Shown: piece by piece, positions 1 through 44,432 of the stretch
Position numbering within the stretch: position 1 is the first letter of the stretch
Layout: the number at the start of each line of letters is the position of its first letter
NCBI GenBank assembly: GCA_032718475.1
Contig: JAUCBJ010005079.1
Coordinates: forward strand, 1 to 44,432
Length of the DNA: 44,432 nt
Origin: Nemertoderma westbladi
Lineage: Eukaryota > Animalia > Xenacoelomorpha
Reading direction: 5' to 3'
Made by a program: the position numbers and the translations under genes
Notes under the pieces: generated by a model
The model's database searches: none
What the model saw: the letters and a program-made list of their open reading frames with translations, nothing else
Told to the model about the DNA's origin: nothing

Positions 1-976
1 AATATTTAGGCGCCACATTGGATAACTGCTTATCAGGAGAAAGTACAGTGAAAAATATTTTCTCGAAAGTTAACAGTAGGCTTAGGTTTCTATACAGAAA
101 CCAAAATAGTTTGAACACCGACTCCCGCAAGTTACTTTGCTCTTCTTTAATACAGTGTCACATGGACTATGCATGCTCTTCTTGGTATGAAGGCTTAACC
201 AAACAGCTTAAATGTAAATTACAAGTAGCTCAGAATAAAGTAGTACGATTTATTAAAGACTACAAACCTAGGCACCACCTAACTCCAGATGACTTTTCTG
301 AATCTGGACTACTTAACTTAGATAGTAGAGTTAAGCAGCTACGCCTTAACCATGTGCATAAAGTGTATAATGGTAAATGTCCCAATTACCTAAAACAAAA
401 ATTCAACAGAGTACGCGATACACACTCTTACAGTACCAGAGCTAGTGCTTCAAACTTCTACCTCCCGAATTGTAAATCCTTTGAATCTGATACTTTCTTT
501 TTTAACGGCATAAAAAATTGGAACGCTCTGCCTAATGAAATTAAAAACCTAAATAATCAACATTCTTTTAAATCTGCAGTTAAATCTCATCTCCGTGTGC
601 AATGTAAAAATAGGTACAATAGTCCTACAGTAAGTTATTAGTTTATTAATTATTTACTATTTATACTGTAATTACGTTTTATAATAAATTGTTCTGTACA
701 TTACATCTTTATCGTTGAGTCGGGCATTGTCACGCTCTCGGTAAAGTTGTACATGTACATAGTGTAATTACGTTTTATATTGGTTTTAGGTTAGCGTAGT
801 GTAATATTGTATTTGTAACCAAGTAACATAAAGGACCCCCTTGGAAATAAGCTGCAAAGCTTTAGGGGTAATCCTATATGTTATGTTGGACAATACCTTT
901 ATACCGGTACATTGTTTGGTGTATTTGTTATTGTTTTTACATAATGTATAAATAAATCTATCTATCTATCTATCTA
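1..976 (+). mobile_element. 3' end of a CR1/L2-group LINE, cut by the window edge, with 3' UTR and (ATCT)n tail
   Basis: ORF 18-641 has C-terminal RT-region motifs (MDYACSSW, LQVAQNKVVR, WNALP). It is followed by a 3' UTR hairpin-like segment at ~833-875, AATAAA at 951 and TCTA repeats to ~976. Confidence 0.85.
18..641 (+). pseudogene. C-terminal part of LINE ORF2 (reverse transcriptase region)
   Basis: ORF translation contains the HMDYAC, QNKVVRFI and WNALP motifs typical of CR1/L2-group ORF2. Confidence 0.8.
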
Positions 977-2710
977 ACCACCAAGGTTAAGGCTGAATCA
1001 CCAGCCGATCGCCTCATTGGTTGGAAAGCCCACTTTGAAAAGCTCCTCAATAATGACAGGGTATTGCCTGATAACTTTATAGAAGTAAAGGTGTCTGAGT
1101 CTGTACTCCCAGATATTCCCATTGGCGATATCTCCTTTGCAGAAGTGAAGGCTGCTGCAAAGAGCATTAAGACCAATCGTGCCAGTGGAGTAGATGGTGT
1201 TCCCCCTGAGGTCTTTAAAATACCTGAGTGTTTAAAGCTCATCTATCCCATCATAGTAGACATGTACCGAACAACAAGAGTCCCACAAGAAATGAAAACA
1301 AATAAGTTGGTGCCAGTTCCCAAGAAGGGCAACCTAACACTCTATGGTTCTTTTCGGGGAATCTCATTGATCTCGATTGCTGCAAAGCTATACAATAGGA
1401 TTCTATTAAATCGCATCAGGGATCCCATTGAGAGACTGCTCCGTGGAAATCTGAATGGGTTCCGTAAAGGTCGTGGGACCATGGAGCCCATTTTGGCACT
1501 TAGAAGGATAATTGAAGAATTATCAAAAAAGAAAGACAGGCATCTGGCTGTTATCTTTGTTGACTTCTTCAAGGCCCTTGATTCAGTCTCTCGGTCACGT
1601 ATGTTCAGCATACTTTCATTATATGGGATTCCTGATGAAATTATTGCAGCAATCAGATCAGTATACGATGGTTCGACAACATTTGTGTCTACTGTTGACG
1701 GTGACACAGAACCATTTGAAGTGTTATGGGGCGTCCTCCAAGGAGACACACTTGCACCATTCTTGTTCATTATTGTGGTTGACTATGTTCTACGCATGTC
1801 CTTAGATCATCATAATGATGATGGGGTGATGATAACTCCACCTACTGGCTCCAGAAGTCGAGGAAATCCTGCCAAGTACCTAACTGATCTAGACTTTGCT
1901 GATGACTTAGGAGTACTCTCAGAATCATTAGAGGGAGCCCAACGGCTCCTCAGCTCAGTAGAACATGCTGCTTCTAGTGTTGGTCTTTTTATTAACTCCA
2001 GAAAGACCAAAGTTCTGACAGTTAACTTTGAAAGTCCTCAGCAAGTCTCTGATCGGATGAGCATAAGCTCAAAGGATGGTATGCTTGAGCATGTGGACGA
2101 CTTCTGTTACCTGGGATCATGGATCCGGAAGTCAGGTGAGGACCTTCGAATACGTAAGGGAAAGGCATGGGCAGCCTTGAATAGGCTTTCCAGGATTTGG
2201 AAGTCACCTAGAATTAATCGGAAACTTAAGGTCCGATTATTTAGAGCAGCAGTAGTTCCAGTACTCCTCTACGGGAGTCCATGCTGGGCTCTAACTGCTG
2301 AGGACACCAAATCTCTGGATGGCACATTCACAAGAATGCTACGCCGGGTTCATTGTGTCAAGTACAATGCACACATCTCCAACCAGACACTATATAACAT
2401 TGGAGGTGTCTCATTGGTTCCCCCAAGCTTGACACTAGAACAAAATCGCCTCCGCTTTGCAGGACATTGCTTTCGCCGTGAGGACCAGCCAGTGCATAAT
2501 CTTGTACTTTGGCAGCCTCATGGAGTGAATAAGCATGGTGGACAGCCCATGACTTTCTTGAGACGCATCTTAAAGGACACTGGCCTTAAAGATGCGGATG
2601 ATCTAGCAAATGTCATGGGTGATAGGGAGTTGTGGCGGTGCAATTTTGTTGACAAGCCGGCACAGCATTCTTAAAAATGCAGCTGCAATGCAGCATGCCG
2701 ATTCTAGTAG
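977..2710 (+). mobile_element. 5'-truncated RTE-clade LINE (family A)
   Basis: RT ORF 1064-2674, a short 3' UTR and a TAGTAG tail at ~2705-2710. It directly abuts the tail of the preceding LINE. Confidence 0.9.
1064..2674 (+). CDS. RTE-type reverse transcriptase (partial, no endonuclease domain)
   Basis: Motifs PVPKKGNL, FRGISL, FVDFFKALDS, GVLQGDTLAPFLF, DFADDL, YLGSWI and RLRFAGHC. Confidence 0.9.
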   Translation: MPDNFIEVKVSESVLPDIPIGDISFAEVKAAAKSIKTNRASGVDGVPPEVFKIPECLKLIYPIIVDMYRTTRVPQEMKTNKLVPVPKKGNLTLYGSFRGISLISIAAKLYNRILLNRIRDPIERLLRGNLNGFRKGRGTMEPILALRRIIEELSKKKDRHLAVIFVDFFKALDSVSRSRMFSILSLYGIPDEIIAAIRSVYDGSTTFVSTVDGDTEPFEVLWGVLQGDTLAPFLFIIVVDYVLRMSLDHHNDDGVMITPPTGSRSRGNPAKYLTDLDFADDLGVLSESLEGAQRLLSSVEHAASSVGLFINSRKTKVLTVNFESPQQVSDRMSISSKDGMLEHVDDFCYLGSWIRKSGEDLRIRKGKAWAALNRLSRIWKSPRINRKLKVRLFRAAVVPVLLYGSPCWALTAEDTKSLDGTFTRMLRRVHCVKYNAHISNQTLYNIGGVSLVPPSLTLEQNRLRFAGHCFRREDQPVHNLVLWQPHGVNKHGGQPMTFLRRILKDTGLKDADDLANVMGDRELWRCNFVDKPAQHS

Positions 2711-3691
2711 CTACCCGAGGGTAGGGGTGGGCGCTACTCCTATCCCAAGATTTGCTCCCTGTTATTTAACTGGTGTACTCACTATATCGACTCACTATAT
2801 CATCCCAAAATCGGTTGAAAACTTTTTATTCAGCATATTCGAGGTCATTGAAAACGAATATCAATTCCGTTTTACATTCCGCCAAACCGGACAGGTTTTA
2901 TATGTAGGTCGCCAAAGTTCTAGAATAATAATCGAATTCTTTAATTTTTTAACAAACACTAATAGTCGAGTCAATCTAGAAAAAAAACCATAAGAAATTC
3001 GCAATCAACCAAAACCAAATTTTTTAGGTTCTATATTATCTTGTTATTGCCCAAAAAAAGTCTATAAAAATCTATGTTGCGGAACACATTAACGTTGCTT
3101 GGTAACTGCTCAATAGAACTATTTCCTATTGCTAGTGATGTAATCACTAATTTTTAGACAAATCACTACTGTACAACCACTTTATTATTATGTAGTATTT
3201 TTCTTTAAACACTCTTTATGGGTTTGTATTAGCAATGTGACTTTTTTAAACATTCAGTGCTGTTTATAAAATAATTTGCAGGTACTTTAAAAGATATCCT
3301 AATCTTTTGTGATTGCTTTACAATTTTACGATATGGGTAGTTGGTGTGTTATAGGTACACACCGGCACTACTATGTTATGGGTACCCACTTTTTAAACAA
3401 ATTTTTTCATATGAAAATGGCTTTTATCATGAAGTTTTTTTTATCTAGAACAAATATTTGAACTTCTGACAGTAAGATGGTAACTAGTACTTTTGCTTTT
3501 GTGTTAGCTAGTACTATTTATTAGCTAGTAAATGTAAGATATACCGGTAATTTAATTCTCAATTATATATTTGCATGGAATAATTTATGAGTCATGGTGT
3601 AGCTAGTAATTATTCATCTACTAAGTAATTATTCACTAGCTAGTTTTTTATATTTTATACAAAATATAGGCAGATGCCAAAATAGAGTTTT

Positions 3692-6060
3692 TACTTATTA
3701 CTATTATTATTTTGTTTTTATTATTATTATTCCTTTGGTACCCATAGTGATTGCACGAATGGGGAAGTCTCTACACAAGGTAGGGACTTATAATTAAGGA
3801 AATTATATGTAAAGGTGTCTACAGTATTTCACCGGTAACCAACAAAATTAAACACTATATCATCGCTTAAGTACGCGACGATATTAGTAAATGTCTACAT
3901 ACATAACCGGTAAATAATTAAAATATAAAAAATGTGAACAAGCAATCCCAATCCATACACCACGTAGCTAAAATTATACGCCTCCTCCCGCTCCTCACCA
4001 CCACCCCCCCCCCCCCCCCCCCACTAATATTAGAATACATACATACCACACAAACACAAACAGTTACACACATACGTAAGGGCCATGCAACTTGAGTAGT
4101 GTATACTGTATACGGGAAAAGTAAATAGTGTTAGAGGTGTGGTAATTGAGCTTCCTCTATGTGACCTCCTCGCGAGTAAATCTTTTGAGTAATAGACCCT
4201 TTAATTTAAGTTTAAAATGTTGTAAAGTGTTTGTTTGTCTAATATGAATGGGTAGTTTGTTCCATAGTTTAATTAGCTGTGTAGTGAGACTGTAATGTCC
4301 AAATTGGTTGTGGCATCTAGGTAAGCGGATTTTGTATGTGCGTCTATTTAAGATCTGGGTGTTTCTTGGGAGTAGTGGGAGATCAAGATTTTTAAAAGGG
4401 GCAGATATATTGTAGATATATTTATAGAAAAATAGGAGACCGTAATATTCACGGAAAGCAGATAGTAGGGGTATTTTCGATTTGGTTCTGAGGTCAGTTG
4501 CCGTTACGTCTTTGCATCGTTTATTAAAGGTACATCGTAGACCGTAATTCTGAATTTTTTCTAATTTATATAATATGTCTTTAAATCCATGAACATTATG
4601 GTGAGATATTAGGAATTGACAGCAATAATGATGGTAAGGGAGAACAAAGGTTTTATATAATTGGATTTTCGTTTTGAGCGGCAACTGACCTTTAATTTTC
4701 CTAAGACTTGCAATGCTGGTGGACATTTTTTTGATTATGTTGTTTATATGATCGGTCCAACTTAGTTTGTTGTTGATTAGGACGCCGAGATATTTAATGC
4801 AGTTAGATTGGCTAATTATTGAGGTGTCATTTATTTTTAATTTTATTGAGTCAATGTTATTTGCGGTTCGAGTATATTTTGGTGTTAATAGTAAAAATTC
4901 AGTTTTATCCGGGTTCAATTTTAATTTTAATTTTGCGAATACATTGGTCAAGTTTTGTACATTTTTAGCTAAATCTACAGTAGCAGTTGATGCGTTTTTG
5001 GAGCTGACATAGAGAGCAGTATCATCGGCATATTGTATGAGATTTGCATCTTTTGAGGTTAAATTTGGAATAGAATTAGTATATAAGGAGAAGAGAAGGG
5101 GGCCAAGGAGTGTCCCTTGGGGGACCCCTCGTTTCTCTATAAGGAATGGTGAAAATGTATGGCCTATTTTAACTCGTTGTTGTCTGTCGTGTAAGTAATT
5201 TTTAATCATGTTGCAAGCATTTGTTTCGAATCCTAGATCAGTTAGGTGTGTTATTAGTGTATCATGGTCCAGAGAGTTGAAAGCCTTGCTAAGGTCAAGG
5301 AAGGCTACAGCAACATGGTAACCACGATCCAGGTCATACCGCCATGCTTCTGTAGCGTATGTTATTGCATCAGAAGTGGAAAACCTTTTACGGAAGCCAA
5401 ATTGAAATGGTGTTAAAATGTTATTACGTGAGAGGTAGTGTTCGATTTGCGTGACTAGTATTTTTTCGAATATTTTAGCTATTGGGTGCGTGACTGAGAT
5501 TGGACGGTAATTAGTTGGGTCATATTCGTCGCCTTTCTTGTATACAGGGGTAACGTTAGATATTTTTAGTTGATTTGGGAAAATTGATTTAGTTATTGAG
5601 TCATTAATAATATTTGAAAGTGGAGAGCTGATAAATCCTGCAGATAATTTAAAGATTCTAGTAGGGATCGAACTGGGGCCGGAAGGTTTATTGTTAGATA
5701 GTTTGGTTAGAGCTTCAAAAATGTCAAGAGTGGAGATGCAGTGGAAGGAAAATTTCGGTTCTGCTATATGATCTATTACATTCGGTGCCCTATATTGAGT
5801 CCAGTTTAATGTGTTATCTAGACCGGTAAATTTTCCTATATCTATGAAAATATCATTAAATGTTTTAGCTATGTCTAATGGACGAGTTAATAGACGACCG
5901 TTGTATTTTATTTCCGGTGTAGTAGATCGAATATTTTTATTTAGTATGCTGTTAATTATCGCCCACTTTCCTTTAGCTGTTCTCTGATTTAGGAATTTAT
6001 CCTTAATATATTTGTTTTTCAATAACGATTTATAGACTAGATTTATTTATCTTTTTATTA
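3692..6060 (-). mobile_element. 5'-truncated CR1/L2-group LINE
   Basis: RT ORF 4157-6022 on the minus strand, with a 3' UTR ending in an (AAT)n-like tail at ~3692-3730. Boundaries are approximate. Confidence 0.85.
4157..6022 (-). CDS. LINE ORF2 reverse transcriptase (partial)
   Basis: Motifs PVYKKGD, NYRPIS, QFGFR, FLDLSKAF, GVPQGTLLGPLLF, QYADDT, KYLGV and WNKLP. Confidence 0.9.
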   Translation of the reverse strand: MKNKYIKDKFLNQRTAKGKWAIINSILNKNIRSTTPEIKYNGRLLTRPLDIAKTFNDIFIDIGKFTGLDNTLNWTQYRAPNVIDHIAEPKFSFHCISTLDIFEALTKLSNNKPSGPSSIPTRIFKLSAGFISSPLSNIINDSITKSIFPNQLKISNVTPVYKKGDEYDPTNYRPISVTHPIAKIFEKILVTQIEHYLSRNNILTPFQFGFRKRFSTSDAITYATEAWRYDLDRGYHVAVAFLDLSKAFNSLDHDTLITHLTDLGFETNACNMIKNYLHDRQQRVKIGHTFSPFLIEKRGVPQGTLLGPLLFSLYTNSIPNLTSKDANLIQYADDTALYVSSKNASTATVDLAKNVQNLTNVFAKLKLKLNPDKTEFLLLTPKYTRTANNIDSIKLKINDTSIISQSNCIKYLGVLINNKLSWTDHINNIIKKMSTSIASLRKIKGQLPLKTKIQLYKTFVLPYHHYCCQFLISHHNVHGFKDILYKLEKIQNYGLRCTFNKRCKDVTATDLRTKSKIPLLSAFREYYGLLFFYKYIYNISAPFKNLDLPLLPRNTQILNRRTYKIRLPRCHNQFGHYSLTTQLIKLWNKLPIHIRQTNTLQHFKLKLKGLLLKRFTREEVT

Positions 6061-6114
6061 ATTGCGAGAATATATTGATGATATAGAAATTGTCTAAATA
6101 AAAGGGGCACTACA

Positions 6115-6590
6115 AAATTTATTTTGTAATTTTAAAATCACTAGCTACTTTTAAAAACACTACCGGTAGCTACCATAATAAAAAATAATGGGTAACCTCT
6201 CCTGGAAGATAAACAAATTTATGTTCTATAACAAAGAGCCATCTTTATAATATCCATTAACATGGTCCAAAATATTATTTGTAATTTTAAGATCACTAGC
6301 TACCTTAATAAAAAAATAATAGGTACCTCTCTCAGAAGGTGAAATTTATGTTCTAGAACGAAAAACATCATGATAATATCCAATAACATGGTAAAAAAAT
6401 TGATCAAAAATTAATAAAAAAATAGGTAATAAAAATTTGGTTTTGTAATTTTAAAATCAGTAGCTACCTAAAAGAAATTACTAGCTACCATAAAAAAAAA
6501 CAATAGCTAACGTCTAACAGAATATGATATTAATGTTCTAAAACAAAAAACCTCAAGATAATAGCCATTAACATTGTCAAATAAATGGTC
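6115..6590. repeat. Degenerate subterminal tandem repeats of the TIR element
   Basis: The block TTTTGTAATTTTAA(A/G)ATCACTAGCTAC...ATGTTCTA...CCATTAACAT recurs about 3 times. Confidence 0.55.
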
Positions 6591-7884
6591 AAAAGTGGGT
6601 ACCCATAACATAGTAGTGCCCCCCCCCCCCCCCCCCCTGAAAATTGTTATAATACCGGTAGATAGTTTTTTATATTTCTTTTATAAACAATAAACACATG
6701 TTCTGGAACATGTTAGTTATTATTTAGCATTAAAACATGTATTCTAGAACAAATTTTATAAAAGCTTAAAAAATGTATATTTTATTAATGATGTTGCATT
6801 AAATGTCACGGGAATTATATTTTCTAGAACAGTGTAAGATTCTCGACAATATTTTTCTATAGCTAAGATTTATGGCTATGAAGATTATACACAGTATCAA
6901 TGACAAGGCGATTCTACACAAAAAACCCCATTTGCCAATGTTACGGACTTGCTTCTAGACGTTATTATCCTGTAATGTTTAAACTTAGTTTTCTATATAG
7001 AAAATATACAATAAAAACATTTTGTTTTTAGAAAATTATTACATATTTTCTAGAGTCTTTCCAAGTATAAATAACATTAGATCAATAGAAAGGAAATACA
7101 CCAAACAATGTATTTTATCTTATTGTCAGATAAAATTGTCTTAGATTTTATTACATGTGTTGGAAGAGCATCGAAGTAGAACAGGTTTGCATTATTATGC
7201 AAGTAATTTGAGCAAAGTCCATGCACACACTGAAAAAGTTATTGCAACTTTAGTGTCTGCAAGCCTCCCCTGGTTACTCCAAAACGGAACTCAATATCCA
7301 ATATTAGTTTATGTAGTGAGTAAATATTCGATAACACTATTATTTAACATTGAGTAAGTTTATATAACACTAATTCGTGTTTTATATCAATATCCATAAT
7401 ACCATAATGCACAAAGCGGGGGTGGGAATACAGAGTTTCCGGTATTACGGGTGCAGGTCGAGGCTTCCTAGCTGGGATCTTTGAGGGAAAATAACTAGTC
7501 GTCTTTCATATTACCTACATCGTAACAACTATAGGCTCACCATCCGGGAAAGGATATAAGCAACACCGAGGAAAACACTAAAACATAGTGTCACCCTATA
7601 GGTTGTATGGACACTAATATATACACGGGATGACATACGTACACTGGTCAAGCAATAGGCACAATACATTTACTGTATAGTCTGGTAGATTGCGCAACCA
7701 CGTGAATTCATTTTACGTTTTTGGCCGCTGGGCCTTAATATTTGTTAACCTGAACTTTGTAAGTGATAAACATGGGGTGATAATTAATGCCGTTATACGG
7801 CAATCGACTATTAAAGCGATATATTGGTTTTTTGGGTCTCCGAAGTGCATAAGGATAAATCCCGTAAATAATAATTACTGTATA

Positions 7885-9310
7885 TGTTACGATATATGGC
7901 GTTGTGTAGTAAAGCAACCCATCATACAGTATAGAATAATTAGATAAGTCGTATTGACGTACAGCCATAATTAGATAGGGTAAATAAATACACCAGTTCA
8001 TTTATATTCAGCCCATTTATACAGTATGTAGCCCTACTTACGTAATTTTTATAATAAAACCTTAGCATATTAATATACGGTGGCAAACTTTTATAAAATA
8101 TGAATATGAATTTGCCGTTTCTGGAAATCATTCGAATTGAATATGTATTTGTGCTAATTTAATTTATATTTCTCTATAAATCGATGTTTGTGCTAAAATA
8201 ACGCCTAAATTGTGCTTTTAATAATCGCCAAATTAAGTTGAGGCGGTTATGTGCTTAAATGATCGCCAAATTAAGTCCTGCGCACTGATTGGCTAAAAAC
8301 CCAGCTGATAGAACCCTGGATGCGCCTAATCAGTGAGCGGGCTTAAACATTGCGTCATTCTTGCAGTTTTGTAGTAGCCATCTTTCTTATAATTTTGTAC
8401 TTCCTTTCGTTTGTAAAAATTGCTGATTTCTTCCTGTAACTGTTACTTGATTTATGACTTTTGAATATGATTACTGCTTGGACTGACTCTTGATTTCTTA
8501 TTCTTTGCAATGTAGTAGATCTTAATCAAAGATTTCTTATTCGACTGTCAAGACTGTTTGTCATGCTTGCGCCTATACGGTGATTGCTTGCTTTAGCATG
8601 TTGGGCTAAGGGTACCGGTAGGCGTCGCGGGTGCACTGTTGGATGCGACGGAAGGAGAGGTGGAGGATCCAATGTGTGGCAACGCTGGCGGGGGCCAGTA
8701 GTTGTGGTCGGGCGAATCAAAGTAGAGGACCGGGGACCGGTCGTCATTACGGCTTTTGGGGGCTGACGAACAAGATTTCGTCTCAGTATTGTTTGGCTGT
8801 AGTGCTGTTTTAACGGGTTTAGCTAGGAAGACCGCATTTAGCTTGGGTGGCCTTGGCATATTACACTAGTGCTACGCCAGTGCTACAAACGCCACAAACA
8901 CTGTTAATGTATTGGTGGTTTACTGTTTTAAACGCTGCTTTATGTTGTGTTGTTTAGAAAGGGCCTGATTCTCGATTGTGATGTTTAGATAGGCGCTATT
9001 CTCTTGATTGTTTCTATTTCTAATTTATGCTTGTTAATTACTGTTAGGTCAAATAATACAGTATTTGGGCTGTTGCTAGTATAACTCAGTAGCGTAAATA
9101 ATTAGTAATACGCATTCTGGAATACTTAGTAATTAGTATGCAACTCTGTGCATTTGAGACACTACTTACTTTACTTTAGCACTTAAAATTAAGAATTATA
9201 AAATTAAGAATTTGTACGCTGCATAGCGGAGAATAGTTTGGGTAGATTACGTTTAGAAATACTTTATATTCTACGCTAGGCGGTTATTTGGAAGTAGCGG
9301 GTCAGCAGGT
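7885..9310 (-). repeat. Diverged copy of an interspersed repeat, the inverted partner of 12275-13937
   Basis: Collinear reverse-complement matches, e.g. TGGAGGATCCAATGTG (~8661) vs CACATTGGATCCTCCA (~12855), GCATAGCGGAGAATAGTTT (~9221) vs AAACTATTCTCCGCTATGC (~12345), and GTTACGATATATGGCG (~7886) vs CGCCATATATCGTAAC (~13922). Confidence 0.75.
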
Positions 9311-9519
9311 TTACAGCGGTACCGGTAGCTAGAGTAGCGCAGTAGTGATATCGCTGAGTTAAATCAGCACAAGGTCAAAGTTTCGACATTAGGGAAATTA
9401 ATACCCCACCTTTTGCATATTAAAATATTCTCACATTTGACATTGTTCCGCCCAGCAAACTGCCTGTATTTCTCTGTGGAAAGTGAACACCGAGTGCTAA
9501 GTCACCCGCACTCATATTA

Positions 9520-9676
9520 CTACTACTAGGATCTGCATGCTGCATTGCAGCTGCATTTTTAAGAATGCTGTGCCGGCTTATCGACAAAATTGCACTGCCA
9601 CAACTCCTTATCACCCATGACATTTGCTAGATCATCCGCATCTTCAAGGCCAGTGTCCTTTAAGATGCGTCTCAAA
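9520..9676 (-). mobile_element. 157-bp 3' fragment of RTE family A with a 14-bp TSD
   Basis: Reverse complement of ~2557-2710 including the (TAG)n tail. Flanked by CCGCACTCATATTA at 9506-9519 and 9677-9690. Confidence 0.9.
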
Positions 9677-9916
9677 CCGCACTCATATTAAGTAGCTTAG
9701 GAAGTCAAATCAAATTCATTGTTTTGGTTATTTCTGTTTGGCTTATAAATTAGAACGATTAGCTTGATGTGTTATAGCTTGATTAAATTTGTTTCATTTG
9801 AAAATACAAACATATCAAAAGGAAAGACCGCCCTGGGGTGCTTTTAACAGTAATAAGCCCTTTGTTTACTGTAGATTTTAATATGGATTTTATATTCCTA
9901 GCCTAGTCCTAGTCTT

Positions 9917-10381
9917 AAATCAGATCTCTCCAGGCACCTGAAGACTAAGTTCTTTCGAGTCACAGTGGAAAGTGTATTTTTATCCGGGGGTGAGACCTGG
10001 ACACTGACTAAATCACTTGAACAACGAATTGATGGTTGCTACACAAGACTACTAAGGGCAGCCCTAAACATCAGCTGGAGACAACACATGACAAACGCCG
10101 AGCTTTATGGTACAATACCACCTGTATCAACCACCCTCCGTGAACGCAGATTAAGATTCAGTGGGCACTGCTGGCGAAGTAAAGACGAGGTCATACCAGA
10201 TCTACTTCTCTGGCAACCAACTCATGGAAAGCGTAGTCGTGGACGACCGGCCATAACATATATAGATCAACTTGAAAGGGATACTGAACTTGGGAGAAAC
10301 GAAATTACGACAACTATGGAGAATCGGGAAGCCTGGGAGGATCTCATTTCCACTGTCCGAGTTCGCTCGACTTAGTAGTAG
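9917..10381 (+). mobile_element. 5'-truncated copy of RTE family B (same family as 33333-36847)
   Basis: Near-identical to ~36377-36841 (ORF 9965-10375 matches the end of the 1025-aa ORF) and has a (TAG)n tail. TATTCCTAGC at 9893-9902 and 10382-10391 is a probable TSD. Confidence 0.9.
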
Positions 10382-10680
10382 TATTCCTAGCTAGCCAGTG
10401 GCATCGCTCTTTGCCTGCCTGCCTGACTACGCCTATGACTACCTACCGAGCTATTCATTTATTCTCAACCTGTTTAGCTGATATTCCTACAGAGTCTGTT
10501 AATATATTTATATTTAAATTTATAGCTAAACGACAGATTTAATAATGATTGTCAATAATAAGGCTTATATCCAAAAGTGTTTATTTCTCAAAATATTAGG
10601 CTTATTATTTTTTGATAGGATTTCTGTGTATGCCTATTTGAATTATCTAAGTTTTTACACTGGGGCATTAACAAAGGGTA

Positions 10681-12268
10681 CACGTTCGTGGGGCCTTCGC
10701 GCAGCACGAGGCTCAGTTATGAGATACAAATTAAAATTGAGCAATTCTAGACAAAATCTGTATTTAAGAAATTAACCAAACCGCAAATAAATTATAAGAG
10801 GGGAAAGTTGCTCGCTTTGAATGACACAGTTAATGGTCTAGTACAAATATGCCAAGTTTCAGCTACATGTAGAACGGGTTTAAAGCAAAGAAAATGTGAG
10901 GATATTTAATATCTAGACATGTAGCCCTCTAGCGAGAGACTGAGGATTTGATGGTGTCTGGAAGTCCCTAAAAAACAAAACTGATGGTCTTATTGATGCC
11001 TACTAATTTTAGACTCGAAAGCTTTAAATCCGACGAAGTTATGAGTAAGTCACAATCGTAGCGACGATGGTGACATACAGTACCATTATTGAATGAAATA
11101 TTTGTCATAATTGACCTACCCCCCTAATAGATAGATAGAATCAGTTCGCAAAGGCTCCGCCAACTTCGTGGCTCGGACCCCATACCCCATGCTATAAAGT
11201 GTAATCGATCGATATACAATTATATATTAATCCGCTAGGTGGTGTCAAATTATTATTCTGCAATTTCGTACTTGTACAGTACAGCAGTACCGTACCGGTA
11301 GGCCTGTGTCATTACTTCGGAGTCTCTAGCCGATCCCAATTAAATGTCTTAAACTTTTCAATTTCGTAGAAGATAGACTTTATGATTCTCTACAGGCAAC
11401 CAAAATTTTAGCTCTGGAAAATGAGGCGTTCCCCAGAAATTTTACATTTTCTAAAAACCACATAATCTGTCGTAGCTGACGTCAGATTTTTCATCAAACT
11501 TTACAAATTTTCTAAACTTTCCCTTTACTACTTACCTACTAAGTTTGGTTCAATTTCGAATTAGTGATGCCGAGAAATTCGCGTTCAAACATTTACCAGG
11601 CAGACAGACAGGCGGACATGCCCCATTTGCCCTATATGAACCGTATGCCAAGTGGCTCGCCGTCTACGTGTCTCGCCCCACAGGTAAATTCAATTCATTA
11701 TTTGAATATCATTACTGCATCGACTGCATTTAGCTGTGTAGTACTGCGTTGATTATATTCCTATAAACCACACCTGGCTTCGCATAGTGATTGCATCGAT
11801 AGTTATGAGGATCATCAGTCTGCGTTTAGTGAATATATTTAAATACAAAACGGGACGAGCAGAACGAGTATTATAATGCAGTAATGAAGACGAGTACTGC
11901 GATTATTATATTCCTATAAGCCATACCTGGCTTCGCATAGTGATTGCATCGATAGTTGAGGATCATCAGTCTGCGTTTAGTAAATATATTTAAATACAAA
12001 ACGGACGAGCAGAACGAGGATTATAATGCAGTAATGAAGACGAGTACTGCGTTGACTATACTCCTATAAATCACCTGGATTCGCATATTGAACGCATCGA
12101 TAGTTATAAAGATCGCCAGTCTGCGTTTAGGAAGTATATTTAAATACAAACCTGGACGAGCACAACGAGGATTATAATGAAGACGAGTACTGCTTTTATT
12201 ATATTCTAAATTTTAATATTTGTGTCTCATAACTGAGCCTCGTGCTGCGCGAAGTCCCCACGAACGTG
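10681..12268. mobile_element. Non-autonomous TIR DNA element, CAC...GTG termini, TA flanks
   Basis: Imperfect ~55-bp inverted repeats CACGTTCGTGGGG(C/A)CTTCGCGCAGCACGAGGCTCAGTTATGAGA at both ends. TA at 10679-80 and 12269-70. No transposase ORF. Confidence 0.8.
11741..12206. repeat. Three ~150-bp tandem repeats inside the TIR element
   Basis: Units start GTACTGCG..TATATTCCTATAA at 11741, 11894 and 12044, with a partial fourth at 12187. Confidence 0.9.
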
Positions 12269-13399
12269 TAAAACTTGCGAACCCGCTATTTCAGATAACC
12301 GCCCAGCGTAAATTAGTTCAAATATTCCCTAAGCGTAAATAACTAAACTATTCTCCGCTATGCAGCATACGAATCCTTATTTGTCCTAAATACTAGCATA
12401 AACTACATTTTATTCAAACATACAGAGTTGCGAACTATCTAAATTAATGTATTCCAGAACTGTAACGCTAACTAGTTACGCTACTGGGCTACACTAGAGT
12501 CAGCCTAAATACTGTATTACTTGACCTAACTGCGATTCAACCAAGCATTCAATTAAGAAATAGAAAACAATCGAGGAATAGCGTCTATCTAAAACATTAC
12601 AACAAAGAATCAGACACTCCCTAAACAACACAACAATAAGTAATAGCGTAGCGCTAGTGCAGCGATAGCCACATTAGTAGCAATAGCGTAGTTATCCAAG
12701 ATCACCTAAAAGCTAATGTGGTCTTTTACCCCTAACTAACTAAAATTATTGAGAGACAAAATCTGGATTACTTTGCCCTTACTACCTTAAGGTGACCGGT
12801 CCGGGTCCTAGACTTAAATCAGCCCGACCCAACAGTCACTAGCCGGCACTGCCGCACATTGGATCCTCCAACCTGCTCCGTCGCCATTCCCGAATAGTGC
12901 GCCCGCGTCTCCTACCTTAGCCCTGCATGCTTAAGCGAGCTGTTACCATAATGGCGTAATAATACATCAAACAGTCAGACAGTCATTGAAGAAACAAAGA
13001 TTACTGAGATTTATTACATTGTAGCGATTATGATACAATCAGAATTAATCAAAAATCAGTATCAAGCAGTAATCATTTGCAAAGTCACATTTTGTAAGCA
13101 GAAACCAGCAAATTTACTGTCAATCGAAGCACAAATTTTACAAATTCAAGATGGCTGACACAAAACTGAATAAGAATGACGCAATATCTATTCTTCTCAC
13201 ATGATCAGTCAGATCCAGGGTTCTCCCAGCTGGGCTCTTGACAAACCTGTGAGCAGAAATGCATAATTCCCCTAAATTAAAAAAGCGCAATTTAAACGTA
13301 AATTTAGCACAAATATCGATTAATATAGAAATACAGGCGAAATTAGCACAAGTATTAAGTAGATTCAATGGATATTATAAACGACAAATTCATATATTA

Positions 13400-13701
13400 A
13401 GATATTCTTTCGCCCACGTCACCGGGGGTATCATATTGATTGTTAAGGTTGATTAGATTTGATTAGATTGTTAAGATTGATTAAGGGAAACTGGCGGGAA
13501 TTTTGAAATCGGTAATATTTCAAAATTCCCGCCAGTTTCCCTTAATACGGTTTATCCTTTTTATACCAGTAATCATACACCATTTATTAATTTATTTTGT
13601 GCTCGTAAAAGACCTGTTGGTCGAAAATTTGCACACAGTTTAATTTGTTATTAATTTGTCACCGCGAGTTTGGTCGTTCCTACATCTCTTCTTAACAATC
13701 A
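13400..13701 (+). mobile_element. Small insertion, possibly a Penelope-like pLTR remnant
   Basis: Flanked by AAATTCATATATTA at 13386-13399 and 13702-13715. It contains a 30-bp perfect palindrome and a minimal-hammerhead-like segment at 13598-13635. Confidence 0.45.
13480..13546. repeat. Perfect 30-bp inverted repeat with a 7-nt spacer
   Basis: ATTAAGGGAAACTGGCGGGAATTTTGAAAT-cggtaat-ATTTCAAAATTCCCGCCAGTTTCCCTTAAT. Confidence 0.95.
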
Positions 13702-15995
13702 AAATTCATATATTAGATTTATAGGTTTTTGCCCCCGTAATTTAATATACTGCGGTTTTATTATAAAATATACGTAATTAAAGCTACATACTGTATAAAA
13801 TTAAATGAATATGGTAGATCTGGTAGATTTTATTTACCTTATCTAATTATACTATAATTGCGTATTAATATAAACTTATCTAATTTATTTTATACTGTAT
13901 AATGGGATGTTTAGCACACAGCGCCATATATCGTAACACCGCTCCAAGAAAAACAGGCCAAGTTTCTCTCCAATTATAGAAGAGATAGGGCGTTATTGAA
14001 AAACAAAATAAAATTATACTTTCAAATAAATCAACTAATTCAGTTCTATAATTCTAATAACTACATACAAATATTGCCACTGCTTATTGCATAAACTATT
14101 GCATAATTATGATTACATACGAAATACAAATTAAATTACAAAATATACTTCCTTCGATTTATTTACAAATTAACAATTTACTTAGTTGAAATGGAACATG
14201 GCTATGACTATGTCCCCCATTTCCCATCTCATATTATATAGAACAAATAATAACAAAGGAACTAAATATAAAACGTATTTGAGGCTAAATGTTTAACTAA
14301 ATATTATTGCGTTTTAAAGGCCGATAATCAAACTAAATATAAAAATACGTAATAATTTCCTTCCGTTTTCAAAATTTACTTAATTTCTTATAAAAATATT
14401 GCGAATCACCTTGACTTCAATAAATCTGGACGTATATATCAGAGCGACGATGATATATAAAGGATTGGACATATTCGGCCTTAATAATGCGTGCGTCGAA
14501 ACTTCCCAAAATAATTTGGAGTAAAATATCGTATAAATCGCAGATCGTGGGTGGGTATGGTTAGTAGACGGATGGATGGCGTGAATCTTTTGGATGTCGG
14601 AACAGCTTGCGTTGTCTTTCCGTGTCGTATCTTTACCTCATCTTGATACTCAGGCGTGAGCCTTCTCTCTGGGTTCTTTGGGTCGTACGTGGACTCGAGA
14701 GTTCCAAACCCTAGGGTTTGGTTCCCGAGCCCTGCACTTCTAAATCCTTAAGCGCACGATAAAGAAAGATTGCAGCTGTCAATTCCATCAACGTAGGTTA
14801 GTTAATCAGGTGGTTCTGGGGCGCGAGCCAAAGTCATGATGATGATGATACGACTGTGGCTGTGGTGCAGGAGTTGCAACAAACCCTGTGGAGAACTCAA
14901 CTGTGGAGTCCGGGTCTCGTTTCAAGTGGCGTGCCAATTGTCTGTAAAGTCTCCTGACAACTCATCTGCAGGGTGCAGCTGGGTGCATTAGCGCCCCTAT
15001 TGCGAGATTGAGATGCGTACAACATCTATCAACCATCAGTCAGTATCATGGGGTTGGCCTCCCGAGCTACCTGGCCCACCTTCCAGCAGCTCAGGTTCAG
15101 CTCCCCAAACCCTGTCTCACTCTCAAGCTATCCTCTGTATCTATTCCCATGCATAGCGCAAAAACTTCGGAGATACACTGGCTGTGACCGACTCACTTTT
15201 TGATACCCTAACTACTCCCCATACTTGTACTAGAATAGTGTAGTTAGAATGAGCATTATCTGAAGAGCTCGACTATACCAAACCCACAGGTTTGATTATC
15301 GAACGCCTCTCTCTATCTACTACAAACTACTGAGTGGGGTCTGTGTACGCCGCTGGTGCTACTAACCTTTGGCACCCTTGGTTGTTGTACTGTTGGCACC
15401 AATCTGTGGAATCAACTTAACTCAATTTACACTCCTAAATATAATAGCCGTGACCATGGTGTTTAAATACAACATCTTCCCAACTTTTCACGACTTTCAA
15501 AATTACTATACTCTTATAAACATGTCTCACACGTTTATTCTACGTTTGAATTTGTCTTGGGTTCAATTGTAATTATAATTTTTTAACTTTCAAAACTTTC
15601 AAATGCAAAAAAAAATTTTATTTGATACCCACCAGACCAATTTTCAAACGCAATTCACCACAAACCCACTCCTATGCATTCCGAGTATTTGCATACGAGG
15701 AATGCATACTAAGTGAATTTGCGTTTCTGACACTAGTTTTGTTTTGAGGCAGAAGACAAGTTATAGGTCTCCTGTCTCAATGCGTGTTGGTGACAATTGC
15801 GATCCCACTGACGGAATCTTCAAATCCAAATCCGCGGATTTGTAAACCGAAGACTCCACCGGTGTGGTCATTTCTTGTCTGTTACTTACTAACTGGGCCC
15901 TTGAGCTGCTTGCGCAATCTGTATGGGTGGCTTTATGTCATAACTAACCCTTCCAGATCTTGTGATAAATTCCACACAAATAATTATTTACTCAC

Positions 15996-16122
15996 CAGCC
16001 TTTCCAGTATCGCCAACCATAACAGCCATACAGGCCGTCAGATAGCCGCTACCGGATCCAACGTCTAATACGGAAGCGCCTTCCTTAAGCTGGGCGGACA
16101 ACTGTTCCAGGGCGACTGCGTG
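15996..16122 (-). CDS. PCMT1: Internal coding exon of protein-L-isoaspartate(D-aspartate) O-methyltransferase (SAM-binding motif I)
   Basis: Translates HAVALEQLSAQLKEGASVLDVGSGSGYLTACMAVMVGDTGKA plus 1 nt. Acceptor TTTCCCAG, donor GTGAGT. It joins in frame (phase 0) to the ...ISAPHM exon at 42655. Confidence 0.95.
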
Positions 16123-16549
16123 CTGGGAAATAAATGGAGGGGAATTAATAACGAATAGGAAACACAGAGAACACAAATTATTTCATTTATAGAACTCAAA
16201 ATAGCAACGACTGCTGCTAGTGAAGTAATCAGTGTGTAAATTAATTAGCGAAGTGGAGATCTTGGGTTGAAATTGGGTAGCTGTGGTGTTACATAACGAA
16301 CAGTAGTGGGCTAAATAAACATGATCGACCACCGCACTATGAGGCAATGCGGGGTTATATTGGTTGTTCGTCAGGGGTACACCATAGCCCCATTTCTGTT
16401 CATTGTCATGGTGACAACGAGATATCCGTGTGGAGCCTTGGTGTGGAGCCACACAGATGGAGCCTGTGCCTTTGCTGAACTGTAACTGTTGAAATGGACT
16501 GGACACCTGTATTAGCAAGTTACAGAGGGTACACACACAATGTCACTCC

Positions 16550-16793
16550 GTGAGAGGTAACGCGAGAGGGCGCGAGAGGTAACACGAGAGGGCGCGAGAT
16601 GTAACGCAAGAGGGTGCAAGAGGTAATGCGGGAGGGCGCGAGAGGTAACGCGAGAGGGTACGAAAGGGCGCGATAGGTAATGCGAGAGGGCACGACAGGT
16701 AACGCGAGAGGGCGCGAGAGGTAACATGAGAGGGCGCGAGAGGTAACGTGAGAGGGCGCTAGAGGTTACGCGAGAGGTAACGCGAGAGGGCGC
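16550..16793. repeat. 22-bp minisatellite (GCGAGAGGTAAC + GCGAGAGGGC), left part
   Basis: Direct inspection. The array continues at 40032 on the other side of the Gypsy element. Confidence 0.95.
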
Positions 16794-17004
16794 TGATATA
16801 CTCTTGGACCCTGGATCTGAGACCTGGGATGTACCGGTAGGTAGGAGATATATTGCTTACTGTGTTGTTCTATTCATGGCCTGCCTGCGTATTACTGTTC
16901 TATGGACTGACACTTATATACTTACCTGAAATGTACTGAATATTAATATTACACTGCTTATTGCATATTATCAGTATTATTTTATATGTTCCGGGGTTAT
17001 TACA
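16794..17004 (+). repeat. Gypsy 5' LTR
   Basis: TGATATACTC...TTATTACA. About 9 mismatches (counted by eye) versus 39821-40031. Confidence 0.95.
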
Positions 17005-17020
17005 TGGTGCAGTGTGTAGG
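17005..17020 (+). promoter_or_regulatory. Primer-binding site (possibly tRNA-Ser-like)
   Basis: TGGTGCAGTGTGTAGG immediately after the LTR. The tRNA identity is tentative. Confidence 0.6.
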
Positions 17021-17087
17021 TGGTGATATTTTCTCCAATTAATGATCTAGAAACAAAGTTCACATAGCAGCGAATGATAAAGAAACT

Positions 17088-18920
17088 TTGCACCTGAACC
17101 GAAATGAGGTCAACGAATTAGATAGAGATGAAGTTAAACAACATCTCAAAAATCTCCAAATAAAATTCGCTGACACAACTTCCACAATCGATTTGCGACG
17201 GATACTATGGCGCGCAATTGATTGCAGACAGCGGAATCCCACGATTCACGATGTGGATGACGCTGGCGTTAACGGGAAGGATAACTCGGAAACTAACTCT
17301 ATGCAGCAATTCATGCAGCAAATGTTTCTACAACAACAACAACAAATGCAAATCCAACAACAAATGCAGCAGCAGCAACTGGATGCTGTAATCCGGGCGT
17401 TACAGACGCCCGGAGGCCGATGCCCATGGATCAAGCCATCCAGATTCAGTTAAACTTACAATCCAACCTCTGGATGCTATCGACGACGAAATCGCCTATC
17501 CCAAATTCAAAAAATGGAGTACATCTTGGGGCAATTACGCTCAGATCACAAAATTATCTGCCCGTTCCCGGGAGGACCAGGTTGCAACCTTTTGGTCTTA
17601 CTGCAGCCCAGCCCAGACTTTCTCCGGCGTGTGGGACACACAATCGGCATACAACAGGATACTAACTTAACTCTAACCGAGGTTCTGGATAAAATACACG
17701 ATTATCTTCGAAATCAACAGAATATTGTTGTAGATTGGTTTAAACTCATCCGACGCACGCAGTCACACAAAGAATCATTCAACGATTTCTGTACTGCAAC
17801 TCCGCGAGTTGGCTGGTGATGCTGGCTTGACCTCGATGACCAAAGACGAGTGGCTGGCGACCCTGATTGTTGGTGGTATCACAGACGACGAGGTGAGACA
17901 GGAACTTTTATCTAAGAAACCCGCTCTGGATCTGGAGGAGACTGTTGTTCTCTGCCGCAATCGCGAACTCACTGAAAGGGACGAAAAATGTCTTAAAAAT
18001 AAATATAACTCCTCAATATCATCGAATAAGGATACGGGTTGGTGGGGTTGTAGCAAATCCTATTAACCCCAATTAACCCCAATACAGTATTGGGCCAATA
18101 CTGTACCACAATCATAAACATGATTCCTGGAGGTCAAACAAGCAGCACGATAAATCGACAACGAAATCCACAGATTGCTACTTCTGTGGATGACCATGGC
18201 TATTGTCAGCGGATTCAATTCCCTGCATTACCCACCGAAAATGGGATTAGTGACATTTTACCAATTATAGTTGGTGAGGTGACATTACCAATAATAATGT
18301 CACCTCACAACCAACTAAGGCAATACACGCCGTAAGCCACAGGGAGAGTTAAGAGGTCAAACCACATCAGAGGGAAAAACAGGCTAGTAAGGCTAGCACG
18401 TGGGGATAGTGGCAACAGGGAATGGCGAGGTGACAATTAATCAGGTTAAGCCAATGGTGGGTGGGAGAGCACATTGGGAGTGATTAGAGCGCATATATTG
18501 GACACTCAGGCCACTCAGTAGTGTAGAGCTGATTTAGTATATGTTAATAATAATATAACCGTTGCAGTTATTGATTACTGGTTCAGTTGGTTCCTATACA
18601 GTTGTGAGACCGGAACAGTTTTAACCGTCATCACTACCGTGCTATTATAATCAGGCTGTGCTATTATTACGTTCTGCGATTATAAACACTGACAGTAAAA
18701 CTCAGTTATTTGAACGGCCTTCGGCCTACTATACACATCCAGACTATAGCTTTAGCAACCTATGGATGTGGCGATGCATATAACACACACTGGTCGGGAT
18801 CTATACTGCGAACTCCAAGGTCCCGTCACAGCTATATGAAACAGGTAAACCTTGTCCCGCTACACACAACAAGTGCAAGAACTGCAGGAAGAATGGCCAT
18901 TTCAGAGCGATATGTTGGAA
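17088..18920 (+). pseudogene. Gypsy gag, frameshifted and interrupted
   Basis: Fragments LDKIHDYLRNQQN..RRTQSHKESFNDF and LIVGGITDDEVRQELL, and a CPATHNKCKNCRKNGHFRAIC zinc knuckle at ~18850-18916. Confidence 0.75.
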
Positions 18921-19017
18921 AAAATCACAGAAGGGTCAACAGCGGAATAACAGTCCTAACAAAAAAAAAACTAGAGGAATTTTTATCGCTGGGATAAAAG
19001 AAACTGAAGCGGTCACT

Positions 19018-19535
19018 ATGAAATCTGAAACTTCAGCCCACATTGATGATACGGAATATCAGATAATCGATATGGAAACTCCTAAAGTCGCTCGAGTTAC
19101 AGAGAATTCCCCTGACAAACCCATTATAACAGTCGACTTCCTTACAACTGCAGGTAATCTAATGGGGAAACTTGACGTTATCGCAGACACGGGTGCGCAG
19201 GTATCAGTTGCCAGAATAAAAATCCTAAAGAAACTCCGTATTCAGAGGAGAAACCTTAAACCCGTAAATGAAACTTTCGAAAGTGTTAACGGACTCAAAC
19301 TCTCCTGCATTGGATCGTATTCAATGAATATGAAACTCAGTAATACAATGCATACTGAACGAATCGTTATCTGCAGGGATATCGAGGACATTTATATTCT
19401 CTTGGGCGCATGTAAAGGACTGAATATAGTCTACGCTGATTTTCCCTAACAACTTCCAAATTCGGTAGTTTCAGCCACCACCAAAATTTCAAACCCGGCA
19501 GATAAATCAATTGCTCAGAACCTATTGACAGATGT
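19018..19535 (+). pseudogene. Gypsy aspartic protease; the frame continues to the BEL insertion point
   Basis: VIADTGAQVS motif. After one stop the frame reads ...NLLTDV and resumes as NNPFISDIKEQ beyond the BEL element. Confidence 0.85.
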
Positions 19536-21224
19536 TGTTCGCGGTATTTCAACTTTTCTTAACGCGAGTTGAATATTTTTCGGATTTATTTGAAATGAAT
19601 ATTCCAATATCACTACTGGGCGCGGGAACATGGGATTTGGGCATATTCAATGGACTGGGGGCGATTTATGGGCGAATATTGGGGCGACTTACGGGGTACG
19701 GGACTCATGTCAGATATTTAAGGGCCAGGGGTAGGAGGCAAAGTTAAGCAGTATTCAGGTTTGCCTGATTACTATTAGGCCTAGCCAACTTCCTGCTGCC
19801 TGTAGAGGTGGATTTGGTAACTCGCTAGGCCTAAGGGACAAGGAGTGCCCTTAGCGGTCCCTGGCCAACAGTAGTTATTACGAGCCTGAATAAGGACTCG
19901 GAAAGTCTGCTGCTTGTGTCAGGGATTTGCGACGGGAACCGACAGACAGATCTTTAGCGGTCCCTGGTCACCGGCAGTTATTACAAGCCTGAATAAGGAC
20001 TCGGAAAGCTTGCCGACATACACCAGGGACTTGCGACGGGTCAACCGACTAACGGAGGATGGGTTCGACGAGGACTGCCTTCCTGGAGTGGGTTCCACGA
20101 CCGGCGTTAGTACGAGCCTGAATAAGGACTCGGAAAACTACCAACCGTTGGGGCTCACGACGGGCTGACAGACCCCTTGCCAAGCCGTACCGCTTTCCTG
20201 ATGACCAATCCCCTCGGGGTTCGGGAAGGGTGGGACGGAGACGCAATGGGGTCGAAAGACAAAGGACCAGGCTCCACTGGCCTACCGACTGTTCGGAGCA
20301 GCTTCTCGGCTACCAAAGCGACTACGAGCCTGAATAAGGACTCGGAAAGCTTAGGTGGTTGGGTCCCCGTGATGAACCGACGGACCCCTAGCCAAGCTGT
20401 ACCGCTTTCCTGATGACCGATCCCTTCGGGGTTTGTGAAGGGTGGGACGGACACACAAACGGGTCCACCGACTTGACAGACCTAGCCAAGCCGTACCGCT
20501 TTCCTGATGACCAATCCCTTCGGGGTTCGGGAAGGGTGGGACAGACACGCAACCGTGTCTACCGACTTGACCGACCATTAGCCAAGCCGTACCGCTTTCC
20601 TGATGACCAATCCCTTCGGGGTTCGGGAAGGGTGGGACGGACACGCAACCGGGTCTACCGACTTGACCGACCCTTAGCCAAGCCGTACCGCCTTCCTGAT
20701 GACCGATCCCTTCGGGGTTCAGGTAGGGTGGGACGGACACGCAACCGGGTCTACCGACTTGACCGACCCTTAGCCAAGCCGTACCGCTTTCCTGATGACC
20801 GATCCCTTCGGGGTTCGGGAAGGGTGGGACAGACACGCAACAGGGTCGACCGACACCGACACTACGGTACCAAAACTAGGACCGAGGGAAAATTGGGGAA
20901 CATTAGTTAGGTTAAAATCTATAACAAACAGTGGGTAATTAAATAATGTACTGAAGGGATTTATATTGTTGTGTTATATTATTGAATATTTGGTGTATAT
21001 TGGTTTGGGGAAGCCCAACTTATTCTCAATCAAGATTCAACCGTAAGGAAGTTATATTAAAGATTATATCCAACCAATGAAACTTTTCTCAACCGCAATC
21101 TTACATTTAAGAAAGTGATCCTTCTTCACTTTCAATATCTGGTGACTGGCCGGAATTCCGTGGTCTAAAAGTTCCACCTCCAGCATCGGCGTTTTCCCCC
21201 ATGGTATCGGGAATAACGGCAACA
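19536..21224 (+). repeat. BEL 5' LTR (1689 bp)
   Basis: Direct repeat of 31623-33118. TATTTAA at 19715-19721. Holds four A modules and six B modules. Confidence 0.92.
19846..20855 (+). ncRNA. Putative array of structured RNA hairpin modules in the LTR
   Basis: Manual folding gives k-turn-consensus C(UUCG)G hairpins (96-bp period) and ANUA/GAA plus GAAUA-loop hairpins with compensating outer stems. Confidence 0.6.
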
Positions 21225-21431
21225 AAATTGAGAATAAGACGCGGCCAACTTCAACTGGTGGAAGTTGGGAATCCTACAGTACTCTTCAAACTCTCTCCGT
21301 GCTTACCCAGCACCCACTACGAGGAAACTCTGGTATTTGATTTAAGACAAAGCCGTGGTTCAATCAAATTACAAACTCGAACTAAAAAACTCGTAGTCGG
21401 CAGATCACATATAGAGAGTTGTTAACAGGGA

Positions 21432-21623
21432 ATGCAAGTATCGATCACACCAATTGATATAATCCAAGTTGAGCCAGGAATCTGGCACGTCGAAGTCGAA
21501 GTACAAGGAATGAATGTTGGACGATTCAGGATTACCATTCGGGTAGTCCAGGCTGAATACGAGACCTACGAAGAACTATTTTACGATATCGCATATCTAG
21601 CGATCAATGAGGCGCTAGAATGA
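21432..21623 (+). CDS. 63-aa upstream ORF whose stop overlaps the gag start (ATGA)
   Basis: ATG start, protein-like composition. The TGA at 21621-23 overlaps the gag ATG at 21620-22. Confidence 0.5.
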   Translation: MQVSITPIDIIQVEPGIWHVEVEVQGMNVGRFRITIRVVQAEYETYEELFYDIAYLAINEALE

Positions 21624-24600
21624 CGAGGAATAACGTCTCCGATACTGATGAAATGGACCCCCACACAGACTCGGAAACCGACGAGGCACCGAATGTGAAG
21701 AACATGGCTCGTCGACTGGGAGCTCTCAAAGGTGGAGTGACTCGAGCATACCACTGCATCGAGAAACAGCTAAAGGGCGCCGAGACTCCCCTCAGCGATA
21801 TACAGACTCAATTACAGAATATCCTAAGTATCTTACAACGATACGAAAGCATGATACAGCATATCAGGAACTCATTCCCGCAACCGATCTGGGAAACTAC
21901 CCCAGACTCGAAGAACACGTACCACATTTGGACGAGTTCCGCAAGCAACATCGGAGGACCCTCAGCCTCATAAGAGGCTACGAGGAACAGTATTATAAAC
22001 AAACTGAAAGGGCGGACGCAGAATCAGTACAGACCTCCGGTACCAGAACCGTGGTTCAGGGAAAAAGAACTGGGTCCTCGAGGCACCAGCACTCCAGCGC
22101 TAGGAGCGAGATATCTGGTTCAGCGCGCAGTTCCCAAGGGGGTCAACCACTCTGAGATCAGCTGCGAGAACAGAGGGCATTGGCTCTTAAAGCTCGAATG
22201 GAAGATGAGTATGTCCAACTGGAAATTGAACAGGATGCACTGGCGGAGGAAAGACATAAACAGGAGGCCGAAATATATGCCAAACAACAAACGCAAGAGG
22301 CCGAAATACGGTCCGAAAAATGTAAACAAGAGGCCAAACTATGTAAACGAGAGGCCGAACAACAGGCCGAAATACGTAAACAAGAGGCCGAAATGTGTAA
22401 ACGGAACACCAAGGCCCAAGCGATTCTTGTTCATAAAAAGAATGCGGACATTGCTAAACTCACAGACTACGAAGCTGCACTCATAGAATGGGACCTTCAA
22501 CTATACGAGGACTGGGAAAGGGGTATAGAACAGGATTATGTAACAATTCCAGTCCCGGAGTTAGAAAAGTCATTTACACCACCGGCTGCGGAACCCCCAA
22601 AACCTGAGTTCCCGCCTACTATACAGTCTACGTTATCGGCACAAGCACCGGTATTCCACCCCTCACCGGTTATGCTTAAGAATGAGGAACCTTATTTCCC
22701 ATCTAATCCCACGGCACCGAGCGTTCCCCAGTACGAGTCTGAAAAGGACTCGGAACGGGACGCCACCCCTCAATCCAACAATCCGTTCACATCCATACCG
22801 AAAATCCGTAACCGCGTCATCATTAAAACTCCACCTCTCGTCGATCCATCGTGCATGGGAGAAAATGTGAATAACTATAATCCTCCTAGTCATTCCAGTT
22901 CGGATGACGTTGGCATCATCCGAGCCTTGGAAAACCGCCTGGCTATGCCCAATATGGAGATCCGCACCTTTGAGGGAGACCCCGTCGATTACCTCAGATT
23001 CAAGAAACGGTTCTTCGCTCAGATCGGGTCAACGGATATAACCGACGCACAAAAACTGGTATATTTATCCCAATACCTGGGTGACAAACCACGTCGAATC
23101 ATTAAATGTTTCGAGGGAGGATCTCACGAAGCGTACTACGACGCATGGAAAACTCTAGACAAAAGATACGGAAACATCGGAACTATAATTAATAAGACGC
23201 TCAAGAAACTGATACAGGACGCTGGGTCCCTAGGGGACCCACAGAATATCCAAGAGTTCTCGGACTCTATGAAAGATGCCTACTACACTTTAAACCATTA
23301 AACAAGGAGGAACAAGTAAACAACATTTTAAACCTCCGACAGATTGCCCGAAAGTTCCCCGGATGGCTGCAAAGCAAATGGGCGTATAAATGCGTAGATC
23401 TCCGACGCAGACACCCAGATCGGGATCCCAGTTTCCTCGAAATGTCGGCATTCCTAGATGATATCTCCGAAGCCATGAATGACTCGATGTTCTCCAAACA
23501 AAGTCTCTCCAAGTTAGACAGAATAGAGAACAACTCTAGGAGCAGGACACCCACTCCGAAACCGAGATTCCGTCCCCCTCCGGTGAGTACGATGGCCATC
23601 AATCACCATGGCCGAGGATTCTGACGACGAGAACTACGAGGAACTGACATCAGGCGAGGAATGGGCGTGTTATCTAGTGAATTGGGCACCCGAAAGGGAA
23701 GGCACCACAACCTCCCTTCTATATTGCTTCTGCGGAGAGAAACACAAGGTGGAATTCTGCAGAAAGTTCCAGTTTGCTGAACTCGTCCCACGCTTCGAGG
23801 CGATAATGAAACACCGAGGATGCTTCCGGTGTTTCGGAACAGGTCACTATGTTCGGGATTGCGACCAAAGATCGTGCTGCGCGGTCTGTAATGACCTACG
23901 TCATCACACACTCCTCCACATCCCTGCGAACTTCGATTTTACCACCCTCCCGTTCCGGATCGAATCCAAACGGAGAGGAGAAACGAATCACGTCTCTAAG
24001 GGTACCCGGACGATTCAATGGAAGGAAACCAATCCATTTAAAACCGCCACCGATGTATCACATGTGACAAATATTTCGGCTACGATCAATCTTATAAACC
24101 GCCAATACATGGTTTTCGCCAAAGTGATCCCAGTAAGAATTCAAGGGGTTGGGAAATCCTTAACAACGCTCGTGTTCCTTGACAATGGGTCGGACGGAAC
24201 CATCATCGACTGGGATTTCCTCGAACAACTAGGCCTAGACTACGAACCTTGCAAACGGCCCATACAAACTATTACCGACCATAGAGAAGTGGAGTCCGGG
24301 GAGGTATAACTCAAGATGGAAGGGGTTATGAAGGGTTACGAGACGGTCAAACTGATGATCAAGAACGCTCTGGTACACAACGATCTCCGAGTGCGGTTCC
24401 GACAATCATCTGAATATGCACCCCTCATACAACTAGACTGGGAAGATGTAGATCTACGATGCCCGCCGTTGGACGTGAACCAAATTACCCTATTAATCGG
24501 ACTCGACACACCGGAATTACACATACCAACCGGAGACATCGCCCGATCCATAAAGCCGGATGACAGTTTTTATGCAGAACGCACCATCATGGGATGGACA

Positions 24601-27600
24601 TTATGCGGCATCAAAGAGCAGACTACTGACACCTATACATATCTCCCTAAATGCCAGATTAAAGAGAATTCAACATCTGTGGATTACTGTTCAGCCACTG
24701 ACCCGGACGAGGATTTATTCCTAGAAACTGAAAAAACCCAGCAGGAAATGACCAAGTACTTTAACTCAGAGACCCAAGAGTTTGCTGAAAAGGACGAAAA
24801 CCCGTCCGAGGAAGATCAATATTGTATCGACATCCTTGATCAGGCCACGTTCAAAGACGGACATTGGTGTTCGCCCATGCTGTGGAAAGACCCAGATAGA
24901 CCGATGGCGAATAATGCCAGCATGGCCCTTAGGAGGCTTAAGGGGATCCGGTTAAACGACCTACCCGAGATAAAGGAGAAATACAATAATGTAATTAGAG
25001 GATATCTAGAAGATGGATTGGCGGAAATGGTACCCCGGAATGAACTGCAAGGGGGTAGACGGACGTATTATCTCCCAACCCACTATATGATAGAAGCCCG
25101 GAAGGGTTGTAAAATCCGGGTAATGAATGATGCTGCGGCTATGTATCAGGGCGAATCCCTGAACAGCCAACTTTATACAGGGCCCAACATCTACAGTACA
25201 CTCATCAGCGTGTTGATCAGGTTCTGGGAAAACCGAATAGCCTTCACCTGCGACATCAAAGCAATGTTCCACCAGGTCCGAACGCTACCAAGAGACTCAG
25301 ACTGTCTACGTATATTATGGACAGATAAAACATTAACTCGAGAGGAGATAAGTCAACTCACCTTGAAGGATGTGGACATAATGCGCATGATTGTCAGGAT
25401 CTTCGGCGCTAAGGACTCGCCGGTGGCATGTAGTGACATGCTGAAGAAAACAGCGGCTATGTGCAAAAACGAGTTTCCTCCGACAGTCATAGAGACCATC
25501 CAACGATGCTTCTACGTAGACGACGGATGCGCCGGTGCCGATAATGTCAACGAGGCATATCAGCTGGCGATGGGAATGGTGGAATGTTTAAAGAGAGAAG
25601 GCTTCCCTCTCGTAAAGTTTAGATCCCACGATAAGGAACTTATGGAAAAGTTCCCGGAAGAAATCAGACTAGACGACAATAAAATGTATTCCGAGGGTGT
25701 GGATCACCATGTACTCGGTATCGAATGGGACATAGAATTGGATGAGTTCATCTTCAAATATAACCCCCTACCCAAGCCCATGACAAAAAGGGGATGTCTG
25801 TCTATAAAAAGTGCTATATTTGATCCACTAAACTTCATATCTCCAGTAACATTGGCCGGAATGAATTTGATCAAAGAATTGTGGATAGAAGGACTGGGTT
25901 GGGACGAAGAACTCCCCCTACACCTCAGTGCTAAATGGAGAAAGTGGATGGAACAACTCGAACATCTACATCTTATGCGGATCCCTCAACCGTTCTTCCT
26001 CGATAAACTACCCACCGATATATTCCAGCTCCATACCTTCTCGGACGCATCGAATACCGGAATCAGCGTAGTTACCTTCCTAAGAAGATTAAGTCAGGAT
26101 GGAAACAGCGATACGAGCTTCTTATTCTCTAAGGCTAAGACAGTATCCAGGGAATTCGTAGCAACGATACCGAGACTCGAGCTACAGGCTGCAGTTTGGG
26201 CAGTGAGGCAGAACCGCATGATCATGCGGAACTTACGAATCCCCATCGAATCGCAGCATTTCTGGGTCGATTCGGGTATCGTACTCTACTACCTCCACTC
26301 ACCATCACGGCAACACACCACGTTTGTAGCGAACCGAGCCACTGAGATAAAACAGTGCACCGGCCGAGAACAGTGGCACCATGTAAACGGGAAAGAAAAC
26401 CCAGTGGATTTATCGAGCAGAGGCGCCACCCCACAACAACTCGGTAAAAGTAAACTCTGGCTTACAGGCCCGGAATTCCTACAGCAGCCACAATTAACCT
26501 GGAGCACCCGATTCGATCACAAACTAGATAGTGAAAAATACTCCGAAGACGACAAGGAGATCCGTAAAGTCCATAGAAGCGCCACAGTGGAGATCTATAG
26601 TTGTCTGAACGAGCCTGCAAAGGACTCGGGCAAGCACTATAATATCGCGACTACCACGCAACCAGCGGCGTCTTTACAACTATTGATAGAGCGAACCTCC
26701 TCAATGAGACGTCTCATCCACCACATCTTAACCCTTCGCAACTTCCTGCGGTGGAAGGACAACAAACCGATAGTTTGACGAAGTATACAAGAACTCATTA
26801 TTGCGGAGAAGTGTACCGGTATTGTTAGATATGTCCAGAAAGAAAGTTTCCCCGATGAGTGGGAACAACTCAGTGCGGGCAAAACCTTGAAACCGGACAG
26901 TCCAGTCTACCAATTGAGACCCATGATGGGAGAAGACGGACTGATTCGACTGAATACCCAGATGGCAAATGCCCCGGTTGAATACGAAGTCAAATACCCA
27001 GCGCTTCTACCCGGAATGTCAACATTAGCCAAGCTATTAATCCAACAGTGTCACGAAGAAAACCATCACGCGGGACAGAACTGGATTATGGCTAATATAC
27101 GGCAAAGATATTGGATCACCCACATCCAGCCACTGATCCGGAAAGTGTTAAAGCGTTGTTTTCCCTGCAGAAGATATCTAGCGCCAACGCTCACACAAAG
27201 AATGGCCAACTTACCAGCCACACGACTGCAGTCCGATTCCCCGCCGTTCTACGTAACCGGAGTAGACTGTTTCGGACCATTTACAGTCATCGAGCGACGA
27301 TCCAACATCAAATGCTGGGGGGCTATCTTTACATGCCTTAGGTCTAGGGCAATCTACCTAGACCTCGTAGTGAACCTTACGCAACACGCATTTCTCAACG
27401 CCCTGCGTCAGTTCGTGGCAAACAATGGAACATGTCGTCGTATGTACTCCGATAATGGAACAAACTTCGTGGGAGGAGAAAGAGAACTTAGAGAGGCGAT
27501 CGAGGGATGGTTCACCGAAGAGACCGCATCCCAAGTCTGGAGGGAACACCATATACAATGGCACTTCCAAACACCCTTGGCAACCCATACGAGCGGGGTA

Positions 27601-28224
27601 TGGGAGAAGCTCATCGACTTGGTAAAACGATCCATGCGCGTCGCATTAGGGGACATCCGGGTAACCCACGACACCCTTCGCACAACATTCTGCGAGATCA
27701 CGGCTACCCTAAACAACTGGCCCATCATACCTATTCACGACAACCCCACAGATCTGGAGCCTCTTACACCTAACCATCTACTCGGAAGACCTAAAACCAA
27801 CATTCTTCCAGAGGCGATGTTCCCAGATCCCAACAATATTGCTAGACACACCAATTGGAAAAAGGCCCAAGCACTGGCAGCGCATTGGTGGAGAATTTGG
27901 GCCCAAGAGTACCTCATAACCCTCCGGACCAGGAGGAAGTGGAATAACACCTACAAGAATGTCGCAGTTGGCGACATGGTGCTAGTTAAGGAAGACCTTA
28001 AAGACCGCGTCCACTGGCCTGTGGCGCGAGTCGTGGAAATAGCCCCAAGTAAAGACGGACTTGCGAGGACTGTGATGATACGAACGGCAAAGGGCCACTA
28101 CCAACGCCCTATCCAGAGGCTCTGCCTTCTTGAAGGCAATGACAGCGGTGATTCTACGAGAGGTGATAAGATCCCTACTCAGGATCCTGCTGCAGACATT
28201 GGTGACAATGCTAAACCCGTTTAA
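21620..28224 (+). pseudogene. BEL/Pao gag-pol polyprotein (DUF1759-like gag, Cys/His knuckles, protease, RT, RNase H, integrase) with a few stops and frameshifts
   Basis: Motifs FEGDPVDYLRF, CFRCFGTGHYVRDC..CAVCNDLRHHTLLH, FLDNGSDGT, DIKAMFHQV, FYVDD, FSDAS, TIPRLEL, GVDCFGP, SDNGTNF and GVWEKL. In-frame stops at 22153, 24307 and 26776; frameshifts near 21900, 23298 and 23606. Confidence 0.95.
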
Positions 28225-28879
28225 ACCCTTCTCATCCTGTTGACAAACTCTTTTAAATGTGATTTACTGACAATGAATAATGGATCCCCCTTAAACCAAC
28301 TGTATCCACGCAATGGTATTTGTGTTTCCTCGTGTGTTATGTGGAATCCAGAGTCACCCTGCAGATGTTTCGACTGACGCAGGGTAGTTTATGTATTGTT
28401 CACCCTGATTTTGGTCATCAGGACCAACTATATTGGATTATTGGAAATGGTAAAGATTTGAAGTGGAATTCATTGTATCCATTGTGTTGTATTGTGTTGT
28501 CCGTTGCATGCGCAGTTCGGGGCGTAGGCAGTTTAACTAGTCCAGCTGTAGATCCCGGATTGCCGCGCAACACCCCCTCTATCACGTTATTCTGGCAGGT
28601 CCATGATGCATCCACATGACTTCGTCGATAGAGGTTTCATGTTTCTCAGTCGCGTTATTCTGGTGGGACCGTTGCATGGATTTTGGGGCGTAGGTGGTGT
28701 AACGAGTCCGGCTGTAGATCCCAGAATGTTGCGTAACCCCATCCCACAATGAAAATTTCCCAAAGAAGATGGTTGAATGTAGTTGGAAATGATGAAAAGA
28801 AACAGACGACCCTACTATAAACTGAATGATGACGCGTATGATGATGAAAATGTAATGATGCACACCCTGGTGCTGCGCT

Positions 28880-29130
28880 TATAACAAATGATGATAGCCG
28901 GGGGCTATAACCCCAATGATGAAATGGAAATGATGAAATGAAAATGATAAAATGTGGAAATAAATGAAATGTGTAATAAATGTGAAATAAATGTGGAAAT
29001 AAATGATGAAATGTGGAAAGAAATAATGAAATGTGAAATGAGTAATAAATGAGAAATGAAAAAAGACAAAAAAAATGTATAAAATGTAGAAAGTAAAAGA
29101 ATTGGAAAAAGAAGAGGACATAAAAAGTCA
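28880..29130 (+). repeat. C-poor low-complexity (AAATGA/AAATGTG) tract between pol and ORF3
   Basis: Direct inspection. Confidence 0.8.
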
Positions 29131-29331
29131 AAACTGGTTGGATATTAATGTATAGCTATAGTAACTGTAAATACTGAATGTAGTAGCAATAAGATGGTAG
29201 ATGCCTATATAGCAATAATAATTAATAAACTGAATTACAAATAAACTGAATTATTCTGCAGTCACTATAGAATCAGACTTTCTGGATTTATAATTAACTG
29301 ATGTAAATTTGCAACGGACATAATTGAAAAT

Positions 29332-31458
29332 ATGGACCCAAATCGCCAAATTATCGGCAAACTACGTAATACAATAGATTTACTGGAATATCCACAGCCT
29401 GGATCTCCCAACTTTGATACAGCATGGAATGCCCTGATAGTTGAGAATGTGCGAATCATTAAATTCTCCGGGCGAGAGGGACCGGATTCCCGTAATCTAC
29501 GAGAGCTCCAGTTGACCGATGTTAGTACGAGACTGAAAAGAACTCGGAACACAAAGGAAACCGGAGGAGAGGAGTTGTCATTCTGGGAAACGTTCCGGCA
29601 AAGCGTCTACAAATCTCGATGTTTGATATACAACAACGAGGGAAACGCGACGCCCACCTCGAAAGCGATTACGTTGGCGTGATGCCAAAGTTTTGTCGAC
29701 GACAAGAGTACGTACCTCACCCACTGGGGAAACCTAGCGGAGTGTACGGCGACGCTGCGAGAGGAACGTATATCAGTTATCCAGAATCGCGACGACTACC
29801 AGGAGAAGTATGGGACAAAGGAATACGGTCGATCATTAGTCGTCATCCTCGGAACCCTAGATGGTCTGGTGTTGATATGTCGAATATTTCCGACACCCAA
29901 ACAGGAGATGCGGACAGCCAGAGCGATCTGGCTATTACCACCGGAGATCCAACAGATCCTATTTGATTTCGACATCACTAAAATCGGGTCGGATATAAAG
30001 GCGGACGTCCGAAATGACTACGCTAACGCTCCTTTCGGAAGAAACCGTCGAGAAGATCTCAACGCCATTAGTCATTGCATTGACACCCAAATACTGCTAG
30101 CCTGGTTGCGATCCGCAGAATTCATGCGAGGATTCCGAGAGATGAGACGGACGAAATCCGGTATCGGCTACCTCGCAGTGCTAAACGGCGGTATAAACTT
30201 TAAACCCCAGAAATTCCAGGATTATAATAAGATATATGGTGGGCACCCGGAATTAGAAATAAAGAGTGAGCGAGAGAGTCGCTGGAAGGATGTAGAAAGA
30301 AAGTGGATGATCCACCACAAGTGGGAGAATCCAGATCGACGGAACTTTATCTACATCGTAATGGAATCATACACAGTTGCCAAGTTCATCTGTAAGACTC
30401 TTGATAGTCTCATTAAGGCAGTTCCTAGATCCTTTATCGACTATGAGTGGAACGAAGTTATCGACCACGCATTCAAAGCGGTAGAGAATATTCCACCAGG
30501 AGAAACGAAAAGGCTCACCGTCATCACATCCTGGGACGAGAATGGACCATTCGACATCCCTACGGTTGCTGATCTCCTCGGTGCGGAGGAACCACTGCTA
30601 TCTTCGGATGGGGAGGAATTATGGCTACAGGAAGGTGTTCTGCTGTCCACCCCAAAGCGACAACTCGATCCAGAAGTCGCTTACAAACCGGCCGCCAAAC
30701 GGGTCGCCTCGGCCAAACCTGCGACGGAAGCAGGTGTATCTACCCCACTTGGCTCCGCCAGTCCCGCTAGGGAGCTAGTAACTACCTTTGCGTTGAATGA
30801 CTTCGGCGTCATATGTCAGAGGTTGTCTCCATATCCGTTCCCGGGGGGAGAAGACTGGTCTTCGGAGATCCCGAGTACCAGCACCCAACAGACCCACTCA
30901 GCGATACAGGTTGCAAAGGGTCCCAGCGTTGCTCCGACTCCCGTAGATCTCCTCAGAATTCCTCCGTCGAATGCCCCGGCACCTCTTTGTCGACCAGCTG
31001 TGGCAACGACCCCTTCCGTTCCACAAGACCCTATGCGACTTACCCAATGGTACGCCGAACAGACTGAATGGATCCACCACCAGAAACGGGCGCCCGGGAT
31101 GTGACTGGCAGGATATAAAGAAAGTTATCGAAATGAGAACATCCTACGCCAAAAGAACATCCTACTACCATTCAATTACGTGGATCTATTATTAAGCGCC
31201 GGATTATTCGGTCCCTTCGAGATCCTTAGGCGTCACTCCTATAAGGAAGAATTCGGTGACGGAAAGTGGTTCCTAGAGGCACGCACTACCGAGTTGGAGA
31301 GACGGACGGATATGATCCCGCTACCATCTAAAGGAAGAGCCGCCAGGAGACAAGCTGAAGCGATGCTCACGATGGATGTTGATGCTCCCCTACCAACACT
31401 GGCGATCGACGAGAGTAGACGGGCGAAGAGGAGAAAGGCGTATCAGAGTAAGAAATAG
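29332..31458 (+). pseudogene. Extra ORF3 (~708 codons, two internal TGA) with a DEDDy/WRN-like 3'-5' exonuclease domain, Pro-rich linker and Arg-rich C-terminus
   Basis: ORFs 29332-29682, 29869-31104 and 31180-31458 share one frame, separated only by TGA at 29680 and 31102. Motifs LIYNNEG, VILGTLDGLVLICRI, LPPEIQQILFDFDITKIGSDIKADV, CIDTQIL and KWENP..IYIVMESY. Confidence 0.7.
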
Positions 31459-31622
31459 AGGACCAGAATATTCCAGGGACATTTATATCGAACATTTATT
31501 TTTATATATTTACATAAACTGACTCTAGGAAAAAGTAATCAAGACTATGCAAAATTAAAATTTGGGTTTTTTATATGGGAAATGACCTAAGCAAACTCGA
31601 TCTACCGATAGACCTCACGACC

Positions 31623-33118
31623 TCGCGGTATTTCAACTTTTCTTAATGCGAGTTGAATATTTTTCGGATTTATTTGAAATGAATATTCCAATATCACTAC
31701 TAGACGCGGGAACATGGGATTTGGGCATATTCAATGGACTGGGGTGATTTATGGGCGAATATTGGGGCGACTTACGGGGTACGGGACTCATGTCAGATAT
31801 TTAAGGGCCAGGGGTAGGAGGCAAAGTTAAGCAGTATTCAGGTTTGCCTGATTACTATTAGGCCTAGCCAACTTCCTGCTGCCTGTAGAGGTGGATTTGG
31901 TAACTCGCTAGGCCTAAGGGACAAGGACTGCCCTTAGCAGTCCCTGGCCAACAGTAGTTATTACGAGCCTGAATAAGGACTCGGAAAGTCTGCTGCTTGT
32001 GTCAGGGATTTGCGACGGGAACCGACAGACAGATCCATAGCGGTCCCTGGTCGCCGGCAGTTATTACGAGCCTGAATAAGGACTCGGAAAGCTTGCCGAC
32101 ATATGCCAGGAACTTCCGACAGGTCAACCGACTAACGGAGGAAGGGTTTGACAAAGACTGCCTTCCTGGAGTGGGTTCCACAACCGGCGTTAGTACGAGC
32201 CTGAATAAGGACTCGGAAAACTACCAACCGTTGGGGCTCACGACGGGCTGACAGACCCCTTGCCAAGCCGTACCGCTTTCCTGATGACCGATCCCCTCGG
32301 GGTTCGGGAAGGGTGGGACGGACACGCAACGGGGTCAAAAGACAAAGGACCGGACACCACTGGCCTACCGACTGTTCGGAGCAGCTTCTCGGCTACTGAA
32401 GTGACTACGAGCCTGAATAAGGACTCGGAAAGCTTAGGTGGTTGGGTCCCTGTGATGAACCGACAGACCCCTAGCCAAGCCGTACCGCTTTCCTGATGAC
32501 CGATCCCTTCGGGGTTCGGTAAGGGTGGGACGGACACGCAAACGGGTCCACCAACTTGACAGACCCCTAGCCAAGCCGTACCGCTTTCCTGATGACCGAT
32601 CCCTTCGAGGTTCGGGAAGGGTGGATGGACACGCAACCGGGTCTACTGACTTGACCGACCCTTAGCCAAGCCGTACCGCTTTCCTGATGACCGATCCCTT
32701 CGGGGTTCGGGAAGGGTGGGACAGACACGCAACAGGGTCGACCAACACCGACACTACGGTACCGAGACTAGGACCGAGGGAAAATTGGGGAACATTAGTT
32801 AGGTTAAAATCTATAACGAACAGTGGGTAGTTAAATAATGTACTATAGGGATTTATATTGTCGTATTATATTATTGCAAATATTTGGTGTATATTGGTTT
32901 GGGGAAGCCCAACTTATTCTCAATCAAGATTCAACCGTATGGAAGTTACATTAAAGATTATATCCAACCAATAAAACTTTTCTCAACCGCAATCTTGCAT
33001 TTAAGAAAGTATTCATTCTCCACTTCCAATATCCGGTGACTGGCCGGAATTCCGTGGTCTAAAAGTTCCGCCTCCAGCATCGGCGTTTTCCCCCATGGTG
33101 TCGGGAATAACGGCAACA
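31623..33118 (+). repeat. BEL 3' LTR (~1496 bp; four A and four B modules; lacks the initial TGT)
   Basis: Aligns to 19539-21224 and is about two 96-bp units shorter. Confidence 0.92.
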
Positions 33119-33332
33119 TATGTTAACAATCCATTTATTTCGGATATAAAAGAGCAATTACTCAAACAATACGCAGATGTATTCAGATCACAGGGTAAAC
33201 TGTCGACAAGGGTTAGTGACCCGATGCGTATAGAACTAAAAGACCACGTGCAACCATTCACTATCCATACAGCCTGCCCAATTCCATTCGCACGCTGTGA
33301 GAATGTTAAACAAGAAATTGACAATATTTTAA
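32972..33332 (+). repeat. Left copy of the ~361-bp target-site duplication of the RTE
   Basis: Repeated at 36848-37208 with about 3 mismatches. Confidence 0.95.
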
Positions 33333-36300
33333 GTAGTCAGGTCAGGTCCCCAGATCCTGCTACCACTATGGCAGTAATGTGGTACTACCTGTAGCTGTCA
33401 GCCCAGTAGGGCAGGCCCGATAAGCATAGCCTATTCATTATTTAGTTGATCAAGAGTGGGTTGGTTCAGCCCCGTCAACTAAATAAGTCATTGAAGGCAA
33501 AGGCTCGATACGCATCTGCATTAGAGATGATACAAGCCCCGCCCTGTCTATACTGGATGCTCCTCTACCAGTGTTAGGTAACCTAACCCAGGAGGCACAC
33601 TTGGTTCAGGGTGTAACAAATGGACCCCTACAGTCGGCAGCAGGGCTGTAGGCCATGGGTAGGCGGAAGGTAATCAACCAACGGCTAGACATGCTGACAA
33701 GGTCGGCGGAAGGTAATCAACCAACGGCGACCTACTGCGAAGACGCTTGTAGGAGTTGTGACCACAAGCAGTTTACTCCCGCAACTGAAAGATATGAGTA
33801 TGAGAACCCTCCAGGAGAAATACCGGCTCGGTCGTCGCCCGGGTCAACAAGGACCGCGTCCCTCAGTGGTACACCAGGCTGGGGTCGATAACTACGCTAC
33901 TGGAACAGAAGACAGAGAAGAAAGAAGAACCAACCTGTTGAAATGTAAAAAGACACTAAAGATTGCTACAATGAACGCACGCACGCTGAAAGCACAGAGC
34001 AAACAGGGTGACATAGTCGCTCTGGCAATGGAATATAACATCGACACCATCTGCATCCAAGAACATCGGATTTGTCATGAAGACACTGCCATGAAGTTCA
34101 ATGACATTGGAAATGGATGGACGTTAGTAACAAGCTCAGCAGTAAGAAACTCGGCCAATGCATTAATTGGTGGAGTAGGAATTCTGCTAAGCCCATTTGC
34201 ACTTAAGACCCTAAATAACATCGAATCTATAAATTCCAGGGTTATGATCGCAACATTTGATAGGAATCCCAAGACAACAGTTATATGTTGCTACAGTCCA
34301 ACCAATGCATCAGAGCCAGAACAAGCAGTCAAGTTTTATGAAGAACTGACTGGACTTATTAAGGACATCCCGAAACACAATGTCAAAGTCATTGCTGGTG
34401 ACCTGAATGCGCAAATTGGCCCAGAAGACATCAAGGGTTACACCTATAACACCAGTTCTAACAGAAATGGGTACTTACTTTTAGACCTAATGGAAGAATG
34501 TGAATTGATACCAACAAACAACACATTCGAAAAGAGTAAGGGGAAGCTATGGACCTTTCAATACCCTAATGGAACCAAAGCACAACTGGATTACATCCTT
34601 ATAAACAAAAAGTGGAGAAATAGCATGATCAACTGCGAGGCATACAGCTCATTCAACCTAATTGGTTCGGACCACAGAATTGTGACTGCAGAGATCAGAC
34701 TCAGTTTGAGAGCCAGCAAACCCAGGACAAGCAAGCAAATCAACTATGACTGGGAGAAACTCAGAACTGACAATGCTGTAAAGGATGCTTATACAGTAGA
34801 AGTTCAAAACCGCTTTGAAGCACTTCAGTCAATGGATGAAGACCAATCCACCGATTCAATATACCAGAATATAATAACAGCCCACAAGGAATCAGCTAAG
34901 AGGCATATCCCCCTGAAACCTAAACGAAAACAGTATGTGCCATGGCAAAACTGTGAGGTTACTTGTAAGAGAGAAGATCTTAAGATAGCCTACAAAGTTA
35001 AAACCGAACAACCAACAACCGAAAACATTAACAAGGTTGAGAAAGCTAAGGACGATCTTAAATTGGCCTACAACATCAGCCAGGAAAAGTACATACAGGA
35101 TAAAACTGAAGCAATTACAACTGCTCACATACAGCAACAATCAAGACTTACCTGGCAAACTGTAAATGAGGTATCTGGTCGGAAAAGTTGTGCAAAGGGG
35201 TGCCTCAAAGCTGATAGTCCTGAAGAACGTGTTGGAAAGTGGAAAAATCACTTCAGCAACTTGCTTGGGCAGCCACCAAACATCGAGGTCAGCCCTACAA
35301 GGAAAATATATGACAAGACACTACCTATAGAAACAGGGGACTTCACACCTGCCGAACTCCAAAGAAGCATTAAAAGCATGTCCAATAATAAAGCGAGTGA
35401 ATTAGATGAAATCCCAGCGGAGGTATGGAAAACCGGAGTGCTAAATAGACCATTATTGAATGTTTGCAACCGGATGTTAAAAGGGGAAAAGCCACCACCA
35501 ATTTGGACTAAAGGTCAACTAAAGCCTCTCCCCAAGAAAGGAGACCTCGGCATACCAACAAACTATCGTGGGATCTGTCTGCTTGTGGTAGCTGCCAAAA
35601 TATACAATAAAATGATTCTATATAGGATTAGGCCTCACATAGAGAAACTACTGCGTAAGAGCCAAAACGGATTTCGACCAAGTAGATCAACAATAGCTCA
35701 GATACTTGCACTACGGAGACTGATTGAAGGAATTAAGTCAAAGAATCTCCCCGCAGTCATGACTTTTGTGGACTTCAAGAAGGCATTCGACTCCATCCAT
35801 AGAGGTAAAATGCTTGAAATCCTAAGAGCTTATGGAATACCAGAAGTAATTGTTGCTGGCATTGGATTGTTATATTGTGACACAGAAGCGCAGGTACTCT
35901 CACCAGATGGTGAAACTGAGTTTTTCTCAATTCTGGCTGGCGTACTGCAAGGTGACACCTTAGCACCATTACTATTTGTAATTGTGCTGGATTACGCAAT
36001 GAGGATGGCCACAAAGGGTGAAGATCTGGGATTCACACTTCAAGAACGCAGAAGTAGTAGATATCCGGCAACTACAGTCACAGACACCGACTTTGCGGAT
36101 GACATTGCCCTGCTCTCTAATACGCTAGCAGATGCACAGCTTCTACTAAATAAAGTGGAGAGGGCTGCTAAGAAGGTTGGATTGCATATAAATGCTACCA
36201 AGACCGAATTCATGACCTTTAATGTTGATGGAAACTTGACAACCATTGATAATAATCAACTAAGGAAGGTCGATGACTTCCAGTACCTTGGATCATGGAT

Positions 36301-36847
36301 AGAGAGTAGCAAAAAGGACATAGAAGTTAGGAAAGCAAAGGCTTGGGTAGCTCTATCAAAAATGGATACCATCTGGAAATCAGATCTCTCCAGGCACCTG
36401 AAGACTAAGTTCTTTCGAGCCACAGTGGAAAGTGTATTTTTATACGGGGGTGAGACCTGGACACTGACTAAATCACTTGAACAACGAATTGATGGTTGCT
36501 ACACAAGACTACTAAGGGCAGCCCTAAACATCAGCTGGAGACAACACATGACAAACGCCGAGCTTTATGGTACAATACCACCTGTATCAACCACCCTCCG
36601 TGAACGCAGATTAAGATTCAGTGGGCACTGCTGGCGAAGTAAAGACGAGGTCATACCAGATCTACTTCTCTGGCAACCAACTCATGGAAAGCGTAGTCGT
36701 GGACGACCGGCCATAACATATATAGATCAACTTGAAAGGGATACTGAACTTGGGAGAAACGAAATTGCGACAACTATGGAGAATCGGGAAGCCTGGAAGG
36801 ATCTCATTTACACTGTCCGAGTTCGCTCGACCTAGTAGTAGTAGTAG
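33333..36847 (+). mobile_element. Full-length RTE-clade LINE (family B)
   Basis: ~430-bp 5' UTR, a single APE+RT ORF, a (TAG)n tail starting at the stop codon, and a long TSD. Confidence 0.95.
33758..36835 (+). CDS. RTE ORF: AP-like endonuclease plus reverse transcriptase, uninterrupted (first ATG at 33794)
   Basis: Motifs ATMNARTL, ICIQEHR, YSPT, GDLNA, LDYIL, GSDHR, FVDFKKAFDS, GVLQGDTLAP and DFADDI. Confidence 0.97.
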   Translation: MTTSSLLPQLKDMSMRTLQEKYRLGRRPGQQGPRPSVVHQAGVDNYATGTEDREERRTNLLKCKKTLKIATMNARTLKAQSKQGDIVALAMEYNIDTICIQEHRICHEDTAMKFNDIGNGWTLVTSSAVRNSANALIGGVGILLSPFALKTLNNIESINSRVMIATFDRNPKTTVICCYSPTNASEPEQAVKFYEELTGLIKDIPKHNVKVIAGDLNAQIGPEDIKGYTYNTSSNRNGYLLLDLMEECELIPTNNTFEKSKGKLWTFQYPNGTKAQLDYILINKKWRNSMINCEAYSSFNLIGSDHRIVTAEIRLSLRASKPRTSKQINYDWEKLRTDNAVKDAYTVEVQNRFEALQSMDEDQSTDSIYQNIITAHKESAKRHIPLKPKRKQYVPWQNCEVTCKREDLKIAYKVKTEQPTTENINKVEKAKDDLKLAYNISQEKYIQDKTEAITTAHIQQQSRLTWQTVNEVSGRKSCAKGCLKADSPEERVGKWKNHFSNLLGQPPNIEVSPTRKIYDKTLPIETGDFTPAELQRSIKSMSNNKASELDEIPAEVWKTGVLNRPLLNVCNRMLKGEKPPPIWTKGQLKPLPKKGDLGIPTNYRGICLLVVAAKIYNKMILYRIRPHIEKLLRKSQNGFRPSRSTIAQILALRRLIEGIKSKNLPAVMTFVDFKKAFDSIHRGKMLEILRAYGIPEVIVAGIGLLYCDTEAQVLSPDGETEFFSILAGVLQGDTLAPLLFVIVLDYAMRMATKGEDLGFTLQERRSSRYPATTVTDTDFADDIALLSNTLADAQLLLNKVERAAKKVGLHINATKTEFMTFNVDGNLTTIDNNQLRKVDDFQYLGSWIESSKKDIEVRKAKAWVALSKMDTIWKSDLSRHLKTKFFRATVESVFLYGGETWTLTKSLEQRIDGCYTRLLRAALNISWRQHMTNAELYGTIPPVSTTLRERRLRFSGHCWRSKDEVIPDLLLWQPTHGKRSRGRPAITYIDQLERDTELGRNEIATTMENREAWKDLIYTVRVRST

Positions 36848-37208
36848 TAAAACTTTTCTCAACCGCAATCTTGCATTTAAGAAAGTATTCCTTCTCCACT
36901 TCCAATATCCGGTGACTGGCCGGAATTCCGTGGTCTAAAAGTTCCACCTCCAGCATCGGCGTTTTCCCCCATGGTGTCGGGAATAACGGCAACATATGTT
37001 AACAATCCATTTATTTCAGATATAAAAGAGCAATTACTCAAACAATACGCAGATGTATTCAGATCACAGGGTAAACTGTCGACAAGGGTTAGTGACCCGA
37101 TGCGTATAGAACTAAAAGACCACGTGCAACCATTCACTATCCATACAGCCTGCCCAATTCCATTCGCACGCTGTGAGAATGTTAAACAAGAAATTGACAA
37201 TATTTTAA
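36848..37208 (+). repeat. Right copy of the ~361-bp TSD, including a second copy of the BEL 3' terminus (ending 36994)
   Basis: Matches 32972-33332. Confidence 0.95.
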
Positions 37209-39638
37209 ATTGCCATATCATTGAATGCGTTGGTGATCGGGCAACGGAATGGTGCCACCCATTGGTTATAGCTCCCAAACCCAATGGTGGAATACGTATC
37301 ACTGTTAATTTAACTAAACTGAATTCTCAAGTAAAGCAGACAGTCCATAATTCAAGAACTCCGTTCAACACCGTTTCTGAAATAACTCCCGGTGCCCAAC
37401 ATTTCACTACCCTGGATGCAAACAAGGGGTATTGGCAGGTCGAGTTAGAGGAGGCGTCACGAGACCTAACCACATTTATAACTCCCTGGGGCAGATTCCG
37501 TTATACCAGGGCACCCATGGGCTTCATATCGACGGGCGACAGTTACAATTTACGTGGAGATCTCGCAATGGAGGGTTTAGAGAAAGTCTATAAAGTTGTA
37601 GATGATATCATTATCGAAGATACTTCATTCGATAATCATTTACAGAAAGTCAAAGTTGTTCTAGAACGCTGTAGGAAATTCGGGATTACATCAAACACCG
37701 AAAAATTCAAATTCACCCTACTGGAAGTAATGTTTGGTGGGTACTTAATTTCTCGGAGTGATATCACCCCAGACCCAACAAATTAAATGCGATCAGAGAC
37801 TTCCCGGAACCTACCAACATTACGGACCTCCAATCATTTATGGGTTTAGTTAACCAGTTGGAAAGTTTTTCCTCAGAAATTAGCGCAGCAGCGACACCTT
37901 TGCAAAGTTTGTTGTGCACTCGCAACCAGTTTACTTGGCTGGAACATCATAAATTGGCCTTCGAAAAAGTTAAAACTGTACTCAGCAGCCCACCAATACT
38001 AGCCAATGGAGACTATTCTGGAATGTGACACGAGTCGACTCAAGGGATATAGATTCGACTTACTCCAAAAACACGATGACAAATGGAAACTTGTCATGTA
38101 TGGCAGTCGATTTTTATCAGATGTGGAATCGAGATATGCTATGATCGAACTCGAGGCTTTATCTATAAAGTATGCTATCGAAAAGTGTCGATTATACTTA
38201 GCTGGTATTACCCACTTTACCGTGGTTACGGATCACAATCCCCTAGTAACCATATTTAACAAATATTCGTTAAACCAAATAGATAACCTCAAACTTCAGA
38301 AAATCAAATTGTCTCTCCGAACTGCTTACCAATTCACTGTTAAGTGGAGAAAAGGGAAGGAACACATCGTCGCGGATTGCCTTAGCTGGTCCCCCATCGA
38401 TGATCCCCAGGAAGACGAATCATCATCTATAATGGCGCCAATCAGCGAAACGTTGGGTGTCGCTACCTCGGTCATAATGGGCTGCGAAACAACTAAACCT
38501 GGGTGGATTTCAGATCCAATTCTTGAGGAAATTCGAATTTCCGCCAAACTTTATGACGATTACCAACAACTTATTAAAGAAATTCAATTGGGTTTTACCA
38601 ACCCCCAGTGCTGGACACCGTATATTAAACAGTTCATCTCTATACAAAACGATTTGTTGATTGATGACAACCTTATATTATACAGATCACGTATTATTAT
38701 TCCCCGCGCTATGCAACCGGATGTTATAAAGAAACTACACAGTTCCCACCAAGGGACAACTCATACGAAACAAAGGGCTGATTTGGCTGTGCATTGGCCG
38801 GGAATAACTAAGGATATTACCCATACAATACAAAAATGCAATGTCTGCCAAGAAAAACGACCCAGTCTCCCCAAAGAGGAGATGACTAACGATCCTCTTC
38901 CTAACCGATCACTCATATCTCGTCTATGTGGATCATCTTTCCGGCTACCCGATTGTTGTAGCCGAGTTTACAAAGACACCCGACTCAACAAAGGTGGCAT
39001 ATGTAACCCGTAAATTTGTTATGGATATGGGAGTCCCAATGTGATTTCGATTTGACAGAGGCCCTCAGTTCGCCTCTGCTAAATTCGATAAGTTCCTCAA
39101 ACGTTGGGGGGTTAAATGGGCACCAAGTACACCCCATTACCCACAATCTAACGGACATGCGGAGACTGCCGTAAAGTCGATGAAGGAATTACTATCCAAA
39201 ATGGCATCTTCACACATAGATAGTGATGAATTCCAAGAAGGTGTTCTAGAATTCCGTAAAACTCTCAAGTAAGACGGCATTTCACCAAATCAAATGATGT
39301 TTGGGCACAACTTACGCTCTCGTATTCCTGCTCACCATTCATCCTTCCAACATCATTGGCAGGATATTGCTGATAACGCAGATACATATGGCGATGTCAC
39401 TACCGACTCAACATATGGTGACGTCACTACCGACTCGAGAATGAAATATTATTACAACCGATCAGCACGCAATCTCCACCCACATAAAATAAATACGCAA
39501 GTACATATACAGGACCCACGTACCAAGCTATGGGACCAAATCGGCAAGATTATTGGCATTGGTCAGCATCATGATTATCGCATTAAACAGCGCTCAGGCC
39601 GCACTTTGTGGCGCAATCCCAGATTTATACGCGAATAG
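37000..39638 (+). pseudogene. Gypsy pol: RT, RNase H and integrase (frameshifts, stops, probable internal deletion in IN)
   Basis: Motifs WCHPLVIAPKPNGGIRI, LDANKGYWQV, TTFITPWG, KVVDDII, YAMIELEAL, VTDHNPL, LHSSHQG..HWPG..CNVCQ and PHYPQSNGHAE. Confidence 0.9.
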
Positions 39639-39796
39639 GTACCCACAGACACGGAAAGTATTGAATTAGATTCAAACACAGACTCTTGTTCCGAAACTGA
39701 AACTAAATTAGATAGGCCCAATATACCGGAACCTCAGATCCTACGACATTCCCCACGATTAAACAAATAGTAATGTCTGCTTTTTTTTATACTTCC

Positions 39797-39820
39797 AAAA
39801 AAGAAATGAAAAAAATGAGT
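39797..39820 (+). promoter_or_regulatory. Polypurine tract of the Gypsy element
   Basis: AAAAAAGAAATGAAAAAAATGAGT directly precedes the 3' LTR. Confidence 0.65.
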
Positions 39821-40031
39821 TGATATACTCTTGGACCCTGGATCTGAGACCTGGGATGTACCGGTAGGTAGGAGATATACTGCTTACTGTGTTGTTCTAT
39901 TCATGGCCTGCCTGTGTATTACTGTTCTATGGACTGACACTTATATACATACCTGAAACGCACTGATTATTAATATTACACTGCTTAATGCATATTATCA
40001 GTATTATTTTATACGTTCCGGGGTTAGTACA
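39821..40031 (+). repeat. Gypsy 3' LTR
   Basis: TGATATACTC...TTAGTACA followed by the GGCGC TSD. Confidence 0.95.
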
Positions 40032-41052
40032 GGCGCGAGAGGTAACGCGAGAGGTAACGCAAGAGGGCGCGAGAGGTAACGCGAGAAGGCACGAGAGGCA
40101 ACGCGAGAGGGTGCAAGAGGGCGCGAGAGGTAACGGGAGAGGGTGTGTGAGGGCACGAGAGGTAACGTGAGAGGGGGCGAGAGGGCGCGAGAGGTAACGC
40201 GAGAGGGCGCGAGAGGTAACGCGAGAGGGCGCGAGAGATAACATGAGAGGGTGCAAGAGGTACCACAAGAGGGTGCGAGAGGTAACGCGAGAGGGCGCGA
40301 GAGGTAACACGAGAGGGCGCGAGAGGTAACGCGAGAGGGCACGAGAGGTAACATGAGAGGGCATGAGAGGTAACGCGAGAGGGTGCGAGAGGTAACACGA
40401 GAGGGCGCGAGAGGTGATGCGAGAGGGCGCGAGAGGTAATGCGAGAGGGCGCGAGAGGTAACGGGAAGGGTGCGAGAGGTAACACGAGCGAGAGGTAACA
40501 CGAGAGGGCGCGAGAGGTAACGCGAGAGGACGCGAGAGGGCGTGAGAGGTAACGCGAGAGGGCGCGACAGGGCGCGAGAGGTACGTGAGAGGGCACGAGA
40601 GGTAATGCGAGAGGGCGCAAGAGGTAACATGAGAGGGCACGAGAGGTAACGCGAGAGGGTGCGAGAGGGCATGAGAGATAACGCGAGAGGTAATGCGAGA
40701 GGGCGCAAGAGGTAGCGAGAAGTAACGCAAGAGGACGCGAGAGGTAACGCTAGAGGGTGCGAGAGGTAACGCGAGAGGGCGCAAGAGGTAACACGAGAGG
40801 GCGCAACAGGTAATGCAAGAGGTAACGCGAGAGGGCACGAGAGGTAATGCAAGAGGGCGCGAGAGGTAACGCGAGAGGGCGCGAGAGGTAACGCGAGAGG
40901 GCACAAGAGGTAATGCGATAGGGCACGAGAGGTAATGCGAGAGGGCGCAAGAGGTAACGCGAGAGGGCGCAAGAGGTAATGCGAGCGGGCGCGAGAGGTA
41001 ATGCGAGAGGGCGCGAGAGGGCGCACAAATGACAGGTAACGCGAGAGGGCAC
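40032..41052. repeat. 22-bp minisatellite array, right part
   Basis: GCGAGAGGTAACGCGAGAGGGC units with many CpG-decay variants. Confidence 0.95.
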
Positions 41053-41143
41053 ACAAGTGAATGAAAATGAAACGCTAATTGTCATTGTTGTCACACATGT
41101 CAGCATGTCATATATTAATTTTGTATAAGTTTAGGTAGGAGTA

Positions 41144-42420
41144 GTACCGGTAGGTAGGAGATATACTGCTTAGTGTTGTTCTATTCATGGCCTGCCTGTG
41201 TATTACTGTTCTATGGACTGACACTTATATACATACCTGAAACGCACTGATTATTAATATTACACTGCTTAATGCATATTATCAGTATTATTTTATACGT
41301 TCCGGGGTTAGTACAGGCGTGAGAGGTAACGCGAGAGGGCGTGAGAGGTAACGCAAGAGGGCGCGAGAGGTAACGCGAGAAGGCACGAGAGGCAATGCGA
41401 GAGGGTGCAAGAGGGCGCGAGAGGTAACGGGAGAGGGTGTGTGAGGGCACGAGAGGTAACGTGAGAGGGGGCGAGAGGGTGCGAGAGGTAACGCGAGAGG
41501 GCGCGAGAGGTAACGCGAGAGGGCGCGAGAGATAACACGAGAGGGTGCAAGAGGTACCACAAGAGGGTGCGAGAGGTAACGCGAGAGGGCGCGAGAGGTA
41601 ACATGAGAGGGCGCGAGAGGTAACGCGAGAGGGCACGAGAGGTAACACGAGAGGGCATGAGAGGTAACGCGAGAGGGTGCGAGAGGTAACACGAGAGGGC
41701 GCAAGAGGTGATGCGAGAGGGCGCGAGAGGTAATGCGAGAGGGCGCGAGAGGTAACGGGAGAGGGTGCGAGAGGTAACACGAGCGAGAGGTAACACGAGA
41801 GGGCGCGAGAGGTAACGCGAGAGGGCGTGAGAGGTAACGCGAGAGGGCGCGACAGGGCGCGAGAGGTACGTGAGAGGGCACGAGAGGTAATGCGAGAGGG
41901 CGCAAGAGGTAACATGAGAGGGCACGAGAGGTAACGCGAGATGGTGCGAGAGGGCATGAGAGATAACGCGAGAGGTAATGCGAGAGGGCGCAAGAGGTAG
42001 CGAGAGGTAACGCAAGAGGACGCGAGAGGTAACTCTAGAGGGTGCGAGAGGTAACGCGAGAGGGCGCAAGAGGGCGCAACAGGTAATGCAAGAGGTAACG
42101 CGAGAGGGCGCGAGAGGTAACGCAAGAGGGCGCGAGAGGTAACGCAAGAGGGCGCGAGAGGTAACGCGAGAGGGCACAAGAGGTAATGCGATAGGGCACG
42201 AGAGGTAATGCGAGAGGGCGCAAGAGGTAACGCGAGAGGGCGCAAGAGGTAACGCGAGAGGGCGCGAGAGGTAACGCGAGAGGGCGCGAGAGGTAACGTG
42301 AGAGAGCGCACAAATGACAGGTAACGCGAGAGGGCACACAAGTGAATGAAAATGAAACGCTAATTGTCATTGTTGTCACACATGTCAGCATGTCATATAT
42401 TAATTTTGTATAAGTTTAGG
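41144..42420 (+). repeat. Tandem duplicate of 39858-41135 (partial Gypsy LTR 41144-41315, minisatellite 41316-42337 and unique flank)
   Basis: Same order of variant satellite units and the same flanking sequence ending TAAGTTTAGG. Confidence 0.92.
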
Positions 42421-42654
42421 CCTGCAGGTGTGTCTATAGGTATATAATATCTAATTATTTAAAGTATTATACTGTTAGACTAATTATTTAAGAAGCAATT
42501 TCTGGAATGTACGTCAAAAGGAAAAACACCAGTCACAGAATCGCAAAGAACACAGTCTACATTTGCAAATATCTATTGTAAAACTTTTCCAAAAATGAAG
42601 CTCAGTGGGCATCATTAAAATTCTTAAATCCTACAATATTGTGTGCATACCAAC

Positions 42655-42791
42655 CATATGTGGAGCACTTATAGTTGCCGCATATCCAATAGTTTGAGGG
42701 GAATCAGCGTAGGCATTGGTTTTAACAAAGTTACCTCGGTCAATGGTTATCAATGCTCGTTCTACTGCAGGAGTCTTTATGACACCATTTC
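42655..42791 (-). CDS. PCMT1: Coding exon of protein-L-isoaspartate O-methyltransferase (not in the ORF track)
   Basis: The minus strand reads (x)NGVIKTPAVERALITIDRGNFVKTNAYADSPQTIGYAATISAPHM, the PIMT signature. Acceptor TTATCATAG, donor GTTGGT, 137 nt. Confidence 0.95.
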
Positions 42792-42941
42792 CTATGATAA
42801 CAGATATAAAATGTTAATCGCCTAACTCAAACCCCTAACTATTATTTCCTTTATATAAATAATACTTGTGTATGTAAAGTAACATTTATTATTATACTTC
42901 TGCAACCATGCGCAAACCAGTCCTCCACACTGGAATCCTTA

Positions 42942-43117
42942 CAGGGTGCGCCGGATTTATCCGGCGCGCATTGAAAAGCCTGGCGCGCAAATTTGGCGCG
43001 TTTTCGTAAAACGCGCCAAGCTTTGGCGCGCTGGCGCGCAAAAATTATGCATTGGCGCGCTGGCGCGCAAAAATTATTCATTGGCGCGCTACAAATATTT
43101 CATGCCGGGCCACCTCC
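42942..43117. repeat. GCGCGC-rich short element, possibly a degenerate MITE
   Basis: Starts CAGGGTGCGCC and has repeated TGGCGCGC. The right terminus is poorly conserved. Confidence 0.3.
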
Positions 43118-43394
43118 ACCGCTCCACCTATCCCTACACACATCCCATACAGTCACCCTATCAGCATTTATAATTTTACATAGATACCCCGTCGCTATGT
43201 AAATCCTAGATACCGGTACCAGCTGACCAACCAGTGACCAGTCCTGCAGTCTGCCTGCAGCTGCAATCAACTACCCGGTACCGCGTACCTGTATGTGTGC
43301 TCTGTATGGTACTGTACCGGTACCCCAGGTTGGAATTCATGCTGCAAAACTCGGACGCGTACCTGCGCGAATGACCGCAAACCAGATGCGCGTT

Positions 43395-43511
43395 GCGCGT
43401 TTGGGTGAGACAGGTGCGCATTCGGGTGAGACAGGTGCGCGTTCTGGGTGAGACAGGTGCGCGTTTGGGTGAGACAGGCACGTGCGCGTTCGGGTGAGAC
43501 AGGTGCGCGTT
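43395..43511. repeat. Five ~21-25-bp tandem repeats (GCGCGTTTGGGTGAGACAGGT)
   Basis: GGGTGAGACAGG occurs at about 43403, 43424, 43446, 43467 and 43492. Confidence 0.9.
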
Positions 43512-44087
43512 GCGCCTCAGCGCGCAGCTCTGATGCGCGCCACAAATTAATTGAAATCACGAAAATACACAAAAAAATTTCGCTCGCTTCGCTCGCGTTA
43601 TTTCTCATTTCCAATTCTTCAAACTGTCAAATCATTTCTCCTATCTGTAATACTGTACAGGCAACCGGAGCTGAATTTGTCTATTTATTTCAACTACAGT
43701 GACAGTACTCTATTGTTATTAGGCCTATGCCTATCAGCCTATTGCCTATGTTACGTTAGTAAACAGGTAAAGTCAGAAAGTAACAATGTATTATAAGTAT
43801 GACTTAACTATTGCATATTTATTCACATTTTATACAGTAGAGTAATGTATTTTCAAATGTAAATGTAGTGGATTCAAAAAATATTTTTTAATATTAACCA
43901 TTTTGATGTTGCAAAAATAACATGTATTATGTAGGCCTAGATTCAACGTACAGACAGACAGCCGTACTAAGATACGCTTAAAACGCAATTCTATGCAAAT
44001 TTTGCCTATTATTAATCTACGCCTATTTGCAATAGGGAAAGAGGATTGAATTGGGTGGGGGGGGGGGGGGGGGGGTGTAGTTTTGAT

Positions 44088-44251
44088 CAGGGATGGCATA
44101 ACGAAAACGAAACAAAGCATAGTTGCTAATAATGAAACGAAAAAATTATGTAAGGTAAAAATGCCAAACGAAATAAAAACACAAACAAATAACGAAACAA
44201 AATAATATAAGTTTCGTTTTTTTTTTGTTTCGTTTCGTTATGCCAGCCCTG
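44088..44251. mobile_element. hAT-type MITE (164 bp)
   Basis: TIRs CAGGG(A/C)TGGCATAACGAAA and an 8-bp TSD GTTTTGAT/GTGTTGAT (7/8 match). Confidence 0.8.
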
Positions 44252-44432
44252 GTGTTGATTTTATAGAGGCTTGCTTTTAAATTTTAAATTTTGTGGTTTG
44301 AGGGGGGGGGGGGGGGGCTTTTCTGTTATAACGATTTTTATTTCACTTTAAGAATGATGTAGTCCTACTCTACTTGCACTATACCATTAGCAGTTTAATA
44401 AATGGAAGGCCAAGGGGTGTGGAGGGGAGGGG

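Follow-up and report, generated by a model that had tools for sequence, protein, structure and literature searches.

Retrotransposons of the BEL/Pao group (Belpaoviridae, Semotivirus) are described in the ICTV profile as elements of 4.2 to 10 kb with long terminal repeats (LTRs) of 0.2 to 1.2 kb and an 18-nt primer site for tRNA-Arg or tRNA-Gly, and their replication as tRNA primed and poorly understood (PMC8742986). A survey of the group reports maxima of 22.8 kb for the element and 2.4 kb for the LTR, with medians of 7.4 kb and 383 bp (PMC3118150 supplement 9). Self-priming has been reported from chromoviruses of the gypsy group and from a single copia lineage of plants; in Tf1/Sushi, Tcn1, Tj1 and TAR/Houba, a 5' LTR segment is complementary to the bases after the LTR and there is no tRNA site (PMC6317226, PMC4600332). 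DEDDy exonuclease ORFs in the env position are known from the bdelloid elements Juno, Vesta and Athena/Terminon, with which we compared our locus by their published descriptions (PMC5408684, PMC6431247).

The window analysed here, 44,432 nt from Nemertoderma westbladi, holds an element that shares the gag-pol domains and their order, the LTRs and the 5-bp target duplication with BEL/Pao. At 13.6 kb, with LTRs of 1.5 to 1.7 kb, it exceeds the ICTV sizes but lies within the survey range. It differs from typical Belpaoviridae in having no tRNA primer site, no polypurine tract and a third ORF (ORF3) that is not env-like; because the tRNA primer site is missing, we regard it as a lineage variant and not as a typical member. 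The sequence-only reading had suggested a possibly undescribed system; an exonuclease ORF3 in the env position was already known from Juno and Vesta (PMC5408684).

Position, ends and family of the element

19536-33118, + strand: BEL/Pao element, 13.6 kb, ends TGTT...AACA
19531..19535, no strand: left target-site duplication, four of five bases equal to the right one
33119..33123, no strand: right target-site duplication, adjoining the 3' LTR
19536..21224, + strand: 5' LTR, 1689 bp; inferred U3 19536-21018 and R-U5 21019-21224
about 31623..33118, + strand: 3' LTR, about 1.5 kb, with AATAAA at 32970
21620..28224, + strand: gag-pol, with DUF1759, CCHC knuckle, aspartic protease, reverse transcriptase (RT), Peptidase_A17, integrase H2C2 and DUF5641
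28225..29331, + strand: non-coding spacer, 1.1 kb, with an A/T/G low-complexity tract at 28915-29061

The outer ends of the element have the TG...CA termini and the short target duplication of BEL/Pao (GATGT/TATGT, 5 bp), and the Pao-type gag-pol domains follow the order PR-RT-RH-IN. Among the matches listed, all 120 of 120 pol relatives carried Peptidase_A17 or DUF1759, and the closest pol proteins found were about 30 to 39% identical. The element thus belongs, with near certainty, to the BEL/Pao lineage. It is a decayed copy of a multi-copy retrotransposon: gag-pol is broken by three apparent frameshifts and three in-frame stops, and the LTRs differ by 4.2% (63 mismatches in 1491 aligned bases). 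Sister copies were seen as short contigs aligned to the window; three runs gave 5430 to 8264 contigs each on the internal region, covering all 30 bins, and a run from a third study contained a relative about 85% identical, with contigs spanning ORF3. No BEL/Pao element with these features was found in the literature searched; the family may already be catalogued, for instance in Repbase or Dfam.

Compared with the 5' LTR, 193 bases are missing from the 3' LTR, the length of two units of the B repeat described below; at the left edge of the 3' LTR, the initial four bases of the LTR, and hence the TG, are also absent. No polypurine tract directly precedes it, the nearest purine runs of at least 8 bases starting at 31425 and 31527; this absence may reflect damage in the window copy. 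The self-priming model set out below leaves both the missing TG and the missing polypurine tract unexplained.

Primer site and LTR arrays

21019..21030, + strand: candidate self-primer and candidate RNA 5' end, 12 nt complementary to the bases just after the 5' LTR
21227..21238, + strand: primer-binding-site position, 2 bases after the LTR, complementary to 21019-21030
about 19848-19940, 19951-20043, 20080-20172 and 20292-20384, + strand: four A modules, hairpin core 28 nt
20169..20855, + strand: six B modules; B1 at 20169-20261, B2-B6 a 96-bp tandem array from 20381

No tRNA primer site followed the 5' LTR, as judged by the occurrence of TGG; the first TGG lies at 21256, 31 bases after the LTR. 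Instead, the primer-site position was complementary to the LTR itself at 12 of 12 bases, at an offset of 2 bases. A complement of at least 12 bases occurred at 6 of 5837 control positions and in 4 of 20000 shuffles, a chance of about 0.001 for a match noticed post hoc. A published criterion for self-priming asks for complementarity of 10 or more LTR bases to a stretch lying 0 to 5 bases beyond the 5' LTR (PMC6317226), and the 12 bases at offset 2 fall within it. An AATAAA lies about 55 bases beyond the 12-mer, whose position also gave us the U3/R border; a transcript starting at 21024 instead would lose the predicted pairing. Reverse transcription is therefore probably self-primed in the manner of Tf1. 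The signature, which the sequence-only reading did not contain, is likely new for BEL/Pao, and our literature search found no self-priming case in this group.

The LTRs had been described as carrying hairpin modules of two types, and modules of both types, with predicted hairpins, were confirmed. The 5' LTR holds four A and six B modules in the order A1 A2 A3 B1 A4 B2-B6, and the 3' LTR four of each. An A module is predicted to form a hairpin core of 28 nt, nearly invariant in sequence, that sits on long stems; the stem arms vary by type. The B modules are predicted irregular hairpins. With 2 mismatches allowed, the A anchor was found at only 8 sites in the window, all in the arrays. On the + strand, all eight A copies folded better than their shuffles (z of -2.1 to -6.5), as did 6 of the 10 B copies at z of -2 or below, and folding was stronger on the sense strand for all ten B copies and for seven of the eight A copies. 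The A cores were 93 to 96% identical, whereas the 5' arms of unlike A types shared 31 to 46%; in the A3 and A4 types, every 3' arm nevertheless paired best with a 5' arm of its own type. Arm pairing beat shuffled arms (P < 0.05) in five A copies but not in the other three, and three pairs beneath the A core vary yet stay paired (G-C/G-U; U-G/U-A/C-G).

Covariation in the arrays gave no significant pair-level signal in either module. For A, with its nearly invariant core, 374 of 500 shuffles reached the observed score; for B, only 1 of 27 pairs changed on both sides. Counts of G-U pairs in A modules did not differ between strands (33 versus 30). Rfam returned no match at E ≤ 10 except one chance row, and none at the gathering score, and the module A pattern had 0 matches in viral contigs. 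By eye and against consensus sequences, the letters A-N-U-A/G-A-A (loop-E, GNRNA) occurred in all eight A copies and K-turn letters in 7 of 10 B copies, for which energy models favour other pairings. A hammerhead reading of module B, of the kind borne by retrozymes and Penelope elements, was rejected: the CUGAUGA-stem-GAA arrangement is present, but no third stem was seen by eye and Rfam gave no match. The shuffle-tested folding and the own-type arm pairing support the A modules as RNA structures, and the arrays as a whole are fairly likely to act as RNA.

Both readings of the LTR have a competitor. Reverse transcription could be tRNA primed, with the 12-base complement a chance match or an ordinary leader stem; the ICTV family profile gives an 18-nt tRNA primer site (PMC8742986), a CA|TGG lies 24 bases inside the LTR end, TGGs occur at 21256-21266, and a second complement (11 of 13 bases, 21009-21021 with 21262-21274) points to other long-range leader pairings. 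However, the CA|TGG belongs to both LTRs, inside the ends that the target duplication fixes, and the 12-mer sits exactly where a primer site is expected, at a chance level already small, so that we consider tRNA priming unlikely. A comparably low likelihood attaches to the arrays being U3 repeats at the DNA level: enhancers or sites for bound proteins that slippage and recombination have multiplied, with incidental hairpins that have no connection with ORF3. Arrays of factor-binding sites, too, look like a constant 28-base core whose flanks vary, the B copy number is unequal between the two LTRs of one element (6 versus 4), and the covariation and Rfam results point the same way; BEL/Pao LTRs reach 2.4 kb (PMC3118150 supplement 9), and plant elements with long LTRs and tandem arrays are on record (PMC6317226). 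Against DNA-level repeats stand the A arms of unrelated sequence that still pair with their own partners, the preference for the sense strand in folding, and the three pairs under the A core that change while remaining paired.

Complex retroviruses carry the pairs Tat/TAR and Rev/RRE, with TAR at the 5' end of the RNA. Like the window element, they combine an accessory protein bearing a basic patch with structured RNA, and the sequence-only reading had drawn the Tat/TAR analogy. A self-primer at 21019 would place the arrays in U3 and therefore at the 3' end of the RNA; they would then not be TAR-like, which speaks against this analogy.

Fold, active site and selection of ORF3

29332..31458, + strand: ORF3, 708 codons, in-frame TGA at residues 117 and 591

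An ORF of about 708 codons in the env position was confirmed, interrupted by two internal stops; the two alternative frames contain 28 and 36. It is predicted to encode a DEDDy-fold domain at about residues 130 to 360, a Pro/Ser/Thr-rich linker and a basic C terminus. No signal peptide, fusion peptide or membrane anchor was found in ORF3, and its sole hydrophobic stretch (from residue 168) aligns with exonuclease core strands. The Arg-rich tail reported earlier is better called a basic C-terminal stretch, with 8 R/K among the final 20 residues, and is as compatible with a nuclear localisation signal as with an RNA-binding motif.

The exonuclease fold emerged from profile comparison. ORF3 has two distant homologs (P0123, from a 9.4-kb contig, and P0125), both with intact D-x-E, D and Y...D/E, and a profile of the three matched 60 bacterial PF01612 domains at 93% in HHalign (E of 3e-7), while 60 column-shuffled controls reached at most 1.1%; the first profile match had been only 11.6%. 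In the Atlas, PF01612 appeared in 24 of 30 matches (score 0.92); the top three matches were unnamed, and the PF01612 row had 158 shared features, below the usual 170. Neither a hidden Markov model (HMM) of 30 bacterial domains nor searches of Pfam, NCBIfam, PHROGs and PDB sequences placed ORF3 or its homologs among exonucleases. A word search with ORF3 gave 0 of 3198 candidates, a profile search returned only the query's own member among 7999 scored, and neither viral nor genome contigs matched ORF3, nor plasmids and phages its homologs. AlphaFold models of ORF3 had pLDDT values of 38 and 37. We conclude from the profile match that ORF3 very probably has the DEDDy exonuclease fold. The homolog P0123 carries zinc knuckles, which are a likeness to the bdelloid elements and the only part of it with a PDB match. 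A C-terminal motif common to ORF3 and P0123 (E of 0.34) is a lead only, and a third search match, P0124, was dropped as a fibronectin-III chance match.

The DEDDy motifs reported for ORF3 are present in part: the ExoII D is kept, and ExoIII reads Y-x-x-x-E, as in P0123, but the D-x-E of ExoI is missing. MAFFT and HHalign set Q151 and R153 opposite the D and E, no register gives D-x-E, and codons 150 to 153 showed only synonymous differences among the listed rows of a diverged copy. The active site is thus probably dead, making ORF3 more likely a pseudo-nuclease than an enzyme of RNA processing.

Contigs from three studies cover ORF3, placing it in other family copies, and the proposed dN/dS check indicated purifying selection (omega about 0.3). 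In this test, made on one 333-base stretch of one pair of copies, ORF3 and a diverged contig had 48 differences; 24 of the 38 listed were synonymous against 33% expected (P of 1e-4), compared with 12 and 3 in the wrong-frame controls. Omega was about 0.28, and at most 0.49 if all 10 unlisted differences alter the protein. On this stretch, ORF3 is almost certainly a selected gene of the family. Among ten other BEL/Pao loci, no relative of ORF3 was found (best E of 0.07), and a relative at 33% has about 630 bases from pol to the next gag, leaving no space for it; long "downstream" ORFs at the ten loci were discarded as gag of collapsed assemblies. Juno and Vesta are gypsy-like and not BEL/Pao elements. 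The bdelloid ORF3s retain their catalytic residues, whereas ExoI is lost here, and within their genome they show no significant departure from neutrality, in contrast to the selection seen in this BEL/Pao host (PMC5408684).

Two other roles for ORF3 seem to us improbable, to much the same degree. It could be a working 3'-5' exonuclease whose site has been rearranged and which shortens the element's RNA, the ends of the cDNA or small RNAs, a trimming role having been proposed for the bdelloid ORF3s, which keep catalytic residues with DEDD changed to DEED (PMC5408684). ORF3 retains the ExoII D and the ExoIII Y...E, three acidic residues (two D and one E, at positions 154, 155 and 158) come after the ExoI strand, BLAST puts D155 opposite the homolog's ExoI D, and both homologs keep D-x-E. 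However, the BLAST register requires a 5-residue deletion within a core strand, and the two other alignments agree on Q151 and R153 at the catalytic places. Alternatively, a dead ORF3 could act against the host, independently of the arrays, as a decoy for small-RNA trimming or piRNA factors (anti-silencing). The inactive DEDD derivatives EXD1 and Maelstrom act in piRNA biogenesis (PMC5408684), the retrotransposon family is multi-copy, and ORF3 has a long linker and a basic tail of the sort that would favour contacts with other proteins and entry into the nucleus; yet none of the host factors found is closely related to ORF3, so that mimicry would be by fold only.

Upstream ORF and a possible RNA-handling system

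21432..21623, + strand: upstream ORF (uORF), 63 codons, its TGA overlapping the first gag ATG as ATGA

The 63-codon ORF overlapping the gag start was found as reported. An ORF in this position precedes 2 of the 219 + strand ATGA sites. No TURBS-like motif precedes the overlap, the uORF contains no transmembrane or hydrophobic segment (maximum hydropathy 0.63), and it had no relatives in Pfam, NCBIfam or PHROGs, its Atlas matches being under 0.9. The MDG1 group likewise has small ORFs before gag, sORF1 and sORF2, of which sORF2 is a transmembrane fusogen (bioRxiv 10.1101/2025.03.14.642691); the uORF differs from sORF2 and the FAST fusogens in lacking a hydrophobic segment and in overlapping the gag start. 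From its sequence, we rate a functional uORF as possible, at somewhat less than an even chance. A second upstream ORF (21201-21425, 74 codons) was dropped, with at least 5 indel rows of other copies falling inside it.

The preferred reading combines a decayed BEL/Pao copy, a selected but dead RNA-binding ORF3 of DEDDy fold, stem-loop arrays at the RNA 3' end and self-priming; as a whole, we hold it to be about evenly balanced. The transcript would begin near 21019 and anneal through its first 12 bases to the position immediately beyond the LTR; cleavage would release these bases to prime minus-strand synthesis, as happens in Tf1. Each RNA would carry a single set of A and B modules, situated in its 3' untranslated part immediately ahead of the poly(A) signal, and they would serve as reiterated docking sites for proteins in RNA export, localisation or protection. 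ORF3 would be expressed from a spliced or internal transcript, and the spacer at 28225-29331 is expected to carry its splice acceptor or promoter. The protein might serve as an accessory RNA-binding factor resembling EXD1, Maelstrom or the exonuclease-homology domain of Egalitarian, which is inactive. By functional analogy, these proteins also use an exonuclease fold to bind RNA; they are host-encoded and, unlike ORF3, come with partner domains (Egl domains, XAD). Among the bulged stem-loops that Egalitarian binds is the signal of the I-factor retrotransposon (PMC13186709).

That ORF3 binds the LTR arrays is a tentative and rather doubtful proposal. Slightly less probable still is the fuller scheme, in which one BEL/Pao lineage would have evolved its own RNA handling: a captured exonuclease turned RNA-binding adaptor for U3-derived tandem stem-loops (to export, localise or shield the genomic RNA), together with independent tRNA-free self-priming and a small protein coupled to gag in translation. 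A self-priming BEL/Pao member, if true, would add a third superfamily to those in which the Tf1 mechanism has arisen. What the DEDDy ORFs of retroelements do has been an open question since 2017, and an ORF3 under selection without its catalytic acids would indicate that binding, not cutting, was kept. The two short RNA modules are candidate ligands for a direct test of ORF3, and if ORF3 does bind them, a retrotransposon would have made a Rev-like or Egalitarian-like system from a nuclease.

The BEL/Pao element and the transposons around it

The window consists of nested transposons, and no host genes were recognised in it. Self-comparison revealed two long direct repeats, the LTRs of the BEL/Pao copy, whose main parts are as follows.

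19536-21224: 5' LTR
21432-21623: uORF, 63 codons, ahead of gag
29332-31458: ORF3, the third ORF, in the env position
about 31623-33118: 3' LTR

The element runs from TGTT to AACA, with GATGT on its left and TATGT on its right, which match at all but one base as a 5-base target duplication. Aligned over 1491 bases, the LTRs show 63 mismatches, and 193 bases are missing from the 3' LTR relative to the 5' LTR; BEL/Pao LTRs as long as 2.4 kb are recorded in the available part of PMC3118150. Its internal domains (DUF1759, a CCHC knuckle, aspartic protease, Peptidase_A17, an integrase zinc finger and DUF5641) make up the BEL/Pao set. The closest pol proteins found, from fish, molluscs, cnidarians and others, were only ~30 to 39% identical, and a close relative is therefore absent from the record in that search. 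The copy is decayed, with three apparent frameshifts and three in-frame stops in gag-pol. No polypurine tract precedes the 3' LTR, and the left edge of this LTR (31590-31625) lacks the first four LTR bases, hence the TG, reflecting either damage or an unusual plus-strand primer. At this position a distant relative (L002) has, as judged by eye, a purine tract and then TG.

Other transposons occupy the surrounding sequence.

17046-19449, 33119-33332 and 37000-39013: pieces of a decayed gypsy-like element enclosing the BEL/Pao element, gag-protease upstream of it and RT-RNase H-integrase downstream
16485-17004 and 39821-42420: purine-rich 22-base tandem arrays flanking the gypsy-like element, with a common 211-base unique segment
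33698-36835: endonuclease-RT ORF of a LINE with a TAG-repeat tail
32972-33332 and 36848-37208: 361-base direct duplications around the LINE, 99% identical
9917-10383: 467-base fragment, 98.7% identical to the LINE 3' part (36377-36843)
956-2674 (+) and 4157-6046 (-): two further LINE-type RT frames
8104-9312/12271-13395 and 7885-8113/13702-13938: long diverged inverted repeats, 66 to 78%
11740-12206: 150-base tandem repeat between them

The purine-rich arrays may be part of the gypsy-like element's terminal repeats. The 361-base duplication, which takes in the R-U5 end of the 3' LTR, is an unusually long target duplication, and the 467-base fragment is a recent truncated copy of the LINE. The inverted repeats may represent an old foldback element or a DNA transposon.

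ORF3 and the copies of the family

The long third frame described in the sequence-only reading spans 708 codons, with two stops in this copy, and was not recognised in a Pfam scan. An exhaustive search gave three hits, of which P0123 and P0125 are real homologs on short contigs; the third was dismissed as chance. In both homologs, which Pfam missed, the catalytic motifs are intact (D-x-E, ExoII D and Y-x-x-x-D/E). P0123 also has retroviral-type zinc knuckles, and both are possibly accessory ORFs of other retroelements. The basic C-terminus common to ORF3 and P0123 could serve in localisation. A profile built from all three proteins gave a weak match (11.6%) to 30 bacterial PF01612 domains and a match of 93% to 60 such domains (E 3e-7), with a maximum of 1.1% among 60 shuffled profiles; PF01612 was also assigned to 24 of the 30 hits of an Atlas search, at 0.92. 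ORF3 is thus predicted to have a DEDDy fold. The exonuclease motifs proposed earlier held in part: the profile alignment keeps the ExoII D and the ExoIII Y...E, and Q151 and R153 stand at the ExoI D and E. Among the rows listed, all differences of a diverged copy in codons 150 to 153 are synonymous, so the ExoI loss looks common to the copies and not a product of decay. We infer that the active site is dead; a rearranged site using D154, D155 or E158 is less likely.

ORF3 is under selection. In the break-free region 29700-30032, compared with one diverged contig, 38 of 48 differences were listed; 22 of these fell at third codon positions and 24 were synonymous, against 33% expected, and wrong-frame controls gave 12 and 3 synonymous. 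The resulting omega, for one stretch and one pair of copies, is about 0.28, or at most 0.49 if every unlisted difference alters the protein. In a second contig over ORF3, an insertion of 3 bases keeps the frame.

Three DNA runs, drawn from two studies, contained 25 to 29% of the element's words, with 8264, 5430 and 6631 contigs on the internal region (identity classes from 99% to <90%) and all 30 bins covered, uORF and ORF3 included; the window itself may derive from one of these runs. A run of a third study contained a relative of ~85% identity, whose contigs show 163 differences across about 980 bases of the uORF and gag start; for ORF3 the figures are 81 in 683 bases and 164 in 1093. Among the indels listed (12 of 76), 10 lie in the noncoding leader or spacer, 2 in gag-pol and none in the uORF or ORF3. 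Absence of ORF3 from sister copies would have spoken against the earlier proposal; contigs from three studies cover it, and it is therefore a family component, not a private insertion. No contig runs across the full element, so linkage on a single copy is visible in the window alone. The spacer before ORF3 contains a diverged two-copy repeat (28380-28750) where contig depth climbs and other copies have joints.

Gag start, priming and the LTR arrays

The short ORF noted at the gag start is present, its stop overlapping the first gag ATG as ATGA; such an upstream ORF accompanies 2 of the 219 ATGA sites in the window. The uORF has neither relatives nor a membrane segment, and no TURBS-like motif was seen there. 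The following ATG (21653), in a better context, may be the actual gag start.

According to the ICTV profile (PMC8742986), the 5' LTR is followed by a tRNA primer site of 18 bases. No tRNA-type site directly follows the LTR here, the first TGG being 31 bases off. The reverse complement of an LTR segment, 21019-21030, occurs without mismatch at 21227-21238; for this match, noticed post hoc in one copy, chance 12-base complements arose at 6 of 5837 control positions and in 4 of 20000 shuffles. The criterion in the available part of PMC6317226 predicts self-priming for the element, a mechanism described for Tf1 and Tj1 (PMC4600332, in extract). In predicted folds, RNA starting at 21018 or 21021 pairs both segments and RNA from 21024 does not. 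An AATAAA in the 3' LTR lies ~55 bases downstream of the self-primer segment and thus gives an R region of sensible size. We read the complement as a putative self-priming signature. If this is right, the two hairpin module types, A and B, would lie in U3 and be present solely at the 3' end of the RNA.

The modules number 4 A and 6 B in the 5' LTR, in line with the ten or so reported, and 4 A and 4 B in the 3' LTR; they have no Rfam match, and B copy number is still changing. The 28-base A core is 93 to 96% identical across types, and identity falls to 31 to 46% between 5' arms of unlike types. For A3 and A4, the best partner of each 3' arm is the 5' arm of its own type, whereas the arms of A1 and A2 cross-pair. 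Five of the 8 A copies reached p < 0.05 when compared with shuffled arms. The sense strand folds more strongly in 7 of the 8 A copies and in all 10 B copies. Covariation was not significant at the pair level for A or B, partly because the core is nearly constant and the 18 copies lack independence. Judged by eye against consensus sequences, the A core may contain a GNRNA pentaloop and a loop of the form A-N-U-A/G-A-A resembling loop E, and the letters of the B modules may fit a K-turn. The arrays probably function at the RNA level.

Precedents and the overall reading

Every single part of the element has precedent elsewhere. Small ORFs precede gag in the MDG1 group (bioRxiv 10.1101/2025.03.14.642691, in part). 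The bdelloid LTR elements Juno and Vesta have DEDDy ORF3s of unknown function that do not clearly depart from neutrality, according to the available text of PMC5408684, which also gives EXD1 and Maelstrom as RNA-binding DEDD proteins that are inactive; an extract of PMC6431247 repeats this account of DEDDy ORFs for Terminons. Catalytic residues are intact in those bdelloid proteins, whereas here ExoI is lost and selection is seen. The Egalitarian exonuclease-homology domain grips bulged stem-loops, one of them from the I factor (PMC13186709, in extract). The accessible parts of PMC3601003, PMC8220671 and PMC6238403 hold nothing on these features. Within the literature searched, with Repbase and Dfam beyond its scope, we found no DEDDy ORF3, arrays or uORF in BEL/Pao, no self-priming member of that group and no loss of ExoI in a gene under selection.

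The sequence-only reading was borne out as an observation and supported in part as an interpretation. Binding of the arrays by the ORF3 protein, suggested by their co-occurrence, is an attractive idea that we consider rather unlikely. The reading we favour, at even odds as a whole, is a BEL/Pao family that primes its own reverse transcription and carries RNA arrays at the 3' end and a pseudo-nuclease under selection.

Follow-up and report, generated by a model that had tools for sequence, protein, structure and literature searches.

The element and its surroundings

The window analysed here, that is, the whole stretch of 44,432 nt of Nemertoderma westbladi contig JAUCBJ010005079.1 (assembly GCA_032718475.1) read on the forward strand, carries a BEL/Pao LTR retrotransposon on the + strand. 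Comparison of the LTRs places the 5′ LTR, with TGTT...AACA ends, at 19536-21224 and the 3′ LTR at 31623-33118, where the element ends; the first three bases of the 3′ LTR differ or have been lost. The two LTRs are ~95.8 % identical in a 5′ versus 3′ alignment, AATAAA occurs in the 3′ LTR at 32970, and the element is flanked by a target duplication of 5 bp with one mismatch (19531-19535 and 33119-33123). A gag region with DUF1759 (21652-23298, +) and a pol region for zinc knuckle, protease, RT, Pao peptidase-RNase H and integrase (23587-28221, +) were delimited with Pfam, and both are interrupted by stops. The Pfam matches within the element are to DUF1759, zinc knuckle, protease, Pao peptidase A17, an integrase zinc finger, and DUF5641. 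With the integrase region, 696 proteins with the same domain set were found at E ≤ 1e-20 among the matches listed, at ~40 % identity, and its named best relatives were mostly from marine invertebrates and fish. The element is assigned to BEL/Pao because of DUF1759, the Pao peptidase A17 and the C-terminal integrase/DUF5641, combined with these ~40 % identical relatives; the gag-pol domain set, the TG...CA LTR ends and the target duplication are all present. The copy in the window is decayed, several stops breaking its ORFs. An ATGA/AAT-rich low-complexity spacer (28745-29250) lies between pol and an extra ORF, here called ORF2.

Other genomic copies were seen through contigs of four runs (at most three samples, X1 and X2 being from one sample) aligned to the window. 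The family is multi-copy, since contig coverage of the LTR is large (2524 contigs in X1) compared with that of the flank, which is only thinly covered; the depth units used below are not a copy number.

The BEL element itself apparently sits inside a Ty3/gypsy-like pol (18784-19535 and 33119-39013), signs of which are a protease-like stretch 5′ of the BEL element and RNase H and integrase zinc-finger matches at 38003-39010. A 361-bp duplication (99 %; 32972-33332 and 36848-37208), which includes the end of the 3′ LTR, flanks a LINE-type ORF with endonuclease and RT (33698-36835), the last 467 bp of which recur at 9917-10383. The window also holds a purine-rich 10/12/22-bp minisatellite (16485-17004 and 39821-42420), a 1.28-kb duplication (39858-42420), a 150-bp repeat in three to four copies (11729-12206), and a perfect inverted repeat of 30 bp (13480-13546).

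Module A in the LTRs

According to the original prediction, a near-invariant core, termed module A, would occur four times in each LTR on stems that differ and still pair, with a loop-E motif and a boxB-like pentaloop. A search of the window for the 26-nt core at up to three mismatches returned eight copies, all exact and all on the + strand, as predicted for the two LTRs, with none expected from 100 shuffles. Their ANUA motifs start at 19877, 19980, 20109, and 20321 in the 5′ LTR and at 31960, 32063, 32192, and 32404 in the 3′ LTR. The core of A1 (19876-19904, +) comprises a loop-E/sarcin-ricin-type internal loop, a 4-bp stem, a bulged A, a 3-bp stem and a GAAUA loop, and its outer stem spans ~19854-19931. 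A2 (19979-20007, +) has one stem mismatch, at 19985, and an outer stem homologous to that of A1 with compensating changes, and A3 (20108-20136, +) and A4 (20320-20348, +) carry AGUA/GAA and ACUA/GAA, respectively. The 3′ LTR cores lie at 31959-31987, 32062-32090, 32191-32219, and 32403-32431 (all +). The CAAG variant noted earlier is present at 19985 in A2 of the 5′ LTR; the 3′ LTR has G at that position, so the variant is confined to the 5′ LTR. Between the two LTRs the cores differ at 1 of 108 positions versus 63 of ~1490, a borderline difference (~0.06, calculated by hand).

The stems named in the original prediction do form in plus-strand folds, but the LTR flanks are of three unrelated types and not four, because those of A1 and A2 are homologous (87 % over 62 nt) and those of A3 and A4 are unrelated. 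For A3, fold prediction places a large, poorly paired internal loop between the named stem and the core. Fold z-scores for A1 to A4 were -4.3, -3.95, -3.0, and -2.44 on the plus strand and -1.57, -3.42, -0.69, and -0.23 on the minus strand, A2 alone being comparable on both. G-U counts in the LTR folds are equal by strand (37 and 37) and say nothing about strand asymmetry.

No Rfam family matched module A, and no match at all reached the gathering threshold; the sole match at E up to 10, traJ-II over module B (E 0.26), falls below the cut-off and was taken as chance. A search of viral contigs for the hairpin gave no matches. Metagenome matches to the 20-nt hairpin (seven loci, representing two distinct sites) are without ANUA/GAA flanks and without a BLAST match to the window, and were likewise put down to chance.

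Module A inside coding regions

As proposed with the original prediction, a covariance model was built, from the eight LTR copies alone, and run on the window. The search of the 10.4-kb interior of the element gave three further matches, all on the + strand (29512-29562, E 1.6e-4; 22730-22755, E 4.4e-4; 26610-26629, E 0.046), corresponding to extra copies at 29524, 22730, and 26610. The earlier count of eight was right for the LTRs and missed these three copies in coding sequence; the total is 11, and all 11 are on the sense strand. Elsewhere in the window, a second model made with 10 of these copies gave no match better than E 0.089. A wildcard pattern, fixed after the copies had been seen, fits all three interior copies without mismatch, and none of 200 interior shuffles matches it at up to two mismatches.

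The internal copies occupy linker-like positions. The one in gag (22729-22756, +) lies in a proline-rich linker and has a GAAA tetraloop, a U-G hinge pair, AGUA/GAA and an outer stem of its own. The pol copy (26606-26633, +), in the interval between the Pao peptidase domain and integrase, has a GCAA tetraloop and has lost the loop-E pattern. Near the start of ORF2, the third copy (29523-29550, +) shows a GAAA tetraloop, an A.A hinge and AGUA/GAA. The gag and pol copies are in one reading frame and the ORF2 copy is in another. A shared peptide motif as the source of these copies was rejected, because two frames, unrelated proteins and eight noncoding copies are involved. Successive copies from A4 through gag, pol and ORF2 up to the first one of the 3′ LTR are 2409, 3876, 2918, and 2436 nt apart. 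On the plus strand, the pol copy has a clear local fold (z -3.8) and the gag copy a marginal one (-1.85); for the ORF2 copy the fold does not surpass that of shuffles (-1.0; minus strand, -1.95).

Location within ORFs also bears on a further idea, in which the module would be a small self-cleaving ribozyme of a new kind, whole or half, like those of retrozyme LTRs. Loop B of the hairpin ribozyme has a similar AUUA/GAA motif, and the adjoining module B holds the hammerhead-like letters CUGAUGA. Cleavage at the three copies inside ORFs would destroy the message, however, and no Rfam ribozyme matched either at the gathering threshold or at E up to 10. The catalytic positions of the hairpin and hammerhead ribozyme cores are absent from the module by eye. 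By-eye comparison with the hairpin ribozyme, the hammerhead, group II domain 5 and the BTE produced no fit. Because of the copies within ORFs, a ribozyme is regarded as extremely improbable.

Pairing of the flanks

The outer stems of A1 and A2 have 97.2 % of cells paired; of 27 pairs, 2 carry changes on both sides and five on one. In the covariation check suggested earlier, the signal over the helix was not significant on four sequences (48 of 500 shuffles do as well), and near the core it was absent (356 of 500 shuffles). A flank-swap test on unrelated flanks was stronger. The 5′ flanks of seven contexts were assigned to their 3′ flanks in all 5040 assignments, using flanks of 14 and 20 nt; pairing of own flanks ranked 6 and 7 of 5040, respectively, and 4 and 6 of 720 when A2 was left out. 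The own 3′ flank was the single best partner in four of the seven contexts with 14-nt flanks and in three of the seven with 20-nt flanks. That own flanks pair better than swapped ones, and that pair and loop variants follow RNA rules (see below), lends support to the proposal that selection acts on RNA structure, as far as can be judged from the sequences.

This pairing would be a by-product if module A were a site acting at the DNA level, such as a U3 enhancer repeat or a VANDAL/VANC-like anti-silencing target, or a neutral repeat that template switching has spread. U3 regions often contain tandem repeats, which tend to be interpreted as transcription elements (PMC3601003), and tandem DNA targets are known for some proteins encoded by transposons (PMC5735166). 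The core is also an imperfect palindrome, and modules have been shuffled in other copies. On the other hand, module A is found on one strand only, unrelated flanks pair with their own partners, variants obey the rules of noncanonical RNA pairs and GNRA loops, and module B is capped with UUCG; the copies inside ORFs argue against a DNA enhancer in particular. A DNA-level or neutral origin is thus considered very unlikely.

The internal loop

The sarcin-ricin motif is described as a 5x4 loop in which the middle pair is AA or AC and the lower pair UC, AC, GA, CC, AA or UA (PMC8450098). In module A, the upper A.G and U.A pairs and the middle A.A pair are kept in 10 of the 11 copies, the exception being that in pol. 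The lower noncanonical pairs in these 10 copies are UA, GA, CC and UC, all of which belong to the published six-member isosteric set; the chance that all four types fall within a set of six out of sixteen is ~0.01-0.02 by hand, relatedness of the copies being ignored. Variation among other genomic copies of A1 points the same way. An abundant contig type has both 19876 and 19904 changed, giving C.C, and in addition a change at 19903 giving A.C, both of which are allowed forms; A.C as the middle pair is the bacterial H95 form (PMC8450098). In this contig type, the hinge C-G pair is lost. No variant of at least 2 % was seen at the upper A.G and U.A positions in the contig tables, which under-report changes near contig ends.

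The bulged base was predicted to be the variable site, and this agrees with its distribution in the 10 motif-bearing copies (G in four, U in four, C in two), with U or C in six of the eight LTR copies. Non-G bulges are rare, and A or C at the bulge was destabilising by ~5.5 kcal/mol in published duplexes (PMC8450098). The U.A pair could also form normally, a caveat to the loop-E reading. With 10 of 11 copies fitting and the pair variants staying within the isosteric set, the loop-E reading nevertheless gains support.

The apical loop

The loops are GAAUA in the LTR copies and GAAA, GCAA and GAAA in gag, pol and ORF2, respectively, so that 11 of 11 fit G-N-R-A with an optional looped-out base; in gag and pol the tetraloop stands on a paired hinge. 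The U of the A1 loop is missing in other genomic copies at 4748/17224 (X1), 7505/20851 (X2), 7784/19189 (X3), and 409/409 (X5) depth units, and the same U is likewise missing from A4 in other genomic copies. In X2 and X5 the depth of the A1 deletion is exactly the sum of two variant types that enlarge the small loop at the bulged A, and in X1 and X3 the two agree to ~95 %; from these depths we infer that the deletion is linked with the variants.

Because of the internal tetraloops and the dispensable loop U, GAAUA is read as a GNRA fold with a looped-out base. GNRA pentaloops of this kind are documented, and their extra base often contacts protein (PMC12550061). Of the boxB-like pentaloop originally proposed, the loop fold therefore stands, being of the GNRA type and lacking the loop U in gag, ORF2 and other genomic copies; the likeness to boxB does not extend beyond the loop. 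As the pentaloop is present at all four LTR positions, versus tetraloops in the internal copies and in other subfamilies, the loop appears to have changed in a concerted manner within the LTR, which suggests template switching, co-evolution with a reader, or both.

The transcript and module B

An LTR 12-mer (21019-21030, +) is complementary to a candidate primer-binding site at 21227-21238 (+), whose first base is the third one past the 5′ LTR; the 12 bp match perfectly, and among 647 other internal 16-mers there is one that also reaches 12 bp against the LTR. For self-primers, at least 10 bp at 0-5 bp after the LTR has been used as the criterion in the groups named Tf1/Sushi, Tcn1 and TAR, BEL being outside its scope (PMC6317226), and the complement found here lies within these limits. 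Among the papers listed, the literature search yielded no case of a self-priming BEL element, and no tRNA genes were found. The sequencing runs listed for the window included none of RNA, which has no bearing on expression. If the 12-mer is a self-primer, transcription would start near 21019 and the modules would lie in U3. A genomic RNA starting there would carry the three internal and the four 3′ copies, seven in all; the 3′ copies are part of the sense transcript wherever the start lies.

A second type of unit, module B, is present six times in the 5′ LTR (20179-20860, +), one unit being located between A3 and A4. It displays a k-turn pattern (PMC2952850), with a 3-nt bulge (GAU) and tandem GA/AG, mostly under a UUCG cap. 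The 3′ LTR has two units fewer (~32260-32745), for a total of 10, and no copy was found inside a coding region. Of the 10 units, 4 passed a strict k-turn scan, which had no other hit across the window; energy models also predict an alternative, slipped helix in competition with this fold. Contig joints between 19938 and 20837 show modules A and B in differing orders and numbers in other genomic copies, which indicates that the LTR array is being shuffled.

Such an array could also serve contacts between RNAs, in that the GNRA loops and loop-E faces would pack onto receptors, either within one genomic RNA or between two, and thereby compact or dimerise the RNA. GNRA loops commonly take part in long-range RNA contacts (PMC12550061), the copies from A4 to the first 3′ copy are evenly spaced, and the adjacent k-turn-type units could bend the array. 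However, no receptor was seen by eye, the loop is not self-complementary, and the inserted loop base is better suited to contact with a protein (PMC12550061). RNA-RNA docking is accordingly judged distinctly unlikely.

The extra ORF

ORF2 (29332-31455, +) follows pol, contains two stops and ends in a basic C-terminal tail. Protein-language-model features relate it to 3′-5′ exonucleases of the DEDDy/WRN type: 24 of 30 ESM Atlas matches fell in the PF01612 set with a score of 0.92, as did all 30 among the named clusters, a lead-level result from a single source. Searches with the extra ORF against Pfam, PHROG, NCBIfam and the PDB were empty or at chance level, and no homologues were found at E ≤ 0.001. 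A representative library gave three weak matches. The ORF aligns with the unnamed proteins P0001 and P0003, one of which has a faint PF01612 match (E 0.2); P0001 matched zinc knuckles only, and P0002, a fibronectin-repeat protein, was dropped as a relative. The structure model is poor (pLDDT 44), and a fold search with it returned nothing at E ≤ 0.001. In a three-sequence alignment inspected by eye, the motif II Asp and the motif III Tyr/acid are present and the acidic pair of motif I is not evident in this decayed copy. As a lead, the extra ORF may thus be exonuclease-like and of the DEDDy type.

DEDDy extra ORFs occur in bdelloid LTR elements, without a demonstrated function in the part of that report considered here (PMC5408684). 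In Egalitarian, an exonuclease-homology domain helps to bind bent stem-loops without catalytic residues (PMC13186709).

A possible function of module A

The combination of a fixed core, changeable stems, a single strand, copies in three coding regions and variation according to RNA rules makes an RNA recognition site the best reading of module A. Since compensating changes are never seen in the stem letters of the core, the core would be recognised by its sequence as well as its shape. The favoured reading, held to be about as likely as not, is that module A is a dispersed docking tag for a protein of the element itself, with particle assembly as its purpose; the partner, Gag or the exonuclease-like extra ORF, is a guess. 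The RNA would fold as modelled, the variable outer stem merely holding the fixed core in shape. Genomic RNA from ~21019 would then present seven tags: one each in gag, pol and the extra ORF, at intervals of 2.4-3.9 kb, and a cluster of four in the 3′ U3. Multivalent binding by Gag, through its zinc knuckle, or by the exonuclease-like protein would mark the RNA of the element and gather it into the particle, and the LTR cluster would grow, be shuffled and be homogenised through template switching. Dispersed packaging signals have a precedent in the many stem-loops along a single-stranded RNA genome (PMC6281560). Against a packaging tag speaks that no copy of module A lies just after the 5′ LTR. 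Packaging signals of the retroviral type are usually found there.

Alternatively, the hairpin might be bound by a host factor, its repeats serving the export, localisation, translation or stability of the unspliced genomic RNA. The copies cluster in what is likely the 3′ untranslated U3, the adjoining module B has the pattern of k-turns, which are a known platform for host proteins (PMC2952850), and Egalitarian-BicD reads a bent stem with a 3′ bulge, also within the I-factor coding region (PMC13186709). The form of the loop, however, differs by subfamily and changes jointly at A1 and A4, which would better fit a fast-evolving element-encoded partner or plain homogenisation than a fixed host reader. 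Moreover, Egalitarian targets are reported to be without overt common sequence, whereas the core of module A is sequence-fixed. A host reader is therefore held to be unlikely; the choice among a protein of the element, a host reader and RNA-RNA packing is one that we infer.

Taking the docking tag for an own protein further, this BEL/Pao retrotransposon might possess a tag-and-reader system of its own, in which the loop-E/GNRA hairpin, present in the genes and arrayed with k-turn hairpins in the LTR, is read by a captured exonuclease-fold protein turned RNA-binding adaptor, tag and reader changing together between subfamilies. This extended scheme is speculative and held to be unlikely. A tag of the proposed kind would offer the unexplained exonuclease-like extra ORFs of retroelements a possible role, and the LTR itself reads as an array made up of textbook RNA 3D modules, in place of DNA enhancer sites. 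Self-RNA selection by LTR retrotransposons is largely open beyond the yeast and retroviral models, and nothing was found on it for BEL/Pao. A 26-nt candidate signal with natural variants in both LTR and coding sequence brings the question within reach of tests on short RNAs and isolated protein domains.

Comparison with known systems

A literature search, covering mostly open-access titles and the openings of abstracts, found no description of a module like A in BEL/Pao or other LTR elements. Each component motif is standard, and RNA viruses offer known cases of dispersed signals; within what was covered, such a module in an LTR element appears to be undescribed. With the sarcin-ricin/loop E motif, module A shares the 5x4 loop, the upper A.G and U.A pairs, the A.A or A.C middle pair and an isosteric lower pair. 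At their starts and ends, the copies in gag and ORF2 have AGUACGAG and GGAAC, respectively, as does the 28S loop itself. Module A differs in having seven base pairs and a bulge between the motif and the GNRA loop instead of one pair, in carrying U or C at the bulge in most LTR copies, and in the pol copy, which is without the motif.

The boxB hairpins of lambda and P22 likewise have a five-base loop that becomes GNRA on removing one base, a base that is naturally dispensable in module A. Unlike boxB/nut, module A is eukaryotic and without N protein, boxA or phage context, and tetraloop forms are common in its family; between the basic tail of the extra ORF and the arginine-rich peptide of N there is a resemblance only. 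The bdelloid elements Juno and Vesta also have an exonuclease-like extra ORF after pol, and the main text of their description mentions neither "hairpin" nor "secondary structure" (PMC5408684). The element studied here is BEL/Pao, and its copy in the window shows no evident first acidic motif. VANDAL/VANC offers a parallel in that a motif specific to the element undergoes tandem expansion and may co-evolve with a reader that the element encodes (PMC5735166); the targets of VANC are DNA motifs in a plant DNA transposon, whereas module A follows RNA rules.

Packaging signals of the MS2 TR type resemble module A in the many stem-loops along the genomic RNA, with a common apical loop and a bulged A (PMC6281560), and several sense-strand copies along the genomic RNA, as expected of dispersed packaging signals, are indeed found for module A. 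In contrast to these signals, module A has a core that is nearly fixed in sequence and has a loop-E motif within it, is clustered in LTRs, and is borne by a retrotransposon.

Follow-up and report, generated by a model that had tools for sequence, protein, structure and literature searches.

The window, a stretch of 44,432 nucleotides from Nemertoderma westbladi, raises the question of what a BEL/Pao-type retroelement encodes between its pol gene and its 3′ LTR. A third gene in an LTR element is often annotated as env from its position. The first-pass annotation instead took three listed open reading frames to be one frame broken by two TGA codons, and proposed that this frame (ORF3) encodes a DEDDy (WRN/EXD/RNase D-like) 3′–5′ exonuclease domain. 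The analysis described here suggests that the product of ORF3 is indeed likely to be an enzyme.

The element spans 13.6 kb (19536–33118), with ORF3 after pol and before the 3′ LTR, and consists of the following parts.

19531–19535: left target-site duplication, 5 bp, matching 33119–33123 at four of the five bases
19536–21224, + strand: 5′ LTR, 1689 bp, with TGTT...AACA ends and repeats inside
21227–21238, + strand: candidate self-priming 12-mer, two bases past the 5′ LTR and the exact complement of LTR positions 21019–21030
21620–23624, + strand: gag, with a DUF1759 match (PF03564, E 3.8e-11) and with stops and frameshifts
23587–28224, + strand: pol, with a zinc knuckle, protease, RT (YVDD), Pao RNase H region (Peptidase_A17), integrase and DUF5641
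28225–29331, + strand: pol–ORF3 spacer, 1.1 kb, which also occurs in family contigs
29332–31458, + strand: ORF3, 708 codons, with its ATG at 29332 and a TAG at 31456–31458
31623–33118, + strand: 3′ LTR
19879, 19982, 20111, 20323, 22732, 29526, 31962, 32065, 32194 and 32406: copies of a 24–25-nt motif

The features of the BEL/Pao class are present: LTRs surround gag and pol, the domains of pol follow the PR-RT-RH-IN order, and Pao-specific Pfam domains are found (pol matches PF05380 at 4.4e-37, PF18701 at 9.3e-29 and PF17921 at 1.9e-9). The BEL/Pao setting assumed in the first-pass annotation is therefore borne out. PF05380 is also found in nearly all of the 120 pol relatives listed, of 158. 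The ICTV classes BEL/Pao elements as the virus family Belpaoviridae, which is described as having a genome of 4.2–10 kb, LTRs of 0.2–1.2 kb and an 18-nt tRNA primer-binding site (PMC8742986). With LTRs of 1.5–1.7 kb and its total of 13.6 kb, the present element lies above both size ranges; since these ranges are descriptive, it is named BEL/Pao-type here. No tRNA-type primer site was seen adjoining the 5′ LTR, the first TGG being 31 bases beyond the LTR end. The 12-mer at 21227–21238 is a candidate for a self-priming site that would replace the tRNA primer site, and its complementarity to the LTR has a geometry that we take to be like that of Tf1 self-priming.

Over 1492 aligned bases the 5′ and 3′ LTRs share 95.8% identity, and in the window copy the first three bases of the 3′ LTR and the polypurine tract are unrecognisable. 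The pol frame contains stops at 24307 and 26776; as gag and pol are also broken, the whole window copy is dead. Reading of the minus strand of the pol–ORF3 spacer gave no convincing gene. The 24–25-nt motif occurs four times in each LTR and also has single copies in gag and ORF3; it is possibly a protein-binding or packaging signal, and the presence of this LTR-type motif inside ORF3 ties ORF3 to the element.

The element is inserted in the pol gene of a Gypsy element, with the Gypsy protease upstream and the RT, RNase H and integrase downstream. This host element is flanked by GA-rich arrays with 10–12/22-bp units (16485–17004 and 39821–42420), and positions 39858–41135 and 41144–42420 form a tandem duplication (95%). 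A 361-bp duplication (99%; 32972–33332 and 36848–37208), made up of the LTR tail and Gypsy flank, surrounds an intact-looking LINE ORF of 1045 codons (33698–36835). The duplication is too long to be an ordinary target-site duplication and thus points to a rearrangement or an assembly artefact. A 467-bp copy of the 3′ end of the LINE (9917–10383 versus 36377–36843; 98.7%) lies 26 kb upstream.

The 708-codon frame of ORF3 contains exactly two internal stops, TGA at 29680–29682 and TGA at 31102–31104, and the remaining five frames contain 15–39 stops each. In 2000 base shuffles of ORF3 the number of stops averaged 33.9 and was never below 18, which upholds the proposal that the three listed ORFs are a single frame with two breaks. 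All of the motifs quoted in that proposal were found, and in the order given: LIYNNEG (residues 98–104), VILGTLDG (171–178), KIGSDIKAD (217–225), IDTQIL (250–255), GIGYLA (277–282), Trp331 and IYIVMESY (340–347). The layout of the protein is summarized below.

29581–29640, + strand: helix and first strand with the ExoI position (residues 84–103)
29842–30372, + strand: core of the DEDDy-like domain, comprising a strand pair (171–183), ExoII Asp225, DTQ (251–253), GxG (277–279), GGxxFKP (286–292), Trp331 and ExoIII Tyr341-x3-Glu345
30499–31101, + strand: Pro/Ser/Thr-rich stretch (residues 390–590; 12% Pro, 17% Ser+Thr)
31105–31455, + strand: C-terminal region with a basic tail at its end, no family assigned

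The sole hydrophobic peak of ORF3 (KD19 of 2.1, residues 168–186) aligns to the strand pair of the relatives described below and so provides no evidence for a membrane helix. The membrane-anchor pattern is absent, in agreement with the earlier remark that ORF3 has no transmembrane segment and does not look like env, and the assignment of ORF3 as env is rejected. The stretch 390–590 had no family match and is likely to be a flexible linker. In the C-terminal region, 11 residues resemble the C-terminus of one relative, P0122, a likeness equalled in score by 71 of 3000 shuffles. Two helix-plus-strand segments 50 residues apart (29581–29640 and 29731–29790) are each similar to the beginning of the exonuclease fold, with the ExoI pattern present only in the first; they are possibly the product of an old internal duplication.

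Direct searches did not connect ORF3 to a known family. Neither ORF3 nor any of its parts had a relevant match in Pfam, NCBIfam or the PDB sequences, and a word-indexed protein search with ORF3 found no relative (lengths 389–1239). Scans of loci on viral and metagenome contigs yielded no relative, and tblastn against phages and plasmids gave either no matches or matches with E values of 5–7, one of which, an annotated DNA polymerase A, was left uncounted. ORF3 was undetected by a narrow enterobacterial RNase D profile, and BLAST of ORF3 against E. coli RNase D gave an E value of 0.77. AlphaFold models of ORF3 (built from one and from three sequences) had a mean pLDDT of 33–34 and were unusable for comparison with Foldseek. 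The direct profile or fold match to DNA_pol_A_exo1 or WRN_exo to which the first-pass annotation had looked was thus not obtained.

The relatives of ORF3 came from a phmmer search of 1.84 billion proteins, which returned three matches: P0122 (E 2.7e-6), P0123 (1.2e-4) and P0124. The last of these was dropped as a fibronectin-repeat false match. P0122 (648 aa) and P0123 (472 aa) are unnamed proteins, each from a single ENA record, that align to residues 155–317 of ORF3 with 24–27% identity and, like ORF3, have the ExoII, DT, GxG, GGxxFKP, W and Y motifs. Both carry a canonical ExoI (DxE) and the ExoII Asp, with ExoIII in the form Tyr-x3-Glu in P0122 and Tyr-x3-Asp in P0123. A word-indexed search with the three-sequence alignment recovered P0122 alone (lengths 153–706). 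P0122, which is encoded on a 9.4-kb ENA contig and forms a singleton cluster, consists of a DEDE-type exonuclease domain, three CCHC knuckles and a C-terminal domain.

The position of these relatives was assessed with a reference profile of 74 bacterial RNase D, NrnC-sized and PolA exonuclease domains selected by PF01612. Pfam itself gave an E value of 0.2 for P0122 and no match for P0123. In hmmsearch with the 74-domain profile P0122 scored 18.7 bits and P0123 6.8 bits, each above all of 500 shuffles, and ORF3 scored 2.9 bits, which was equalled by one of 500 shuffles. HHalign aligned ORF3 to the P0122/P0123 pair over 203 columns (98%, E 2.5e-13) and the pair to the 74-domain profile from ExoI to ExoIII (91%, E 9e-7). 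The direct comparison of ORF3 with the profile gave 6%, with a score (24.5) above those of all 60 shuffles (best 20.0). In the Atlas the P0122 domain is placed next to a PF01612 cluster (0.94, 173 of 256 features), 34% of whose members carry PF01612, and it also adjoins three unnamed clusters (0.94–0.95). When 301 bacterial genomes were searched blind with the three-sequence profile, six weak matches were obtained; two lie within PolA-type exonuclease domains and the other four are not exonucleases as far as tested. This two-step chain through P0122 and P0123 makes it highly probable, at the level of sequence, that ORF3 has the DEDDy fold. Of the original assignment, the DEDDy-like exonuclease domain is therefore supported, and the placement with WRN/EXD is not, as nothing singles out these proteins within DEDDy.

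Other copies of the element were examined in family contigs from four public DNA runs representing three samples. These contigs cover all 30 bins of 28000–31700 in three of the four runs and 27 of 30 in the fourth. One contig bridges 29157–29369 (the spacer and the start of ORF3) and one runs past the end of ORF3; no contig in the four runs spans pol to ORF3. ORF3 is a third gene common to the whole repeat family. The first half of the spacer (28250–28860) has the highest summed contig depth within 28000–31700, with several skipping joints, and may be shared with related families. At the first TGA (29680–29682), 100% of the contig depth reads otherwise in all four runs, and at codon 101, where the window copy has Asn, 99.8–100% of the depth differs from the window copy and the family reading fits the ExoI motif. 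Both the first stop and the ExoI Asn are thus private to the window copy, as had been suspected from the window alone.

The pattern of differences was examined in a stretch of 171 bases (29590–29760) in which all differences of at least 5% were listed. In these contigs, which are not independent copies, eight of the 11 non-stop rows are silent, compared with an expected share of 0.23–0.35 (P 0.0007–0.011), and six of the seven rows variable among the other copies are silent. Along ORF3, the near-fixed differences private to the window copy are silent in five of 19 cases among the rows listed (shares rounded; from 40 listed of 613 difference rows). Private A/T-for-G/C differences lie in a CpG context in 14 of 19 cases, against a background of 20–23%, in a count that scored 26 of the 40 listed rows (of 613). 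The silent bias in the family, the small number of silent private changes and the CpG-context bias together indicate that the family keeps the protein while the window copy decays. The decay of the window copy fits CpG loss. As judged from these differences, which form a small sample, the ORF3 protein is kept by selection in a high-copy family.

The conserved protein need not be a nuclease: ORF3 could have the DEDDy fold and yet be catalytically dead, serving as an RNA-binding module like EXD1 and Maelstrom, which we consider unlikely. ExoII Asp225 does not vary across the three aligned sequences and lines up with the ExoII Asp of the profile. At ExoIII the Y-x3-D pattern is absent; Tyr341 is kept and, as pointed out in the first-pass annotation, the acid is Glu (Glu345) in place of the usual Asp, so ORF3 is filed as DEDDy-like, DEDE variant. 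This Glu would suit a dead module, but P0122 combines the same Tyr-x3-Glu with a canonical ExoI (P0123 has Asp), and the rotifer ORF3s, which exchange one Asp for Glu, are still read as possibly active in the available part of PMC5408684. At ExoI the window copy reads N-x-E (101–103), and the family, which lacks this Asn and has a codon that fits the motif, argues against a lost site. Residues 84–103 are the best ORF3 match to the ExoI blocks of the relatives (a score of 13, versus 8 for the next window). This score was equalled in 72 of 2000 cases when the first 168 residues were shuffled and in 70 of 500 cases when the whole length was shuffled. The family reading at codon 101 also backs this placement of ExoI. 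In favour of a dead module, the 84–103 register leaves ~65 residues before the next strand versus 8–17 in the relatives, and MAFFT and HHalign prefer another register (134–153), without acidic ExoI residues, in which the first strand falls at 147–153. Inactive DEDD derivatives are, moreover, named in piRNA biology (PMC5408684, in the sections available). The ExoIII Glu and the extra residues after ExoI thus leave some probability to a dead RNA-binding version. From the retained acidic positions and the silent-biased variation, two-metal nuclease activity would, by a narrow balance, be expected in intact copies.

An active nuclease might instead act on DNA, polishing or proofreading cDNA ends or clearing stray cDNA for an unusually large element (13.6 kb), a reading to which we assign a low probability. 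It would be in keeping with the basic C-terminal tail of ORF3, with the PolA type of both informative matches from the blind genome search and with the membership of the DEDDy group, which takes in WRN and the PolA/B proofreading domains (PMC5408684, available text). The DEDD domains of the transposons Dada and KolobokD have also been proposed to act on DNA ends (PMC3706591 and PMC9587614, as excerpted). However, the closest relative of ORF3 has CCHC knuckles, the bacterial profile cannot separate substrates, and the location of ORF3 outside the gag–pol frame means that its packaging with RT would need a separate route, which counts against a DNA substrate. It is less probable still that the likeness of the motif series arose by chance, with ORF3 encoding some unrelated accessory or env-like protein or being a separate passenger in this copy. 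The true relatives found number two, and a direct family, structure or fold match is lacking, but across 203 columns ORF3 shows ordered agreement with two proteins whose motifs are canonical, the coverage is family-wide, ORF3 contains a motif shared with the LTRs and the pattern of a membrane anchor is missing.

The reading that we prefer, and hold to be reasonably probable, is that ORF3 is a family-wide third gene encoding a divergent DEDDy exonuclease of the RNase D/PolA type, whose predicted role is to trim the 3′ ends of RNAs to the benefit of the element. Its own ATG, 1.1 kb past the pol stop, suggests that ORF3 would be read from a separate message, either spliced or internally started. 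The fusion of the domain to three CCHC knuckles in the closest relative, P0122, suggests that the substrate would be RNA. The enzyme would then shorten the 3′ ends of host small-RNA guides, or those of the primer or transcripts of the element, and the candidate self-priming site is the place at which a primer end would need processing. A more specific version, which we offer tentatively, is that a self-primed BEL/Pao lineage captured a DEDE-type exonuclease of a previously undescribed subfamily that includes P0122, and that this enzyme is active and either trims the primer of the element or destroys host small-RNA guides. If this were true, exonuclease capture would be convergent across Gypsy, Penelope-like and BEL/Pao retroelements. 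Independent captures on several occasions would speak for a real benefit of a 3′–5′ nuclease, in RNA-end processing or in escape from small-RNA silencing; what retroelements gain from such a nuclease is left as an open question in the accessible part of PMC5408684. In a family with many copies, selection at each catalytic position is directly measurable.

Juno and Vesta are Gypsy-like elements. Together with the Athena/Terminon elements, these LTR retrotransposons of bdelloid rotifers carry a DEDDy ORF3, as is reported in the portions available of PMC5408684, PMC6431247, PMC5718144 and PMC6338049 and as the first-pass annotation had stated. From these descriptions, the rotifer ORF3 resembles that of the window in being a separate third ORF after pol, RNase D-like and of the DEDDy type, without membrane segments. 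In each, one catalytic Asp is replaced by Glu, and in both the activity is putative. The Glu occupies a different place, at ExoIII in the window ORF3 (DEDE) versus DEED in the rotifers (PMC5408684, available sections), and, by the same descriptions, the window ORF3 has a long insert past ExoI and 350 residues more. The carriers also differ, being BEL/Pao-type here and Juno/Vesta or Penelope-like in the rotifers. Among DNA transposons, Dada (DEDDy; PMC3706591) and KolobokD (DEDDh; PMC9587614) resemble the present element in having a DnaQ-like 3′–5′ exonuclease, but, in the excerpts of these papers, the Dada domain lies within the transposase and that of KolobokD is of the DEDDh type.

With the Belpaoviridae the element shares its LTRs, gag, PR-RT-RH-IN order and Pao-specific Pfam domains (PMC8742986 and, in the parts available, PMC3118150). 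In these texts, an env-like gene is the only third gene named for Belpaoviridae and metazoan BEL/Pao elements, and the word 'exonuclease' occurs 0 times in the available text of the metazoan survey (PMC3118150). No BEL/Pao element with an exonuclease was found in the literature covered, the scope of which lay outside subscription journals, Repbase reports and bioRxiv supplements. Among retroelements, descriptions of exonuclease cargo were found for the Gypsy-type and Penelope-like classes only, and the BEL/Pao-type carrier and the divergent subfamily of ORF3 are likely to extend it.
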